A stretch of DNA of 56,007 nucleotides from Alphaproteobacteria bacterium (lineage in GTDB: Bacteria > Pseudomonadota > Alphaproteobacteria > UBA6615): the NCBI GenBank assembly GCA_028822385.1, contig JAPKDV010000002.1, forward strand, positions 1-56,007. Direction: 5' to 3'. How positions within the stretch are numbered: the first letter of the stretch is position 1; each line of letters begins with the position of its first letter. A program made the position numbers and the translations under genes. Below, piece by piece: positions 1 through 56,007 of the stretch. Below the pieces are notes generated by a model. That model did not search any database. It saw only the letters and a list, made by a program, of their open reading frames with translations, and had not been told where the DNA came from.

Positions 1-1
1 G

Positions 2-655
2 CTAGTTTTTCTCACCCGTATTCGGGTGCGCGATATCCGGCTGCACATAAGGTGCCTGCATCTCGAAGATATTATCCGTGTGACAATAGTGCGGACCACC
101 GAGGCGACCGATGGGCTTGAGGAGATCGGGGTTGACGTATTTGTCGTCCAGCATGAGGTCTTCGCGGACATGCCAGCGCAGGACCTTACCGATCACCACA
201 TAGGTCTTCCAGTCGTCGCCGAATTCCATCGTCTGCTGATATTCACATTCCATGGCCACCGGACAGTCCTTGATCCGTGGTGCGTCGACGAGGTCTGAGG
301 GTACGGTCTCGATCCCAATAGACTCGAACTCATTGACGTGCCGCGGCAGGCTGGCGGAACTCTCATTCATCTGGTGTTCCCAGCCCTGGGTCACCGTGTG
401 GATCACGTAGCCCTTCGTGGCTGCAATATTCGCCGACGTGTCTTTGTGGCTTTTCTCTTTTTCGCCGACCGTGATGGAGACCAAAGGCGGGAAGTGGGAG
501 ACGATTGAGAAAAAGCTGAATGGTGCCAGATTGTGGACGCCGTCTTCGTCTATGGAACTGACCCATGCGATGGGGCGCGGTACGATGGAGCCGATCAACA
601 GGCGATAGCATTGTTGGTGATCTATCTCATCGCTGTTGAAGATTCGGTAATCCAT
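2..655 (-). CDS. Flavin reductase family protein (FMN-binding split-barrel)
   Basis: ORF 2..871 contains the flavin-reductase-like core RPIAWVSS...NLAPFSFF. The internal ATG at 655 (MDYRIFNSDE) gives about 217 aa, typical for the family. The upstream 72 codons are not protein-like. Stop codon at 2-4. Confidence 0.8.
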   Translation of the reverse strand: MDYRIFNSDEIDHQQCYRLLIGSIVPRPIAWVSSIDEDGVHNLAPFSFFSIVSHFPPLVSITVGEKEKSHKDTSANIAATKGYVIHTVTQGWEHQMNESSASLPRHVNEFESIGIETVPSDLVDAPRIKDCPVAMECEYQQTMEFGDDWKTYVVIGKVLRWHVREDLMLDDKYVNPDLLKPIGRLGGPHYCHTDNIFEMQAPYVQPDIAHPNTGEKN

Positions 656-774
656 GGGTGCTCCTCGGTCAAAACCTCCGGTAGTGAAGTGTGTCGAAAG
701 ACATCCATGCCTGCAATAGTTGGTGAGGCTCTGGTCTATGCTTTGGATGCGCCGTGGTGTATCTCCGCCCGACC

Positions 775-1368
775 ATGACCGCACCTGTTCCCGCCGAACT
801 CGCCCTTGACCGTCGTACTGCACTGCCGGAAGATTATACCTTCCTGCTGATGGATCACCCGCGTCCGACATGGGAGGGGCACCCCAATAATGGTCAGTGG
901 TGCCAGTTTTGGTTGGCCCGTCACAATATGTTCCGGGAATTTGGTGAAGGTCTGACAGACGCCTGCAAGAAGTTGTTGGCAGGTGAGGTAGAGCCCAAGG
1001 GGTTTCACGAATGGTTTATGACGCGCGTGAGCTTCTTTCTTGGTGAACTCGATACCCACCACAAGATCGAGGAGTATCACTACTTCCCGTTGCTAACCCG
1101 TAGCGATGCCCGTATCGGGAAAGGGGTCGATCTACTGGAAAGCGATCACCACATAATCCACGAACTACTGCGCGGGGCGTACGACACCATCGTTGCGCTG
1201 GATGGCGCAATTCAGGAGAAACCCAATGAAGTAATGGGGCTGGTGCCGCGCATGCACGATGACCTAGCCGCACTTGATGTGGGGTTGCAGCGCCACCTCA
1301 ATGATGAAGAAGACCTCATAGTACCGCTGATCCTTGAACGATCAGAAGCCGATCTGGGGATGGCCTAA
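775..1368 (+). CDS. Hemerythrin-like HHE cation-binding domain protein
   Basis: His/Glu-rich helical motifs HHKIEEYHYFP, ESDHHIIHELL and HLNDEEDLIVP. The ORF opens at GTG 754; the first ATG at 775 is preferred. Divergent from the flavin reductase. Confidence 0.6.
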   Translation: MTAPVPAELALDRRTALPEDYTFLLMDHPRPTWEGHPNNGQWCQFWLARHNMFREFGEGLTDACKKLLAGEVEPKGFHEWFMTRVSFFLGELDTHHKIEEYHYFPLLTRSDARIGKGVDLLESDHHIIHELLRGAYDTIVALDGAIQEKPNEVMGLVPRMHDDLAALDVGLQRHLNDEEDLIVPLILERSEADLGMA

Positions 1369-1371
1369 GGG

Positions 1372-1680
1372 CTATTCCAGCCGGTCTAGTCCTCCGAAAG
1401 CTATAGTCTTGTAGCATTTGGCTAGGGTCGGGTAATTAAACACCGTGTCCACGAAATACTTGATTGTGCCCTTAATGCGCTATCACGGCCTGTCCTATAT
1501 AGATCAGCTCGGAGGCTCTTTATCCAGAATGCTGGTACCCAGTACTTCTCGGCTTTCGATATGGAACAGGATCTTCAACATGTCGATATGGCTGCCGACT
1601 TCAATTCAGTAGTTGGCATCGACCGTAACTCGCCTTCGGTCGACGGTGGCCAGACTCACGGCTTTCAGTCCTAGCTTAGC
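1372..1680 (-). pseudogene. Decayed remnant of a soluble pyridine-nucleotide transhydrogenase / dihydrolipoamide-dehydrogenase-like flavoprotein (sthA-like C-terminus)
   Basis: My own minus-strand translation gives AKLGLKAVSLATVDRRRVTVDANY*, then MLKILFHIESREVLG, then (frameshift) [14 protein letters not shown], then (frameshift) [32 protein letters not shown]. These are collinear with the SthA C-terminal dimerisation domain as I recall it (LKILFHRETKEILG...ERAAEIIHIGQAIM...[30 protein letters not shown]). About 95 aa are deleted internally, and there are at least 2 frameshifts and internal stops. Confidence 0.6.
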
Positions 1681-1766
1681 TTGGCATGGTTGGGGCTGAC
1701 CCTTTCTTTTTACACTGTGGCTCGTGCGGGTTGACTCCTAAGTTTCACTCACAAAAAATACAATTC

Positions 1767-2522
1767 ATGAACATGAATGAAGGCGTGAAGACGGCCGTGC
1801 GCACCGTCAATCTGTTTGAGGCGTTTTCCCGTCGGAAAGGCCCGATGACGCTGACCCAGATATCCGAAAGCCTGTCAGCACCGATCAGTAGTTGCCATGG
1901 TCTGGTCCGTACGCTGATTGGCATGGGCTATCTCTATACATCTGAACAAACCCGCGCGATTTACCCGACCAAACGCTTGCTCGACATTGCGCAGACGATT
2001 GCTGCACATGACCCGGTGCTGGAAAGTGTGGTGCCGGTGCTCGAAGATTTACGCGACAGTTCGAACGAGACGGTTATGCTCGGACGTCGGCAGGGAGATG
2101 TAATTTTGTATCTCGATGTTATCGAGGGCACGCAGACCGTGCGGTATTCGGCAGGTGTCGGAGAGATGAAACCGTTGCATTCCAGTGCAATCGGTAAGGC
2201 GTTTCTGGGTCGCCTTGAGGCGGGCGAGCGTGCAGCTCAGGTTGCTCGTTTGGAGCTTGATAGACACACTCCGAATACGATTGTGGAGCGCGCTACACTG
2301 GAAGCTGATCTGGGCGACGGTGCGGCTGTAGGGTATTTTATCACCCGGGGCGAGAATGTCGTTGATGTGATGGGGCTTGCGACCACCGCTGAGATATTTG
2401 GTGATGTTTTTGGAATAGGGATTGCCGCCCCCTTGTCGCGCATGGAATCCGATGTCTCAACTCAGTCGGTACGGCTACTCGCCGCGCGCGACCGACTTGA
2501 AGCTCTTGGGGGAGTTTTGTGA
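1767..2522 (+). CDS. IclR family transcriptional regulator
   Basis: N-terminal wHTH (VRTVNLFEAF...MTLTQISESLSAPISSCHGLVRTL) plus a C-terminal IclR effector domain (HSSAIGKAFL...). Start taken at ATG 1767 (MNMNEG). The stop overlaps the next gene (GTGA at 2519-2522). Confidence 0.85.
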   Translation: MNMNEGVKTAVRTVNLFEAFSRRKGPMTLTQISESLSAPISSCHGLVRTLIGMGYLYTSEQTRAIYPTKRLLDIAQTIAAHDPVLESVVPVLEDLRDSSNETVMLGRRQGDVILYLDVIEGTQTVRYSAGVGEMKPLHSSAIGKAFLGRLEAGERAAQVARLELDRHTPNTIVERATLEADLGDGAAVGYFITRGENVVDVMGLATTAEIFGDVFGIGIAAPLSRMESDVSTQSVRLLAARDRLEALGGVL

Positions 2523-3052
2523 TCGCCATGGCTGAAACCAGCTGGTCAGATGCCCTGTTTGACGTTCTGGTGCGTCAGGATATACGTCAGGTGGCCTATG
2601 TGCCCGACGCGGGACACACTAGGCTGATCGAGCGCTGTACCGCGTATCCGGCGATGGAAACTTCGGTTCTGACCACGGAGGAGGAAGGCATCGCCCTGCT
2701 GGCTGGTGCTTGGCTGGGAGGCGATCGCGGAATATTGCTGATGCAGTCTTCGGGTGTGGGCAATTGCGTGAACATGCTTTCCCTGATCGAGAATTGCCGG
2801 ATGCCGTTTGTGAGTCTGATCACGATGCGTGGCGAATGGGGTGAGTTCAACCCGTGGCAAGCCCCGATGGGGCTTGCGACCCCGGACGTGCTGAACCGGA
2901 TGAATGTGCAGGTACATCGGGTTGATGCGCCGGCAGATGTCGTAGTTACACTCGATGCTGCGATTGCTCAGTCCTATGACGGTATGCTGGCTTCTGCGGT
3001 TTTACTCTCTCAGCGTTTGATTGGAAGTAAGGATTTTGAGGTAGTAGATTGA
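2519..3052 (+). CDS. TPP-dependent decarboxylase, alpha (N-terminal PYR domain) subunit, sulfopyruvate decarboxylase ComD-like
   Basis: About 175 aa with a TPP_enzyme_N-like sequence (VAYVPDAGHTRLIE...TTEEEGIALLAGAWLGG...LLMQSSGVGNCVN). Size and pairing with the next gene match split ComD/ComE enzymes. Start is GTG 2519 or ATG 2528. Confidence 0.7.
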   Translation: MIAMAETSWSDALFDVLVRQDIRQVAYVPDAGHTRLIERCTAYPAMETSVLTTEEEGIALLAGAWLGGDRGILLMQSSGVGNCVNMLSLIENCRMPFVSLITMRGEWGEFNPWQAPMGLATPDVLNRMNVQVHRVDAPADVVVTLDAAIAQSYDGMLASAVLLSQRLIGSKDFEVVD

Positions 3053-3053
3053 T

Positions 3054-3644
3054 ATGACTGACAGTCTTTCACTTCTGGATCGCAGAGAAACTGTTGCCTG
3101 TTTACTACGTGATCGGGGTGACCTGCTTGTCATATCTGGGCTTGGCTCGGCCACCTATGACGTAGCCGCTGCTGGCGATGACCCACGAAACTTTTATCTC
3201 TGGGGTGCGATGGGTGGCACAGTCGCCATGGCCCTCGGTCTGGCACTGGCGCAACCTGAACGCCCGGTTCTCGCGATCACCGGTGATGGCGACATGTTGA
3301 TGGGAATGGGTTCGCTGGCGACAATTGGTGCTAAACGCCCTGCAAACCTCTCGGTCGTGGTTTTAGATAATGAAGTCTATGGTGAAACAGGCGGCCAGCC
3401 GACGGCAATCGCCCATGGCGTTGATCTGGTCACGGTCGCACGTGGATGCGGGCTGAACGCGCTGGACCACATCCGTGACATGAATGGGGTGGGAACACTC
3501 GCCGAACGCATACATCGGGCCGATGGTCCGTTGTTTGCCAACATTAAAATTGATGCGCAGGAATATGTGCGGGTGCTGCCGGCACGTGATGGCGTCTGGT
3601 TGCGTTCGCGCTTTCGTGAGGCCGTATTGGGCCTCGCTCCGTAA
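3054..3644 (+). CDS. TPP-dependent decarboxylase, beta (PP-binding domain) subunit, ComE-like
   Basis: TPP-binding motif GDGDMLMGMGSLATIG...VVVLDNEVYGETGGQ. It starts 2 nt after the alpha subunit stop. Confidence 0.7.
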   Translation: MTDSLSLLDRRETVACLLRDRGDLLVISGLGSATYDVAAAGDDPRNFYLWGAMGGTVAMALGLALAQPERPVLAITGDGDMLMGMGSLATIGAKRPANLSVVVLDNEVYGETGGQPTAIAHGVDLVTVARGCGLNALDHIRDMNGVGTLAERIHRADGPLFANIKIDAQEYVRVLPARDGVWLRSRFREAVLGLAP

Positions 3645-3658
3645 ATTTGGAGGGAAAG

Positions 3659-4543
3659 ATGACTAAGAAGATCGGAATACTGGGATTGGGTTTAGTTGGG
3701 CGCGTTGCGGCCGAGAAATTGATGCCCGAGGGCTACGAATGCATCGCCGTGCGTCGTCTCAGTACAGAAGATTTCCCCGATACGGGTGGCAAGCTTGTGG
3801 AAACGGCGCGAGAACTAGCCGCTACTTCAGATATTGTGATTTCGGTGCTACCCAGTGTGGAAGCGTCACGGATAGCTCTGGAGGGGCCGGAGGGTCTGAT
3901 CGCCGGTGCACATGATGGCCTCACCATCATTGAAATGAACACCTTCCCAGTATTGGAGAAGGAGAGCATCAAGATGCTTGTAGATCCAACCCCAGCATCT
4001 ATCATCGATTGCCCGATCAGCGGCACCCAGCCGATTATTCGGGCGGGTAACGGCGTGATTATGATGAGTGGCGAGGAAGCTCAGTGTGAAGCCGTCCAGC
4101 CGATGCTTGAGGCGATCTGCCCGAAGACGTTCTATGTCGGCGCTTACGGGACGGGGATCAAGCTCAAACTGATGATCAACTTCATGGTTGGTGCCAACAC
4201 GGTCGCACTGGCCGAAGGCATGTTGTTCGGTACGTCTATGGGGCTCGATCCCCAATTGATGATTGATATCGTTGGGCCGAGCGCTGCCGGGTCGACAGTT
4301 TTCAATATGCGCGCGGGAATCATTAAGGACCGGGCTTGGCAGCCCTGTGCCGGGCCAAGCAAGCTGCTCTGGAAGGATCTGGATATTGTCGAGGAGCAAG
4401 CCGATGCTCTGGGCCTGTCCGCCCCGATCCTGCGACTGTGCAATGACTACTACAAGAAGATTGAAAAAGCTGGCCGTCTCGAAGACGAATGTTCTGTGGT
4501 CTATGAAATTCTTGAAGCCGAAACCAAAGCCGCTGTGGAATAA
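3659..4543 (+). CDS. NAD(P)-dependent beta-hydroxyacid dehydrogenase (3-hydroxyisobutyrate / 6-phosphogluconate dehydrogenase-like family)
   Basis: N-terminal Rossmann motif KIGILGLGLVGRVAA and a C-terminal all-helical domain (GTGIKLKLMINFMVGANTVALAEG). ATG 3659 is preceded by GGAGGG. Confidence 0.8.
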   Translation: MTKKIGILGLGLVGRVAAEKLMPEGYECIAVRRLSTEDFPDTGGKLVETARELAATSDIVISVLPSVEASRIALEGPEGLIAGAHDGLTIIEMNTFPVLEKESIKMLVDPTPASIIDCPISGTQPIIRAGNGVIMMSGEEAQCEAVQPMLEAICPKTFYVGAYGTGIKLKLMINFMVGANTVALAEGMLFGTSMGLDPQLMIDIVGPSAAGSTVFNMRAGIIKDRAWQPCAGPSKLLWKDLDIVEEQADALGLSAPILRLCNDYYKKIEKAGRLEDECSVVYEILEAETKAAVE

Positions 4544-4545
4544 GC

Positions 4546-4568
4546 CTGTTTCACGTATGTGAGAACAG
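4546..4568. terminator. Hairpin between convergent genes (possible bidirectional terminator)
   Basis: CTGTTTCAC-gtat-GTGAGAACAG (9 bp, one bulge) sits in the 7-nt gap and over the 3' end of the lactonase gene. There is no clear U-tract. Confidence 0.3.
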
Positions 4569-5468
4569 TACCCGGCCGGAGGTTGGAAGCGTGGCTGTTA
4601 GGATACAGCCGCTTGATGATTCCGTGATGTAGAGCGTGTGGTTGTCCGGTCCGCCAAAGGCACAATTGGTGACCGCCAGGCCTTTGCTTGTGTTGATCCG
4701 GTAGAGTGGCTCACCGATCGGACTGAACACCCAGATTGCGCCCAGTCCCACATGGCAGACCAGTATATTGCCGTTGGCGTCAGTAGCCATTCCGTCGGGG
4801 CCTGTGCCTCCTGAAAGCTGAATAAAGCGTCCCACCTGATCGGCGCGTGCACCCGCATTTAACCGCATGCGCCAGACCGCGTTGTCGCGGGTCAGTCCAA
4901 CGAAGAGAATGTTCTCCTCTGAATTCAAGACCAATCCATTCGGGCTTGGGAGCTGATTACAGATCAGGTCGAGGGTTCCATCTGCGCGGAGGCAGAAGAC
5001 GCGCCCGGAGCGATCAATCAAATCGGACGTTCCCTGATCGGTGAAATACAGATTGCCATTGCTGGCATAGGTCAGATCATTGATGCCGCGGAACCGTTCA
5101 TTGGTGTTGCGCACCAGCATTGGTTCGACCGTGCCATAGACAGGGTCGAGCCGCATTAGTCCGTGGTAGTGGTCGGCGATGACGCCATAGCCGTCCCGAT
5201 GGAACGCCAGACCGTTTGGCTCGCCGTCATATTCACAGGCAATTTCGATGCTGCAGTCCGGCGCAACCCGTAACAACCGGCCCCAGGCCACATCCACTAG
5301 CCAGAGATTTCCGTCGCGATCGAAGGAGGGCCCTTCGAGAAAGCTTGGTGTGTTGGGGCGACCAAACAGCAAGTCAGCCCATTCCGAGGGTCGGTCGTGA
5401 ATACCATGCACGGCGTTCACGTCGACATAAAGTTCGGTTTCGATCACGGGTGGCGCTGCGAACATCAC
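4551..5468 (-). CDS. SMP-30 / gluconolactonase / LRE family lactonase-like protein
   Basis: 305 aa beta-propeller-type sequence (EGPSFDRDGNLWLVDV..., PNGLAF, NDLTYASNGNLYFTD, PNGLVL, GPDGMATDANGN). The start overlaps the meaB stop (ATGA, 5465-5468). Confidence 0.85.
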   Translation of the reverse strand: MMFAAPPVIETELYVDVNAVHGIHDRPSEWADLLFGRPNTPSFLEGPSFDRDGNLWLVDVAWGRLLRVAPDCSIEIACEYDGEPNGLAFHRDGYGVIADHYHGLMRLDPVYGTVEPMLVRNTNERFRGINDLTYASNGNLYFTDQGTSDLIDRSGRVFCLRADGTLDLICNQLPSPNGLVLNSEENILFVGLTRDNAVWRMRLNAGARADQVGRFIQLSGGTGPDGMATDANGNILVCHVGLGAIWVFSPIGEPLYRINTSKGLAVTNCAFGGPDNHTLYITESSSGCILTATLPTSGRVLFSHT

Positions 5469-6364
5469 GCGTCTCGCCTGCTTGGGTTCAGTTTGGCGAT
5501 GAGCGCATCAAAAAGCCCCCGCGGGTCGAGGTCGAGCAGGCTGTTATCGGCTTCCATGATTTCATCAATCCGCCGCGCGATCAGGCCCTGCGCTTGGTAA
5601 CGCGCTCGCGCCCGCTGGGTGGCGGTCTCATCCATACGCGCTTTCCGCCACTTGGCATGGGCTGAGATGGCCGCGTCCAACCTAGCAAAGCCTTCGAGGT
5701 CATTGCGAGAGGTGCTGATCACCGGGGGTGCCCAGCCATCGGCGGTTTGTCTCTCTGCGACCTGCTGGATTTCCGCAACCATCAGTTCAGCCCCGGGCAG
5801 GTCAGCCTTGCTGACCACATAGATGTCCGCCATCTCTAGAATGCCGGCTTTCATGGCCTGAATGGCGTCGCCGGATTCCGGCAAGAGCACCAGCACAACT
5901 GTGTCGACGAGTGTGCGGATCGTGTATTCCGCCTGTCCAACGCCGACGCTTTCCAGAATTACTTCATCGAATCCATGGCCTTCCATTGCGGCTAATAAAT
6001 CTGCGGTGTTGTCTGCGAGGCCGTCATGAGAGCGTCGGCTTGGGATGGAGCGGATGAAAATGTTCGGGTCATCGGCGATCGCGTCCATGCGAATGCGATC
6101 GCCCAGAATGGAACCCTTCGAAACCGGGCTCGTCGGATCGATCGCCAGAACTGCGATTTTATGGTCCTCACCTTTGCGCAGCTTTGCCAGTCGGGCGATG
6201 AGCGTACTCTTGCCTGCACCCGGTGCGCCCGTAACGCCGATGCGCGACATCTCCGGTGTGGGGACTGCACCTTGCTGGGCGAGGGTCTCGGCCACATCGG
6301 CATTGGCAATGCGCGACAAGGCGCGGCTGAGTGCCCGGCGCGGATTGCTCGACGTCTCACTCAT
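5465..6364 (-). CDS. meaB: Methylmalonyl-CoA-mutase-associated G-protein chaperone (MeaB/ArgK family)
   Basis: P-loop GVTGAPGAGKSTLI and the SIMIBI GTPase layout (VLAIDPTSP...GDRIRM, ESVGVGQ, VSKADL). 4-nt overlaps on both sides. Confidence 0.9.
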   Translation of the reverse strand: MSETSSNPRRALSRALSRIANADVAETLAQQGAVPTPEMSRIGVTGAPGAGKSTLIARLAKLRKGEDHKIAVLAIDPTSPVSKGSILGDRIRMDAIADDPNIFIRSIPSRRSHDGLADNTADLLAAMEGHGFDEVILESVGVGQAEYTIRTLVDTVVLVLLPESGDAIQAMKAGILEMADIYVVSKADLPGAELMVAEIQQVAERQTADGWAPPVISTSRNDLEGFARLDAAISAHAKWRKARMDETATQRARARYQAQGLIARRIDEIMEADNSLLDLDPRGLFDALIAKLNPSRRDA

Positions 6365-7503
6365 TTCTCTGGGATCACCGTCGGCGTACCGAGAATTTCT
6401 TCGGTGTGCTCTCCAAGCATGGGTGGGCGGCCATATCGTGGCGTGTGCCCTGACATCTTAATAGGGTTTCCAATAACGCGCAGGGCGCCGTTAGGGGTGG
6501 GGATCACCGCGATCATGTCGCGTGCTGCGGCCATCTCGCCTTCCAGAGCTGTCTCCAGAGTTTCGACACCGGAAATCACAATGCCTTCACCACCGAGCAG
6601 CGTGACCCATTCTGCGGTCGTTCGTGTCTTCATCAATGTTTGGACGGCTTTTATCACCGCATCACGGTTTTCCAAACGCGCATCCATGGTCGCAAACAGT
6701 GAATCAGTAGCCTGTTCGGTCCAACCCACAACGTCGCAGAATTTGTGCCAGAACTTGTCCGTGGATACGAACAGCATGACGTAACCGTCGCGGGACGGAA
6801 ATACTTGCGCGGGGACCATATAGGGATGGGCACTGTTGGGCATCCGCTCGGGAACTATTCCATGGTTTAGATAACCGGACGCGAGATAGTTGAGCTGGGA
6901 CAGCATGGTGTCGAAGAGGGAGATATCCACCTGACCACCTTTGCCTTCGATGATCTTGGCCAGCATTCCAATCGCGCCCATCATGCCCGTGGAATTATCG
7001 ACGGCGGAGTATCCCGCTTTCGTGGGCACTCCACCTGGTTCCCCAGTCAGGGACATCACGCCCGTGAGTGCCTGAACGATGTAGTCGTAAGCGGGTTTGT
7101 CGGAATAGGGGCCTTCGAGGCCGAACCCGGTCAATGCCACACAGATTAGTTTTTCGTTGTAGGTTTTCAAGTGCTCATAGGTCAGTCCGAAACGCCTGAT
7201 TGCGGAAGGACGCAGATTGCTGATCAGTCCGTGTGTGTCCTTGACCAATGCGCCGAGTTTGGCGCGCCCGGCTTCGGTGTGTAGATCGAGGACGATGGAG
7301 CGTTTGTTGCGATTCAGGCTGGCGAAATAGTCGTTGTAAGGCCCGGTAAATTGTTTGGTGATGTTTCGAGCCATGTCGCCGTCCGGTGGCTCGACCTTGA
7401 TGACATCGGCCCCCAGATCACCAAGGATCATGCTGCTGAACGGCCCGGCGAGCACGTGGCAGACTTCAACAATCCGGATTCCTGAAAGTGGACCCTCGCT
7501 CAT
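6361..7503 (-). CDS. Family III CoA-transferase (CaiB/BaiF/Frc family)
   Basis: Typical N-terminus GIRIVEVCHVLAGPFSSMILGDLGADVIKVEPPDGD with a length of 380 aa. Translationally coupled to the mutase small subunit and to meaB. Confidence 0.9.
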   Translation of the reverse strand: MSEGPLSGIRIVEVCHVLAGPFSSMILGDLGADVIKVEPPDGDMARNITKQFTGPYNDYFASLNRNKRSIVLDLHTEAGRAKLGALVKDTHGLISNLRPSAIRRFGLTYEHLKTYNEKLICVALTGFGLEGPYSDKPAYDYIVQALTGVMSLTGEPGGVPTKAGYSAVDNSTGMMGAIGMLAKIIEGKGGQVDISLFDTMLSQLNYLASGYLNHGIVPERMPNSAHPYMVPAQVFPSRDGYVMLFVSTDKFWHKFCDVVGWTEQATDSLFATMDARLENRDAVIKAVQTLMKTRTTAEWVTLLGGEGIVISGVETLETALEGEMAAARDMIAVIPTPNGALRVIGNPIKMSGHTPRYGRPPMLGEHTEEILGTPTVIPEK

Positions 7504-7898
7504 GCGTTAAGGTCCGCTTCGACTGCAGCAACAACCTCGTCAAGGTCCATCTCTGCGGTGAAGATACCTCGCGCGCCGGCTTGACGCAGTTCGTCGTGAT
7601 CTTCGCTCGGTATCGTGCCACCGACGAACAAATGAATATCACCAGCGTCGAGTTCGGCTAGGCATCGCGCCGTCTCTTCGACCAGTTCCTTGTGGCTGCC
7701 CGACAGGATCGAAAGGCCGACTGCATCTACATCCTCGTCCACGGCAACCCGGGCAATGTAGTCTGGGCTGCGGCGCAGGCCGGTGTAGATCACATCTGCA
7801 CCAGCATCGCGTAGGGCCAAGGCTATAATTTTCGCACCGACATCATGTCCGTCGAGGCCGGGCTTGGCGATAAGGATACGCTTTCCATTCAGGCTCAT
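7500..7898 (-). CDS. Acyl-CoA mutase small subunit (cobalamin-binding domain)
   Basis: 132 aa. Base-off/His-on motif DxHxxG is present (LDGHDVGAKII), plus SGSH...GG typical of B12-binding Rossmann domains. Confidence 0.9.
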   Translation of the reverse strand: MSLNGKRILIAKPGLDGHDVGAKIIALALRDAGADVIYTGLRRSPDYIARVAVDEDVDAVGLSILSGSHKELVEETARCLAELDAGDIHLFVGGTIPSEDHDELRQAGARGIFTAEMDLDEVVAAVEADLNA

Positions 7899-7907
7899 TG
7901 CTGCACC

Positions 7908-9551
7908 CTACAACCGAACGGGTTCTTCGAATTCGCCCCATTGCGACTTCAATGTAGTAACCATCTCGCCCACAGTGGCATAGGCGTGACAGCAATCAAT
8001 CAGATAGGGCATCAGGTTTTCAGTATCGATTGCCGCAGCTTTCTCTAGTGCGGCGAGCGTTTTGGCGACTTCGGCGTCATCCCGCGTGTCGCGCACGCGC
8101 TCGAATTTCTCAATCACTCGCGAAGATGCCAGCGGGTCGAGCTTGAACAGTTCGGCAACACCCTCGTTCTGATCTTCCCGGCGGAAATAGTTCTGGCCGA
8201 CAATCACGGTCTCGCCGCTATCGACCTTCTTTTTCCGTTCAGACGCACGTTTCGCGATCTTGAGCTGTAGCCAGCCATCTTCAACCGCCTTGGTAACACC
8301 GCCATAGGCGTCAATATCGTCTATTACTTTGGTGATCTCGTCTTCCATCTGATCGGTCAGCCATTCCACATAGTAGCTTCCACCCAGTGGATCGACGGTG
8401 CGTGCGATGCCTGATTCATGGGCTACGATCTGCTGTGTTCGAACCGCGATCTCGGCTGAATGCTCTGTGGGTATCTGATAGGCCTCGTCAAATGCGGCGG
8501 TGAAGATCGACTGTGCGCCGCCCATCACAGCGGCCATGTTCTCAATTCCGACCCGCACCACGTTGTTGTCGGGCTGCGCGCCAACGAGTGATGAACCGCC
8601 ACACACTACGCCGAACCGGAACATCAGTGCTTTGGGGTCCTTCACGCCATAGCGCTGGGTTAGAAGTTTGGCCCAGAGGCGACGGCCTGCTCGGAACTTG
8701 CAGACTTCCTCGAAGAAATCCATGTGGACGTAGAAGAAGAAGCTTAGACGCCGAGCAAATTTCTCCACGTCACCGCCACGCCGGATCAATTCGTCGATAT
8801 AGGCCAACCCGTTGGCGATGGTGTAGCCCATCTCTTCAACAGCTGTACAACCGGCGTCACGCACGTGGGCCCCGGCGATGCTGATGGGGTTGAAGCGCGG
8901 GGTTTGCTCGTTGGAGAACAGGATCGTGTCGGCGATCAGTCGCAATGAGGGGCGCACCGGGAAAATCCATGTTCCGCGCGCCACGTATTCCTTGAGGATG
9001 TCATTTTGAATTGTGCCGGTGAGTTTCTCACGCGGTACACCCTGTTTGTCGGCCACGGCACAATACATGGCGTAGACGATGGAGGCGGTGCCGTTGATAG
9101 TGAATGAGGTTGAGATACCTGCAACATCGATCTCGTCGAACAAAATCTCAGCTTCGGCCAGGTTGGAGAGAGAAACGCCGACCTTGCCAACTTCGGACTT
9201 GGCAATGGGGTCTACTGGATCGTAACCGCACTGGGTTGGCAGATCGAGCGCAACTGACAGGCCGGTCTGGCCCTTGTCGAGGAGGAAACGATAACGCTCG
9301 TTGGATTCTTCAGCCGTACCGAACCCGGAATACTGACGAATGGTCCAGAGCCGACCTCGAAAACCATCCGGAAAAATGCCGCGGGTAAACGGAAATTCTC
9401 CGGGCAGACCTTGATCGGGCTCGCGTACCATATCTGCTGTAACAACTGGCGGCACTTCAATGCCCGATGGTGTCGTCGTGGACGGCTTCGTCGGTGGCTC
9501 TCGATGGGCTTTACTGCCTATCTTGTTAGGGGTCGTTGCGGAATCGCTCAT
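7908..9551 (-). CDS. Acyl-CoA mutase large (substrate/CoA-binding TIM-barrel) subunit, specificity unclear
   Basis: 547 aa, collinear with the MCM alpha catalytic domain as I recall it: FPFTRG...WTIRQYSGFG, GLSVALDLPT, GTIQNDILKEYVARGTWIFP, ISIAGAHVRDAG, RLSFFF. It has no fused B12 domain, which is supplied by the adjacent 132-aa gene. Confidence 0.9.
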   Translation of the reverse strand: MSDSATTPNKIGSKAHREPPTKPSTTTPSGIEVPPVVTADMVREPDQGLPGEFPFTRGIFPDGFRGRLWTIRQYSGFGTAEESNERYRFLLDKGQTGLSVALDLPTQCGYDPVDPIAKSEVGKVGVSLSNLAEAEILFDEIDVAGISTSFTINGTASIVYAMYCAVADKQGVPREKLTGTIQNDILKEYVARGTWIFPVRPSLRLIADTILFSNEQTPRFNPISIAGAHVRDAGCTAVEEMGYTIANGLAYIDELIRRGGDVEKFARRLSFFFYVHMDFFEEVCKFRAGRRLWAKLLTQRYGVKDPKALMFRFGVVCGGSSLVGAQPDNNVVRVGIENMAAVMGGAQSIFTAAFDEAYQIPTEHSAEIAVRTQQIVAHESGIARTVDPLGGSYYVEWLTDQMEDEITKVIDDIDAYGGVTKAVEDGWLQLKIAKRASERKKKVDSGETVIVGQNYFRREDQNEGVAELFKLDPLASSRVIEKFERVRDTRDDAEVAKTLAALEKAAAIDTENLMPYLIDCCHAYATVGEMVTTLKSQWGEFEEPVRL

Positions 9552-9555
9552 CGCA

Positions 9556-10332
9556 TCATCCCTTTTTCGAGGGGAGAACCCGTTCGGCGGCCTCCCAGTG
9601 ATCGTTGTGGACCCATGTTTTCACAAACATCTTTGTTTCGATGTCTTGCATCTCGTCCCGACTTTCGTTCCGGCGATGGGCGTCCGTGACGGCTTTGAAG
9701 GCGCGCATGGATTGGGGCGCCTGTTTTCGCATGGGTTCCAGGTAGGTTTCAACGGTCTCGTTGATATCCTCTCCTTCTGCGCTAATTGCATCGTATAAAC
9801 CAATTTCCAGCGCTTGATCAGGTGAAAGCATTTCGGATGTAGCCATCAACCGCAATCCGCGGGCGCGGCCGACGAGGTTGAGCAGGTCCGGACCGCCGCC
9901 CCATGCGGTTGCGAGTGCCAGACGGCCCTGCACAAATCCGATACTGGCGTGTGCTGCTGCGACCCTAAAATCACAGGATACAGCGAGCTCGGCACCCCCG
10001 CCAAACGCATTCCCGTTCATGGCGGCAATCACCGGAACGGGGAAATCTCGAATCATGTTGAAGGCAGCCTTGGCGTCGAGAGCCATTTTCTCGGCTTCCG
10101 CAGCGGTACGTAATTCTGCTAACTCCCGCAGATCGCCGCCGGCGGCGAAGGTTTTTTCGCCAGCACCCCGCAGGACAGCGGCAATGAGCGTGTCATCAGA
10201 CGCAGCGGTCTTGAATGTGGTTCGAATTGTGTCCAAAATCGAAAGACTGAGCGCGTTGTGCTTCTCGACGCGGTCGATGGTGACGTAGAGAACGCGGTCC
10301 CGCGTTTCTGTGAGAATTTGATCGGTGCTCAT
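9556..10332 (-). CDS. Crotonase-superfamily enzyme (enoyl-CoA hydratase/isomerase fold; possibly an acyl-CoA decarboxylase)
   Basis: Oxyanion-hole segments FAAGGDL and NGNAFGGGAELAVSCDF. The position of the second catalytic Glu of true hydratases is Gln (GFVQGRL). Confidence 0.8.
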   Translation of the reverse strand: MSTDQILTETRDRVLYVTIDRVEKHNALSLSILDTIRTTFKTAASDDTLIAAVLRGAGEKTFAAGGDLRELAELRTAAEAEKMALDAKAAFNMIRDFPVPVIAAMNGNAFGGGAELAVSCDFRVAAAHASIGFVQGRLALATAWGGGPDLLNLVGRARGLRLMATSEMLSPDQALEIGLYDAISAEGEDINETVETYLEPMRKQAPQSMRAFKAVTDAHRRNESRDEMQDIETKMFVKTWVHNDHWEAAERVLPSKKG

Positions 10333-10386
10333 GGTGCTAGTCCGTCCGGTTATATGCTGGAGATGGGCGGCCCCGCTATGCGTGGA

Positions 10387-11472
10387 TCAACTCTCGTCCA
10401 TTTCAGGGGTGCGGTAAATATAGTTGCCGTCCATATAAGTGATAAAGAAGTCGTGGAACGACACGGGTTCGTATTTAGGCGGTTCTCCCGGTTCGATACA
10501 GGACGGAAACGGTTCTGCCACCGTCTCATCGTTACAATTGTAGAAAAAGGTAAGAGCGTAGCGATCCTTGACCGGCGGCACCACGCGGTGCGGGGTCGCG
10601 ATAAAGCGACCATTGGTCCAGCGATTGAAGAATTCACCTGTATTAACGACGATGGCGCCGCGCACGGGTTCGACCTCGATCCATTTTCCTGTCGGGGACA
10701 TCACCTGCAGGCCAGGGACGTCCATCAGCGGCAGGTAGGTCATGGAACTGTGGTCCGCATGGGGAGACAGGGAGAACTGGCCTTCCTCAGCATCCACCGG
10801 CGGATACCAGGCACAGCGATTGTAGTATTCGGGCGTTGAGAATTTTTGGGCGAAGTAGTCTGCGGGAAGGTCGAGCGCCAACGCATAGGCTGGGAGCATG
10901 CGGGTGGCCAGAGCAGCCATGGTTTCTTGGTATTCGAGCAGGGTTTTCCGAAACTTCGGCAATGCGGCCGGCCACTGGTTCATACCGCGGTGACGGACGT
11001 TGGCGGTGACCTTGGGGTCATCAGCTGTGCGTTCGCGCATGAAGGCCCAGGCTTCATTCAGGTCCTTCTTTTCATTTTTAGCGATCTTCGACCAGCGCAG
11101 GATCATTGCCTTGTTAGGGATGAAGCCCTGATGGTGAAAATCGACCTTGTGGTTCATTTTGGATTCGTCGGGCAGAGCAAAGAGTTCAGCGACCTCATCG
11201 AAGGCGTCGTCGATCACGTTTTGTGCGACCCCGTGATTCACAATGCAGTAGAATCCGAGCCCTTCTTGAATCGCACACAGGTCAGTCGCGAATTGTTTTA
11301 CAGCTTCCTGTTCGCCGGACATGTAGCCGCTGATATCGATGACGGGGATCCGCTCATCGGCGAGGCATTGCGCGACGTAGCCTGAAACCTTTGGCTCTAA
11401 ATCGACAGCTTTGGGCATGACGTATTTCTCCCATTTCTCGAGAGGCCGGAATGTCTCCTTATCAGGCGACAT
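10387..11472 (-). CDS. 2-oxoglutarate/Fe(II)-dependent oxygenase (isopenicillin-N-synthase-like family)
   Basis: DIOX_N-like N-terminus (IPVIDISG...GFYCIVNHGV), facial triad HxD...H (SPHADHSS ... TPHRVV) and RxA/S (RYALTFF). The start could also be the Met at codon 19 (MPKAVD). Confidence 0.8.
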   Translation of the reverse strand: MSPDKETFRPLEKWEKYVMPKAVDLEPKVSGYVAQCLADERIPVIDISGYMSGEQEAVKQFATDLCAIQEGLGFYCIVNHGVAQNVIDDAFDEVAELFALPDESKMNHKVDFHHQGFIPNKAMILRWSKIAKNEKKDLNEAWAFMRERTADDPKVTANVRHRGMNQWPAALPKFRKTLLEYQETMAALATRMLPAYALALDLPADYFAQKFSTPEYYNRCAWYPPVDAEEGQFSLSPHADHSSMTYLPLMDVPGLQVMSPTGKWIEVEPVRGAIVVNTGEFFNRWTNGRFIATPHRVVPPVKDRYALTFFYNCNDETVAEPFPSCIEPGEPPKYEPVSFHDFFITYMDGNYIYRTPEMDES

Positions 11473-11499
11473 TCCGGCTAAACCAATGAAATTGGCTGA

Positions 11500-12615
11500 C
11501 TACTGCGCCGCCGCAGCACTTTCCTCGTCGTTGGGAACGAGGTCAGCGAGGTTTGGCATGACCTCTTTCGCGAACAAATCCATGTTAGAAAGCCAGTCGT
11601 CGAACGGCTCATAGACATACTGGACTTGCAGGACGGTCCCGAAACCACCGGTGTCGTCATAGAGCTTACGCAACTTCTCTGTGACCGTATCAGGGCTGCC
11701 GACAATCCAGATGTTGTCGCAAATGTACTCCGCCGTCAGATCCTCATCCTTAATGTCGTCGTTCTCCTTGTAGAGATCGACGACGCCCAGGGACTTCAGG
11801 ACGTTGTACATATAGTCGTTATAAGCCTGGGCCATGCCGCCACTCAGTGCGTGTTCACGTGCTTCCGCGTCGGTCTTTCCGACATAGATTTCACGCGCCA
11901 CCCGCCAGTCCTTGCGGTGAGGTGTGCGACCGGTTTCCTTGGCACCCTTCAGAACTGCATCCCAATGGGTGTTAAGGTTGCCGGCGGGCAGATAATTAAC
12001 ACTCATCGGAATCCAGCCTTCACGGCCCGCTGTTTCCAACGATTCTGAATATTTGTGCAGACCGGCCACCGCGATGGGTGGGTGGGGGTCCTGGTAGGGT
12101 CGGATATGATGGTAGAGCGGAATATGCGGCATCGGCTCGGGCACTTTGAATTGCCAGAACTTACCGTTGTGCTCGAACGGGTCTTCCTCGGTCCAAAGTC
12201 GTTTGATGGCGTTGATGGATTCGCGCATCCGCTCGCGGTGCTCGCCTTCCTGATAATCGATATCAAAGAACTGGAAATCCGTAGGGGCGCCGCCGGCCCC
12301 AATGCCGAAGTTCAGCCGGCCCTTCGACAGATGATCTAGATAGGCGATCCGCAGGGCGACAAGCCGGGGGTCGTGCATCGGTAGCAAGGTAACACCGGTA
12401 CCAACACGGATCCGCTCCGTTTGGGCAAACACCGTGGCGGCGAATAGATCTGTCGCCGGAATTGGTTCCCAGGGGATGGTGTAGTGCTCACCCATCCAGC
12501 CCTCGGCATAACCTAGTTTGTCGGCGTGGACAAAGGTCTGGACATCTCGGTGATAATTGCCGGTTACGTCGCCACCGGGCGGACGCAGTGGCATGCTGAA
12601 CATTCCGTATTTCAT
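11500..12615 (-). CDS. Luciferase-like (LLM class) flavin-dependent monooxygenase
   Basis: MKYGMFSMP... start, then GYAEGWMGEHY, RVGTGVTLLPMHDP, GRLNFGIGAGG, typical of the bacterial luciferase family (the LimB-like group is only a guess). ATG 12615 is preferred over 12633. Confidence 0.85.
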   Translation of the reverse strand: MKYGMFSMPLRPPGGDVTGNYHRDVQTFVHADKLGYAEGWMGEHYTIPWEPIPATDLFAATVFAQTERIRVGTGVTLLPMHDPRLVALRIAYLDHLSKGRLNFGIGAGGAPTDFQFFDIDYQEGEHRERMRESINAIKRLWTEEDPFEHNGKFWQFKVPEPMPHIPLYHHIRPYQDPHPPIAVAGLHKYSESLETAGREGWIPMSVNYLPAGNLNTHWDAVLKGAKETGRTPHRKDWRVAREIYVGKTDAEAREHALSGGMAQAYNDYMYNVLKSLGVVDLYKENDDIKDEDLTAEYICDNIWIVGSPDTVTEKLRKLYDDTGGFGTVLQVQYVYEPFDDWLSNMDLFAKEVMPNLADLVPNDEESAAAAQ

Positions 12616-12761
12616 TGCATCTGTCTCCCACAAGACTTCGGGCGCGAGCGGCTTCTAGGCCACTTTTTTCGCGTGATGTTATGATTGTAGGGGAAGGTGG
12701 GTCATGGGAGTCAACCGCGTTCAGTAGCGGGAAGAATTTTTCACATACCAGAAATGTTGTC

Positions 12762-12778
12762 GGGGTCCGTAAGACCCC
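12762..12778 (+). promoter_or_regulatory. Perfect 6-bp inverted repeat in the divergent control region / 5' leader
   Basis: GGGGTC-cgtaa-GACCCC lies 33 nt upstream of ATG 12811, within the 195-bp divergent intergenic region. Confidence 0.3.
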
Positions 12779-12810
12779 CTATCGTTGCCGAATATTTGGG
12801 AGAGAAACCG

Positions 12811-13590
12811 ATGTTGATTGGTAAAAAAGGTGAGGCGAAAAGCGCGATCGAAACCGCAGATGCGTCTTCGATAACCGTGCGCGGCAAGGATTTGTGCAAC
12901 GACGTCATGGGGCATGCCTCAATGGCTGAGTTTTTCTATTTTCACCTGACGGGACATGAACCTACAGAGGATCAGGCATTCTTTCTGGACGTTCTGGTGG
13001 TTGCTCTGGCCGAGCATGGCCTGACCCCCAGCGTGCAGGCGGCACGAATGACCCTAGCGGCTGCGCCAGAAGCGTTTCATGGCGCGGTGGCTGCTGGTCT
13101 GCTCGGTGTTGGCTCAGTGATCCTGGGCAGTGCCGATGTGTGTGGCGTGATGTTGGATGACGCTGCCAGTCGCATTGAAGCAGGTGTATCAGCAGAAGAT
13201 GTCGCGCTGGTGATCGCCAGAGAGCATAAGGAATCCGGGAAGTTCATTCCGGGATTTGGGCATCCGATCCATCATCCTGTTGACCCCCGGGCTGTCCGGA
13301 TACTCGCGCTGGCCGATGAACGTAGTGTTGCCGGCCGTCATGTAAATGCGCTTCGGGCTTTCCCCTCAGCCGTTGAAGAGGTCTGGGGCAAGCCTCTGCC
13401 AATGAATCTGCAGGGGCCGATGGCTGCGGTCCTGCTTGATCTTGATTTCCCCAAGACGGCCATCCGAGGCCTTCCTATCCTTGCGCGCACGATCGGTTTG
13501 ATCGGACATCTGAACGAAGAGATTGAACGCCCCATCGGATTTCTCCTCGCCCATCATGGCGAAGAGGCAATCGAATATGACGGGGAATAG
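12811..13590 (+). CDS. Short citrate-synthase-family protein (citryl-CoA-lyase-like)
   Basis: About 259 aa. Contains the citrate synthase catalytic-His motif GFGHPIHHPVDPRA and a second His region GLIGHLNEEIERP, but lacks the large N-terminal part of true citrate synthases. ATG 12811 is preceded by GGGAGAG. Confidence 0.75.
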   Translation: MLIGKKGEAKSAIETADASSITVRGKDLCNDVMGHASMAEFFYFHLTGHEPTEDQAFFLDVLVVALAEHGLTPSVQAARMTLAAAPEAFHGAVAAGLLGVGSVILGSADVCGVMLDDAASRIEAGVSAEDVALVIAREHKESGKFIPGFGHPIHHPVDPRAVRILALADERSVAGRHVNALRAFPSAVEEVWGKPLPMNLQGPMAAVLLDLDFPKTAIRGLPILARTIGLIGHLNEEIERPIGFLLAHHGEEAIEYDGE

Positions 13591-13594
13591 CCCC

Positions 13595-14926
13595 ATGACC
13601 TCTCATGAACTGTTCGACCCTGAGGCCGAAACCCGGGAACCAGCCGATCAGAAACGGAAAGATGAACCGGTCTACCGAAAACAGGTCGAATACCTGTTTG
13701 CGAAGTCTGCTTTTTATCGGGAGAAGCTCGCCGAGGCCGGGTTCAAGACACCGGAATCCGTGGGGGGACTTGATGACCTTCGGCACCTGCCTTTCACGGT
13801 AAAGGACGAGCTGCGCGCCAGTCAGGCCGAACACCTCCCACTGGGCAAACAGCTGGCCGCGCCGCTCGACGATATCGTGAGAATCTACTCGACCAGCGGC
13901 ACGTCAGGCACACCTCTTTATATTCCGGTCACCGATGGTGATCTGAAGCGCTGGATTCACACCTCGAATCGCAGCTATTTTGCTGCCGGGATCCGCCCGC
14001 ATCATCGTGTGGTCACGACATATAATTCGGGTCCGTTTGCGGCGGGTGCCGTGCATGAATCCATGATCGCGCTGGGAGTGCGTATGGTGCCGGTCGGCAG
14101 TGGTAACACCGAGCGCCTTTTGACGGCCCTCTCGCGCTTTCAGGTGCAGGCAATCCCCGGCACGCCGTCCTATTTTCTCTACATCGCAGAAGCTGCACGT
14201 GCGCGCGGGATTGATCCGCGGTCGGTGGGGCTTGAAACCCTCGTCGCCGGTGGCGAGCCCGGGGGTGGTGAGCCCACTGTGCGCGCCCAGATTGAGGCTG
14301 CCTTCAATGCCAAGGTGCACGAGGTTCTCGGGCTGGGCGAACTTTCAATTTCCATGTTCGGTGAAGGTCCTGAGCAGGATGGCATGAACTTCCTTGCGCG
14401 CGATTACATTCACATGGAGCTGATCGATCCGATGACCGAACAGCCGATCCCGTTCGAGGATGGCGTGGAGGGTGAGCCGGTCTACACCCATCTGATGCAG
14501 GAAGGTGCACCGTTGTTGCGGTTTCGCTCGCGCGACCATGTGCAGGTCCGTATGGGACCTGTCGCCAGTGGACGCACCGGTCCACGCATTCGTTGTGTAG
14601 GCCGCACCGATGACATGCTGATAGTCCGCGGCGTGAATGTGTTTCCCAGCGCCATCCGCGAGGTGGTGAACGATTTCCAGCCACATGTCAGCGGTCTGGT
14701 TTCGGTGCGTCCGTCTAAAAAAGGCGTGCAACAACTGCCGCCGCTTAGGGTCTTTGTGGAAGTTGCCGAGGGTCCGGATGCCGAGTCGGGACTGGCGGAC
14801 GCCATCGAAAAGGCTATACGGGCTCGTCTAATCTTTACCGCCCGGATTGAACTGGTGCCGTTCAATTCCCTGCCACGCTCTGACTATAAGAGCCGGTTGG
14901 TCGACTACATTGATGCTACAGACTGA
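13595..14926 (+). CDS. Adenylate-forming acyl-CoA ligase, phenylacetate-CoA ligase (PaaK)/F390-synthetase-like
   Basis: AMP-binding P-loop YSTSGTSGTPLYIPVT, GEPGG, GRTDDMLIVRGVNVFP. Size about 443 aa. Start is ATG 13595 (GGGGA 8 nt upstream) or ATG 13577. Confidence 0.8.
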   Translation: MTSHELFDPEAETREPADQKRKDEPVYRKQVEYLFAKSAFYREKLAEAGFKTPESVGGLDDLRHLPFTVKDELRASQAEHLPLGKQLAAPLDDIVRIYSTSGTSGTPLYIPVTDGDLKRWIHTSNRSYFAAGIRPHHRVVTTYNSGPFAAGAVHESMIALGVRMVPVGSGNTERLLTALSRFQVQAIPGTPSYFLYIAEAARARGIDPRSVGLETLVAGGEPGGGEPTVRAQIEAAFNAKVHEVLGLGELSISMFGEGPEQDGMNFLARDYIHMELIDPMTEQPIPFEDGVEGEPVYTHLMQEGAPLLRFRSRDHVQVRMGPVASGRTGPRIRCVGRTDDMLIVRGVNVFPSAIREVVNDFQPHVSGLVSVRPSKKGVQQLPPLRVFVEVAEGPDAESGLADAIEKAIRARLIFTARIELVPFNSLPRSDYKSRLVDYIDATD

Positions 14927-15077
14927 CGTCTAGGGAAAATCCTGATTTATCTTATTAGGTGCTGATTCCATCGCCACTTGCCAGTGCGCCCCCCAGAGCG
15001 TCACGAAGCAAAGAGACTGATGGAGCCGAAGCTGGCGAGCGATGCTGTGAACGTAAAGAGAAGAAACCGAGCGTGCA

Positions 15078-15770
15078 TCATTTCTCGGATTTGGGCAGGG
15101 CAAAGGGGTTGAAACTGGTAGCGTTGTCGTAATGATCGACGCTTTCGCTTTTCTTTAGCCAGCCAACGACAGCATAGGTGATCGGCGTCGCCAGTACCTC
15201 ATAGCCCAGTTTGAAGACGATCTGGGTAAGAACCAACGTGATCAGCACTTCGTTGGGGAACACGCCAAAGAAGGCGACCGTGATGAACACGCTAGAATCG
15301 AGGGTTTGGCCGACAATGGAAGACCCGAGCGTGCGTACCCACAGGTGGCGTCCGGCCATGGCAACCTTGAGGCGGGCCAGAATATAGGAATTCGCAAATT
15401 CACCGATCAAATAGGCGGCAAAAGAAGCTGCTAGAATACGAGGGGTTGCGCCGAGGATCGTTGCATAGGCGTCGCCATGCTCCCAGAACCCAGCGGCGGG
15501 CAGTGCGCCGACCAGCATAAATGTCGCCACGGCAAGAAGATTAGCGCCAAATCCGATCCAGATTACGGTTCGGGCCTTGGCGAAACCGTAAACTTCCGTC
15601 AGAACATCGCCGATGATGTAGCTAATAGGAAAGATCACGATGGCACCGGGAATAACATAGCCCCAGACATTGATAAGTTTTACTACAGTGATGTTCGACA
15701 CTAGCAAACAAGTGACGAACAAGACGGCGATAAAGAGAAAACGGGGCGTCAATGCGGTCATGTCGTCCAA
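15078..15770 (-). CDS. yhhQ: Queuosine-precursor transporter (YhhQ / DUF165, VUT family)
   Basis: 230 aa polytopic membrane protein with the family signature FPISYIIGDVLTEVYGFAKARTVIW. Divergent from queA. Confidence 0.85.
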   Translation of the reverse strand: MDDMTALTPRFLFIAVLFVTCLLVSNITVVKLINVWGYVIPGAIVIFPISYIIGDVLTEVYGFAKARTVIWIGFGANLLAVATFMLVGALPAAGFWEHGDAYATILGATPRILAASFAAYLIGEFANSYILARLKVAMAGRHLWVRTLGSSIVGQTLDSSVFITVAFFGVFPNEVLITLVLTQIVFKLGYEVLATPITYAVVGWLKKSESVDHYDNATSFNPFALPKSEK

Positions 15771-15859
15771 GAAGTATTTTGATTGTCGGATTTGAACAGG
15801 CTAATGGCAGTCCAATGGCGCAACTGTCAATTGACCAGAACTAAAGTACGAGACGTGGT

Positions 15860-16891
15860 TTGAAAACTTCCGACTTTGATTTTGACCTTCCCGGTGAGTT
15901 GATCGCCCAGCGACCGGCCGTACCGAGAAACTCTGCAAGGTTGCTTGATTTGCGAGAGCAGCCGGCCGATCGCGTCATAGCGGACCTGCCAGGCATTCTG
16001 GAGCCCGGAAGTTTACTTGTAGTCAATGATACTAGTGTGATCCCCGCGCAGCTTGAAGGCCATCGTGGGGAGGCTAAAATAGGTGTGACCCTGCACAAGA
16101 ATGAAGGGGCGGGGGAATGGCTAGCGTTTGCGAAGAATGCCCGGCGCCTTAAGCTTGGTGACGTGATCGAATTTGGCGGTGATTTCGCCGCAGAGGTGAT
16201 GACCCGTGATGGCGCTGAGGTTCGTCTTCGGTTCAACATATCGGCCGAGAGCTTCCGCGATGCGCTGGAAGAATATGGTCGACCGCCACTGCCCCCATAT
16301 ATCAAGCGATCTGAAGCGCCCGACCAAGACGATGTCGCAGACTATCAAACCATGTTTGCGGCCCATGAAGGTGCTGTTGCCGCGCCCACAGCAGGTTTGC
16401 ACTTCACCCCCGATCTGGTGAGGGAGCTTGACACTGCCGGCCTCTCGCTGGTCTCTCTTACGCTTCATGTAGGGGCAGGGACGTTTCTGCCCGTGACGGC
16501 GGACTCTGTCCGCGACCACAAGATGCATTACGAATACGGTGAGATTTCGGATGCGGTCGCGGGTCAGATCAACGCAGCGCGGGCGGACAACCGAAAGATA
16601 GTCGCGATAGGAACCACCGTACTACGCTTGCTCGAATCTGCTGCGAAACTGGATGGCAGTCTTCCGCCCTTTCGCGGAGACACGAACCTATTCATCACGC
16701 CGGGGTACAGCTTTCGGATTGTGGATCAGCTCCTAACTAATTTCCATCTACCGCGCTCTACATTGTTTATGCTCGTATGTGCGTTTGCCGGGATGGAACG
16801 GATGCACGGCGCCTATACCCATGCCATTGAGAACCGTTACAGATTTTTCTCCTATGGTGATGCGACCCTGCTCGAACGTAGGAATCGGTAA
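15860..16891 (+). CDS. queA: S-adenosylmethionine:tRNA ribosyltransferase-isomerase
   Basis: N-terminus (TTG start) MKTSDFDFDLPGELIAQRP, then PPYIKR, HVGAGTF, GTTVLRLLES, FHLPRSTL. Confidence 0.95.
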   Translation: MKTSDFDFDLPGELIAQRPAVPRNSARLLDLREQPADRVIADLPGILEPGSLLVVNDTSVIPAQLEGHRGEAKIGVTLHKNEGAGEWLAFAKNARRLKLGDVIEFGGDFAAEVMTRDGAEVRLRFNISAESFRDALEEYGRPPLPPYIKRSEAPDQDDVADYQTMFAAHEGAVAAPTAGLHFTPDLVRELDTAGLSLVSLTLHVGAGTFLPVTADSVRDHKMHYEYGEISDAVAGQINAARADNRKIVAIGTTVLRLLESAAKLDGSLPPFRGDTNLFITPGYSFRIVDQLLTNFHLPRSTLFMLVCAFAGMERMHGAYTHAIENRYRFFSYGDATLLERRNR

Positions 16892-16931
16892 TGTTAGGAA
16901 TGTGCGATAATCATGCGCGGAGAAGAGAGTT

Positions 16932-17396
16932 ATGAGTGAAGACATCTATGAAGGTCTGACCCAATTGGGTGGTAATGCAGAGCTACCCACCTCACCGGAG
17001 AAGGCAATTCTCGAGCGGGTGCCCAATCCGAAGAAGGATGCGACCTATCTAATTCGGTTTACCGCACCGGAATTTACCTCTCTATGCCCGATCACCGGTC
17101 AGCCTGATTTTGCTCATCTCGTAATCGACTATGCGCCGCGGGACTGGCTAGTCGAAAGCAAATCGCTAAAGCTTTTTCTGGGCTCCTTTCGCAATCACGG
17201 AGCCTTTCATGAGGCCTGCACGGTGGATATTGCCAAGCGCTTGGAAGCGTTTTTAGAGCCGATTTGGATTCGGATTGGCGGCTACTGGTTCCCGCGTGGG
17301 GGCATGCCGATTGATGTGTTCTATCAGTCAGACCAACCCCCTGTGGGCCTCTGGCTGCCAGATCAGGGTGTCGCGCCCTATCGTGGTCGCGGTTAG
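16932..17396 (+). CDS. queF: NADPH-dependent 7-cyano-7-deazaguanine (preQ0) reductase, unimodular type
   Basis: 154 aa. Catalytic Cys context [14 protein letters not shown] and QueF motif ESKSLKLFL. Confidence 0.95.
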
Positions 17397-17401
17397 CAGA
17401 C

Positions 17402-18553
17402 ATGAACGAACCGTCTCCACGCGACCGTATCCGTGAGAAGGCGCTCGAGCTCGGATTCGATCTCGTGGGGTTTGCATCGGTTACGCTGGACGAGTCTGTG
17501 CAGACGAATCTCGACAGTTATCTCGCTGACGGCATGCATGGCGAAATGGACTGGATGGTGGCTAAGGCCGAACGTCGCCGCCAGCCGTCTGCTTTGTGGT
17601 CTGACGCGCGCTCGGTGATTGCGCTAGCGATGAACTATACACCTGCAGCCGGTGCGCTTGATAGTATTGATCAGCCCGGAATCGGGCATCTCTCGGTCTA
17701 TGCGCGCGGTCGCGATTACCACGACGTGGTCAAGAAGCAGCTCAAGGTTCTGGGGCGCTGGATTTGCGAGACATTTCCCGGTGACGTGAAAGTTTTTGTT
17801 GATACTGCACCCGTCATGGAAAAACCCGTAGCTCAAAAAGCAGGTCTTGGCTGGCAGGGTAAGCACACCAATCTGGTGTCTCGCGAACACGGATCCTGGG
17901 TTTTTCTGGGCGAAGTTTTTACGACTCTCGATCTCACCGAGGATACGGCTCAGACGGATCATTGTGGGAGTTGCCGGAATTGTCTGGATTCCTGTCCGAC
18001 TAACGCCTTTCCCGCGCCTTATCAGATCGATGCTCGCCGCTGCATCTCCTATCTGACCATTGAGCACAAGGGGCCGATCGATCGAGAGCTACGCCCGTTG
18101 ATGGGAAATCGGATATATGGCTGTGACGATTGTCTGGCGGCTTGCCCGTGGAACAAGTTTGCTCAAGCGGCGCCGGTCGCTGATCTGCGTGCTCGCCCGG
18201 AATTTGCAGCCCCGAAACTGGAAAATCTGGCGCGTTTGAATGACGGCGAATTTAGGACCTTTTTTTCGCGAACAGCCATCAAGCGTATTGGCCGGGACCG
18301 CTTCGTGCGCAACGTCCTGATTGCATTGGGCAATGTGGGTGGCGACGATGCCGTGGAAGTTGCCCAGGAGCGGTTGCGAGACGAATGCTCACTGGTACGT
18401 GGTGCGGCGGTCTGGGCCTTGTCGCAATTACTCTCGGCCGCGTCGTTTGACCGATTGCGCCAGGAATGGCGTACACGTGAAAATGATGTCGAAGTGATTG
18501 AAGAGTGGGATGCGCCTCGCGCGTCTATTTCCGTCGCAACGCAGTCCGGATAG
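17402..18553 (+). CDS. queG: Epoxyqueuosine reductase
   Basis: 4Fe-4S motifs CGSCRNCLDSCPTNAF and CDDCLAACPWN, plus C-terminal HEAT-like repeats. 383 aa. Confidence 0.95.
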   Translation: MNEPSPRDRIREKALELGFDLVGFASVTLDESVQTNLDSYLADGMHGEMDWMVAKAERRRQPSALWSDARSVIALAMNYTPAAGALDSIDQPGIGHLSVYARGRDYHDVVKKQLKVLGRWICETFPGDVKVFVDTAPVMEKPVAQKAGLGWQGKHTNLVSREHGSWVFLGEVFTTLDLTEDTAQTDHCGSCRNCLDSCPTNAFPAPYQIDARRCISYLTIEHKGPIDRELRPLMGNRIYGCDDCLAACPWNKFAQAAPVADLRARPEFAAPKLENLARLNDGEFRTFFSRTAIKRIGRDRFVRNVLIALGNVGGDDAVEVAQERLRDECSLVRGAAVWALSQLLSAASFDRLRQEWRTRENDVEVIEEWDAPRASISVATQSG

Positions 18554-18588
18554 ATTGAGGTCAGTCTGCGCAGGGTAAGGGTTAAGCC

Positions 18589-19194
18589 GTGGAATATTTT
18601 GTTTATTGTAGCAACAAACCGAAAGTAGACGCGTTACGAGCTGAGCATCAGGAAGCCCATTGGGCCTTCATGGACCAGTACGAAGATCGCATGATTGCGC
18701 GTGGCCCAACCTTGGCCGAGGACGGGAAAACGCCGAACGGCTCAATGCATATCGTCGATCTGGAGAGTGAAGAGGAGGCAAAAACGTTTGCCCATGACGA
18801 ACCTTATGCCAAGGCGGGTGTCTTCACGGACATCACTATCCGGCGATGGACCAATGCCCTGAAGCGCACGATGTGGGATTTTCAGGGTGACGTTTCCAGT
18901 ACGCGATTTCTCTGCATCGGCTATGGCCCTCTTGGCATCGACAGTACCGCACGACGCAATGAACTCCTGCAGAGCCATCGGGACTACTTGAGTGCCCCTG
19001 GTCGAGTTGAGAGGGGCATTCTTCGCGGCCCACTCTGGGATTCTGCCGGTGAAAAATGGATTGGGAGCATCTTTCTTATCGAAGCGCCCGATCCGACCTT
19101 TATCAAAGCCTTTTTCGTAGACGAGCCTTATACCAAGGATGGTCTGTACGAGCGGTTCGAAATGCTGCTGTGGCGCTTCGGTGGCCGTAACTAG
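18589..19194 (+). CDS. Tandem YciI-like domain protein
   Basis: Two consecutive YciI-type halves, each ending in the characteristic DEPY.K.G(V/L) motif (HDEPYAKAGVF and VDEPYTKDGLY). GTG start. Confidence 0.7.
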   Translation: MEYFVYCSNKPKVDALRAEHQEAHWAFMDQYEDRMIARGPTLAEDGKTPNGSMHIVDLESEEEAKTFAHDEPYAKAGVFTDITIRRWTNALKRTMWDFQGDVSSTRFLCIGYGPLGIDSTARRNELLQSHRDYLSAPGRVERGILRGPLWDSAGEKWIGSIFLIEAPDPTFIKAFFVDEPYTKDGLYERFEMLLWRFGGRN

Positions 19195-19284
19195 ACTTTT
19201 TTGCGGCCATGCTGCGCAACCCGTTTTCCAAGCGCTGCAAATACTCTATACACGCCCGCGTAACCGAACCTACGGAAACGCAAA

Positions 19285-20964
19285 ATGGCAAATCCCCAAT
19301 ACGTCTATGTAATGAAGGCCCTGACGAAGGCCTATCCAGGCGGCCGCAAGGTCGTCGAAGATGTCTGGCTGAGCTTCATGCCCGGCGCCAAGATTGGTGT
19401 GCTGGGCCTCAACGGCTCCGGCAAATCAACCCTGCTCCGGATCATGGCTGGGATTGATAAGGAATTTCAGGGCGAAGCGTGGGCTGCCGACGGCGTCCGG
19501 ATAGGATTTCTGCAGCAGGAGCCTGAGCTAAATCCGGATAAGGACGTGCTGGGTAATGTGATGGAAGGCGTTGCTAGCACTAAGGTGCTTCTGGACCGCT
19601 TCAATGAGGTCAGCATGCGGTTTGGCGAGGACCTGACTGCCGACGAAATGGACGCGCTGATCGACGAACAAGCAGAACTACAAAACCAGATCGATGCGGC
19701 GGATGCTTGGGAGCTGGATCGGCAGATTGAAATTGCAATGGACGCGCTGCGCTGTCCGGCTGCTGGCGCCGACGTCACCAAGCTTTCCGGTGGCGAACGT
19801 CGCCGTGTGGCACTGTGCCGTTTGCTGCTGTCACGCCCCGATATGCTTCTGCTAGATGAGCCAACCAACCATCTCGATGCAGAATCCGTCGCTTGGCTGG
19901 AACAATTCCTAGAGGGTTATCCGGGTACCGTCGTAGCCGTAACCCATGATCGCTACTTTCTCGACAATGTCGCTGGTTGGATTCTTGAGCTCGATCGCGG
20001 CAAGGGACTTCCGTTCGAAGGCAACTACACCGGTTGGCTGGAAGCCAAGGGAAAGCGACTTGCACAAGAAGAGCGCGAGGAGAGCTCCCGGCAACGGACG
20101 ATCAGGGAAGAGCTTGAATGGGTTCGTTCAAGCCCGCGCGCACGCCAGTCTAAGAGCAAGGCGCGTGTTTCTGCCTACGAGAAGCTGGTCGCAGACAGTC
20201 AGGATATGGTGCCCGAAGGCCAACAGATCACCATTCCTGCAGGACCGCGGTTGGGTGATCTCGTCATGGAAGCTGAAAACCTGGGTAAGGGATTTGGTGA
20301 TCGGTTGTTGATCGACGATTTGAGCTTCCGGATGCCACAGGGTGCGATTGTCGGCGTAATCGGTCCCAACGGTGCAGGTAAGACGACGTTTTGCAATATG
20401 GTGACTAAGCAGGAAGAGACCGACACAGGTTCACTACGGATCGGCGAAACGGTGATACTTGGCTATGTCGATCAGAGCCGCGACGCGCTCACCGATGACA
20501 ATACGGTCTGGGAAGAAATCTCGGGTGGGGCTGATGTCATCGAACTCGGCAAGCGCTCGGTGCAAAGTCGTGCTTATGTTGCCGGGTTCAATTTCCGCGG
20601 CACGGACCAGCAAAAACGGGTTGGACAGCTTTCGGGCGGTGAGCGCAATCGCGTCCATCTGGCCAAAGTCCTTAAATCTGGCTCCAATGTGCTGTTGCTT
20701 GATGAGCCGACGAACGATCTGGACGTAGATACGCTGCGGGCGCTGGAAGAAGCGTTACTTGGTTTCCCGGGAAGTGCCATCGTGGTCAGCCATGACCGCT
20801 GGTTCCTTGACCGCATCGCAACTCATATCCTGGCCTTTGAAGGCAACAGTGAAGTAGTGTGGTTTGAAGGTAACTATGATGCCTATTCCGAAGACCTGCA
20901 GCGCCGCAAAGGCGCTGATGTTGATCGCCCGCACCGGATTAAGTACAAACCACTCGTCCGATAA
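19285..20964 (+). CDS. ettA: Energy-dependent translational throttle protein EttA (ABC-F ATPase)
   Basis: 559 aa. Two ABC cassettes (GLNGSGKST / [11 protein letters not shown]; GPNGAGKTT / [11 protein letters not shown]), no TM domain, and the EttA-type N-terminus [14 protein letters not shown]. Confidence 0.95.
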
Positions 20965-20976
20965 GGCACGCTGAAC

Positions 20977-21609
20977 TCACCCGTCGCGACGGGTGCGTAG
21001 TTCTTTGATTAGAGATGATAGTGTGCGACCGCTTTTGCTAACGACGGAGTTGAACTCGTCGCGTTGTGTCGTCGCCATGCTAATGCCTTCAAGCTTTACA
21101 TCGATGATTTTGAACAGATCGTCTTTACTGGCAACCCGCCACTCGATTTGTACACTCGAGGTTAAGCTTGTGAAAAACCAACTTTTGACCAGAGCGACGT
21201 TTTGCTTCGACTTCTCAGGCGTCGCGTCTATCCCACCCCTGACTTCAAATTTTTGCCCAGAATACAGGGAAAATCTGTCGGCCCAAGTATTCACGATGAC
21301 ATCTTCAAACAAAGATAAATACTCTGTGCGTTCCGCATCAGATGCCTTGCGCCAGTAGCGGCCGGCAACGAAGCGGGCAATGCCGTTCACGGCGAAACCA
21401 TCGCGGAACAGTTTGCGAAACTCGTCACGTCGTTTTTCGGCGGTGATAGATTTGTCGGTGAGAGAGCCAATCGCCTGGTTGGCGAGTTGGTCAATGAAGT
21501 TCACAGAGGCGTCAATATGCGAGTCCGCACGCGCCATAGTGGCGGGTGTGGCCAATGCTAATGCAAGGACGATTGCTGCGATATAGCGCACAGGCAGTCT
21601 CATTCTCAT
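20977..21609 (-). CDS. mlaC: Phospholipid-binding periplasmic protein MlaC (Ttg2D family)
   Basis: Signal peptide MRMRLPVRYIAAIVLALALATPATMARA. MlaC-like core FAVNGIARFVAGRYWRKAS...YLSLFEDVIVNTW. Confidence 0.85.
   Translation of the reverse strand: MRMRLPVRYIAAIVLALALATPATMARADSHIDASVNFIDQLANQAIGSLTDKSITAEKRRDEFRKLFRDGFAVNGIARFVAGRYWRKASDAERTEYLSLFEDVIVNTWADRFSLYSGQKFEVRGGIDATPEKSKQNVALVKSWFFTSLTSSVQIEWRVASKDDLFKIIDVKLEGISMATTQRDEFNSVVSKSGRTLSSLIKELRTRRDG
20978..20995. terminator. Perfect 18-bp palindrome between convergent ettA and mlaC
   Basis: CACCCGTCG|CGACGGGTG lies 14 nt after the ettA stop and overlaps the last codons of mlaC. The T-tract is weak (GTTCTTTGATT). Confidence 0.35.
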
Positions 21610-22418
21610 TATTTGGTTACTGGGGTTTCTTCCTTACCCTCGCCAGGGGACGGTTGGTCGAGGTCGAGGCCGATCGTCGGTCCTGACTGAACAGGTGTTC
21701 CGGCACCATTTCTAATCTTTGCGGCACGTTGCTGCCGATATAAGCTTCGAACGGCTGCATAATAGTCCAACGATGTGCGTTGTAACTCACGGACCTGTTC
21801 AATGTCCCTTGATCGTTTGACAACGGCGTTACCAGCTGCGCGCCCGATGGTGACCCCACTGCCGGCTACTATGCCGACTGGATCGACAAAGAAATTTGTG
21901 ACGGTACCAATCGTGGCGCGAACAGAGGACGGCCCGAGCAGCGGTAACATGATGTAGGGGCCTTCTTCAAACCCCCAGATTGCCAATGTTTGTCCGGCGT
22001 CTTCAAAGACTGGGTTTTCATCAGGGAATGTGTCAGCTAGCAGGAAAGTTGGCAGTGCAGTGAAGAAGCTTGCGGCCGCTCTCTCTGCCCGATCCATGTC
22101 TCCCTGAAGCAGGGCATGAAGAAAGCTTAGTGGCGTAAACAGGTTGGTGATGAAATTTTGAACCGGTATTTTCAGCTCGTCCGGGAAAAGATCCCGGTAG
22201 GTCACAGCTACCGGCTGGAGAACAAGTTGGTCCACCATCACATTTGCTCCGAACACCATCCGGTTAGCCGGTTCAAAAGGATCATTGGCTTCATCATACG
22301 CGGCACGTGCATCTGGATCTCCTTCAGAAGATTGCATTGCGCACGCGGACACAGCGACCATCAGGGTCAATGCCATCACGAAACGAAAAAAACGAAAATC
22401 AGAGACTGAATTCAACAT
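21609..22418 (-). CDS. mlaA: MlaA/VacJ family outer-membrane lipoprotein
   Basis: Lipobox MVAVSAC. VacJ core NDPFEPANRMVF...NFITNLFTPLSFLHALLQGD. The stop overlaps the mlaC start by 1 nt (TAATG). Confidence 0.9.
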   Translation of the reverse strand: MLNSVSDFRFFRFVMALTLMVAVSACAMQSSEGDPDARAAYDEANDPFEPANRMVFGANVMVDQLVLQPVAVTYRDLFPDELKIPVQNFITNLFTPLSFLHALLQGDMDRAERAAASFFTALPTFLLADTFPDENPVFEDAGQTLAIWGFEEGPYIMLPLLGPSSVRATIGTVTNFFVDPVGIVAGSGVTIGRAAGNAVVKRSRDIEQVRELQRTSLDYYAAVRSLYRQQRAAKIRNGAGTPVQSGPTIGLDLDQPSPGEGKEETPVTK

Positions 22419-22722
22419 ATGTTCTCGTCCACATCATAGGTCTGGCTTCCTTGCCTAGAAATCACCACACCCAGAAATCACCGTACTTCGACTTTTGGTA
22501 ACCAAGCCGCTCATTTTATTTGATCATAATAGGAAGATTGTTAACACACTCTCCCTGTAATCAACCAACGCCAATTCTCTTATACAATCTGCTGCGATAC
22601 AGATAGGGGTTACGCAATATTCCAAGGGGTCTGAGGACCGTTTTTTATCACTGTGGCAGTATTACCACAAATTTCTATTCCGACTCGCATACAAGGCGTT
22701 GTGTAATTAGATTTGACATAAT

Positions 22723-22754
22723 TATATGTTTATATGTTTATGTGTTTATGTAAT
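22723..22754. repeat. Four tandem 8-bp units in an AT-rich intergenic region
   Basis: TATATGTT TATATGTT TATGTGTT TATGTAAT, read directly. Immediately downstream of a TTGACA hexamer (22713-22718) and the inverted repeat ACATA-N4-TATGT (22716-22729). Confidence 0.6.
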
Positions 22755-22819
22755 TTAGCACGCAAAATGTACCCCGAGTCGTAATCAGTTTTTAAATATT
22801 AGAGCAGTGGAAGTACCCA

Positions 22820-23800
22820 TTGAACCAGCTTATTACTATTTTACGAGCTGCCGGAGAGCCGAGCAGACTAAGAATTCTGGCACTGTGTGCGGGAGGGGAC
22901 CTCACGGTGAGTGATCTGACCAAGATACTTGGGCAGAGCCAGCCTGGGGTTTCTCGGCACCTAAAATTGCTGTGTGACGCTGGTCTTCTAGAGAGGCATC
23001 AAGAGGGCAGTTGGGCTTTCTTCCATCTTCCTGCGACGGGTACAAACGCCGTTGTCGCTCGATTTTTGATGGATCAGATACAGGACGACGATCCCCTCGT
23101 TGAGCGTGATCGCCGTAGGTTTGATGTGATTAGGCAAGATCGTGCGGCCCGGTCAGATACCTATTTTCGAGAGAATGCCGCGCGCTGGAATCGGGTTCGC
23201 ACGCTCCACGTTGATGAGACTGAAGTTGAAAACACGCTGTGCGAAATGCTGGGACATGAGCCCGTCGAGAATTTACTCGATATCGGAACGGGTACCGGCC
23301 GTATGCTTCAGGTCTTGGGCGACCGGGTGAGAGAAGCAATCGGTGTGGATTTGTCGCGGGATATGCTGGCCGTAGCACGATCGTATCTCGCCGATGCGCA
23401 GTATAGGAATTGCAGTGTGCGTCAGGCAGATATGTACGAGTTACCTTTCGCCGACCACTCTTTTGACCTAGTGATCTTGCATATGGTTTTGCATTTCGCC
23501 GAGAGTCCTGAAGACGTTGTGCGTGAGGCGGCGCGAGTTCTGCAGCCCGAAGGCAGGTTCTTCGTCGTGGATTTTGCACGCCACGAAATGGAGGTTATGC
23601 GCGATGAACACGCTCATGTCCGGCTGGGGTTCCGTAACTACGATATAAATCAATGGGCCGCCCGTGCCGGTCTGGAGAGTCTTGCAAGTAGGAATCTTCC
23701 CGGAGAGCAACTGACCGTGAGTATCTGGGAATTGTCCCGGCCTGCCGACATTCATACCCTGGAACCGACTTCAGCTCGTCAGGGAAGCTTTCAACAATGA
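22820..23800 (+). CDS. sahR: ArsR-type wHTH regulator fused to a SAM-methyltransferase-like domain (SahR-like methionine-cycle regulator)
   Basis: N-terminus LRAAGEPSRLRILALC...VSDLTKILGQSQPGVSRHLKLL (ArsR HTH). C-terminus LLDIGTGTGRML...VILHMVLHF (class I MTase fold). Sits directly upstream of and coupled to metF. TTG start. Confidence 0.75.
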   Translation: MNQLITILRAAGEPSRLRILALCAGGDLTVSDLTKILGQSQPGVSRHLKLLCDAGLLERHQEGSWAFFHLPATGTNAVVARFLMDQIQDDDPLVERDRRRFDVIRQDRAARSDTYFRENAARWNRVRTLHVDETEVENTLCEMLGHEPVENLLDIGTGTGRMLQVLGDRVREAIGVDLSRDMLAVARSYLADAQYRNCSVRQADMYELPFADHSFDLVILHMVLHFAESPEDVVREAARVLQPEGRFFVVDFARHEMEVMRDEHAHVRLGFRNYDINQWAARAGLESLASRNLPGEQLTVSIWELSRPADIHTLEPTSARQGSFQQ

Positions 23801-24693
23801 TTACTTCGACCGTGACATCACCTCAAGCACCTTCGATAAGCTTTGAATTCTTTCCGCCTAAATCACCCGAAATGGAAGACATACTCTGGGATACAGTGTG
23901 TGCATTGGCACCACTTTCCCCGTCTTTTGTTTCGGTAACCTATGGAGCGGGTGGTTCGACGCGCGCACGTACCCACTCCACTGTGTCTCGGATCGTCGCG
24001 GAGGCGGGCATTACAGCAGCGGCGCATCTCACTTGCGTAGATGCATCGCGCGAAGAGATTAACGAGGTGGCCCGCTCATACTGGGAAGCCGGTGTGCGAC
24101 ATGTTGTGGCCTTGCGCGGCGACCCACTCGACGCCGAACAAGGTTATACGCCCCATCCCGATGGTTACGCCTATGCCTCCGATCTCGTGACCGGTTTGCG
24201 TGGGATCGGCGATTTCGTGGTTTCCGTGGCGGCCTATCCGGAAACCCATCCCGAGGCACAAAGCGCGCACGCGGATCTCGACAATCTAAAGCGCAAAATT
24301 GATGCGGGCGCCAGTCAGGCGATCACGCAGTTCTTTTTCGACAATGATGATTTTCTGCGATTTCGTGACCGAGTCTCCGACGTTGGCATTTCTGTGCCTA
24401 TAGTGCCAGGCATCATGCCGGTCGGAAACTTTAAAAGTATGTGCCGTTTTGCGGCTATGTGTGGTGCGCGGGTACCGCAAGCTCTCGCGGACAGGTTTGA
24501 GGGGTTGGACGACAATCCCTATGACCGGCGTCAGGTCGCGATCGAACTAGCCTCTCAGCAATGTCACGAACTGATGGCGAATGGTGTCGACCTATTTCAT
24601 TTCTATACTCTGAATCGAGCCGCGCTGACCCAGGCCGTCTGTGAAAGCATCGGCGTGACATCTTCGGTGCCGAAGGCCGAGGTCAGCCAGTGA
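23797..24693 (+). CDS. metF: 5,10-methylenetetrahydrofolate reductase
   Basis: [35 protein letters not shown] motifs. 4-nt overlaps with both neighbours. Confidence 0.95.
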
Positions 24694-25748
24694 CCCAGGA
24701 ACGACCGGAAATTACTCTAGCGCTGGCGGAACGCATCCTCGTTCTTGATGGTGCCATGGGGACTGAAATTCAGGCGTTGAAACTCGAAACTGTCGATTAT
24801 CATGGCAAGCATTTTGAAGGCCTGGCGCAGGATTTGACTGGCAACAATGATATCCTCAACCTGACCGCGCCCGATGCAATCCGGGATATCCACACCAGTT
24901 ATCTCGAAGCCGGCGCGGATATCATTGCCACCAACACGTTCAATGCCACGACCATCTCGCAGGCTGATTACGGGATGGAAGACTATGTAGACGCTATTAA
25001 TCTGGAAGGTGCGCGAGTTGCACGAGAAGCTTGTGATGCCATGATGGCCCGGGACCCCGATCATGTGTGCTGGGTTGCAGGGGCGATCGGACCGACTAAC
25101 CGGACCACCTCGATCTCACCAGATGTGAATGACCCTGGATATCGTGCGATTACTTTTGACACGCTTAAGGATGCCTACAAGCAGGCCGCCTGTTCGTTAC
25201 TGTCCGGCGGGGTCGACCTGTTCCTGATCGAGACTATTTTCGACACGCTAAACGCCAAATGCGCAATCTTTGCTCTGGAAGAGCTCTTTGACGAAACTGG
25301 TGAGCGCCGTCCCGTCATGATTTCTGGAACGATCACGGATAGGTCCGGGCGCACGCTGACGGGGCAGACCCCCGAAGCCTTCTGGAATTCGTTGCGCCAT
25401 GCCAGTCCGCTGACCATCGGGCTTAATTGTTCGCTGGGCGCCAATGAAATGCGCCCTTATCTGGCTGACCTGTCGCGGATGGCCGATACATTTGTCTGTG
25501 CCTATCCCAATGCCGGGCTGCCTAATGAGTTTGGTGAGTATGACGAGGAGGCTGAAACCACAGCCGGATTTGTGCGCGAATGGGCTGAAGAAGGTTTTGT
25601 TAATATTGTTGGCGGCTGTTGCGGGACGACACCAGCCCATATAGCCGCGCTTCACAACGCAGTCGAAGGATTGCCACCGCGAGAAGTTCCAACACGGGAA
25701 CCGGCAATGCGTCTGTCCGGCCTCGAACCCTTCACGGTAACAGTATGA
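24690..25748 (+). CDS. metH: Methionine synthase, stand-alone homocysteine-binding (S-methyltransferase) module
   Basis: [10 protein letters not shown] start. Zn ligands in GLNCSLG and [11 protein letters not shown]. Ends within the interdomain linker ([12 protein letters not shown]). Confidence 0.9.
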
Positions 25749-28438
25749 GCGAGATCGAGATGACCGGCGCAGCCGGTAGTCAGTTCGTCAATATTGGCGA
25801 GCGCACGAATGTAACCGGTTCGGCGCGTTTCCGAGACCTCATCAAGGGTGATGATTTCGATACGGCCCTAGAGGTTGCACGCCATCAGGTAGAGAACGGC
25901 GCGCAGGTAATTGATATAAACATGGATGAGGGGATGCTCGATTCTGAGGCGGCGATGGTTCGCTTCCTAAACCTCATTGCTGCTGAACCTGATATCTCGC
26001 GTGTCCCGGTGATGATCGATTCCTCCAAATGGGTGGTGATCGAAGCCGGACTGAAATGTGTGCAGGGTAAGGCGATCGTAAACTCGATCAGCCTCAAGGA
26101 AGGCGAAGAGCAGTTCCTAGATCAGGCTCGCAAGATTCGACGTTACGGTGCTGCCACAGTCGTGATGGCGTTTGACGAAGATGGTCAGGCCGACACGGCT
26201 GATCGCAAGTTCGAGATCTGCAAGCGGTCCTATGATTTGCTGACGGCAGACGGATTTCCGGCCGAGGACATTATTTTTGATCCGAACATCTTCGCGGTTG
26301 CGACGGGTATTGAAGAGCACAATGGGTACGCCATTGCGTTTATCGAGGCGACGAAGCGGATTCGCGCCGAACTGCCTCATGTCCATGTGTCAGGTGGCGT
26401 GTCTAATTTGTCGTTCTCATTCCGCGGCAACAATGCCGTGCGCGAGGCGATGCATTCGGCGTTTTTGCTGCATGCCATCCGTGCGGGCATGGATATGGGC
26501 ATCGTGAATGCTGGGCAAATCATGGTCTATGACGACATCCCGGAAGATCTGCTGGAACGTATTGAAGACGTGTTGTTCAATCGGCGCGAGGATGCCACTG
26601 ATCGGCTCCTCGAGATCGCCGATGATTATCGTGATGCTGGTACTGCGGCGCAGGAAAAAAATCTCGAATGGCGTGATGGGAATGTCACCGAACGGATAGA
26701 ATATGCGCTGATCCACGGCATCACTGATTTTATCATCGAAGATACCGAAATAGCTCGTCAGGAAGCCGAGCGCCCGCTTCACGTGATCGAAGGACCGCTG
26801 ATGGACGGCATGAATGTCGTTGGTGATTTGTTCGGTGAGGGCAAGATGTTTCTGCCCCAAGTGGTCAAAAGCGCGCGTGTCATGAAGCAGGCGGTCGCCC
26901 ATCTGACCCCCTTCATGGAGGAGGAACGCGAGGCTTCAGGACAGGCTGCCAAGGCAAATGGGAAAATCCTGATGGCGACAGTAAAAGGCGATGTCCACGA
27001 TATTGGTAAGAATATCGTGGGCGTGGTTCTTCAGTGTAACAATTACGATGTGGTTGATTTGGGCGTGATGGTGCCTGCGGAGAAAATTCTTCGCGCAGCG
27101 CTGGAAGAAAAAGTTGACATTATCGGGGTCTCTGGCTTGATCACGCCAAGCCTCGATGAAATGGTAAACCTTGCGCGCGAGATGAAGCGTCAAGACGTCC
27201 AGCTGCCTTTGTTGATCGGCGGCGCGACAACCAGTCGGTTGCACACAGCGGTCAAGATCGCGCCGGGCTACGACAATCCCGTGATTCATGTGAACGACGC
27301 CTCTAAGGCTGTCGGTGTTATGAGCAATTTACTCTCGGAAACTGCACGCGACGACTTCGTTGCAGGCATTCGCGATGAGTACGAGGCCGCGCGCGTGAAG
27401 CATGCGGGCAGTGGGCGAAAGTCCAAACGCCAGACCATCGCCGGGGCCCGTGAGAACAAGGTACCCATCGACTGGGCAGATTTTAAGGCGTCGGTTCCAT
27501 CGTTTTTGGGGACGCGCACATTCAATGCCTACGACCTATCTGAACTGCGTGAGTTTATCGATTGGACACCGTTCTTCCGGACTTGGGAACTGGCAGGCAA
27601 ATACCCCGATATCCTGCAGGACAAAGTGGTAGGGGAGAGCGCACGTGAGTTGTTCGAAGACGCGCAGGAAATGCTCGACCGTATGGTGAAAGAAAAATGG
27701 CTGGTGCCCCGCGCAGTCGTGGGCTTTTGGCCGGCCAATGCCGTTGGGGACGATATCGCCATCTATGGCGATGCTGAAGAAGGCGAAGAGCGCGCGATGG
27801 TTCGGACCTTGCGTCAGCAGATGAAGCGCAACAACACGCGTCCGAATTTTGCCCTGTCTGATTTTGTCTGTCCGGCTGACGCTGGCCATACTGATTATCT
27901 CGGCGGATTTGTTGTGACTGCTGGCTCCGAAATCGACGCGATTTCTGATCGTTTCGCGAAAGAGAACGATGACTACAATTCGATCCTGTCCAAGGCGTTG
28001 GCAGATCGGTTGGCAGAAGCCTTCGCGGAACGGATGCATCAGCGTGTGCGCGAGGAGTTCTGGGGCTATGCACCCGATGAGGGGCTTACCAATGCTGAGT
28101 TGATCAGCGAGGACTATCGCGGAATTCGTCCGGCACCGGGTTATCCGGCTTCACCGGATCACACCGAAAAGCGCACACTGTTTGATCTTCTCAATGCGGA
28201 ATCTGAAACAGGTGTGACACTCACGGAAAGCTTTGCCATGTGGCCGCCGTCCTCGGTGAGTGGGTTCTATTTTGGCAATCCGGATGCTCGTTATTTTGGC
28301 GTCGGAAAAATTGAACGTGATCAGGTAGAGGATTATGCCCAACGCAAGGGTGTAGACTTGGCCTTCGCGGAACGCTGGCTCTCACCGAACCTCAACTATG
28401 AACCCGCCGAATATAATGCTCGTGATGCGGCGGAGTAG
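25745..28438 (+). CDS. metH: Methionine synthase, pterin-binding + cap/B12-binding + AdoMet-activation modules
   Basis: ATG 25745 overlaps the upstream stop (ATGA). [13 protein letters not shown] (pterin barrel), [11 protein letters not shown] (DxHxxG B12 motif) and the C-terminal activation domain RPAPGYP...YFGVGKI. The 42 upstream codons of ORF 25619 are not protein-like. Confidence 0.9.
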
Positions 28439-28476
28439 CAGAAATATCACTGCTTCATCATCATCTGTGTGACCGG

Positions 28477-28521
28477 CCCTAGAGTATAGAATTCGCAAGA
28501 TGATGCGCCCCCTAGAGTATA
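28477..28521. repeat. Exact 12-bp direct repeat, 33 bp apart
   Basis: CCCTAGAGTATA at 28477-28488 and 28510-28521, flanking the start of a 42-codon signal-peptide-like ORF (28500-28628). Confidence 0.6.
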
Positions 28522-28726
28522 TCGCTGGGTTTGCTGCGGCCATTGCGTTTCTCTTGAGCTCACCAGCTTATACCGATGCGCTTTTGGATGGCCAAACCGC
28601 GGCCTATGATGGGAACTATGGCGGATAAATCTGGTTGTGGAGGTCACTCGCGGAAAGTGGGCATGCAAAGCGTAGACCGTCGCGCTATAGGCACCAAAAT
28701 AATTATGAAGTCTGCTGGGAAATGCT

Positions 28727-29101
28727 ATGTCTGAATTTGTTGTCCTAAAATTTAGTCAGATAGAGAAGCTCGAGTGGGGCGGCGAGGTTGTGTCGACGCC
28801 GCTGGTAGTTCCCAAGGTTTCCCCCAATGCGGCTTTAATGACCGGCATTAGTTCCTTCCCGCCGGGTAGCTCTGCGTCGATGCATAAGCACAATCGCGAT
28901 TAGCAGGTCACCTTGCTCTCCGGTATGGCCGAAGTGGATATTAAAGGTGAGCGCACCCGCCTTACGGCTTATGAATTCACCGATGTTGCCGCGGGTAAGG
29001 AACACTATTTTCTCAATCTTGGTGATAAACCCATGGTGATCCTCTGGATTTATGGCTCCGATCACGTCACCCGGACGTTTGTGGGTCAGATGTCGAAGTA
29101 G
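28727..29101 (+). pseudogene. Cupin-domain gene interrupted by an in-frame amber codon
   Basis: My own translation from ATG 28727 gives ...FPPGSSASMHKHNRD*QVTLLSG...GKEHYFLN... It fits cupin motif 1 G(X)5HXH(X)3E(X)6G exactly, except that TAG (28901-28903) occupies the conserved Glu. Motif 2 G(X)2H(X)3N is present downstream in the same frame (track ORF 28913..29101). Confidence 0.7.
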
Positions 29102-29166
29102 TTCATCTCACCGACTAAGACAGTACGGCGCCATGCTAGAAACGCTTTTTCGGCGCATGGGGTGGA

Positions 29167-30348
29167 TCAGGCCATGATCTTGCGAGCAAGATCAATCAGT
29201 AACTCGTCTTTGCCGCGGGGACCGATCAGCGAGAGACCCTGAGGCCTTCCGTCGACGGTTCCGAGAGGCAGGTTGATCTGGGGCGTGCCAGCCAGCCCGG
29301 AGATACAGGTCATGGCAATAACTCTAAAACGGCGTGCTTTTTGTTCTGAGCGTAATGAGTTGCGTGGTGGAGCTGGGAAGGGCGTTGTTGGCATGACGAT
29401 CACACCATCATCACCAAGCAGGTTTTCTATCCTGGTGCGATAACCCGGCCGAGCTGCCATGGCCTCTGCGCGTGCGTCGTCAGACCAGTTGCGCCCGATC
29501 AGGTAGTTCTCTGCAACTTCAAAACCGAAGCGTGGGTCGTTTGCATCAACCCATTCACCAAAGGTTTCCCAGGCTTCGCGGCCCTGCAGGACGGCCTGAT
29601 GGCCGAACCATGTGTCCAGACCTTCGGGTGCGAGCGTGGCGTTGGCGTGGTCACGAGTGTGCTTGCGCACCTGTTGAAGGGGGGCAGCCAATGCCTGGCG
29701 AACGCTTTCATCAGCATAGGTGAAGAGATCATCGGCGAGAATCAGACGTGGTGCGCTGTGGTCATTGATTTCGTTTTTGAGCAATTCAGCACCGGCGCGT
29801 GCAAAAATATGTGCATCACGCGCAAACCAGCCAACCGTGTCGAAACTGGGCGCTTGATCGATGGCATGGGTGAAGGGAATGCGGCCATGTGTCGTACGCA
29901 TTCCTACGACACCACAAAAGCTTGCAGGCACTCGGACAGACCCGCCGGTGTCTGTGCCCAGCGCGAAGTCCACTAGGCCGCCGGCAACTGCGGTCACGGA
30001 ACCACTGGAGGAGCCGCCTGGTACGTGGCCGGGCGCAGCAGGATTGATCGGTGTGCCGTAATGGGCGTTCTCTCCAAATATGCCGCGCGAGAGCTCGTCG
30101 GTATGCGTTTTTCCCACCATGGTCGCGCCGGCATTAACCAAGGTCTTTATAGGCCAGGAATGTTCCGTGGCCGGCTCGTGGGTCCGTTTCCAGTCAGGAT
30201 TGCCGCCGCCGGTGACATGGCCGATGACGTCATAGAGATCCTTGGCCGCAAAGGTCAGGCCCGTAAGCGTGTTGTTGCTCGCACCTTCGAGGAAGGCGTC
30301 TGTGTCGGTGCAGAACGCGTTGTATGGGTCCTCGAAGGGTAATGGCAT
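29167..30348 (-). CDS. Amidase-signature family amidohydrolase
   Basis: Ser-cisSer-Lys elements FAAKDLYDV (Lys), GGSSSGS, GTDTGGSVRVPASFCG. 393 aa, short for the family. Confidence 0.85.
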   Translation of the reverse strand: MPLPFEDPYNAFCTDTDAFLEGASNNTLTGLTFAAKDLYDVIGHVTGGGNPDWKRTHEPATEHSWPIKTLVNAGATMVGKTHTDELSRGIFGENAHYGTPINPAAPGHVPGGSSSGSVTAVAGGLVDFALGTDTGGSVRVPASFCGVVGMRTTHGRIPFTHAIDQAPSFDTVGWFARDAHIFARAGAELLKNEINDHSAPRLILADDLFTYADESVRQALAAPLQQVRKHTRDHANATLAPEGLDTWFGHQAVLQGREAWETFGEWVDANDPRFGFEVAENYLIGRNWSDDARAEAMAARPGYRTRIENLLGDDGVIVMPTTPFPAPPRNSLRSEQKARRFRVIAMTCISGLAGTPQINLPLGTVDGRPQGLSLIGPRGKDELLIDLARKIMA

Positions 30349-30354
30349 CCGGCG

Positions 30355-31449
30355 CTACTCGCCCAGATCCACGATGGCGATTACAGGCCCACCGCCCTGT
30401 GGGCCCTGATGCATGGCATCAACCGAGACGAAGACCGCCGGGTCACCGATTGCAGCTGCGGCAACACCACCGACCGCCGCCTTGGAGTGTCGGTGATGAT
30501 GCACATCGGAGTCATCCAGCATAATTTGGCGGCGGCCGCGCAGTCGGGCGCTTGGGTCGGCTTCGGATTTCATGAAGCAATTGATCAACTTGCCGTTGAG
30601 GTCTTCGGCGCGTGCGCGTTCCGGTAGGTCGAGCCCGGCATCGCGGATCGAGTTATAAATGCCGTCGATATCCAGTGCGTCCTTCATTACCGAATGGCCG
30701 ATCCGGTAGCGTCCGCCAGCGCCGGCCTTGTTGCCAAAGAGCACAATCTGTGCCCGGTCGAGTTCCACGCCCGACGAACAGGACGAGACGGCTGAATAGA
30801 TATTCAGGTTTTTACAAATGTCCTCAGCGGCTGGCATGTCAAACTCGCCCAGTGCCACACCGATCCCCAGCGCGGTGGTCCCGTTGGAAACACCCATGGA
30901 GTCATGGACCTCGCAAGCAACAGTCTGCCCGCGTGCATGGGCGTCTTTTGCGGTTTCTACCGTTAACAGCGGTGTTTTAGTCTGAACGTAGTGAACATCT
31001 TTTGGGTCTTCGATGCCGGCGTCAGCCATGGCGGCACGCACGGCTTCAGCAACCTTCTCGACCATGGCCGGGCGGCCAATATCCTCTGGCAACAATTCCA
31101 TACTCATGGCGGTACCCATGACAATGCGATCCTGGTCGGCAGGGCCGGTCTTGTCGTTGCTGGCAAAGGCCACGGCGTGGGGCGTGATAACACCGTCACA
31201 GCCACCGGACCAAACCATGGGAATTTCCTTGATGACAGCTTCGTTACGCGATCCGTGGTTCATAAGAACGGCGCGAAAAGCCTGATCAGAGAGAATGCGG
31301 GTGAAGTCGTTGACGCCTCCATTGCCCTCGGTCTTGCCGATAACAGCGACGATTTCGTCAGCACTGACGGCGCCGGACTCGATCCATTCGTCGAGGCCTG
31401 ATGCATCCGAAACGCTCTTGATCTCGATCTTGGTAACTTCGATGGCCAT
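30355..31449 (-). CDS. Ring-opening amidohydrolase of the cyanuric acid hydrolase (AtzD/TrzD) / barbiturase family
   Basis: 364 aa, collinear with AtzD as I recall it: [72 protein letters not shown]. Confidence 0.9.
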
Positions 31450-31552
31450 GATTAACTCCCTGGTAATTCGATAAAAAGCGTCAAAGCAATCGAGGCTCTG
31501 CTGCCAACAGACTCAGATCGTATCTCGCTTGGTTACGAAGAGTCTAAATGAC

Positions 31553-31567
31553 AATTCTTATAGAATT
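31553..31567. promoter_or_regulatory. Perfect inverted repeat in a divergent promoter region
   Basis: AATTCT-TAT-AGAATT lies about 105 bp upstream of the amidohydrolase start and about 165 bp upstream of uvrD. Confidence 0.25.
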
Positions 31568-31730
31568 ATTGGAACAACAGATACCTAGGAAGGTTCAGCG
31601 AGGGCGTTGTTTAGAAACGAGAAGTAGGTTTCGCGGTTCCGGGACATCGTCCGGCGCCGTCTGACGGTCCGAAAACCTACCTGCACCGGGCATGACACAT
31701 GATCATGACGTGGTATACTAAGGTCTTCCC

Positions 31731-34031
31731 ATGAGCGATCCATTTTACATTGAAGAGCCGCAGAATACCGCGGTTTCCGAAACGGCACCGGCACCGTATC
31801 TCACGCAGCTGAATTCGCCGCAGCGTGAGGCTGTGGAGACCCTTGATGGACCGGTGCTTGTTCTGGCTGGTGCCGGAACGGGGAAAACCCGGGTTCTGAC
31901 AACGCGTCTGGCGCATCTATTACGCCTTGGGAAAGCCCGTCCGTATCAGGTTCTTTCGGTGACCTTTACAAACCGTGCCGCGCGCGAGATGCGCGAGCGG
32001 GTGGGCCATCTCGTGGGCGGGCCGGCCGAAGCTATCTGGCTAGGCACTTTCCATGCTCTTGGTGCACGTATCCTGCGGCGGCACGCAGAATTGGTTGGGC
32101 TACGAAACAATTTCACCATTCTGGATGCCGACGATCAGGTGCGTTTACTCAAGCAACTTATTGAAGCAGAGAACCTCGACGATAAGCGGTGGCCGGCACG
32201 TGTGCTGATGGGCGTGATCCAGCGCTGGAAGGACCGGGCACTAACGCCGGACAAAGTTTCGGCCGCCGATGCAGGTGATATGGCCGGTGGCAAGCTGGTC
32301 GAGTTGTATCGTGACTACCAGGAGCGTTTGAAAACGCTCAATGCGGCCGATTTTGGTGATCTGCTGCTCCACAATCTGACGATTTTTGCCGAGAACCCTT
32401 CGGTGCTCGAGGAATACCAGGACCGCTTCCGGTACGTTCTGGTGGACGAGTATCAGGACACCAATGTGTCCCAGTATCTGTGGCTGCGTTTATTGGCCCA
32501 GAAGCACCGCAACATTGCTTGTGTGGGTGATGATGATCAGTCGATTTATGCCTGGCGGGGCGCGGAGGTTGGCAACATCCTGCGTTTCGAGGAAGATTTC
32601 CCCGGAGCCAAGATTGTCCGCCTCGAACAGAACTATCGTTCAACAGGCCCTATTCTCGGTGCTGCTTCGGGTCTTATCACGAAGAACGAGGGACGGCTCG
32701 GCAAAACGCTTTGGACGGAAGCTAAAGGTGGCGATCGCGTTGCTATCCGTGGGGTGTGGGATGGTGAGGAAGAAGCCCGTGTAGTTTCCGACCGCATTGA
32801 AAACATCCAGAACAAGGGCAACGATGGTGCACCCGTTTCGCTGAATCAGATTGCGATTCTTGTGCGTGCTGGTTTTCAGACCCGCGAGTTTGAGGAACGT
32901 TTCCTGACACTGGGGATACCCTACCGTGTCGTTGGCGGTCCGCGCTTCTATGAGCGCCAAGAGCTGCGTGACGCGCTGGCCTATCTGCGAATTATCCAGC
33001 AGCCTGACGATGACTTGGCTTTTGAGCGGATTGTCAACAAGCCCAAGCGCGGCATCGGCAACACGACGATTAAAATGCTGCATGTGACAGCCCGGGCTTC
33101 AGGAACCAGCCTTTACCGCGCAGCTGCTGAGCTCGTGAGGACAGACGAACTCCGGCCCAGTACACGGTCTTCACTGGGCGGTGTGATCTCCGATTTTGAG
33201 CGCTGGCGCGCTCTGAACGGGGACGGACGCGATGGTTTGTCTCATTCCGAGCTTGCCGAGATGGTTCTCGATGAAAGCGGCTATACCGAGATGCTGATGA
33301 ACGACAAGGCGCCTGAAGCACCGGGACGTCTGGAGAACCTCAAGGAACTGATCGTTGCGATAGATGAGTTTGAGAACTTGGCGGGGTTCCTCGAACATGT
33401 CTCTCTGGTCATGGAAAATACAGAAGCCGCCGGGAGTGATCTGGTCAATATCATGACGCTTCACTCGGCCAAGGGTCTGGAGTTCGACACCGTCTTTCTA
33501 CCCGGATGGGAAGAGGGCCTGTTTCCACATCAGCGCAACATGGATGAAAACGGACTGGCAGGTCTGGAGGAAGAGCGGCGGTTGGCCTATGTGGGCCTGA
33601 CCCGCGCCAAGCGGGAAGCGACGATCCTGTTCGCTGCGAACCGCCGGGTTCACGGCCAGTGGCAGTCCTCAATTCCGTCACGCTTTGTCGACGAGCTACC
33701 ACCTGAATTTGTCGATATGGACAGTGAGCAAGGCGTGTACGCCGGCGAATCGAGCGCATTCGGCAGCGGACGTTCGCTTGGTTACGGTGGCGGGGGGTAC
33801 GGCAGTGGCGGCTATGGTGCCGGTCGTGTGCGTGCGCCGGGACGTGATACGGAATCCACTCTGATCCATGCGGAGCCGCAGGGTTTCAGTATGGGTGAGC
33901 GAGTGTTCCACCAGAAGTTTGGCTATGGCCACATCACCGCCATCGCAGACAATAAGCTGTCGATTTCCTTCGACAAGGCTGGCGACAAAAAGGTTCTCGA
34001 CAGCTTCGTCGTGGCCGCAGACGCGGTTTAA
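31731..34031 (+). CDS. uvrD: ATP-dependent DNA helicase UvrD/PcrA family (SF1A)
   Basis: Helicase motifs LAGAGTGKT, VTFTNRAAREM, VLVDEYQDTN, YRS, TLHSAKGLEFD, LAYVGLTRAK. Gly/Tyr-rich linker followed by a C-terminal Tudor-like domain (GERVFHQKFGYGHI). Confidence 0.95.
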   Translation: MSDPFYIEEPQNTAVSETAPAPYLTQLNSPQREAVETLDGPVLVLAGAGTGKTRVLTTRLAHLLRLGKARPYQVLSVTFTNRAAREMRERVGHLVGGPAEAIWLGTFHALGARILRRHAELVGLRNNFTILDADDQVRLLKQLIEAENLDDKRWPARVLMGVIQRWKDRALTPDKVSAADAGDMAGGKLVELYRDYQERLKTLNAADFGDLLLHNLTIFAENPSVLEEYQDRFRYVLVDEYQDTNVSQYLWLRLLAQKHRNIACVGDDDQSIYAWRGAEVGNILRFEEDFPGAKIVRLEQNYRSTGPILGAASGLITKNEGRLGKTLWTEAKGGDRVAIRGVWDGEEEARVVSDRIENIQNKGNDGAPVSLNQIAILVRAGFQTREFEERFLTLGIPYRVVGGPRFYERQELRDALAYLRIIQQPDDDLAFERIVNKPKRGIGNTTIKMLHVTARASGTSLYRAAAELVRTDELRPSTRSSLGGVISDFERWRALNGDGRDGLSHSELAEMVLDESGYTEMLMNDKAPEAPGRLENLKELIVAIDEFENLAGFLEHVSLVMENTEAAGSDLVNIMTLHSAKGLEFDTVFLPGWEEGLFPHQRNMDENGLAGLEEERRLAYVGLTRAKREATILFAANRRVHGQWQSSIPSRFVDELPPEFVDMDSEQGVYAGESSAFGSGRSLGYGGGGYGSGGYGAGRVRAPGRDTESTLIHAEPQGFSMGERVFHQKFGYGHITAIADNKLSISFDKAGDKKVLDSFVVAADAV

Positions 34032-34035
34032 AGCA

Positions 34036-34911
34036 TTGTCGACGGAACCAGTCTGGAAAATCGAGTTTATCGTGCCCACGGAACATGGTGACTTGTTTGC
34101 AGAAGCAATCGAGCCTTTTTGCGGCGCACTGACCACCTTCCTTATTGAAAAAACCGAGGAAAGCCAGTTCTCCGGGTATAGTTCCGAGGCCCCTGATGAA
34201 GTTGTGCTTCGTAAAGCGCTCAGGCGAGCTGCAGAGGAGGTCGGCATATTTGCTCCAACAGCAGATATGGTTTTATTACCGGAAACAGACTGGGTTGCCG
34301 AAAACCAGGCCCATTTCGAACCCGTTCGTGCAGGCCGGTTTTACGTTCATGATTCCTATCACCTGAATACGGCACCGGCGGGGGCGGTCCCTATCCTCGT
34401 GGATGCGGCCACGGCATTTGGCACGGGGCATCATGGAACCACGCGAGGCTGTCTAGAGGCGCTGGAGCAGTTGGTTCGTGCGGGTGCGGTTATGGCTCCA
34501 ATTCTCGATCTGGGTTGTGGAACCGGGATATTGGGGATCGCGGCGGCGAAGGCGCTTCGGATGCCTGTGATCGCAACGGATATCGACCCGGTCGCCGTGT
34601 CTATGGCCAAGGCAAATGTACGTCTCAACAGCGTGTTGCCTTATATGAATGCTTTTGAAAGTCGTGGTCTCGAGGCCATTGAGGCTCGACGGCATGGCCC
34701 TTACGGTTTGATCTTTGCCAATATTCTCGCGCGACCATTGCAGCGTCTGGCATCATCTATCGCCGCGAACCTGGCGCTGGGTGCGCCAGTTATTCTGTCT
34801 GGATTGCTGCAGACGCAGGAACAGCAGGTGTTGTCCGCTTATCTGAGCCAAGGCCTGTCCCTGCGGGCGCGCATACACCGCGACGAGTGGTCGACGTTGA
34901 TCTGTAGCTAG
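34036..34911 (+). CDS. prmA: Ribosomal protein L11 methyltransferase
   Basis: FGTGHHGTTRGCLEAL and SAM motif LDLGCGTGILGIAAAK. TTG 34036 (MSTEPVWKIEF) is chosen just after the uvrD stop. The longer track ORF overlaps uvrD and is rejected. Confidence 0.85.
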   Translation: MSTEPVWKIEFIVPTEHGDLFAEAIEPFCGALTTFLIEKTEESQFSGYSSEAPDEVVLRKALRRAAEEVGIFAPTADMVLLPETDWVAENQAHFEPVRAGRFYVHDSYHLNTAPAGAVPILVDAATAFGTGHHGTTRGCLEALEQLVRAGAVMAPILDLGCGTGILGIAAAKALRMPVIATDIDPVAVSMAKANVRLNSVLPYMNAFESRGLEAIEARRHGPYGLIFANILARPLQRLASSIAANLALGAPVILSGLLQTQEQQVLSAYLSQGLSLRARIHRDEWSTLICS

Positions 34912-36536
34912 GCTGCTTTGGCAGGTGCCCGGCGGTCCTCACGGATCATGTTCGCGGCCTTCTCGGCAATCATGATAATTGGTGAATTGGTGTTGCCGCT
35001 GGTGATGGTTGGCATCACTGAAGCATCAACCACACGCAATCCCTTAATTCCATGCACCCGCAACCGGTCGTCGACCACGGCCGTGTCATCACTGCCCATC
35101 TTTGCTGTCCCGACCGGATGAAAAATTGTGGTAGCGATGTCGCCAGCAGCGCGTGCAAGGTCTTCGTCGCTTTCAACTTCCGGGCCCGGCTTGAATTCCT
35201 CTGGCGCGAATTGCGCCATGGCTGGTTGGTTGACGATGCGTCGAGTCAACCGAATGGCCTCTACGGCAACCATACGGTCAGCGTGGACTGACAGGTAGTT
35301 CGGCCGAATGGACGGTTTGTCGCCCGGTGTGCCGGACTTGATGTGCACCGTGCCACGGCTTTCCGGACGCAGGTTACACACACTCGCGGTGAAGGCCGGG
35401 AAGGGATGCAAGGGTTCGCCGAACTTCTCAAGCGTGAGCGGCTGTACATGGTACTGCAGGTTAGGGAATTCGAGCGAGGGGTCGGATTTTGCGAATGCAC
35501 CGAGCTGAGAGGGGGCCATCGACATGGGTCCCGATCGCTTGAGCAAGTACTCAAGCGCAATGCCAGCTTTGCCAAACAAGCTCTGCGTCCGTTCATTGAG
35601 TGTCTTCACGCCGCTAACCTTGTAGGCACAACGCACTTGAAGATGATCCTGCAGGTTTTCGCCCACGCCGTTCAGTCCATGGACCACATCGATACCGTGC
35701 TCACGGAGCAGATCGGGCTGGCCGATTCCTGAAAGTTCGAGAATTTGCGGGCTGCCAATGGAACCGGCGGACAGGATCAGTTCGCCCGCGACGGAGACAC
35801 GTGCTGGATCGCCTTTGTGACGCAAGGTCAAGCCTGTAACTCGCTTGCCGTTGAATTCGATGCGGTCGGCTTCGGCATGCGTGATGACGGTCAGGTTCGA
35901 ACGACCTTTGACGGGTTTGAGGAAACCTTTTGCAGTGCTCCAGCGGATGCCAGAACGCTGGTTGACATGAAAATAGCCGCAGCCGTGGTTGTCACCCCGG
36001 TTGAAGTCATTGGTTTTGGGGATGCCTTCCTGAGCTGCTGCCTCCTGGAAGGAATCCAGCAGGTCCCAGGACAGGCGTTGGTTCTCGACGCGCCATTCAC
36101 CACCTTCGGCATGCAGGTCATCTGGAGGAACGGCGGCCTGATCCTCTGACTTGAGGAAGTAGGGCATCACGTCATCCCAGCCCCAGCCGGTGTTGCCGAG
36201 CTGGCGCCACTGATCATAGTCGCGGCTCTGGCCACGCATGTAGATCATGCCGTTGATTGAGGAGCAGCCGCCCAGCACGCGTCCGCGTGGATAGTCGAGT
36301 GAACGCCCGTTCAGCCCTTCTTCGACTTCGGTCTTGAACAGCCAGTCAGTACGCGGGTTGTTCATACAGTAGAGATAGCCGACGGGAACGTGAATCCAGA
36401 AATAGTTGTCCTTGCCACCGGCTTCGAGCAGCAGCACCGATATATCGGGGTCGGCTGAGAGTCGGTTCGCCAGCACACAGCCTGCCGAACCGGCACCAAC
36501 GATCACGTAGTCAAATGTGCCAAGATCCTTCATCAC
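34908..36536 (-). CDS. GMC family FAD-dependent oxidoreductase (choline-dehydrogenase-like)
   Basis: [35 protein letters not shown]-terminal HPVGTAKMG. 542 aa. Confidence 0.9.
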
Positions 36537-36555
36537 GCGATTGTCCTGCTGTTAC

Positions 36556-37116
36556 TTATTCGGCCGCGATCTCGATCAGTTGGCCATTGTCGTCTACGGC
36601 GAGGCCTGTGTTGCGGGCAGCTTCAATCACAGACGGGTGCCAGTGGACCTTGCCGGTATCAGGACCACCGACGATGAAGTGCAAGGTCGCGGGGGTGTCG
36701 CCGGCATTCTTGAACCCGCGATAGATGCCGATTGGAACGGATACCGTGTCACCAGCTTCTAGAATGACTTCGCGCTCTTCGTCGCCATCGCGCCAGTAGA
36801 TCGACCATTTCCCATCGAGCGGCATGAAAACTTCTTCAGTCTCATGCCAGTGAAGGGCGGCACCACAACCGGGTTCACATTTGGCAAAGCCAGCGGCAAA
36901 GCCGTGTGCAGCTCCAACCTTCGGCGTGAGATCAGGGTCATCCTCATTCTCGGTCACGCCGAGACCGAGCAGATTGATCATCTCGCGCTCATGACCAGGA
37001 ATGCGCTGGTCCATGAAGCAGAGCGCGCTGCCTTTCAGCTCTTTGAAGCGCGCCACGCACTGCTGCATGTCGTCAACGCTGACGCTGGGTCCGGGAGGGG
37101 GATCAAGGCGTATCAT
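36556..37116 (-). CDS. Cupin domain protein
   Basis: Intact cupin motif 1 GCGAALHWHETEEVFMPLDG. 19 nt downstream of the GMC oxidoreductase gene in the same orientation. Confidence 0.7.
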   Translation of the reverse strand: MIRLDPPPGPSVSVDDMQQCVARFKELKGSALCFMDQRIPGHEREMINLLGLGVTENEDDPDLTPKVGAAHGFAAGFAKCEPGCGAALHWHETEEVFMPLDGKWSIYWRDGDEEREVILEAGDTVSVPIGIYRGFKNAGDTPATLHFIVGGPDTGKVHWHPSVIEAARNTGLAVDDNGQLIEIAAE

Positions 37117-37222
37117 CTTGGTTTCTCCTGTGATTGCATCTTCGGGTGTAAATTTCGCTTACCTATCTTAGCTATAAGGCCCCTGATTGTCTTGCGGCAG
37201 GCCGTCGCGTAGCTTCTCCGCT

Positions 37223-39016
37223 ATGAGTGAAATATCCTATCCAGATCGCCTCGCGGCTTTGCGCGCTATCCTTACCGAGCATTGCCTGGACGGTTTTGTC
37301 GTTCCGCACGCTGATGCGCAGCAGAACGAGTTTCTGCCTCCGAATGCAGAGAGGCTGTTGTGGTTGACGGGGTTCAATGGTTCGGCTGGTGCGGCCGTAG
37401 TGTTGCACGATCAGGCCGCAATATTTGTCGATGGGCGCTACACGTTGCAGGTCCGCGACCAGGTGGACGAGGAACTATATTCCTTCCACCACCTTGTTGA
37501 GGAACCAGTGGCTGCATGGTTGGGGTCTGTGCTGTCGCAAGGTGCGAAGCTCGGCTTTGACCCTTGGTTGCACACGCAAGCCCAGAGAGATCGAATTGAG
37601 AAAGCTGTCACCGCGGCGGGAGCTGAATTCGTGCCTGTGTCTGACAATCCCATCGATGTTGCTTGGCATGATCGTCCATTGCCGCCAGCGGCGCCGGTCG
37701 TGCCCCATGAAGCGCGTTTTGCTGGACGTTCGAGCACTGACAAACGTGCCGATCTGTCGGCATCCCTGCGCGAGAACGGGCTCGATGCCGTGGTGCTCAC
37801 ACAGCCGGATTCTATTGCCTGGCTTTTGAATGTGCGCGGAGGCGATATCGATTACACTCCGTTGCCGTTGAGCTTTGCTATTGTGCATGCTGACCGTGAC
37901 CTCGACTGGTTTGTTGCGCCGGAGAAACTGTCGGACGAGTTGCTGGCGCATCTTGGAAATGGCGTGGCTGTTCACAAGCCCGCTGCCTTTGGTGCTGGGC
38001 TAGACGGTCTTGCAGAAAACTACGTTTGGGCCTGTCCCGACAGCGCGGCTGCGTGGGTGTTTGAACGTCTTTCACAAGCGAGTGCGAAAATTTCGCGTGG
38101 CGAGGATCCGGTTACACTCTCCAAGGCCATCAAAAACGAGACCGAACTGACGGGAACCCGGGCCGCGCATATGCGCGACGGTGGTGCGCTTGCAGGCTTC
38201 TTGCATTGGCTGTCAGTAAACGCGCCCGGTGATGACATTGATGAATTGTCGGCGGCGGCGAAACTGGCCACATTCCGGACACCGGGAGAGCATTTTCGCG
38301 ATCTCAGTTTTGGGACGATTTCTGGTTCTGGTCCGAATGGTGCGATCGTCCATTATCGCGTTACCGAGGTGACCAACCGCAAGCTAGGCGAGGGTGAACT
38401 CTATCTGGTTGATTCGGGAGCGCAGTATCTCGACGGTACCACCGATGTGACCCGCACGGTTGCCATCGGAATACCCACGGATGAAATGCGTGACCGTTTC
38501 ACCCGTGTCTTGAAGGGCCATATTGCGTTGGCGACACTGCGGTTTCCACCTGGGACAACCGGCGGCCAGATCGACGTGTTGGCGCGTCAGGCGCTCTGGA
38601 ATGCGGGGCTCGATTATGACCACGGCACAGGCCACGGTGTAGGAAGCTATCTGGGAGTCCATGAAGGGCCGCAGCGCATCTCGAAGGTTGGCGCCACTAC
38701 GCCCTTGCAGCCGGGCATGATTATTTCCAACGAGCCCGGATTCTACAAAGAAGGTGCCTTCGGCATCCGAATCGAAAATCTGGTGGCAGTGAGAGAAGCT
38801 TCTGACATTCCAGGCGGTGAGTGGCCGATGCTGGGGTTTGAAACTCTGACTCTGGCGCCTATCGATCGTAGCCTGATAGATAAATCACTGCTCACGCTTG
38901 ATGAGCACGGTTGGCTCGATAGATATCACGCCCGGGTTTGCGAAGAGATAGGACCTCTGATCGAAGATGCGGCACGGGAATGGTTGCTGGCCGTCACAGC
39001 CCCACTGGGAGATTAG
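37223..39016 (+). CDS. pepP: Xaa-Pro aminopeptidase (M24B, aminopeptidase P family)
   Basis: Creatinase-like N-terminal domains and a pita-bread catalytic domain (YLVDSGAQY, DVTRT, HGTGHGVGSYLGVHEGP, SNEPGFY, IRIEN). ATG 37223 (MSEISYPDRL). Confidence 0.9.
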   Translation: MSEISYPDRLAALRAILTEHCLDGFVVPHADAQQNEFLPPNAERLLWLTGFNGSAGAAVVLHDQAAIFVDGRYTLQVRDQVDEELYSFHHLVEEPVAAWLGSVLSQGAKLGFDPWLHTQAQRDRIEKAVTAAGAEFVPVSDNPIDVAWHDRPLPPAAPVVPHEARFAGRSSTDKRADLSASLRENGLDAVVLTQPDSIAWLLNVRGGDIDYTPLPLSFAIVHADRDLDWFVAPEKLSDELLAHLGNGVAVHKPAAFGAGLDGLAENYVWACPDSAAAWVFERLSQASAKISRGEDPVTLSKAIKNETELTGTRAAHMRDGGALAGFLHWLSVNAPGDDIDELSAAAKLATFRTPGEHFRDLSFGTISGSGPNGAIVHYRVTEVTNRKLGEGELYLVDSGAQYLDGTTDVTRTVAIGIPTDEMRDRFTRVLKGHIALATLRFPPGTTGGQIDVLARQALWNAGLDYDHGTGHGVGSYLGVHEGPQRISKVGATTPLQPGMIISNEPGFYKEGAFGIRIENLVAVREASDIPGGEWPMLGFETLTLAPIDRSLIDKSLLTLDEHGWLDRYHARVCEEIGPLIEDAAREWLLAVTAPLGD

Positions 39017-39018
39017 GA

Positions 39019-40143
39019 ATGCGCATTGCTGTTGTTGGCGGGGGACCTGCCGGGCTCTATTTTGCTACGCTCTGGAAGAAGCGTCATCCGGATGCAACGG
39101 TGCAGGTGTTCGAGCAAAACCCGACCGATGCCACCTTCGGGTTTGGAGTGGTGTTCTCGGACCGCGCGCTTGAATTTCTGCGCGATGACGATCCGGAAAC
39201 CCATGATTTGATCACGCCTGAGATGGAGACATGGAATGACATGACTCTGATCCATCGCGGGGAGAAGGTGACCATCGACGGGGTCGGATTCTCCTCGATT
39301 GGACGTCTTCATCTGCTTCAATTGTTGCAGGAACGTGCGCTTGCGGTGGGGGCGGAACTGAACTTTGAGACTGTCGTGGGGTCGGTTGATGTATTGGCCG
39401 ATTTCGACCTGATTGTGGCCTCAGACGGGGTCAACTCGGTGGTTCGGCGTGGTTTCGAGGGCGATTTCGGCATGTCCTTGTCTTATTTGCCGAACAAGTT
39501 CGCCTGGTACGGCGTGGAGAAGCCATTCGAGACCCTGACCCAGACTTTTATCGAGACCGACTATGGTCCGTTCAACGCCCATCACTATCGCTATACGCCG
39601 ACGATGAGCACGTTTCTGGTCGAATGCGCGCGCGAGACATGGGATACGGCCGGCTTTGCCTCAATGGACGAAGCAGAGTCATCTGTGAAATGCGCTGAAC
39701 TCTTCGCCGACACGCTCGATGGCAAACCGCTAATTACCAACAAGTCCAATTGGCGAAATTTTCCCCTGATGTGGAATGAACGTTGGTCACACCAAAATAT
39801 GGTGCTGGTGGGAGATGCTCTACACACCGCGCATTTCTCTATCGGCTCGGGTACTCGGCTCGCGCTTGAGGATGTGATCGTGCTGGTCAAGGCGCTCGAA
39901 GCCCAACCTGACGACATGTCAGCTGCGCTGCAGAGCTATGAGCAGACGCGCAAACCCATTGTTCAGAAAATCGTCAACGCGGCGACCTCCAGTGCACGGT
40001 GGTACGAAGATTTTGCCCAACATATGCAGTTGAGCCCGCTCGATTTCGGCTATGCCTATATGACCCGTTCGGGCCGCATTGATGACGATCGTTTACGGAA
40101 GTTCGCGCCGGGTTTCATGGCGGAATACGAAGGACAGGAATGA
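39019..40143 (+). CDS. FAD-dependent aromatic-ring-type monooxygenase (resembles the N-terminal module of (anthraniloyl/salicylyl)-CoA hydroxylases)
   Basis: MRIAVVGGGPAGLYFA (GxGxxG), DGVNS, GDALHTAHFSIGSGTRLALEDV. Starts 3 nt after the pepP stop. Confidence 0.75.
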   Translation: MRIAVVGGGPAGLYFATLWKKRHPDATVQVFEQNPTDATFGFGVVFSDRALEFLRDDDPETHDLITPEMETWNDMTLIHRGEKVTIDGVGFSSIGRLHLLQLLQERALAVGAELNFETVVGSVDVLADFDLIVASDGVNSVVRRGFEGDFGMSLSYLPNKFAWYGVEKPFETLTQTFIETDYGPFNAHHYRYTPTMSTFLVECARETWDTAGFASMDEAESSVKCAELFADTLDGKPLITNKSNWRNFPLMWNERWSHQNMVLVGDALHTAHFSIGSGTRLALEDVIVLVKALEAQPDDMSAALQSYEQTRKPIVQKIVNAATSSARWYEDFAQHMQLSPLDFGYAYMTRSGRIDDDRLRKFAPGFMAEYEGQE

Positions 40144-40144
40144 C

Positions 40145-42687
<2,543 letters not shown>

Positions 42688-43590
42688 TCACGCCTTAACC
42701 GCATTTGTTCGAGTATGTAATTTTAGGGCGCTTGCAAGTGCGCCGGCGATAACAAGCACCACACCAGCGATGGCGATCGCGCCGATGGCTTCACCCAGCC
42801 ACAACCATGCCAGCACCGTGACTCCAACAGGGACTAGCGCGACAGCTGTTGCCGTCGTGCTCGCCCCAAGTGCCGCGACAGCCCGGGGGTAGCCGATCGT
42901 CGAACCGGCAAACATGATGACACCTTGAAATAGCCACTGTGCGGTGAGTTCCTGCCAGGGGGCCTCTACAAGGGCGGTTGGTAGGAAGAGCAAGTGTATT
43001 GGTGTGAAGGTGACAAAGGAAAATGTTGCGACGATAGCCGCACTGCGAATGGGCTTGACGTTCCACCTTCGCGCCAGCACGGCGAAGAGGGACCAGGAGG
43101 CTGCTCCGACGAAGAACAGGGCATCGCCAAACCATTCGTTGGGCTGCCCGTTCCTCGTGGCATCCAACAAGAGAAATATGACACCGGCAAATATCAGAGT
43201 GACAGATACGTTACGTGCCGTGCTCATACGCTCCCCGGCTAGCCACCAGGCAAACGGGACAGTGAACAGAGGCAACGCGCCAGCCAAAATTGTCGCCCCG
43301 TGAGCTGCCGGTGCAAAATGATATCCACCGAAGGCAAAGACGGAGAAACCTGGTCCGGCGGTCATTGCAAGTAACAATGCCTGCCAGAAGGATATGCCAC
43401 CAAGTCCGTGTCGAATCAGCCAGGGCAGAAAAAGCGTTCCGGCAGCGCAGAAGCGCAATGTCGTTAAGTCGTAAGGGGTGAGCGTGAGCTGCGCGCCTAG
43501 CCGCCCGGACAGGTGGAAGCTGGTCCAGATGATGACCATGATCACAATCCACATCCAGCCGACAGTACGCTCTCGGCTGGATACACTCAC
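42688..43590 (-). CDS. DMT superfamily (EamA-like) transporter
   Basis: 300 aa with about 10 predicted TM segments and a duplicated EamA-type architecture. The start overlaps the recN stop (4 nt). Confidence 0.85.
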   Translation of the reverse strand: MSVSSRERTVGWMWIVIMVIIWTSFHLSGRLGAQLTLTPYDLTTLRFCAAGTLFLPWLIRHGLGGISFWQALLLAMTAGPGFSVFAFGGYHFAPAAHGATILAGALPLFTVPFAWWLAGERMSTARNVSVTLIFAGVIFLLLDATRNGQPNEWFGDALFFVGAASWSLFAVLARRWNVKPIRSAAIVATFSFVTFTPIHLLFLPTALVEAPWQELTAQWLFQGVIMFAGSTIGYPRAVAALGASTTATAVALVPVGVTVLAWLWLGEAIGAIAIAGVVLVIAGALASALKLHTRTNAVKA

Positions 43591-45308
43591 GCGGAGGCCT
43601 TCGTTTGTTTTGATTCGTTTTCACCTCGCATCAGGCGATCAGCTGCCGCGCGTGCTTCATCGGTCACTTTTGCTCCTGCGAGCATACGTGCGATCTCTTC
43701 GCGTCTCTGATCGTCGTTCAGCAACACCACATCTGTTTTTGTTAGGCCGTCTTTGGTGTTCACATCAGTTAGTTTCTTGACACGAAGATGATCACGTGCG
43801 GAGGCCGCCACTTGCGGGCTGTGAGTGACCACCAGTATCTGCTGATTGGTACGTGTGTTGGCAAGCTCAGCCAGTCGCGCACCGACAGCAGCAGCCGTAG
43901 CACCACCAATTCCTGTATCGACCTCGTCGAAAACAATGGTTCTGGTGCCCGAAGTTCCTGCGAGCACGACCTTTAGGGCCAGCATGATGCGGCTTAATTC
44001 ACCACCCGAAGCTATCTTTCCCAGAGGCCCCGGAGATGTGCCGGGGTTTGTCCTTACCTCGAAGGATACATTGTCGAGCCCGTGTTCTGCCCAACTGCTT
44101 TCATCGAGCCGGTCCAGACGCGTGGTCAGCGCAGCATTTTCAAGTTTGAGGGGAGGCAATTCGGCCGCGATCCCTTTATCGAGTTTCGCAGCGGCTTTCT
44201 TGCGCGACTTGGATAGTGATTCTCCGGCTTCACAGTAAACGCGGCGTGATTCCTCAACGACGTGCGCCAGTTGTTCAAGATGCCCATCGCGATCATCGAT
44301 GTCTGAAAGGCGCTCACCAATTCTAGTGCGGATGCACGGTAGTTCATCCGTCGTGACGCCGTGGCGTCGGGCGGCTGCATAAAGCGCAAACAGGCGTTCT
44401 TCCGAGGTTTCGAGTTCTCCGGGGTCTGCATCCATCGCATGAGCCACGGAATTGAGTTCGCCGACGGCCTCCGCAAGCTCGGCGTTGGCTTTGTCGAGCG
44501 CTGAAATAACAGGAGACAGCCGACCACCCGCTATTTCGTTGTCACGTTCGAGCAGGCGCGCAGCACGTTGTAAAAGTGTCTCGGCGCCTGGATCGCCGGT
44601 AAGGGCATCCGATGCGCCGTTGAACGTCTCGACAAGCCGTGTTGCGTTCTGCAAGAGAATGCGACGGGAGGAAAGTTCGGCTTCCTCGCCTTCTACCGGG
44701 TCCAGTGCATTCAGTTCTTCCAGTGCGCCGCGCAGTTCTTTGGCTTCGACCTGGGACGCACTTAGCGCGCCAATGGCATCTTCACGGGCCTGCACGGCTT
44801 CTTTCCATTTCTGGTGCAGCTTTGTGACTGTGTTGCGTTTGTCTGTAAGATTCCCAAAAGCATCAAGCGCGTTGCGCTGGACCACGGGATCGGCGAGGGA
44901 GAAACGCTCGAACTGGCCGTGAATTTCGACTAGTTCGTCTCCGATCTGCCGCAGCAATCCGATACTGATAGGTTGATCATTCACGAATGCGCGGCTTCGT
45001 CCGTCCGTTCCGACAGTTCTACGGAGAACCAGATCTTCGGCTGATTCGATGTAGATGCCGTGCTCTTGCAGCAAATCACTGAGGTCATCAGCCACAGAGC
45101 CGTCAAAAGTTGCCGTGACAGAAGCGTGTTTGGCGCCGTTTCGGACAAGTCCGGCATCAGACCTCGCACCCATAGTCAGGCCTAGGGCATCAAGGAGGAT
45201 AGATTTTCCGGCGCCAGTTTCACCGGTCAGCGCGCTCAATCCCGGCCCGAACGTCAAGTCGACCCGATCGATCAGGACGACGTCCCGGATCGATAGATGG
45301 AGTAGCAT
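43587..45308 (-). CDS. recN: DNA repair protein RecN (SMC-like ATPase)
   Basis: MLLHLSIRDVVLID..., Walker A GETGAGKS, long coiled coil, signature SGGELSR, Walker B IVFDEVD. Confidence 0.95.
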   Translation of the reverse strand: MLLHLSIRDVVLIDRVDLTFGPGLSALTGETGAGKSILLDALGLTMGARSDAGLVRNGAKHASVTATFDGSVADDLSDLLQEHGIYIESAEDLVLRRTVGTDGRSRAFVNDQPISIGLLRQIGDELVEIHGQFERFSLADPVVQRNALDAFGNLTDKRNTVTKLHQKWKEAVQAREDAIGALSASQVEAKELRGALEELNALDPVEGEEAELSSRRILLQNATRLVETFNGASDALTGDPGAETLLQRAARLLERDNEIAGGRLSPVISALDKANAELAEAVGELNSVAHAMDADPGELETSEERLFALYAAARRHGVTTDELPCIRTRIGERLSDIDDRDGHLEQLAHVVEESRRVYCEAGESLSKSRKKAAAKLDKGIAAELPPLKLENAALTTRLDRLDESSWAEHGLDNVSFEVRTNPGTSPGPLGKIASGGELSRIMLALKVVLAGTSGTRTIVFDEVDTGIGGATAAAVGARLAELANTRTNQQILVVTHSPQVAASARDHLRVKKLTDVNTKDGLTKTDVVLLNDDQRREEIARMLAGAKVTDEARAAADRLMRGENESKQTKASA

Positions 45309-45314
45309 CGTTGT

Positions 45315-46178
45315 CTAGAAAGGCCAGAGGCGGCTAAAAAATCCGCCGCTGTCTTTTTTAGGGTCAGCCTCGCCATCACCGTCGAGATCCACAGCCGTCA
45401 CACCTTCGACCAGTTCGTAACTGTCGGCATACCAATCGCTGCCGGGGAAGTTATGGCCAAGAACGGCAGCGTTGATCTTTGCCTCGGGCTCAATTCCGAG
45501 GGCTGTATAAGCTTCAGACAGCCGGTGCAGGGCCTCAGGCACATGAGTGGTAGTTTGAAAGTTTTTTATTACTGATTTGTAACGGTTGATCGCTGCGAGA
45601 TAGTTCGCGCGCTTATGGTAGTATCGCCCGACTTCCATTTCTTTGCCCGCTAGGTGATCTCTGGTCAAATCAAGCTTGAGACGGGAATCGCCCGCATAAC
45701 TGGAATTCGGAAACCTGCGTACAACCTCATCGAGTGCAGCCATTGCCTGTTCGGTGTTGCGTTGATCGCGTTCTACATCGGTTATCTGTTCGTAATAACA
45801 TAGCGACTTGAGGTAGTAGGCATATCCAACATCCCGGTTGCCGGGATGCAATTGAATATACCGGTCAACTGCCAGAATAGCGTCATCGTATTTGCCGTCG
45901 GAGTAGTAGCTGAAGGCAGACATCAACTGGGCTTTGGTCGCCCAGACTGAGTAGGGGTGTTGGCGCTCAACCTCAAGAAAGAGGTCAGCTGCCTCTTTGT
46001 ATTCCTCGACATCTAGGGTGCTCATAGCCTCATTGTACAGATCCTCAACCGAGCGTTCGGCATAATCTAGCTCGTCGGTGGAACAGGCAGCGAGGATCAA
46101 GGTCGCGAAGAGGACAGAACAAAGACCAATTCGACCATGCCAGGGAGATGTGATGCGTTTAGTCATCGAGGTCGCCAA
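45315..46178 (-). CDS. bamD: Outer membrane protein assembly factor BamD
   Basis: Lipobox LILAAC followed by TPR-like repeats (YNEAM..., YKEAADLFLEVERQHPYS..., AQLMSAFSYYSDGKYDDA). Confidence 0.9.
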   Translation of the reverse strand: MATSMTKRITSPWHGRIGLCSVLFATLILAACSTDELDYAERSVEDLYNEAMSTLDVEEYKEAADLFLEVERQHPYSVWATKAQLMSAFSYYSDGKYDDAILAVDRYIQLHPGNRDVGYAYYLKSLCYYEQITDVERDQRNTEQAMAALDEVVRRFPNSSYAGDSRLKLDLTRDHLAGKEMEVGRYYHKRANYLAAINRYKSVIKNFQTTTHVPEALHRLSEAYTALGIEPEAKINAAVLGHNFPGSDWYADSYELVEGVTAVDLDGDGEADPKKDSGGFFSRLWPF

Positions 46179-46325
46179 AAATCAGTGCAATCAGACATTC
46201 GGCCATCAACAGGGTGCGGGCAATGTCTGAACATCTTTGGAAGCAATATACCATGTAGGAGCCAGATTCACAGAAAAACGGGCCAGAAAAACCGTCCGTT
46301 GATCAAATATGATCGGAATTCAGGT

Positions 46326-47252
46326 TCAGGCAGTTGCGAGCATTAGTTTTGGTTCAGTCGGGATATCGTTGGCACCTTCATAACGCCAAGCAGTCGGGTC
46401 CAAGAGCAGCGCCCGCACAATGGCGTGATTCATGGCGTGTCCCGACCGGAAACCCTGGAAATGCCCTGAAATTGCGGCGCCGGCCAGATAAAGATCGCCA
46501 ATGCAGTCGAGGATCTTGTGGCGCACGAACTCATCGTCGTAGCGAAGGCCTTCCTCATTCAGGATTTTGTCGCCGCTTACGACAACGGCGTTGTCGAGGC
46601 TACCGCCACGCGCCAAACCCATTTTACGAAGCTGATCAACTTCCTCGGCGAATCCGAAGGTGCGTGCCCGGGAAATCTCACCCTTGAAGGTGCCATTAAC
46701 CATGCGAACACTTTTGTCCTGCTTGCCGATGGCGTCGGAGTCGAAATCGATTTTGAAGCCTATAGAAAATCCGTCGCCTGGTGAAAGAGAAGCCTCACGA
46801 CCGTCATCAAAAATCTCAATACGTTTGAGGACCTCGATCACGCGGCGTGCTTTGGTTTGTTCTAGAACACCCGCGCATTCGATTAAGAAAACAAAAGGTG
46901 CTGCACTACCATCCATGATTGGCATTTCAGGGCCGTCAACTTCAACATAGACGTTGTCGATACGACAACCAGCAAGGGCAGCCAGCAGATGCTCGACGGT
47001 GGCAATCTTGATGCCGTGGCCATTGCCCAGCGTGGTGCACAATGTGGCTTCGACCACATTCTCGACGAGAGCTTCGATTTCGGCGTCATTGCCTGCTTTA
47101 TCTGTCCGACGGAACACGATGCCAGTGTCTTCGGGGGCAGGCTTGAGGACGATGGATACGGTACTGCCTGTGTGTAGGCCTGTGCCGCTGCAACCAATTT
47201 CGCTCTTCAGCGTGTGTTGAAGGTTTTCGCCGTATTCGAGGTCGTCGGTCAT
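46326..47252 (-). CDS. lpxC: UDP-3-O-acyl-N-acetylglucosamine deacetylase
   Basis: QHTLKSEIGCSGTGLHTG, TVEHLLAAL, EFVRHKILDCIGDLYL, SGHAMN. ATG 47252 is preferred over 47294. Confidence 0.95.
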   Translation of the reverse strand: MTDDLEYGENLQHTLKSEIGCSGTGLHTGSTVSIVLKPAPEDTGIVFRRTDKAGNDAEIEALVENVVEATLCTTLGNGHGIKIATVEHLLAALAGCRIDNVYVEVDGPEMPIMDGSAAPFVFLIECAGVLEQTKARRVIEVLKRIEIFDDGREASLSPGDGFSIGFKIDFDSDAIGKQDKSVRMVNGTFKGEISRARTFGFAEEVDQLRKMGLARGGSLDNAVVVSGDKILNEEGLRYDDEFVRHKILDCIGDLYLAGAAISGHFQGFRSGHAMNHAIVRALLLDPTAWRYEGANDIPTEPKLMLATA

Positions 47253-47376
47253 ATGGTTATTCTTGTTTAGATGTGGGTGCCCATGGGGCAGCAATTTACC
47301 AAATATTACTCATCCAGATCTAACAACGTGGAGCAGGTCGTTACAAATCACTTCTTGTTACAGAATGTTACGTTCT

Positions 47377-47408
47377 GAGCCGCGGATTTCTGAAGAAACC
47401 CACGGCTC
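47377..47408 (-). terminator. Long hairpin 16 nt downstream of the ftsZ stop
   Basis: On the minus-strand RNA: GAGCCGUGG-G-UUUC-uuca-GAAA-U-CCGCGGCUC. That is 9 bp (one G.U), an internal mismatch, then 4 bp. There is no U-tract, so it could be a terminator or an RNA-stability element. Confidence 0.4.
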
Positions 47409-47423
47409 GGAACCTAAGTGTTT

Positions 47424-49139
47424 TTAGTTGGCCTGACGGCGTAGAAATGCCGGAATTTCAAGCATGTCTTCTTCTTTACTTGCGCTCTGCCGCGGCTTTG
47501 CGGGCTTGATGTCCTCAAGGCTCTGTTGTGCAGGGGCAACCCGCTTGGCTGCGATTAGTTCCAGGCCCTCAGCAACGATCGGTTTTGTGACCGCAACAAG
47601 TTCCGATGTGGCTTTTGCTTCCGGTGCGAGTTCTGCCTCTATGGGAGTAGCTGGTGACGAGGCAACCGTTGGTGATTTTAATGCGATAGGTTCGCGTCGT
47701 TTAGTTGCCTCCGGCTTGTCGTCAGTCTGTTCTTCGGCCATGGCACGATTGACGGCACCTGTGACCTTCTGGAAGAGGCTGCGTCCGCGATGGCGTTCTG
47801 CCTGAACGCCGGCATTCGTGATGTCCGCTTCGGCAAAGGCGTCGGCCTTGCGAGGCTGAGCTGCTGCATCGACTTGTCGTTCGACAGCAGCGGGTTTCGG
47901 GGGAATGAAGGCTGCGATGGTCGACGGAGCCGAACCATCCGTCTCTTCCGGCCATTTCATAGTGATCGAGGGTTCGGCCTCTTCTTTGATGGCTGGTGTT
48001 GGTGTCTCTGCAACAGCAGGCGCTTCTGTGAAAACTTCTGGATTTCTTTTCTCGGAGACTACTTCCGCTATCGTGTTTTGGACGATGTCTTCGGTTCCAG
48101 TCTTTTGTGCTTTTAACTGATCGGCGTCATGAATTAGAGAAATCTGTGATGGACGTGGCAATGAGCTGGCATCTGCGTCGATTCCAGTGGCGACAATCGA
48201 AACCCGCATGGTTCCTTCCATGTTCTGATCTAAGGACGTCCCGAAGATGATGTTGGCATCGGCATCCACTTCTTCGCGGATGCGATTTGCGGCTTCGTCA
48301 ACCTCGAACAGTGTCATGTCCGGACCACCGGTGATGTTGATTAGAACACCGCGTGCGCCGCGCATCGACACGTCATCGAGCAAAGGATTTGCGATTGCAG
48401 CTTCGGCAGATTCAATGGCCCGTCTATCACCACCGGCTTCACCAGTACCCATCATCGCCTTGCCCATTTCGCTCATCACTGTTCGGATATCAGCAAAATC
48501 GAGATTTATAAGACCAGGCATTATCATCAGATCTGTTACACCACGTACGCCTGAATGGAGAACGTTGTCGGCCATGCAAAAAGCGTCAGCGAAGGTAGTG
48601 TTCTCGTTGCATATCCGAAAGAGGTTCTGGTTCGGGATCACTATCAACGTATCGACGAAGTGTTGCAGCTCTTCGATGCCTTCATCAGCGAGGGTGGCAC
48701 GATGACGTCCTTCGAACTGGAACGGCTTGGTCACAACACCAACTGTCAGGATGCCCTGCTCGCGTGCTGCGCGGGCGATGACCGGAGCGGCCCCGGTGCC
48801 CGTACCGCCACCCATGCCGGCTGCAATGAACGCCATATGGCTGCCCTGCAGGTGATCAATTATTTCGTCGAGAGCCTCTTCGGCAGCGGCGCGCCCAATA
48901 TCGGGACGGGCACCGGCGCCAAGGCCGCTGGTGATATTGGCCCCGAGCTGAATACGGCGTTCAGACGAATTCATTGCTAAAGACTGCGCATCGGTGTTTG
49001 CGACGACGAATTCAACGCCTTCGAGATTAGAAGCGATCATGTTGTTGACTGCGTTAGAACCGGCACCGCCGACGCCAACGACAACAATGCGTGGCTTCAG
49101 TTGAGATTCCGGGGGGGGAGCTGTGAGGTTAAGCGTCAT
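47424..49139 (-). CDS. ftsZ: Cell division protein FtsZ
   Basis: [28 protein letters not shown]. Long disordered linker and a C-terminal peptide [17 protein letters not shown] 49139 with GGAGGA upstream. Confidence 0.95.
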
Positions 49140-49182
49140 GTGATCCTCCAGGTGATCGTGTCGAGAGACAAGGGGAGAGAAA

Positions 49183-49217
49183 GGCCATACATGGCCGGAA
49201 CGGCAACCCACCGTTCC
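49183..49217 (-). promoter_or_regulatory. Two adjacent hairpins in the ftsA-ftsZ intergenic region
   Basis: On the minus-strand RNA: GGAACGG-ugggulg-CCGUUCC written as GGAACGG-uggguug-CCGUUCC (7 bp), immediately followed by GGCC-auguau-GGCC and a pyrimidine run UUUCUCUCCCCUU. Lies 44-78 nt upstream of the ftsZ ATG. Confidence 0.35.
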
Positions 49218-49261
49218 GAACTATGTCGAAACTCTGGGTCTGGGATGAGGGAAGCTGGTTT

Positions 49262-50599
49262 CTAGAAATGTTCACGGAACCATTGACCAAGCCGCCCTGT
49301 AAGGCTTCCTGGCTCCCCATATTGCAAAGATGTCGGCATCGTCAGGGACGATGGGTTTTCAATCGCATGCGCGATCAGGCCGGCACCGGTTGCGAACGCG
49401 GGACCGGCGATGGCTTCCGCGAGACCGCGAATGCGCAAGGGCCGACCCATACGAACCTGTTTGTCGAGAATGCGCACCGCGAGATCACGTGCGCCTTGAA
49501 GCTGGCTGGCACCGCCAGTCAAAACCACCCGCCGCCCGGCATAGGGGCCAAAGCCGCTATCATCGAGGCGAGCTCGAACGAGCTCAAAGGTTTCCTCAAT
49601 GCGCGGCTGGATGATGCCGTTTAGAAGCGACCGTGGAAGCTGATGCGCCGCGGCATGTTCGTCCTCGCCGACCTGTGGCACATCGAGCATCTCGTGCTCA
49701 TCGGATTCCGTAGCAATGGCGTTGCCAAAAAGTGTCTTGAGGCGTTCGGCGTTTGCGATTGGAGTCGAAAGCCCACGTGCGACGTCAGATGTTACATGAT
49801 TACCACCAACCGGGATGGTGTCGGCAAAGACCATTTCGCCGTCATAGAAGATCGAGATCCCAGTGGTGCCGCCGCCCATGTCGACCACAGTGACGCCGAG
49901 ATCGGATTCATCCTCGACCAGGGTGGAAAGACCGGCAGCATAGGGGGAGAGAACGAAGCCATCGATTTCTAGATGGCAGCGCTCCACAGCAGCACGAATG
50001 GTGCGCACGGCGTTGGACGAAGCTGACACCAGATGCATGTTTACGGACAGCTGCTTTCCGAACATCCCGCGTGGGTCTGCGATACCCTGTTGTCCGTCGA
50101 TGGAGAATCCGACGGGAATTGAGTGAATTAGTTCACGATCTTTACCGTTGCCATTAGTCTGACCGTTAGAGCCTTCGCGGATCGTATGGGTTTGCTGAAA
50201 AATCCGGTGCAAATCAGATTCATCGATCTGTTGTCCGCCGATATCTACGTCCACGCCGAGTATTTCAGAGTGGGGTGCCCCGGCACTGAGATTAACAGTT
50301 ACGGAGCTGATAGTTTCCTGAGCGATCTGTTCTGCCATATGGACTGCCTTGCGGATAGCGTCCTCTGTGGCGTCTACGTCAACGATGGTGCCATTTCGAA
50401 CCCCGCGACTAACTTGGTGCCCGGCACCAATTACGCGCGGTTGGGACGAGTTGGCATTCGAACCGTCCGGAGAGGGTCGTCCAGTACGTGCAATTAGGCA
50501 GCAAACCTTGCTGGTGCCAATATCGAGCACGGCAACGGTGCCTGACCTGGGCTTGGTCAGTTTGCGTGTCACGCTGCCTGTCCCCCAATCGACGCTCAT
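49262..50599 (-). CDS. ftsA: Cell division protein FtsA
   Basis: Actin-fold motifs VLDIGTSKV, VVDMGGGTT, VLTGGASQL. The start overlaps the ftsQ stop (4 nt). Confidence 0.95.
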   Translation of the reverse strand: MSVDWGTGSVTRKLTKPRSGTVAVLDIGTSKVCCLIARTGRPSPDGSNANSSQPRVIGAGHQVSRGVRNGTIVDVDATEDAIRKAVHMAEQIAQETISSVTVNLSAGAPHSEILGVDVDIGGQQIDESDLHRIFQQTHTIREGSNGQTNGNGKDRELIHSIPVGFSIDGQQGIADPRGMFGKQLSVNMHLVSASSNAVRTIRAAVERCHLEIDGFVLSPYAAGLSTLVEDESDLGVTVVDMGGGTTGISIFYDGEMVFADTIPVGGNHVTSDVARGLSTPIANAERLKTLFGNAIATESDEHEMLDVPQVGEDEHAAAHQLPRSLLNGIIQPRIEETFELVRARLDDSGFGPYAGRRVVLTGGASQLQGARDLAVRILDKQVRMGRPLRIRGLAEAIAGPAFATGAGLIAHAIENPSSLTMPTSLQYGEPGSLTGRLGQWFREHF

Positions 50600-51444
50600 G
50601 TGTCTTTCTCTCCGATCTTTCGAGCTTTGACTGTATTTGGGTTCACACGAAATATCAGGCGGTCGGGCACTCGCAAGTCGACAGCGATCACATCGCGGTC
50701 GAAGAGTGAGTGCTCACGTTGAAATTCCTCAAGACGATCAAGTGCGATCGCTATGTTTTTTTCCGGCAGGCGCACATCGATGCCGCCGGTTAGGCGGAGG
50801 TTCCAGCGTCGATCGGAGACACGTACAGCGGATTCAGTGGCTCGGGCCACTGCGGGGTAGACGTTGAGTAGGTCAAGCAGCTGGGCTGCACGTTCCGGCG
50901 CACCTTCCCCAACGATAAGCGGAAAATCACCGAACGCATCAAGTCCGCTACGCTGAATAATTTCGCCGTCGCGAGCGACCAGTGCGGACTTGCCGTCATG
51001 TTGCCAAACCGCAAGCGGCTTGCGTTCGACAACGCGAACAAAGATGACGTCGGGCAGTCGCCGGGCGATTTCAGCGGAAGCGATCCAGCCGAGGGATTCG
51101 ATACGCTCCCGTGCTTCGTCTATGTCGACTGAGAAAATCGGGCTTCCGCGCTGAAGATTGAGGGCTGATAGAATCTCTTCGGCATTTGCGCGTGTGCGGC
51201 CAGTCAGCACGACGTCCTGAACCCGCAAACCGGCAGAAGCCGTCGCGTTCATAAATGCGGTGTTGGCGGCTTCCAACTGTGCGGAAACCCATCCGCTTGA
51301 CGTCAGATACCAACCCCCCAGACCAACAGCGCCAACTATCGCTGTCACGAAACCTGTTGTGATCAGCGCACAACGCAGCCTATCGCCTTTTTGACGCCGC
51401 TTTGTGCGATTGGTTTTCTTGAACAAACTCGGCATCAATCGCAT
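50596..51444 (-). CDS. ftsQ: Cell division protein FtsQ
   Basis: Basic N-terminus, one TM segment (LITTGFVTAIVGAVGLGGWYL), and POTRA plus FtsQ domains. Start at ATG 51444 or 51435; the 340-aa track ORF runs into ddl and is trimmed. Confidence 0.8.
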   Translation of the reverse strand: MRLMPSLFKKTNRTKRRQKGDRLRCALITTGFVTAIVGAVGLGGWYLTSSGWVSAQLEAANTAFMNATASAGLRVQDVVLTGRTRANAEEILSALNLQRGSPIFSVDIDEARERIESLGWIASAEIARRLPDVIFVRVVERKPLAVWQHDGKSALVARDGEIIQRSGLDAFGDFPLIVGEGAPERAAQLLDLLNVYPAVARATESAVRVSDRRWNLRLTGGIDVRLPEKNIAIALDRLEEFQREHSLFDRDVIAVDLRVPDRLIFRVNPNTVKARKIGEKDT

Positions 51445-52361
51445 CGCGCCGTCTCCACCATCCAACTTACCAATTCTGGAAATGAGATTCCGCAATAGTC
51501 CGCTTGTTCGGGTACAAGCGAGAGCCGCGTCATGCCCGGTTGTGTGTTCAGCTCGAGGATCACAAGTGCTTCGCGGGTGTAGTCGTAGCGGAAGTCTGCA
51601 CGTGTTACGCCGCGGCAATCGAGTACCTTGTGTGCTCGCGCTGCCCAGTCCATGGCTTTAGCGCCGAGGTCTGCGGAAACAGGCGCAGGTACCAGGTGCT
51701 GGGTAACCCCGTCCGTGTATTTGGCTTCGTAGTCATAGAACCCGTTGGCAGTTCGTAGTTCAGTTACGGCGAGAGGCTTTGGCTCCTCACCTGTAGCGCC
51801 CATGACGGCAACCGTCAGTTCACGACCGGGAATAAACTCTTCGACCAACAACATGTCCGCATTGATGCCGCCGGGATCGGGGCCGTTGTCACCATCCTGG
51901 ATAATCTGGATGCCGACCGATGAACCTTCATTGTTCGGCTTCACCACATATGGGCGCGGGAGCACGTCACCCGCAAGAATTTCGTCACGGCTAGCGAGGC
52001 GGCCTTTGGCTACTGTCATACCTTCTTTTTCAAAAATCGCTCGTGCGACGGCCTTGTCCATGGCCAGCGCGGAGGCGAGGAGACCGGAATGAGTGTAGGG
52101 AATCTGGAGTAGGTTAAGGAGACCCTGAATATTGCCGTCTTCACCGGCGCGACCGTGCAGGGCGTTGAACACAGCATCTGGGCGCGGTGTGAGCGCGGTC
52201 AGAAGTAAATTGATATCGGCGGTTACATCAACTTCTCGTACGTCATAGCCGGCGCCGCGCAATGCCTGAGCGCACTGGCATCCGGATTCGAGAGATACGT
52301 CCCGCTCTGCCGACGTTCCGCCCATCAGAACGGCGATCTGCTGGTGGGTGCGTTCGGTCAT
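51435..52361 (-). CDS. ddl: D-alanine--D-alanine ligase
   Basis: VLMGGTSAEREVSL-type N-terminus, ALHGRAGEDGNIQG, ATP-grasp segments EEFIPGRELTV and LELNTQPGMT. Confidence 0.95.
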   Translation of the reverse strand: MTERTHQQIAVLMGGTSAERDVSLESGCQCAQALRGAGYDVREVDVTADINLLLTALTPRPDAVFNALHGRAGEDGNIQGLLNLLQIPYTHSGLLASALAMDKAVARAIFEKEGMTVAKGRLASRDEILAGDVLPRPYVVKPNNEGSSVGIQIIQDGDNGPDPGGINADMLLVEEFIPGRELTVAVMGATGEEPKPLAVTELRTANGFYDYEAKYTDGVTQHLVPAPVSADLGAKAMDWAARAHKVLDCRGVTRADFRYDYTREALVILELNTQPGMTRLSLVPEQADYCGISFPELVSWMVETARCD

Positions 52362-53293
52362 GCTTCGCCTGCACTGGGGTTACCGATGCGCTCTAGTTCC
52401 CAGACTAGTTCGATACCGCTGCACTCGCGTACGCGGCGGCGTACTTCTTCGCCAAGGCCTTCGATATCAGCAGCGGTTGCCCCGCCGGTGTTGACCAGGA
52501 AGTTGCAATGCTTTTTGGACACTTGCGCGCCGCCGAGTTGCAGCCCGCGGCAACCAGCTTTGTCGACCAGCTCCCAGGCTTTGTGTCCGTTCGGATTCTT
52601 GAAGGTGCTACCGCCGGTACGGGTGCGGATCGGTTGGGTCTCCTCGCGGGATTCCTGAACCAACTCCATCGCTTTGGTGATTTCGTCCCGGTTGCCCCAG
52701 ACGCCGTTCATCACACAGCCTACGAAAATCCAGTCTGATGAAACCCCCGAGCCGCGATAGCGCGGTCCCCAGTCTTCCGGCGTCAAGACACGGGTCTCGC
52801 CATGTGAAGTGAGTGCAGTAGCCTCTTGGACAACGTCCTTAAATTCGCGGCCATAGGCACCCGCGTTCATGCGCAATCCGCCACCGACCGAGCCGGGAAT
52901 ACCGGCCATAAACTCGAACCCGGCAATACCGGCATCGCGGGCGATCTTGGCGACGTTGTAGTCGAGCGCCATAGCACCGGCCTGAATGTTGGTGCTGTCG
53001 CAACGTATATTTGCAAATGGGCGTCCCAGTCGGATCACCACACCGGGTACGCCGCCATCTCGGATCAGTAGATTTGAACCGGCACCCAGCAGTGTGACGG
53101 GAATATCATCGGGCTTTCCGGCGAGGAAATTTGCGAGATCGGTAACATCTGCTGGACGGAACAAAATTTCGGCGGAGCCGCCGGTGCGGAACCAAGTGTA
53201 GCGCGCGATTCCGCCATCGGGTTCGTAACGGCCACGCACAGGAGGAAGCCGGTGGAGCAGATAGGGAGGGCTTGAGAAAGCGGCCATGGTCAT
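52358..53293 (-). CDS. murB: UDP-N-acetylenolpyruvoylglucosamine reductase
   Basis: FAD-binding [17 protein letters not shown]-terminal GSTFKNP...[22 protein letters not shown]. Confidence 0.95.
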
Positions 53294-54720
53294 CCCTGAG
53301 TCCCCGTGCTGCGTGAGACGAGTGGAACTAGATCTTCGGGCAGCTTCTGCGCCCAGGCTGTGATCGTACCCGCGCCTAGGAAGACAACCATGTCGCCATC
53401 TGTCGCGGTGGATGCGATTAGTTCGGCGAGCTGGTCGGGATCGGGGAGGGGCCGGACATCCCGGTGACCACGAGCGCGAAGCCCGTCCACCAGTGCTTCA
53501 CGGTCCACTCCCTCGATCGCGGCCTCGCCGGCCGGGTAAATGTCCGACACGTAAACAATGTCCGCGTCGTTGAAACAGGTGCAGAAGTCGTCAAACAGGC
53601 TTTCGACCCGGGAATAGCGATGGGGCTGGAACACGCTGATCACACGACCATCCGTTGCCGAACGCGCTGCGTCGAGCACGGCCTCGATTTCTACCGGGTG
53701 ATGGCCGTAGTCGTCGATGACCGTGATGCCGCCGGCCTCACCAGTTTTGGTGAAACGTCGGTTCACACCCTTAAAGGCGGTGAAACCGTCCCGGATTACG
53801 TCGTCGGAAACGTCCATCTCAAGCGCGATAGTTACGGCGGCGAGGGCGTTTTGTGCGTTGTGCGCACCATACATTGGTAGTCGCAGGCCCTCGATGACCC
53901 GGGCCTCGCCACTGCCACGCTGGGCCACGGTGACATCAAATGTCAGTCCATCCTTATTGGTCTGCAGATTGATACCCCGCACATCGGCCTGGCGGGTGAA
54001 GCCATAGGTGATAATCCTACGATCCATCAGTTGCGGGATCAGCGCCCGAACCTCGGGATGGTCGATGCACATCGCGGCGAAGCCGTAGAACGGGATATTC
54101 GAAACGAAAGTCTTGAAGGCCTCACGCACGTCATCAAACGTGCCGTAGAAATCGAGATGCTCGGGATCGATGTTTGTGACAACCGCGATCGCAGCGGGCA
54201 GCTTGGTGAAGGTGCCGTCGGATTCGTCCGCTTCCACCACCATCCATTCACCCTCACCGAGCCGGGCGTTCGTGCCATAGGCGTTGATGATCCCGCCATT
54301 GATAACGGTAGGGTCCTGATTAGCCGCATCAAGCATACAGGCGATCAGTGATGTGGTGGTTGTCTTGCCATGGGTGCCGCCCACAGCGATAGACCATTTC
54401 AGGCGCATCAGTTCGGCAAGCATCTCCGCGCGACGTACAACCGGGATCAGCCGGGCGCGCGCGGCAACAACTTCGGGATTGTCGGCTTTGACAGCTGTGG
54501 AAACGACCACCACCTGAGAGTTTTTGATGTTCTCGGCGCGATGCCCGATTTCTACGCTGATCCGGAGGTCACGCAGACGGCGCACATTAGCATTGTCGGA
54601 AATATCGCTGCCCTGCACCTGATAGCCGAGCGCATGCAGGGTCTCTGCGATCCCGCTCATACCGATGCCGCCGATGCCGACAAAATGAATCATACCGATG
54701 TCGAGAGGAAGGATTCTCAT
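53290..54720 (-). CDS. murC: UDP-N-acetylmuramate--L-alanine ligase
   Basis: [33 protein letters not shown]. Confidence 0.95.
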
Positions 54721-55874
54721 TCTGCAGCCTCCCGGAGCTCGGGAAGGTCGGCACCGTTTCCGTTACCATTGGCGGGAATAATATGTTCGACAAGATCGGC
54801 GAGACGGTCGGCGGCATCTGGATGGCCAAGCGCGTGTGCGGATGATGCGACGCGGGCCAATGCTTCAGAGGATTCGAGCGCAGCCTCCAACCAGCCCGCC
54901 ATCGCCGCTGGTGTGAATTCGCTCTGACTCATGACCCAGCCGGCGCCCGCTGCTTCGACGGCGCGCGCGTTGGCCATCTGGTGGTCGTCGGCAGCGTGGG
55001 GATAGGGAATGTAGAGCGCAGGTCGACCTGCGGCGGTCAGTTCCGCGACCGTTGAGGCGCCGGATCGCCCAACCACGAGATGGGCAGCGGCAAGCCGTGT
55101 GGGAATGTCTTCGAAAAAGGTCTGGGTTTCAACGGGCATGTTCATTTCTGCATAGGCTTTGCGTACGGCCTCGATGTCTTCCGCACGGCACTGTTGGGCG
55201 ATACGGAAGCGCGCTCGTTGCGGTGCAGAAAGAGATTTGAAGGCAGCGGGTACGATTTTCGAGAATACCTGAGCACCCTGGCTGCCACCTATAATTAGCA
55301 GGTCGATTACGCCACTTGGCGGTGTGTAGGGACGTGCGGCGAGGGCTGCTATATCGGCGCGGACCGGATTGCCAACCACGGAGGAAAGTGTACGTCCGGC
55401 GGATTTCAGGCGCTGGGTCTGGGCGAAGCTGAGCGCAAAGGCGCTTGCACCGCGCGCAAGCCGCCGATTAGCACGACCGAGAAGAGCATTCTGTTCGTGG
55501 ATGACTGTGGGAAGTCCGGCCATGCCCGATGCCAGGATCGGGGGCACTGTGGGGTATCCACCAAAACCAACTGCGACACAGGGATTGTGTTCACGTATCA
55601 GACGACGGGATTCAAAGAACCCCCGTGCCAACGCGCTGACACCAGCGACAAATCCTTTGATTCCTCCGGACAAGCTGCGGGCGGAAATTGTGTGCCGGAC
55701 CACGCCATCGGCCAGGCCGAGAACATCGCCCGCTAAAGCCGCACCGCGTGGGTCAGTTGCGAACAAGACATTGTATCCGCGTGCACGGAGCACATTAGCC
55801 AGTGAAACAGCCGGGAACATGTGCCCGCCGGTACCACCGGCTGAGATAAGGACGGGGCGTGAGGTGCTGTTCAT
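54717..55874 (-). CDS. murG: Undecaprenyldiphospho-muramoylpentapeptide beta-N-acetylglucosaminyltransferase
   Basis: [43 protein letters not shown]. Confidence 0.95.
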
Positions 55875-56007
55875 ATCCGCCCCTCCGAACCCAGTCGTCG
55901 TCGCGTTAAGGCTAGGGTCATGCCCAGTCCAACACCAATGCTCAGAAGCGAAGAGCCGCCATAGCTGATGAAGGGCAGGGTCATGCCCTTGGTCGGGATG
56001 AGCTGCA
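55871..56007 (-). CDS. ftsW: Cell division protein FtsW (SEDS family), 3' end only (window edge)
   Basis: My own translation of the minus strand gives [44 protein letters not shown]. The stop overlaps the murG start (ATGA). Not in the ORF track because it is under 60 aa. Confidence 0.8.
   Translation of the reverse strand, partial: QLIPTKGMTLPFISYGGSSLLSIGVGLGMTLALTRRRLGSEGRI

Follow-up and report, generated by a model that had tools for sequence, protein, structure and literature searches.

A predicted catabolic island built round an uncharacterised split AdoCbl-dependent mutase in an uncultured marine alphaproteobacterium

Gene content and control of the locus

Eight co-directional genes run on the minus strand from position 12615 to position 4551 of the window (the whole stretch of 56,007 nucleotides that was analysed), and the ORF listing together with Pfam and NCBIfam scans bears out their order and families as given in a preliminary description of this DNA (Table 1). 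From the LLM gene to the gene of the small mutase subunit the intergenic gaps are 27, 54, 4 and 9 nt, and the remaining three junctions are 4-nt overlaps. All three overlaps had been described as ATGA, which holds for mutase small subunit/CoA-transferase (7500-7503) and CoA-transferase/MeaB (6361-6364), but not for MeaB/SMP-30 (5465-5468), which reads GTGA with a GTG start or, with the next ATG, TGATG. From this spacing and from synteny we infer that the eight genes are co-transcribed. The citryl-CoA-lyase-like gene, starting with ATG 12811, and the PaaK-like ligase gene, which probably begins at ATG 13577 or 13595, diverge from the LLM gene across a shared region that had been reported before and comprises exactly 195 bp. 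A convergent operon (IclR regulator, TPP decarboxylase and dehydrogenase) and a flavin reductase gene, both missed in the preliminary description, are conserved to the same degree as the oxygenases.

Table 1. Genes and control region of the locus, with positions in the window
Feature	Position	Strand	Basis and remarks
Flavin reductase	2..871	-	PF01613, E 5e-24
IclR-family regulator	1767..2522	+	PF09339 + PF01614; first gene of convergent operon
Split TPP-dependent decarboxylase	2519..3644 (alpha 2519-3052, beta 3054-3644)	+	PF02776 and PF02775
Beta-hydroxyacid dehydrogenase, HIBADH/tartronate-semialdehyde-reductase family	3647..4543	+	PF03446 + PF14833
SMP-30/gluconolactonase-like (SGL) beta-propeller hydrolase	4551..5468	-	PF08450, E 3e-41; last gene
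MeaB-type G-protein chaperone	5465..6364	-	PF03308, E 1e-68
Family III (CaiB/BaiF/Frc-type) CoA-transferase	6361..7503	-	PF02515, full length
Mutase small B12-binding subunit	7500..7898	-	PF02310; TIGR00640, 134 bits; DGHDVG motif
Mutase large (substrate-binding) subunit	7908..9551	-	PF01642, E 1e-194
Crotonase-fold protein	9556..10332	-	PF00378
Fe(II)/2-oxoglutarate (2OG) oxygenase, DIOX_N + 2OG-FeII_Oxy type	10387..11472	-	PF14226 + PF03171
Luciferase-like flavin monooxygenase (LLM)	11500..12615	-	PF00296; first gene of predicted operon
Divergent 195-bp control region	12616..12810		between LLM and citryl-CoA-lyase-like genes
Citryl-CoA-lyase-like protein, short citrate-synthase fold	12811..13590	+	NF004868
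PaaK-like acyl/arylacetate-CoA ligase	13523..14926	+	PF00501 + PF14535

Generic promoter and terminator scans of the region gave hits at chance level only, and an Rfam scan of the region found no element. When the 195-bp region was aligned across 15 loci, whose flanks have diverged, the conserved columns were a promoter-like pair on the LLM side (TTGACT, 12714-12709, and TACAAT, 12689-12684), a second one on the citryl-CoA-lyase side (TTGTCG, 12757-12762, and TATCGT, 12780-12785) and the palindrome TTTC-N8-GAAA at 12739-12754. The divergent promoters are probably controlled by the IclR regulator; in most non-marine loci an IclR gene lies directly upstream of the crotonase gene. As a promoter-like TTGACT-N17-AAAAAT (1731-1759) falls inside the longest IclR ORF, ATG 1767 is the likelier start of this gene. 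The best explanation of the region as a whole, as judged from sequence, is a catabolic island of roughly 15 genes of an uncultured marine alphaproteobacterium, which would be built round an uncharacterised subfamily of split AdoCbl-dependent mutases. In the literature no described pathway was found that would account for these genes, in line with the preliminary description.

The mutase and its partners

The mutase appears to be a split AdoCbl-dependent acyl-CoA mutase of an uncharacterised subfamily. The nearest structures to its large subunit are HcmA (4r3u) and human methylmalonyl-CoA mutase (MCM), its score with the NCBIfam MCM equivalog is 558 against a cutoff of 876, and the family is set off by an identity gap from 72.8% down to 56% for the next relatives. 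The small subunit, found in 78/78 loci, carries the DxHxxG motif of B12 binding as GLDGHDVGAK. In the large subunit MCM residues Tyr89 (motif RQYSGF) and Arg207 (motif ARGTW) are kept, Tyr243 is replaced by Ala in an AGAH motif, and both the HxQT and the HTN motif are lost, with FGVVCGG standing where MCM has HCQTSGW and FTAA where it has HTNA. Whereas Tyr243, His-x-Gln-Thr and His-Thr-Asn are retained in E. coli ScpA, human MCM, HcmA and the Brevibacillus split MCM used for comparison, to which an epimerase and a carboxyltransferase are linked, all of them are replaced here. Of 81 family members at least 95% share the pocket signature, i.e. the altered pocket of the split mutase, recognized before, is a family-wide trait, although the changes might reshape the cavity instead of enlarging it. 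Precedents for split mutases acting on substituted succinyl- or malonyl-CoA are IaaGH (PMC8360864) and MatBQ/ActD (PMC5719088).

It is very improbable that the locus is an ordinary methylmalonyl-CoA mutase or propionate module which the oxygenase genes adjoin by chance. Such a reading agrees with the database name of the protein, methylmalonyl-CoA mutase, with the retention of Tyr89 and Arg207, and with loci, some of them in MAGs, where crotonase and mutase lie amid housekeeping genes with the transferase not nearby; yet it has to accommodate the loss, throughout nearly the whole family, of pocket residues kept by the MCMs compared and even by HcmA, an equivalog score far under the cutoff, and a mutase to which neither an epimerase nor a carboxylase is linked. 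Moreover, order and spacing of the oxygenase shell are fixed in at least 15 genomes, and its shared control region is conserved too.

The crotonase gene, separated here by 4 nt, lies directly upstream of the mutase gene in 76/77 loci with enough flank. Its profile matches are generic hydratases, but as both hydratase glutamates are missing from the alignment the protein cannot be a hydratase: the motif IGF[IV][QH]GRL..TAWGGG stands in place of FGLPE..PGxGGT, the second Glu is replaced by Arg, Ser or Ala, and the C-terminal motif TWVHxDHW contains an invariant Trp240 and His245. The crotonase is the obligate partner of the mutase and, as we predict, an (alkyl)malonyl-CoA decarboxylase. With the glutamate-less crotonase and its adjacency to the mutase, the analogy drawn before to the E. 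coli sbm operon, i.e. transfer, rearrangement and, probably, decarboxylation, is a reasonable one. Identity as an orthologue of E. coli ScpB was considered and rejected, as the two proteins are 22% identical and ScpB residues His66 and Tyr140 are absent; the likeness to known crotonase-fold decarboxylases is limited to the fold.

Acyl-CoA mutase reactions are reversible, and the core might run in the opposite direction with a different third step. The mutase would then straighten an alkyl- or dialkyl-malonyl-CoA, stemming from an imported malonate or made as the CoA ester from a branched acid, to a substituted succinyl-CoA, the crotonase would serve as C2 epimerase or isomerase, and the CoA-transferase would recycle CoA from product to substrate, resulting in a net isomerisation. 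For a net isomerisation transferase and mutase alone would suffice, the enolate that a crotonase fold stabilises is the same in epimerisation and in decarboxylation, and the absence of the known ScpB decarboxylase residues fits as well. We nevertheless regard this direction as unlikely, since the conserved core has no dehydrogenase, hydratase or lyase for a substituted succinyl-CoA and since one locus (L083) encodes, next to the core, small proteins of the Glyoxalase_4 type (VOC fold). Glyoxalase_4 is presumably the fold of methylmalonyl-CoA epimerases, and if these proteins are epimerases a crotonase with that function would be superfluous in this locus.

CoA transfer as the first step is suggested by the transferase, which had rightly been placed in family III: its catalytic Asp169 is present and does not vary when the protein is aligned to E. 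coli Frc and YfdE. Its best NCBIfam models, succinate-glutarate and succinyl-CoA:mesaconate CoA-transferases, are weak matches, its PDB matches are YfdE, SUGCT and Frc, and the enzyme is predicted to activate a free dicarboxylate. It occurs in 22/22 marine-clade and 31/52 other loci, and one lineage without the family III gene encodes nearby a protein with an AcetylCoA_hyd_C domain, which we take to be the Pfam family of ScpC-type transferases. MeaB, scoring 237.7 with TIGR00750 (cutoff 240.75), is found in 21/21 marine-clade and 30/44 other loci.

A mobile, conserved core and a marine-clade shell

Synteny across 80 genomes, with counts restricted to loci with enough flank, reveals two layers, a widespread core and a shell confined to about 20 marine alphaproteobacterial MAGs. 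The core consists of the crotonase, the split B12 mutase and, usually, the family III CoA-transferase and MeaB; crotonase and mutase alone are universal, and the eight genes do not form a single evolutionary unit. The core is conserved, horizontally mobile and, in other bacteria, coupled to carboxylate transporters. Cultured Billgrantia, Sulfitobacter and Paraburkholderia have it as a self-contained block, with IclR regulator and carboxylate transporter, in the order IclR-ECH-MutL-MutS-CoAT-MeaB with or without an adenosyltransferase, and in these genera and in MAGs this block adjoins TAXI-TRAP, TRAP, TTT or ABC uptake genes. A Marinobacter plasmid carries the core block without regulator or transporter and with IS elements on both sides.

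The shell comprises LLM, 2OG oxygenase, PaaK-like ligase, citryl-CoA-lyase-like protein, split TPP decarboxylase and hydroxyacid dehydrogenase, present in 13-20 of 14-21 marine-clade loci. Gene order and near-identical junction lengths are repeated in 15-22 related genomes, and a 13.3-kb stretch is collinear with one of them (L002) at 80% nucleotide identity. The two oxygenases are restricted to this one clade: among loci with sufficient flank LLM is found in 15/15 of the marine clade versus 0/43 others, the 2OG oxygenase in 17/18 versus 0/48. The best solved homologue of LLM is 3,6-diketocamphane 1,6-monooxygenase (3,6-DKCMO; 4uwm, E 5.5e-49), aligned over full length (residues 2-356), and a flavin reductase, probably its partner, is syntenic with 65-91% identity in L002-L005, L007, L008 and L010. 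Both findings strengthen the earlier guess of Baeyer-Villiger chemistry, and LLM probably belongs to the two-component enzymes of Baeyer-Villiger type. Its homologues on plasmids, which are 34-41% identical to it, have generic annotations except for a single older label, "limonene 1,2-monooxygenase", that lends this view weak support. The 2OG oxygenase, which matches no NCBIfam model, has 9ovh as best PDB match (E 1.6e-42) with the HxD...H triad visible in the alignment. The SMP-30 protein, with beta-propeller lactonases (7ris, 8djf) as best PDB matches, occurs in only 7/21 marine-clade loci and is an accessory component, dispensable in most relatives; the deeper-branching loci L014, L017-L020 and L059 have an alpha/beta-hydrolase gene nearby in its place.

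The split TPP decarboxylase (20/21 marine-clade loci versus 0/37 others) is of the sulfopyruvate/phosphonopyruvate-decarboxylase type, with TIGR03845 and TIGR03846 scores under the cutoffs, and the dehydrogenase (20/21) has 2-hydroxy-3-oxopropionate reductase as best NCBIfam model (136 bits, cutoff 397). The citryl-CoA-lyase-like protein, 71-92% identical across 14 marine-clade loci, exceeds the NF004868 cutoff (298 versus 193 bits) and has citryl-CoA lyase 6hxp as best PDB match (E 6.5e-27); in L084 a homologue with 37% identity is encoded close to the core. The PaaK-like ligase (13/14) scores far under the PaaK equivalog cutoffs (237 versus 700). Family and synteny are the basis for the putative roles of 2OG oxygenase, TPP decarboxylase, dehydrogenase, ligase and lyase, and the route is not yet chemically closed.

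The ligase invites comparison with the indole-3-acetate (arylacetate) pathway, the iaa operon of Aromatoleum being the only described catabolic operon we found with a PaaK-like ligase, a family III CoA-transferase and a split mutase (PMC8360864), all three of which are present in the window. In an aerobic counterpart the ligase would activate an arylacetate, oxygenases and hydrolase would open the hetero-ring to arylsuccinyl-CoA, the transferase would shift CoA, and mutase and crotonase would yield and decarboxylate arylmethyl-malonyl-CoA. Plant- or alga-associated core hosts (Azospirillum, Bradyrhizobium, Paraburkholderia, Billgrantia endophytica, Sulfitobacter) are compatible with such a substrate, but most core loci lack the ligase and are paired with dicarboxylate-type transporters, and genes for an IaaF-type acyl-CoA dehydrogenase, hydantoinase-like IaaAE, a molybdenum hydroxylase and aminobenzoyl-CoA are all absent from the window, which makes this counterpart quite improbable.

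A proposed route for branched dicarboxylates

Tentatively, and with nearly even confidence, we favour a reading in which a substituted succinate undergoes CoA transfer, rearrangement and decarboxylation and, in the marine clade, stems from Baeyer-Villiger ring opening. We infer a substituted succinate as substrate, i.e. the CoA-transferase would move CoA from succinyl-CoA or the product acyl-CoA to a free C4-dicarboxylate with a hydrophobic or branched substituent. By shifting the thioester carbon the mutase would then turn the CoA ester into the matching substituted malonyl-CoA, with Tyr89 and Arg207 gripping the free carboxylate as in MCM and the substituent fitting into the room left by the missing Tyr243, His-x-Gln-Thr and His-Thr-Asn, while MeaB would serve cofactor loading and protection. 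Finally, the crotonase-fold protein would decarboxylate this intermediate to an ordinary acyl-CoA for beta-oxidation.

In the marine clade the dicarboxylate may be made intracellularly from a cyclic ketone or an alicyclic acid. The diketocamphane-monooxygenase-like LLM and the flavin reductase would insert oxygen, the lactonase, or the alpha/beta-hydrolase in sister genomes, would open the ring, and 2OG oxygenase, beta-hydroxyacid dehydrogenase and TPP decarboxylase may trim the product, whereas PaaK-like ligase and citryl-CoA-lyase-like enzyme may free acetyl-CoA from a side branch. Taken as a whole, the cluster probably serves to degrade a branched dicarboxylic acid.

Layout of the catabolic island

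The cluster is a mobile and widespread core around an acyl-CoA mutase of probably new specificity, and in one marine clade this core is wrapped in an oxygenative shell. The core comprises a crotonase-fold protein, the large and small subunits of a split B12-dependent mutase, a family III CoA-transferase and MeaB. The shell consists of a luciferase-like flavin monooxygenase (LLM), an Fe(II)/2-oxoglutarate (2OG) oxygenase, a PaaK-like ligase, a citryl-CoA-lyase-like (CCL-like) protein, a split TPP decarboxylase and a dehydrogenase, with a lactonase as accessory gene. The preliminary description had recorded the gene set and proposed oxygenation followed by CoA activation, rearrangement and decarboxylation; the observation holds and the interpretation is supported in part.

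The window belongs to the chromosome of an uncultured marine alphaproteobacterium and has a GC content of about 56%. Its closest genome records are MAGs from Saanich Inlet, Tara and FRAM, in which the mutase is 92-96% identical, and the remainder of the window is housekeeping sequence (dcw cell-division cluster, ligA, recN, lpxC, split metH, queuosine genes). ORF listing and family scans returned the eight minus-strand genes exactly in the order described before, i.e. LLM, 2OG oxygenase, crotonase, large and small mutase subunits, transferase, MeaB and lactonase. Their junctions are gaps of 27, 54, 4 and 9 nt and three 4-nt overlaps, again as described, except that ATGA, given for all three overlaps, is found in two and the third is GTGA. 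The CCL-like gene and the PaaK-like ligase do diverge over a 195-bp spacer. Three features had gone unmentioned: a convergent operon with a split decarboxylase of the sulfopyruvate/phosphonopyruvate-decarboxylase type, a flavin reductase, and a hemerythrin HHE-domain gene that overlaps the 5' end of the flavin-reductase ORF.

Features of the window with their positions
Feature	Position (nt)	Strand	Remark
Flavin reductase	2-871		PF01613
Hemerythrin HHE-domain gene	754-1368	+	
Promoter-like TTGACT-N17-AAAAAT	1731-1759		within the longest IclR ORF
Convergent operon	1767-4543		IclR, split TPP decarboxylase, beta-hydroxyacid dehydrogenase
Eight-gene block	4551-12615	-	LLM to lactonase
CCL-like gene, start codon	12811		ATG
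Queuosine-related genes	15078-18553		Vut_1/YhhQ-type precursor transporter, queA, QueF-like gene, queG
Methionine-cycle cluster	22820-28438	+	ArsR-HTH/SAM-methyltransferase fusion, MTHFR, two-part B12-dependent methionine synthase
Homocysteine S-methyltransferase ORF	24690-25748		methionine synthase part
Pterin/B12/activation ORF	25619-28438		methionine synthase part
Ring-opening amidohydrolase and amidase	29167-31449	-	AtzD/TrzD type
GMC oxidoreductase and adjoining cupin gene	34908-37116	-	

The four queuosine-related genes flank the island directly, and this synteny extends to the closest MAGs. The two-part methionine synthase gives the window a second B12-dependent enzyme. The AtzD/TrzD-type amidohydrolase (barbiturase/cyanuric acid hydrolase family, E 5e-139) and the amidase beside it resemble a unit for oxidative cleavage of pyrimidine or s-triazine rings.

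The mutase pocket and the partner enzymes

The large mutase subunit matches PF01642 over 512/512 profile positions (E 1.4e-194) and reaches 646 bits with TIGR00641 (cutoff 304). The small subunit (132 aa) matches PF02310 and TIGR00640 and carries the DxHxxG motif in GLDGHDVGAK, and MeaB (PF03308, E 1e-68) is encoded in the same operon. With NF006944, the equivalog model of methylmalonyl-CoA mutase (MCM), the score is 557.6 bits against a cutoff of 876, a shortfall partly due to the split architecture. Among solved structures, HcmA (4r3u) and human MCM come closest.

We compared the pockets of 81 family members with E. coli ScpA and then with the Brevibacillus split MCM, Methylibium HcmA and others, the Brevibacillus protein being regarded as a bona fide MCM because its gene adjoins mce and a carboxyltransferase gene. 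Tyr89 and Arg207 (P. shermanii numbering), the carboxylate-binding residues of MCM, are kept, with RQYSGFG in the family for RQYAGF in the MCM and HcmA references and VARGTW aligned with LCRNTY of ScpA. As this clamp is retained, the substrate should bear a free carboxylate. Elsewhere the Tyr243-His244 position reads AGAH instead of SGYH (Tyr to Ala), the His-x-Gln-Thr strand FGVVCGG instead of HxQT(S/A)G, and the His-Thr-Asn strand FT(A/C)A (FTAA in the window) instead of HTN. These replacements occur in at least 95% of the 81 members, whereas E. coli ScpA, human MCM, the Brevibacillus split MCM and HcmA keep SGYH/HxQT/HTN. The replaced positions Tyr243, Gln330 and Asn366 presumably line, as in MCM structures, the cavity common to the substrate and 5'-deoxyadenosine. 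The changes lead from aromatic or polar to small or hydrophobic residues, as would be expected of a pocket that has to accommodate one more hydrophobic substituent, and on this pocket evidence the reading as an ordinary MCM was rejected.

The clade is discrete, since among plasmid records identity falls from 72.8% to 56%. The 56% relative, on plasmid NZ_CP137550.1 of Streptomyces sp. N50, has the same pocket type (AGSH, FGCVAGG, FTAA), and its locus (L090, 3777-13274) runs ligase, amidohydrolase, ligase, large and small mutase subunits, luciferase-like monooxygenase, family III CoA-transferase and SDR. It is an independent association of mutase, LLM and transferase in an actinomycete and provides the nearest outgroup mutase. 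No protein labelled ethylmalonyl-CoA mutase was among the plasmid matches. A full HMMER scan covered 1.84 billion cluster representatives, and the nearest 150 (P0121-P0270) include many further uncharacterised variants at the Tyr243, HxQT and HTN positions, e.g. SGSH/YAGSGG/HACS and SATH/STGALG/NGGC. The window clade is thus one well-defined case in a large unexplored superfamily. As far as we know, characterised acyl-CoA mutase specificities are few (methylmalonyl-, isobutyryl-, ethylmalonyl-, 2-hydroxyisobutyryl- and pivalyl-CoA), and two more have been proposed, for aryl- and alkyl-substituted substrates; judged by the pocket sequences, the substrate diversity looks much larger than this set.

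In the crotonase-fold partner, the two catalytic-Glu positions (Glu144 and Glu164 of rat enoyl-CoA hydratase) are occupied, across 17 family members, by Gln or His in the first case and by Arg, Ser or Ala in the second. With both catalytic glutamates absent, the protein cannot be a canonical hydratase. Identity to E. coli ScpB is 22%, and His66 and Tyr140 of this methylmalonyl-CoA decarboxylase are absent, with Gly and Thr at the aligned positions. A C-terminal TWVHxDHW motif contains the invariant Trp240 and His245. A family-profile search of the PDB retrieved generic hydratases only and gave no lead to the reaction. Beside a mutase, decarboxylation of a malonyl-type thioester would be the most economical role. 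The transferase matches PF02515 over 366/366 positions and shares the catalytic aspartate (Frc Asp169), which does not vary when it is aligned with Frc and YfdE of E. coli. It most resembles dicarboxylate-specific members such as YfdE, SUGCT and the succinate-glutarate and mesaconate transferases.

A widespread core and its marine shell

A scan with one genome per species returned 238 stretches with mutase relatives, and all window proteins were mapped onto the best 80 of these 238 loci. We distinguish a marine clade of 23 loci (mutase at least 79% identical) from the 57 others and count, for each gene, only loci with sufficient flanking sequence. Two evolutionary layers emerge. The crotonase (22/22 marine-clade loci, 54/55 others) and the small mutase subunit (22/22 and 56/56) accompany the large subunit nearly everywhere, and the family III transferase (22/22 and 31/52) and MeaB (21/21 and 30/44) are also found in both groups. 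In contrast, the 2OG oxygenase (17/18 against 0/48), the LLM (15/15 against 0/43), the PaaK-like ligase (13/14 against 0/37) and both the TPP decarboxylase and the beta-hydroxyacid dehydrogenase (each 20/21 against 0/37) are confined to the marine clade. The CCL-like protein, queried from its ATG, is 71-92% identical in 14 marine-clade loci and was not found in the mapping onto the 57 non-marine loci. The lactonase occurs in 7/21 marine-clade loci and 0/41 others; at the deeper-branching marine-clade loci L014, L017-L020 and L059 an alpha/beta-hydrolase, a cupin and an MFS gene take its place. Greedy longest-ORF clustering of the flanks, in which antisense ORFs pollute GC-rich loci, served only for choosing Pfam candidates. 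Junction lengths are nearly fixed within the marine clade, at 20-32 nt between LLM and 2OG oxygenase, 47-60 nt between 2OG oxygenase and crotonase, 4 nt between crotonase and mutase and 9 nt between the mutase subunits, followed by two 4-nt overlaps. Hence, the block conserved within one clade comprises seven of the eight genes, and the evolutionary unit is the five-gene core rather than the eight-gene operon described before.

The core is present in cultured bacteria, i.e. Sulfitobacter dubius DSM 109990, Paraburkholderia largidicola, P. caribensis MBA4, Billgrantia endophytica and Marinobacter sp. M3C. The B. endophytica locus runs TAXI-TRAP transporter, IclR, crotonase, large and small mutase subunits, transferase, MeaB and PduO-type adenosyltransferase; S. 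dubius (plasmid) and P. largidicola (chromid) have the same operon with TAXI-TRAP or TRAP genes at its end, and TctC or LIV-type ABC uptake systems lie at other core loci. The Marinobacter plasmid block (L086, 4944-16862) contains crotonase, mutase, transferase, a MeaB-like gene and adenosyltransferase without regulator or transporter. It is flanked by IS5 and IS630 at one end and by IS21 at the opposite end, which suggests that the core travels as a mobile cassette. A Hyphomicrobiales variant (L082) lacks the family III transferase and has, as the only locus, a nearby protein with an AcetylCoA_hyd_C domain, which we take to be the Pfam family of ScpC-type transferases. Four unrelated uptake families and this possible replacement by an unrelated transferase argue that the substrate is a free carboxylate, taken up by the cell and then activated through CoA transfer. 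Public annotations of the core proteins are all generic, and no NCBIfam equivalog fits any of them. Bradyrhizobium manausense (NZ_JAFCLG010000002.1) carries two core copies about 30 kb apart (L030 and L074), one with family III transferase and IclR, the other with neither.

As to the shell, the alignment of the LLM with 3,6-diketocamphane 1,6-monooxygenase (3,6-DKCMO; E 5.5e-49) covers the full length, with about 30% identity as estimated by eye from the alignment, a value too low to fix the reaction type. Its plasmid homologues (34-41% identical) bear generic annotations except for one older label, "limonene 1,2-monooxygenase". The flavin reductase is syntenic in seven relatives. Together with the lactonase or esterase genes, the LLM match and the reductase bear out, at the level of family resemblance, the earlier idea of Baeyer-Villiger oxygenation and ring opening. 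The CCL-like protein exceeds the NCBIfam citryl-CoA-lyase subfamily cutoff, and a 37% identical homologue lies near the core in another lineage; NCBIfam and the PDB gave no informative relative of the 2OG oxygenase. No chemically closed route could be assembled from the shell parts. The ComDE-like decarboxylase had suggested a sulfonate pathway, which was rejected because every model score lies far below its cutoff and desulfonation genes are absent. Biosynthetic extender-unit supply was also rejected, there being no PKS/NRPS or CCR genes and IclR and uptake genes instead.

Across 15 loci the 195-bp spacer has diverged except for conserved blocks, i.e. promoter-like pairs on the LLM side (TTGACT and TACAAT, 19-nt spacer) and the CCL side (TTGTCG and TATCGT, 17-nt spacer), a TTTC-N8-GAAA palindrome between them and two Shine-Dalgarno sites. 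This pattern fits one regulated divergent promoter region with LLM as first gene. Generic sigma-70 and terminator scans stayed at chance level, Rfam gave no match to a riboswitch or other element, and a search for a second palindrome copy (TTTCAC-N6-GTGAAA) returned chance-level matches only. In the alignment upstream of the IclR gene, start sites differ between loci. The longest ORF (ATG 1686) contains a promoter-like element; the IclR gene probably starts behind it at ATG 1767, and its mRNA would then have almost no leader. In its -35 context, GTTGACTCC, this element matches the LLM promoter.

Relation to described systems and possible reactions

Full-text literature searches yielded no paper on this gene set, in agreement with the preliminary description, which had matched it to no known pathway. 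In functional logic, the closest system is the E. coli sbm operon (scpA-argK-scpB-scpC; succinate to propionate), which also unites AdoCbl mutase, MeaB/ArgK, crotonase-fold enzyme and CoA-transferase for transfer, rearrangement and decarboxylation. However, three of its four defining components are of a different type here: the mutase is split with a remodelled pocket, the crotonase is not ScpB-type, and the transferase belongs to family III instead of the ScpC-type acetyl-CoA hydrolase/transferase family. Moreover, the core has its own IclR and uptake system in other hosts and the oxygenase shell in the window.

In component families, the closest by description is the iaa operon of Aromatoleum aromaticum, with the ligase IaaB, the family III transferase IaaL, the phenylsuccinyl-CoA/benzylmalonyl-CoA mutase IaaGH and IaaF (PMC8360864). 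Both systems have a PaaK-like ligase, a family III transferase, a split mutase, which in iaa acts on a bulky substituted succinyl-CoA, and, putatively in the window, a decarboxylating step after the mutase (PMC8360864). IaaF, however, is an FAD acyl-CoA dehydrogenase, whereas a crotonase-fold protein is found here, and the ring-opening enzymes differ; the window ORFs scanned include no acyl-CoA dehydrogenase (IaaF), hydantoinase-like or molybdenum hydroxylase (IaaAE/IaaCD) gene. MatB/MatQ and ActD from matlystatin and actinonin biosynthesis are HcmA-subclass split mutases proposed to accept long alkyl substituents on malonyl/succinyl-CoA and to convert hexylmalonyl-CoA to 2-pentylsuccinyl-CoA (PMC5719088). 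By description they resemble the window mutase, whose closest solved structure is likewise HcmA, but their context is biosynthetic with CCR and epimerase, and the direction is opposite.

The shell resembles the camphor type II Baeyer-Villiger system (2,5-/3,6-DKCMO and flavin reductase) through the full-length LLM match, and the SAR202 model, in which type II Baeyer-Villiger enzymes, lactonases and CaiB-type transferases act on alicyclic deep-ocean carbon (PMC5395668). A separate flavin reductase, lactone hydrolase, CoA ligase and CaiB-type transferases are shared, yet no B12 mutase is described in either, and no cam genes were found in the window.

Taken together, we tentatively propose a mechanism to which we give a little less than an even chance: CoA would be transferred onto a substituted succinate, the mutase would catalyze a 1,2-rearrangement and the product would then be decarboxylated. 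A more far-reaching reading, which we consider rather unlikely, combines a new mutase substrate class (bulky or gem-dialkyl substituted succinyl-CoA to the matching malonyl-CoA), a new crotonase-fold decarboxylase and the wiring of a Baeyer-Villiger shell to both in mesopelagic alphaproteobacteria; an example would be the conversion of 2,2-dimethylsuccinyl-CoA to isopropylmalonyl-CoA. If this whole reading holds, aerobic bacteria could pass quaternary or branched carbons that block beta-oxidation, and turnover of terpenoid-like or carboxyl-rich alicyclic dissolved organic matter would require vitamin B12.

The clade is sharply delimited; it has a conserved, drastically changed pocket, an obligate new crotonase partner and its own transferase, chaperone, regulator and transporters. 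As the core occurs in cultured, tractable bacteria, a new B12-dependent catabolic reaction is directly testable. In the marine clade, the camphor-type Baeyer-Villiger link suggests a route for branched alicyclic carbon into beta-oxidation, and such a route from Baeyer-Villiger oxygenation to the mutase would tie the turnover of this carbon to the availability of B12 in the ocean.

Follow-up and report, generated by a model that had tools for sequence, protein, structure and literature searches.

The described enzymes closest to the one considered here belong to several substrate classes of B12-dependent acyl-CoA mutases. Methylmalonyl-CoA mutase (MCM, EC 5.4.99.2; MutB of P. shermanii, 1REQ; human MMUT, 2XIJ; E. 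coli Sbm/ScpA) is a fused enzyme, which in E. coli is encoded by the operon scpA-argK-scpB-scpC together with a G-protein, a crotonase and a CoA-transferase. Ethylmalonyl-CoA mutase (ECM, Ecm/MeaA) is also fused (~690 aa) and belongs to a ccr-linked, assimilatory pathway. Split organization is known for 2-hydroxyisobutyryl-CoA mutase (HCM; large subunit HcmA, 4R3U) and for IaaGH, the phenylsuccinyl-CoA/benzylmalonyl-CoA mutase of anaerobic indoleacetate degradation in Aromatoleum (PMC8360864). The residue pair at positions 89 and 207 (numbering of P. shermanii MutB) is Tyr/Arg in MCM, in ccr-linked ECM and in iaa-linked IaaH, as against Phe/Gln in IcmF and Ile/Gln in HCM. The Tyr89/Arg207 clamp thus separates the mutases of carboxylated substrates from isobutyryl-CoA mutase (ICM) and HCM, as was proposed in the initial annotation of the locus described below.

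The stretch of DNA analyzed here (the window; 56,007 nucleotides of contig JAPKDV010000002.1 from an alphaproteobacterium of the UBA6615 lineage) encodes a split enzyme of this family (Table 1), with a large subunit and a separate B12-binding subunit, in line with the initial annotation. The large-subunit ORF is genuine, the plus-strand reading of the same region being crowded with stops. In profile searches the large subunit scored 646 bits against TIGR00641 (cutoff 303.8), and the small one 134.1 bits against TIGR00640 (cutoff 57.45); the DxHxxG motif of the latter reads LDGHDVG (D16-G-H18-D-V-G21), and its D16, H18 and G21 are unchanged in 79/79 homologues. The phmmer search against PDB gave full-length matches of the large subunit to HCM (4r3u, E 7.5e-143, the best match), human MCM (2xij, 2e-134) and P. 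shermanii MutB (1req_A, 3.3e-108), and membership of both proteins in the family is established. Genes of this clade are labelled as methylmalonyl-CoA mutase in databases; the score of the large subunit against the MCM equivalog NF006944 is 557.6 bits, below the cutoff of 876. Judging from the sequences, the two genes probably, though by no means certainly, encode a functional AdoCbl-dependent acyl-CoA mutase, which keeps the dicarboxylyl-CoA clamp and represents a distinct, strongly conserved and uncharacterized clade. Literature searches for biochemical or genetic work on the clade found none, and those for a described enzyme of its type returned IaaGH and ActD/MatB only.

Table 1. Mutase genes, neighbouring genes and key codons in the window.
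Feature	Position	Strand	Remarks
Acyl-CoA mutase large subunit (substrate-binding, TIM-barrel; P0001)	7908..9551	-	547 aa; TIGR00641, PDB alignments, codon check, invariance in 81 homologues
Mutase small subunit, B12-binding Rossmann domain	7500..7898	-	132 aa; TIGR00640, DxHxxG motif
Family III (CaiB/BaiF) CoA-transferase	6361..7503	-	380 aa; start overlaps small-subunit stop by 4 nt
MeaB-type G-protein chaperone	5465..6364	-	299 aa; TIGR00750 237.7 bits, marginally under the cutoff of 240.75
SMP-30/gluconolactonase-type beta-propeller lactonase	4551..5468	-	305 aa; last operon gene; start overlaps MeaB stop by 4 nt
Crotonase-fold protein, candidate decarboxylase	9556..10332	-	258 aa; 4 nt upstream of mutase
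IPNS-family 2-oxoglutarate/Fe(II) oxygenase	10387..11472	-	361 aa; Pfam DIOX_N, 2OG-FeII_Oxy
Luciferase-like FMN monooxygenase, Baeyer-Villiger (diketocamphane monooxygenase) type	11500..12633	-	377 aa; first of 8-gene operon
IclR-family regulator	1686..2522	+	Pfam HTH_IclR, IclR_C
Key codons, clamp and position 243	Y74 TAT 9330-9332; R192 CGC 8976-8978; A228 GCC 8868-8870	-	checked in window
Key codons, positions 328 and 330	G314 GGC 8610-8612; V316 GTG 8604-8606	-	checked in window
Key codons, other	L102 9246-9248; Q182 9006-9008; H229 8865-8867; F350 8502-8504	-	large subunit

The clade shares fold, cofactor and MeaB partner with MCM at 41-45% identity, the MCM being fused and the clade enzyme split. 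Residues were numbered after P. shermanii MutB (1REQ, chain 1req_A), in which chain index 68 pairs with Pro54 of the query and chain index i corresponds to residue i+1, giving an offset of +15. The alignment runs without gaps as far as Arg283, beyond which MutB lacks one residue and the offset becomes +14, so that the constant offset from Tyr89 to Arg283 noticed by eye in the initial annotation was right. The same alignment bore out the conservation of Tyr89, Gln197, Arg207 and His244 claimed there (Y74, Q182, R192 and H229 of the window protein) and added Arg283 (R268), Ser285 and Glu370 of the DEA motif; FDEA, H229 and Q182 pair ungapped with the reference. The three reported losses were likewise found: Tyr243 is replaced by A228 (ISIAGAH as against ISISGYH in MutB), and His328 and Gln330 by G314 and V316 (RFGVVCGGSSL as against RTHSQTSGWSL).

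A systematic comparison of the clade with MCM revealed 28 fixed differences, which cluster at positions 78, 117, 241-247, 328-332 and 364 and include changes absent from the initial annotation, namely Met78 to Gly, Phe117 to Leu, Ser241 to Ala, Glu247 to Asp, Thr331 to Cys and His364 to Phe (F350). One wall of the pocket has thereby been remodelled with smaller or apolar residues, as had been suggested. The exchanges at positions 243, 117 and 78 are confined to the clade and its sister, while all 25 sequences of the MCM-type sample have Y243, H328, Q330 and H364. The residue pattern and its conservation are established: Y74, Q182, R192, A228, H229 and the segment RFGVVCGGSSL occur without exception in 81/81 clade members, and this invariance argues that the pattern is neither a chance nor a degenerate one. 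The roles of residues 243, 328, 330, 364 and 366 are presumed ones, in line with the comparison with ECM and IaaH, and pocket positions are provisionally assigned to particular substrate atoms after the MCM structures.

The distribution of the clade is established as broad. The 81 examined members, with identities of 71-96%, are spread over Alpha-, Beta- and Gammaproteobacteria and further groups. MAGs of marine bacterioplankton carry the clade, and among the cultivable carriers are Bradyrhizobium, Halomonas/Billgrantia, Marinobacter, Sulfitobacter and Paraburkholderia. In the phylogenetic tree, which was built without named PCM, ActD/MatB and ECM sequences and in which ECM was recognized by ccr linkage, the clade joined its sister P0122 with a support of 1.0 outside MCM, HCM and ICM. 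It grouped loosely with ECM, IaaH being placed on a separate, well-supported branch; since the deep nodes are weak (0.16-0.74), kinship of the clade with either ECM or IaaH is not established. The source genome also encodes a canonical fused MCM with its MeaB (contig C140), which is 61% identical to E. coli ScpA, and a search of this genome for ccr or ECM found neither. The genome of Vannielia carries the clade mutase, MCM and ccr-linked ECM together. In the survey many other clamp-bearing mutase clades with rebuilt pockets, still unexplored, were seen as well.

The established gene context of the clade is a compact cassette with the order (IclR)-crotonase-mutase large subunit-mutase small subunit-family III CoA-transferase-MeaB. 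The trio of crotonase and both mutase subunits occurs in essentially all of the 80 loci, and CaiB and MeaB in most of them. The cassette is found on plasmids, flanked by IS elements or followed by transporter genes, and often adjoins TRAP-type carboxylate transporters, and TAXI, DctP or TTT transporters accompany the compact units; IclR homologues adjoin it at many loci, the IclR gene of the window heading the neighbouring TPP-decarboxylase/dehydrogenase genes. The neighbourhood clustering based on ORFs was noisy in high-GC loci, and several apparently conserved neighbour clusters were discarded as housekeeping (GlnE, aconitase, RpoH) or as spurious antisense ORFs. In the window all four roles of the E. 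coli scp operon are represented by a gene. The CoA-transferase, however, is of family III and not of the ScpC family; its best NCBIfam matches, both under the cutoffs, are succinate-glutarate (270 bits) and succinyl-CoA:mesaconate (245 bits) CoA-transferases, and its PDB matches include SUGCT and YfdE. The MeaB assignment is accompanied by the annotation of PF03308 at homologous loci. With an identity of only 22%, the crotonase shows no specific relationship to the methylmalonyl-CoA decarboxylase ScpB of E. coli. According to the alignment with PDB hydratases it has the first catalytic Glu (E115), and the second one is replaced by Gln135; E115 is present in 80/80 homologues, which have Q (75) or H (5), and in no case an acidic residue, at position 135. 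Given the absence of the second Glu and the operon logic, this protein is a candidate for decarboxylation of the rearranged acyl-CoA.

The remaining genes of the operon encode a monooxygenase, a lactonase and a 2OG oxygenase. The best PDB match of the FMN monooxygenase is 3,6-diketocamphane 1,6-monooxygenase (4uwm, E 1.8e-49, full length; Pfam Bac_luciferase), and the lactonase matches PF08450 (E 2.8e-41) and the beta-propeller lactonase 7ris (E 3e-20). A monooxygenase of the LLM type at a sister-clade locus was rejected as an orthologue of the former, as the identity was 27% over 66 aa. The 2OG oxygenase has a counterpart on a Diaphorobacter plasmid (51% identity over 323 aa), whose gene belongs to a same-strand array and follows the mutase gene at a distance of ~5 kb. 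No orthologue was detected in 7 other clade-bearing genomes; this rules out the oxygenase as a universal partner and suggests a lineage-specific front end, which has little bearing on the substrate of the core cassette. A PaaK-like ligase is encoded close by, and the Rfam scan of the window recovered no riboswitch or other RNA family.

The clade enzyme retains the cofactor and radical machinery (the His ligand of DxHxxG, His244, Gln197 and Glu370 of the DEA motif) along with the clamp for a free carboxylate. The reaction expected from this is a 1,2-shift of the thioester group, by which a substituted succinyl-CoA and its malonyl-CoA counterpart with the same substitution would be interconverted. 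As the clamp for acidic substrates is kept and one pocket wall is rebuilt, the acid rearranged is probably of a substituted succinate or malonate type. The rebuilt wall (Met78 to Gly, Phe117 to Leu, Tyr243 to Ala, HSQTS to GVVCG at 328-332 and His364 to Phe) would lie opposite the adenosyl group and the carbons that migrate, and its composition points to a substrate with one or more hydrophobic substituents. We estimate these to be larger than the methyl group of the ECM substrate and smaller than the aminophenyl group of the IaaH one; the loss of Tyr243 may make room for a substituent on the carboxylate-bearing carbon too. In the two known cases, ECM and IaaH, a rebuilt 328-332/364 wall goes together with a substituted substrate. 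This analogy backs the substituted malonyl- or succinyl-CoA which the initial annotation had in mind, the bigger alkyl group that it specified being still a conjecture.

A pathway, in which the direction of the reaction, the role of the decarboxylase and the nature of the substituent are as we infer them, can be modelled on the Sbm operon of E. coli, leading from a substituted succinate through its CoA ester to a substituted malonyl-CoA and its decarboxylation. The family III CoA-transferase would activate a dicarboxylate, either imported or made locally; its CoA ester would be rearranged by the mutase, with MeaB guarding cofactor loading, and the crotonase-fold protein devoid of the second Glu would remove the carboxyl group, yielding an ordinary branched acyl-CoA. 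The 2OG oxygenase, the Baeyer-Villiger monooxygenase and the lactonase are plausible producers of the dicarboxylate, starting from a branched or alicyclic compound. A more specific proposal, which we advance as a speculative one with the chances against it, is a reaction of EC 5.4.99 not described so far, whose substrate would be a dicarboxylyl-CoA that is di-substituted or has a quaternary carbon, with the Tyr243 to Ala exchange opening space at the carboxylate-bearing carbon; examples would be the interconversion of 2,2-dimethylsuccinyl-CoA and isopropylmalonyl-CoA, or of 2,3- or 3-substituted succinyl-CoA and 2,2-disubstituted malonyl-CoA. If true, such a reaction, together with the decarboxylating crotonase, would represent a general bacterial route for breaking gem-dimethyl or branched carbon blocks, i.e., the remnants of terpenoid, alicyclic or branched acid degradation, and would be in keeping with the front ends of Baeyer-Villiger monooxygenase, lactonase and 2OG oxygenase observed in this and other lineages.

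Part of this evidence could also be read in terms of a catabolic ECM isozyme, with imported methylsuccinate converted through methylsuccinyl-CoA and ethylmalonyl-CoA to butyryl-CoA by crotonase decarboxylation. The His328 to Gly exchange, one of the three emphasized in the initial annotation, turned out to be the normal state of ECM, which counts against that annotation at this one position; it is found in 3/3 ccr-linked ECMs together with Ser329 to Val; the clamp and the Gln of PTQxGYD are common to both groups as well, and the loose grouping with ECM in the tree points the same way. The small-dicarboxylate transporters (TAXI, DctP, TTT) and the dicarboxylate-type CoA-transferase would suit a C5 acid, and crotonase-fold ethylmalonyl-CoA decarboxylases are known (ECHDC1; PMC8473548). 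However, Gly328 and Val329 are all that the clade enzyme shares with the ECM signature, which comprises SYH at 242-244 and YGVQVNS at 327-333 (the latter in 3/3 ccr-linked genes) as against GAH and FGVVCGG. ECM keeps Tyr243 and Gln330, so that the other two of the three substitutions emphasized initially do set the clade apart from it, and it differs in the segments 331-332 and 362-368, whereas Ala243, Val330, Cys331 and Phe364 are fixed in the clade. Considering also the identity of only ~38%, the fused architecture of ECM and the presence of both enzymes in Vannielia, we regard an ECM isozyme as improbable.

An identity as aryl- or long-alkyl-succinyl-CoA mutase like IaaGH or ActD/MatB, with phenylsuccinyl/benzylmalonyl-CoA or hexylmalonyl/pentylsuccinyl-CoA as substrates, is still more doubtful. 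Such mutases exist (PMC8360864, PMC5719088), family III CoA-transferases accompany both known systems, and a PaaK-like ligase is at hand in the window. IaaH, recognized by full synteny of the iaa cluster with the published one (PMC8360864), resembles the clade enzyme in its split organization, the clamp, the segment GRGTWIFPV.PS around Arg207 and the replacement of both His328 and Gln330 by small apolar residues (Ile and Ala, with Gly at 331-332). In contrast to the clade, it retains Tyr243 and Phe117, and its signature (GYH; MIAAGGGG; QTMALC) is not matched by the clade enzyme: the wall of IaaH consists of Gly/Ala only (IAAGGGGG, Ala364), as opposed to the medium and large apolar Phe313, Val315, Val316, Cys317 and Phe350 of the clade. 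The iaa synteny is missing at the clade loci, as are the hydantoinase-like, Mo-hydroxylase and IaaF genes; downstream of IaaGH acts IaaF, a decarboxylating acyl-CoA dehydrogenase, and in the clade a crotonase takes this place. The identity to IaaH is 44% only, its branch in the tree is separate, and the transporters of the cassette are of the C4-C6 carboxylate type.

The database label, the retained clamp and catalytic residues and the parallel with scpA-argK-scpB-scpC would agree with a second, split MCM interconverting succinyl-CoA and methylmalonyl-CoA in an Sbm-like succinate-to-propionyl-CoA operon, its substitutions being neutral drift, but this identity is very hard to credit and was rejected, as substitutions fixed in 81/81 sequences from several classes are not drift, the equivalog score is far under the cutoff, the source genome already has a canonical MCM, and the 25 MCM-type sequences sampled uniformly retain the four pocket residues. 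Moreover, the Y243A exchange reportedly impairs P. shermanii MCM severely (Thoma, Evans and Leadlay, 2000). The identity with HCM or ICM was rejected because of the clamp (Tyr/Arg here), although HcmA is the best PDB match, split and of similar length; HCM has Ile89/Gln207 and Asp117-type specificity residues and keeps Tyr243, His328 and Gln330.

Returning to the mutase of substituted dicarboxylyl-CoA as the preferred reading, the clade represents a widespread, highly conserved and apparently unstudied branch of B12-dependent acyl-CoA mutases. Its conservation is strong across bacterial classes, and it is mobile, with plasmid locations and IS elements at its flanks. The methylmalonyl-CoA mutase label of its genes is probably wrong, and such a label would distort the way in which propionate metabolism and the use of B12 are reconstructed for marine and soil bacteria. 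Each of the earlier substrate classes (ICM, ECM, HCM, PCM, IaaGH) brought a new pathway and a tool for carbon-skeleton engineering, and the discovery of the substrate is made straightforward by the compactness of the cassette, which comes with a regulator and a binding protein of its own.

The large subunit of the window mutase is encoded by an ORF of 547 aa on the minus strand, the plus strand of the same interval containing no open frame upon translation, and it belongs to a co-directional operon with gaps of 4-54 nt and three 4-nt overlaps between genes. The large and small subunits were recognized by TIGR00641 (646 bits, cutoff 303.8) and TIGR00640 (134 bits, cutoff 57.45), respectively, and the MCM equivalog model scored 557.6 bits, below its cutoff of 876. 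End-to-end phmmer matches of the large subunit in PDB included 2-hydroxyisobutyryl-CoA mutase (HCM; 4r3u, E 7.5e-143), human methylmalonyl-CoA mutase (MCM; 2e-134), M. tuberculosis MCM and P. shermanii MutB (1req_A, E 3.3e-108). The alignment to 1req_A was gap-free from query Pro54 to past Arg283 with the constant offset of 15 proposed in the initial annotation; a one-residue MutB deletion after Arg283 makes it 14 downstream. At the residue level, Tyr89, Gln197, Arg207 and His244 of MutB are kept (Y74, Q182, R192, H229), and Tyr243, His328 and Gln330 are changed (A228, G314, V316), exactly as read initially from the sequence, and the corresponding codons were verified in the window; this reading thus proved correct in all details, having left only the strand unstated.

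Features of the window and of mutase loci in other genomes
Feature	Sequence	Coordinates	Strand	Operon gene
LLM monooxygenase	window	11500-12633	-	1
2OG/Fe(II) oxygenase	window	10387-11472	-	2
Crotonase-fold protein	window	9556-10332	-	3
Mutase large subunit	window	7908-9551	-	4
B12-binding small subunit	window	7500-7898	-	5
Family III CoA-transferase	window	6361-7503	-	6
MeaB	window	5465-6364	-	7
SMP-30-type (beta-propeller) lactonase	window	4551-5468	-	8
Flavin reductase	window	2-871	-	
IclR, two-subunit TPP enzyme, HIBADH-type dehydrogenase	window	1686-4543	+	
Citrate-synthase-like protein, PaaK-like ligase	window	12697-14926	+	
IS-flanked cassette	Marinobacter sp. M3C plasmid (L109)	164851-175615		
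Two clade cassettes	Bradyrhizobium manausense NODE_2 (L030, L074)	280959-333973		
Third split mutase	Bradyrhizobium manausense (L099)	9021-10766		
Second mutase cassette	Diaphorobacter sp. HDW4B plasmid (L112)	828-4121		

A scan restricted to a single genome for each species yielded 238 relatives. The 80 best are 71-96% identical and originate from marine Alphaproteobacteria MAGs, Rhodospirillaceae, Azospirillum, Bradyrhizobium, Halomonas/Billgrantia, Marinobacter, Burkholderiales, Rhodocyclaceae, Nitrospira-labelled MAGs and others. Y74, Q182, R192, A228, H229 and the entire RFGVVCGGSSL segment are invariant in the 81-sequence alignment. When the clade was compared in an unbiased way with 25 MCM-type sequences, 28 positions proved to be fixed differently, including (P. 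shermanii numbering) Met78 to Gly, Phe117 to Leu, Ser241 to Ala, Tyr243 to Ala, Glu247 to Asp, residues 328-332 (MCM-type consensus HCQTS, HSQTS in P. shermanii) to GVVCG, and His364 to Phe; they fall together in known active-site segments. Since these residues are invariant or fixed, and since another contig of the same genome carries a canonical fused MCM (61% identity to E. coli ScpA) with its own MeaB, the window mutase is, on sequence grounds, a second, different mutase of its genome under strong purifying selection.

Reference ethylmalonyl-CoA (ECM) and aryl-succinyl-CoA (IaaH) mutases were recognized by synteny: one ECM is a 688-aa fused protein encoded divergently from the adjoining crotonyl-CoA carboxylase/reductase gene (TIGR01751, 617 bits) in a Vannielia genome, and two others belong to ecm-meaB-ccr clusters of Rhodocyclaceae. 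The IaaH locus (in this order: thiolase, ligase, hydantoinase A and B, acyl-CoA dehydrogenase, B12 subunit, mutase, three Mo-hydroxylase subunits, family III CoA-transferase, binding protein) corresponds in every gene to the iaa cluster described in the literature (PMC8360864). MCM, HCM and isobutyryl-CoA mutase IcmF all retain GYH, H.Q and QSLHTN. Each of the three ECMs has SYH and RYGVQVNS, sharing His328 to Gly and Ser329 to Val with the clade but keeping Tyr243 and Gln330; His328 to Gly (and Ser329 to Val) can therefore be regarded as the normal ECM state. IaaH (GYH, RMIAAGGGG, QTMALC at 361-366) has lost both His328 and Gln330, like the clade, yet keeps Tyr243. Hence, one of the three changes listed in the annotation, His328 to Gly, recurs in a characterized mutase (ECM). 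Tyr243 to Ala, Phe117 to Leu and Met78 to Gly are absent from every reference (MCM, HCM, IcmF, ECM, IaaH). The substrates of ECM and IaaH carry an extra group, methyl and aminophenyl, respectively. Precisely these two, with an extra group on a carboxylated substrate, are the reference mutases whose 328-332/364-366 wall has been rebuilt, an analogy which favors the originally suggested substituted substrate.

In a FastTree tree of the representatives and references, the clade and P0122, a representative 54% identical with the same signature, formed a group with support of 1.0, separate from those of MCM, HCM and ICM. It grouped loosely with ECM and more distantly with the IaaH-type branch, at nodes (support 0.16-0.74) that are not to be over-read.

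The invariant neighbors of the clade mutase are the crotonase gene directly upstream and the small subunit; most loci also have a CaiB-type (family III) transferase and MeaB, and many have an IclR regulator. The first catalytic Glu of the crotonase (E115) is present in 80 of 80 homologues. As the second is never an acid (Gln in 75, His in 5), a standard hydratase is unlikely; operon logic makes the protein a candidate decarboxylase. It shares no more than 22% identity with ScpB, the methylmalonyl-CoA decarboxylase of E. coli. In the proposed scheme, the family III CoA-transferase would activate a substituted succinate, the mutase would shift the thioester carbon to yield a substituted malonyl-CoA, and the crotonase would decarboxylate this product, leaving an ordinary acyl-CoA that is probably branched; MeaB would service the cofactor, joined in some loci by an adenosyltransferase. 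This succinate-type to malonyl-type to acyl-CoA pathway is the most likely one, its flux direction being presumed. As the pocket wall is apolar (Phe313, Val315, Val316, Cys317, Phe350), yet not reduced to Gly and Ala like that of IaaH, small-to-medium hydrophobic substituent(s) are expected; the unique replacement of Tyr243 may make room for a group on the carboxylate-bearing carbon or for the opposite epimer.

The closest match of the window LLM monooxygenase is 3,6-diketocamphane 1,6-monooxygenase (E 1.8e-49, full length), an FMN-dependent Baeyer-Villiger enzyme of the camphor pathway. Together with the lactonase and flavin reductase it suggests cleavage of an alicyclic-ketone ring; the three could plausibly serve this marine alphaproteobacterium as a set for Baeyer-Villiger ring opening. 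The 2OG oxygenase shares 51% identity with one downstream of the Diaphorobacter cassette, followed there by aldehyde dehydrogenase and SDR; no orthologue was found in seven other clade-bearing genomes, and therefore front-end enzymes would feed the cassette in some lineages only, the dicarboxylate apparently being imported directly in many others. Marine relatives (L002-L020) conserve all 14 kb of the arrangement, of which the divergent IclR, split TPP decarboxylase, HIBADH-type dehydrogenase and citryl-CoA-lyase-like/PaaK-like pair are part. The TPP enzyme is of sulfopyruvate/phosphonopyruvate-decarboxylase type (both subunits below equivalog cutoffs), and with the IclR and tartronate-semialdehyde-reductase/HIBADH-type genes it is kept beside the mutase operon in L001-L020. 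The short citrate-synthase-like protein (NF004868, citryl-CoA lyase subfamily; 298 bits, cutoff 193) is encoded by a gene overlapping that of the PaaK-like acyl-CoA ligase, divergently from the mutase operon, and the pair is kept in marine relatives.

On plasmids of other bacteria the cassette is followed by a TAXI-TRAP transporter (Sulfitobacter dubius), a DctP-type TRAP (Paraburkholderia) or TTT and LivJ-type binding proteins (Diaphorobacter); in Billgrantia, TAXI-TRAP lies upstream and a PduO-type adenosyltransferase downstream. In the Hyphomicrobiales version CaiB is exchanged for a transferase of the acetyl-CoA-hydrolase (ScpC) family, and SDR, aldehyde dehydrogenase and ligase genes are added. 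Of 400 Pseudomonadota sampled evenly, 1 had the cassette, as did 2 of 121 Rhodocyclaceae; such a taxonomically wide but sparse spread is typical of catabolic modules that move horizontally. Plasmid cassettes are compact units, and that of Marinobacter sp. M3C is IS-flanked: its six genes, PduO-type adenosyltransferase included, lie between IS5/IS630 and IS21 transposase genes, which is compatible with a recent horizontal transfer. B. manausense carries two clade cassettes ~31 kb apart with identical pocket signatures and different partners (ABC transporter, SDR, ALDH and ScpC-family transferase; IclR, TRAP and CaiB). A third, different split mutase in this species (581 aa, ~25 kb from a clade cassette) has Leu, Asn and Gln at the Tyr89, Arg207 and Tyr243 positions, with MeaB next and TetR, acyl-CoA ligase, cytochrome P450 and thiolase-domain genes adjoining; it looks like another uncharacterized specificity type, for a non-carboxylated substrate. 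On the Diaphorobacter plasmid the clade cassette is preceded on its own strand, at a distance of ~10 kb, by a second mutase cassette unrelated to it, which consists of TetR, B12 subunit, 560-aa large subunit, MeaB, AMP-ligase and Liv-type ABC transporter genes.

The window mutase would work as MCM, ECM and IaaGH do, yet falls outside each of them, and literature searches found no paper describing its clade, which, judging by the sequence comparisons, is best classed as a new specificity class within the known acyl-CoA mutase kind. In a sample of 147 sequences drawn from 50%-identity representatives, GAH occurred outside the clade in the sister cluster P0122 and P0256 only, and a similar SAH in P0137. 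Many of those sampled (P0122-P0271) bear the YxQR clamp with very different 243 and 328-333 segments, e.g., GSH/RVYAGSGG, GTH/RIQATPNG and SAH/RFHAGGDI. Such varied pockets behind the Tyr/Arg clamp suggest numerous unexplored dicarboxylyl-CoA mutase specificities.
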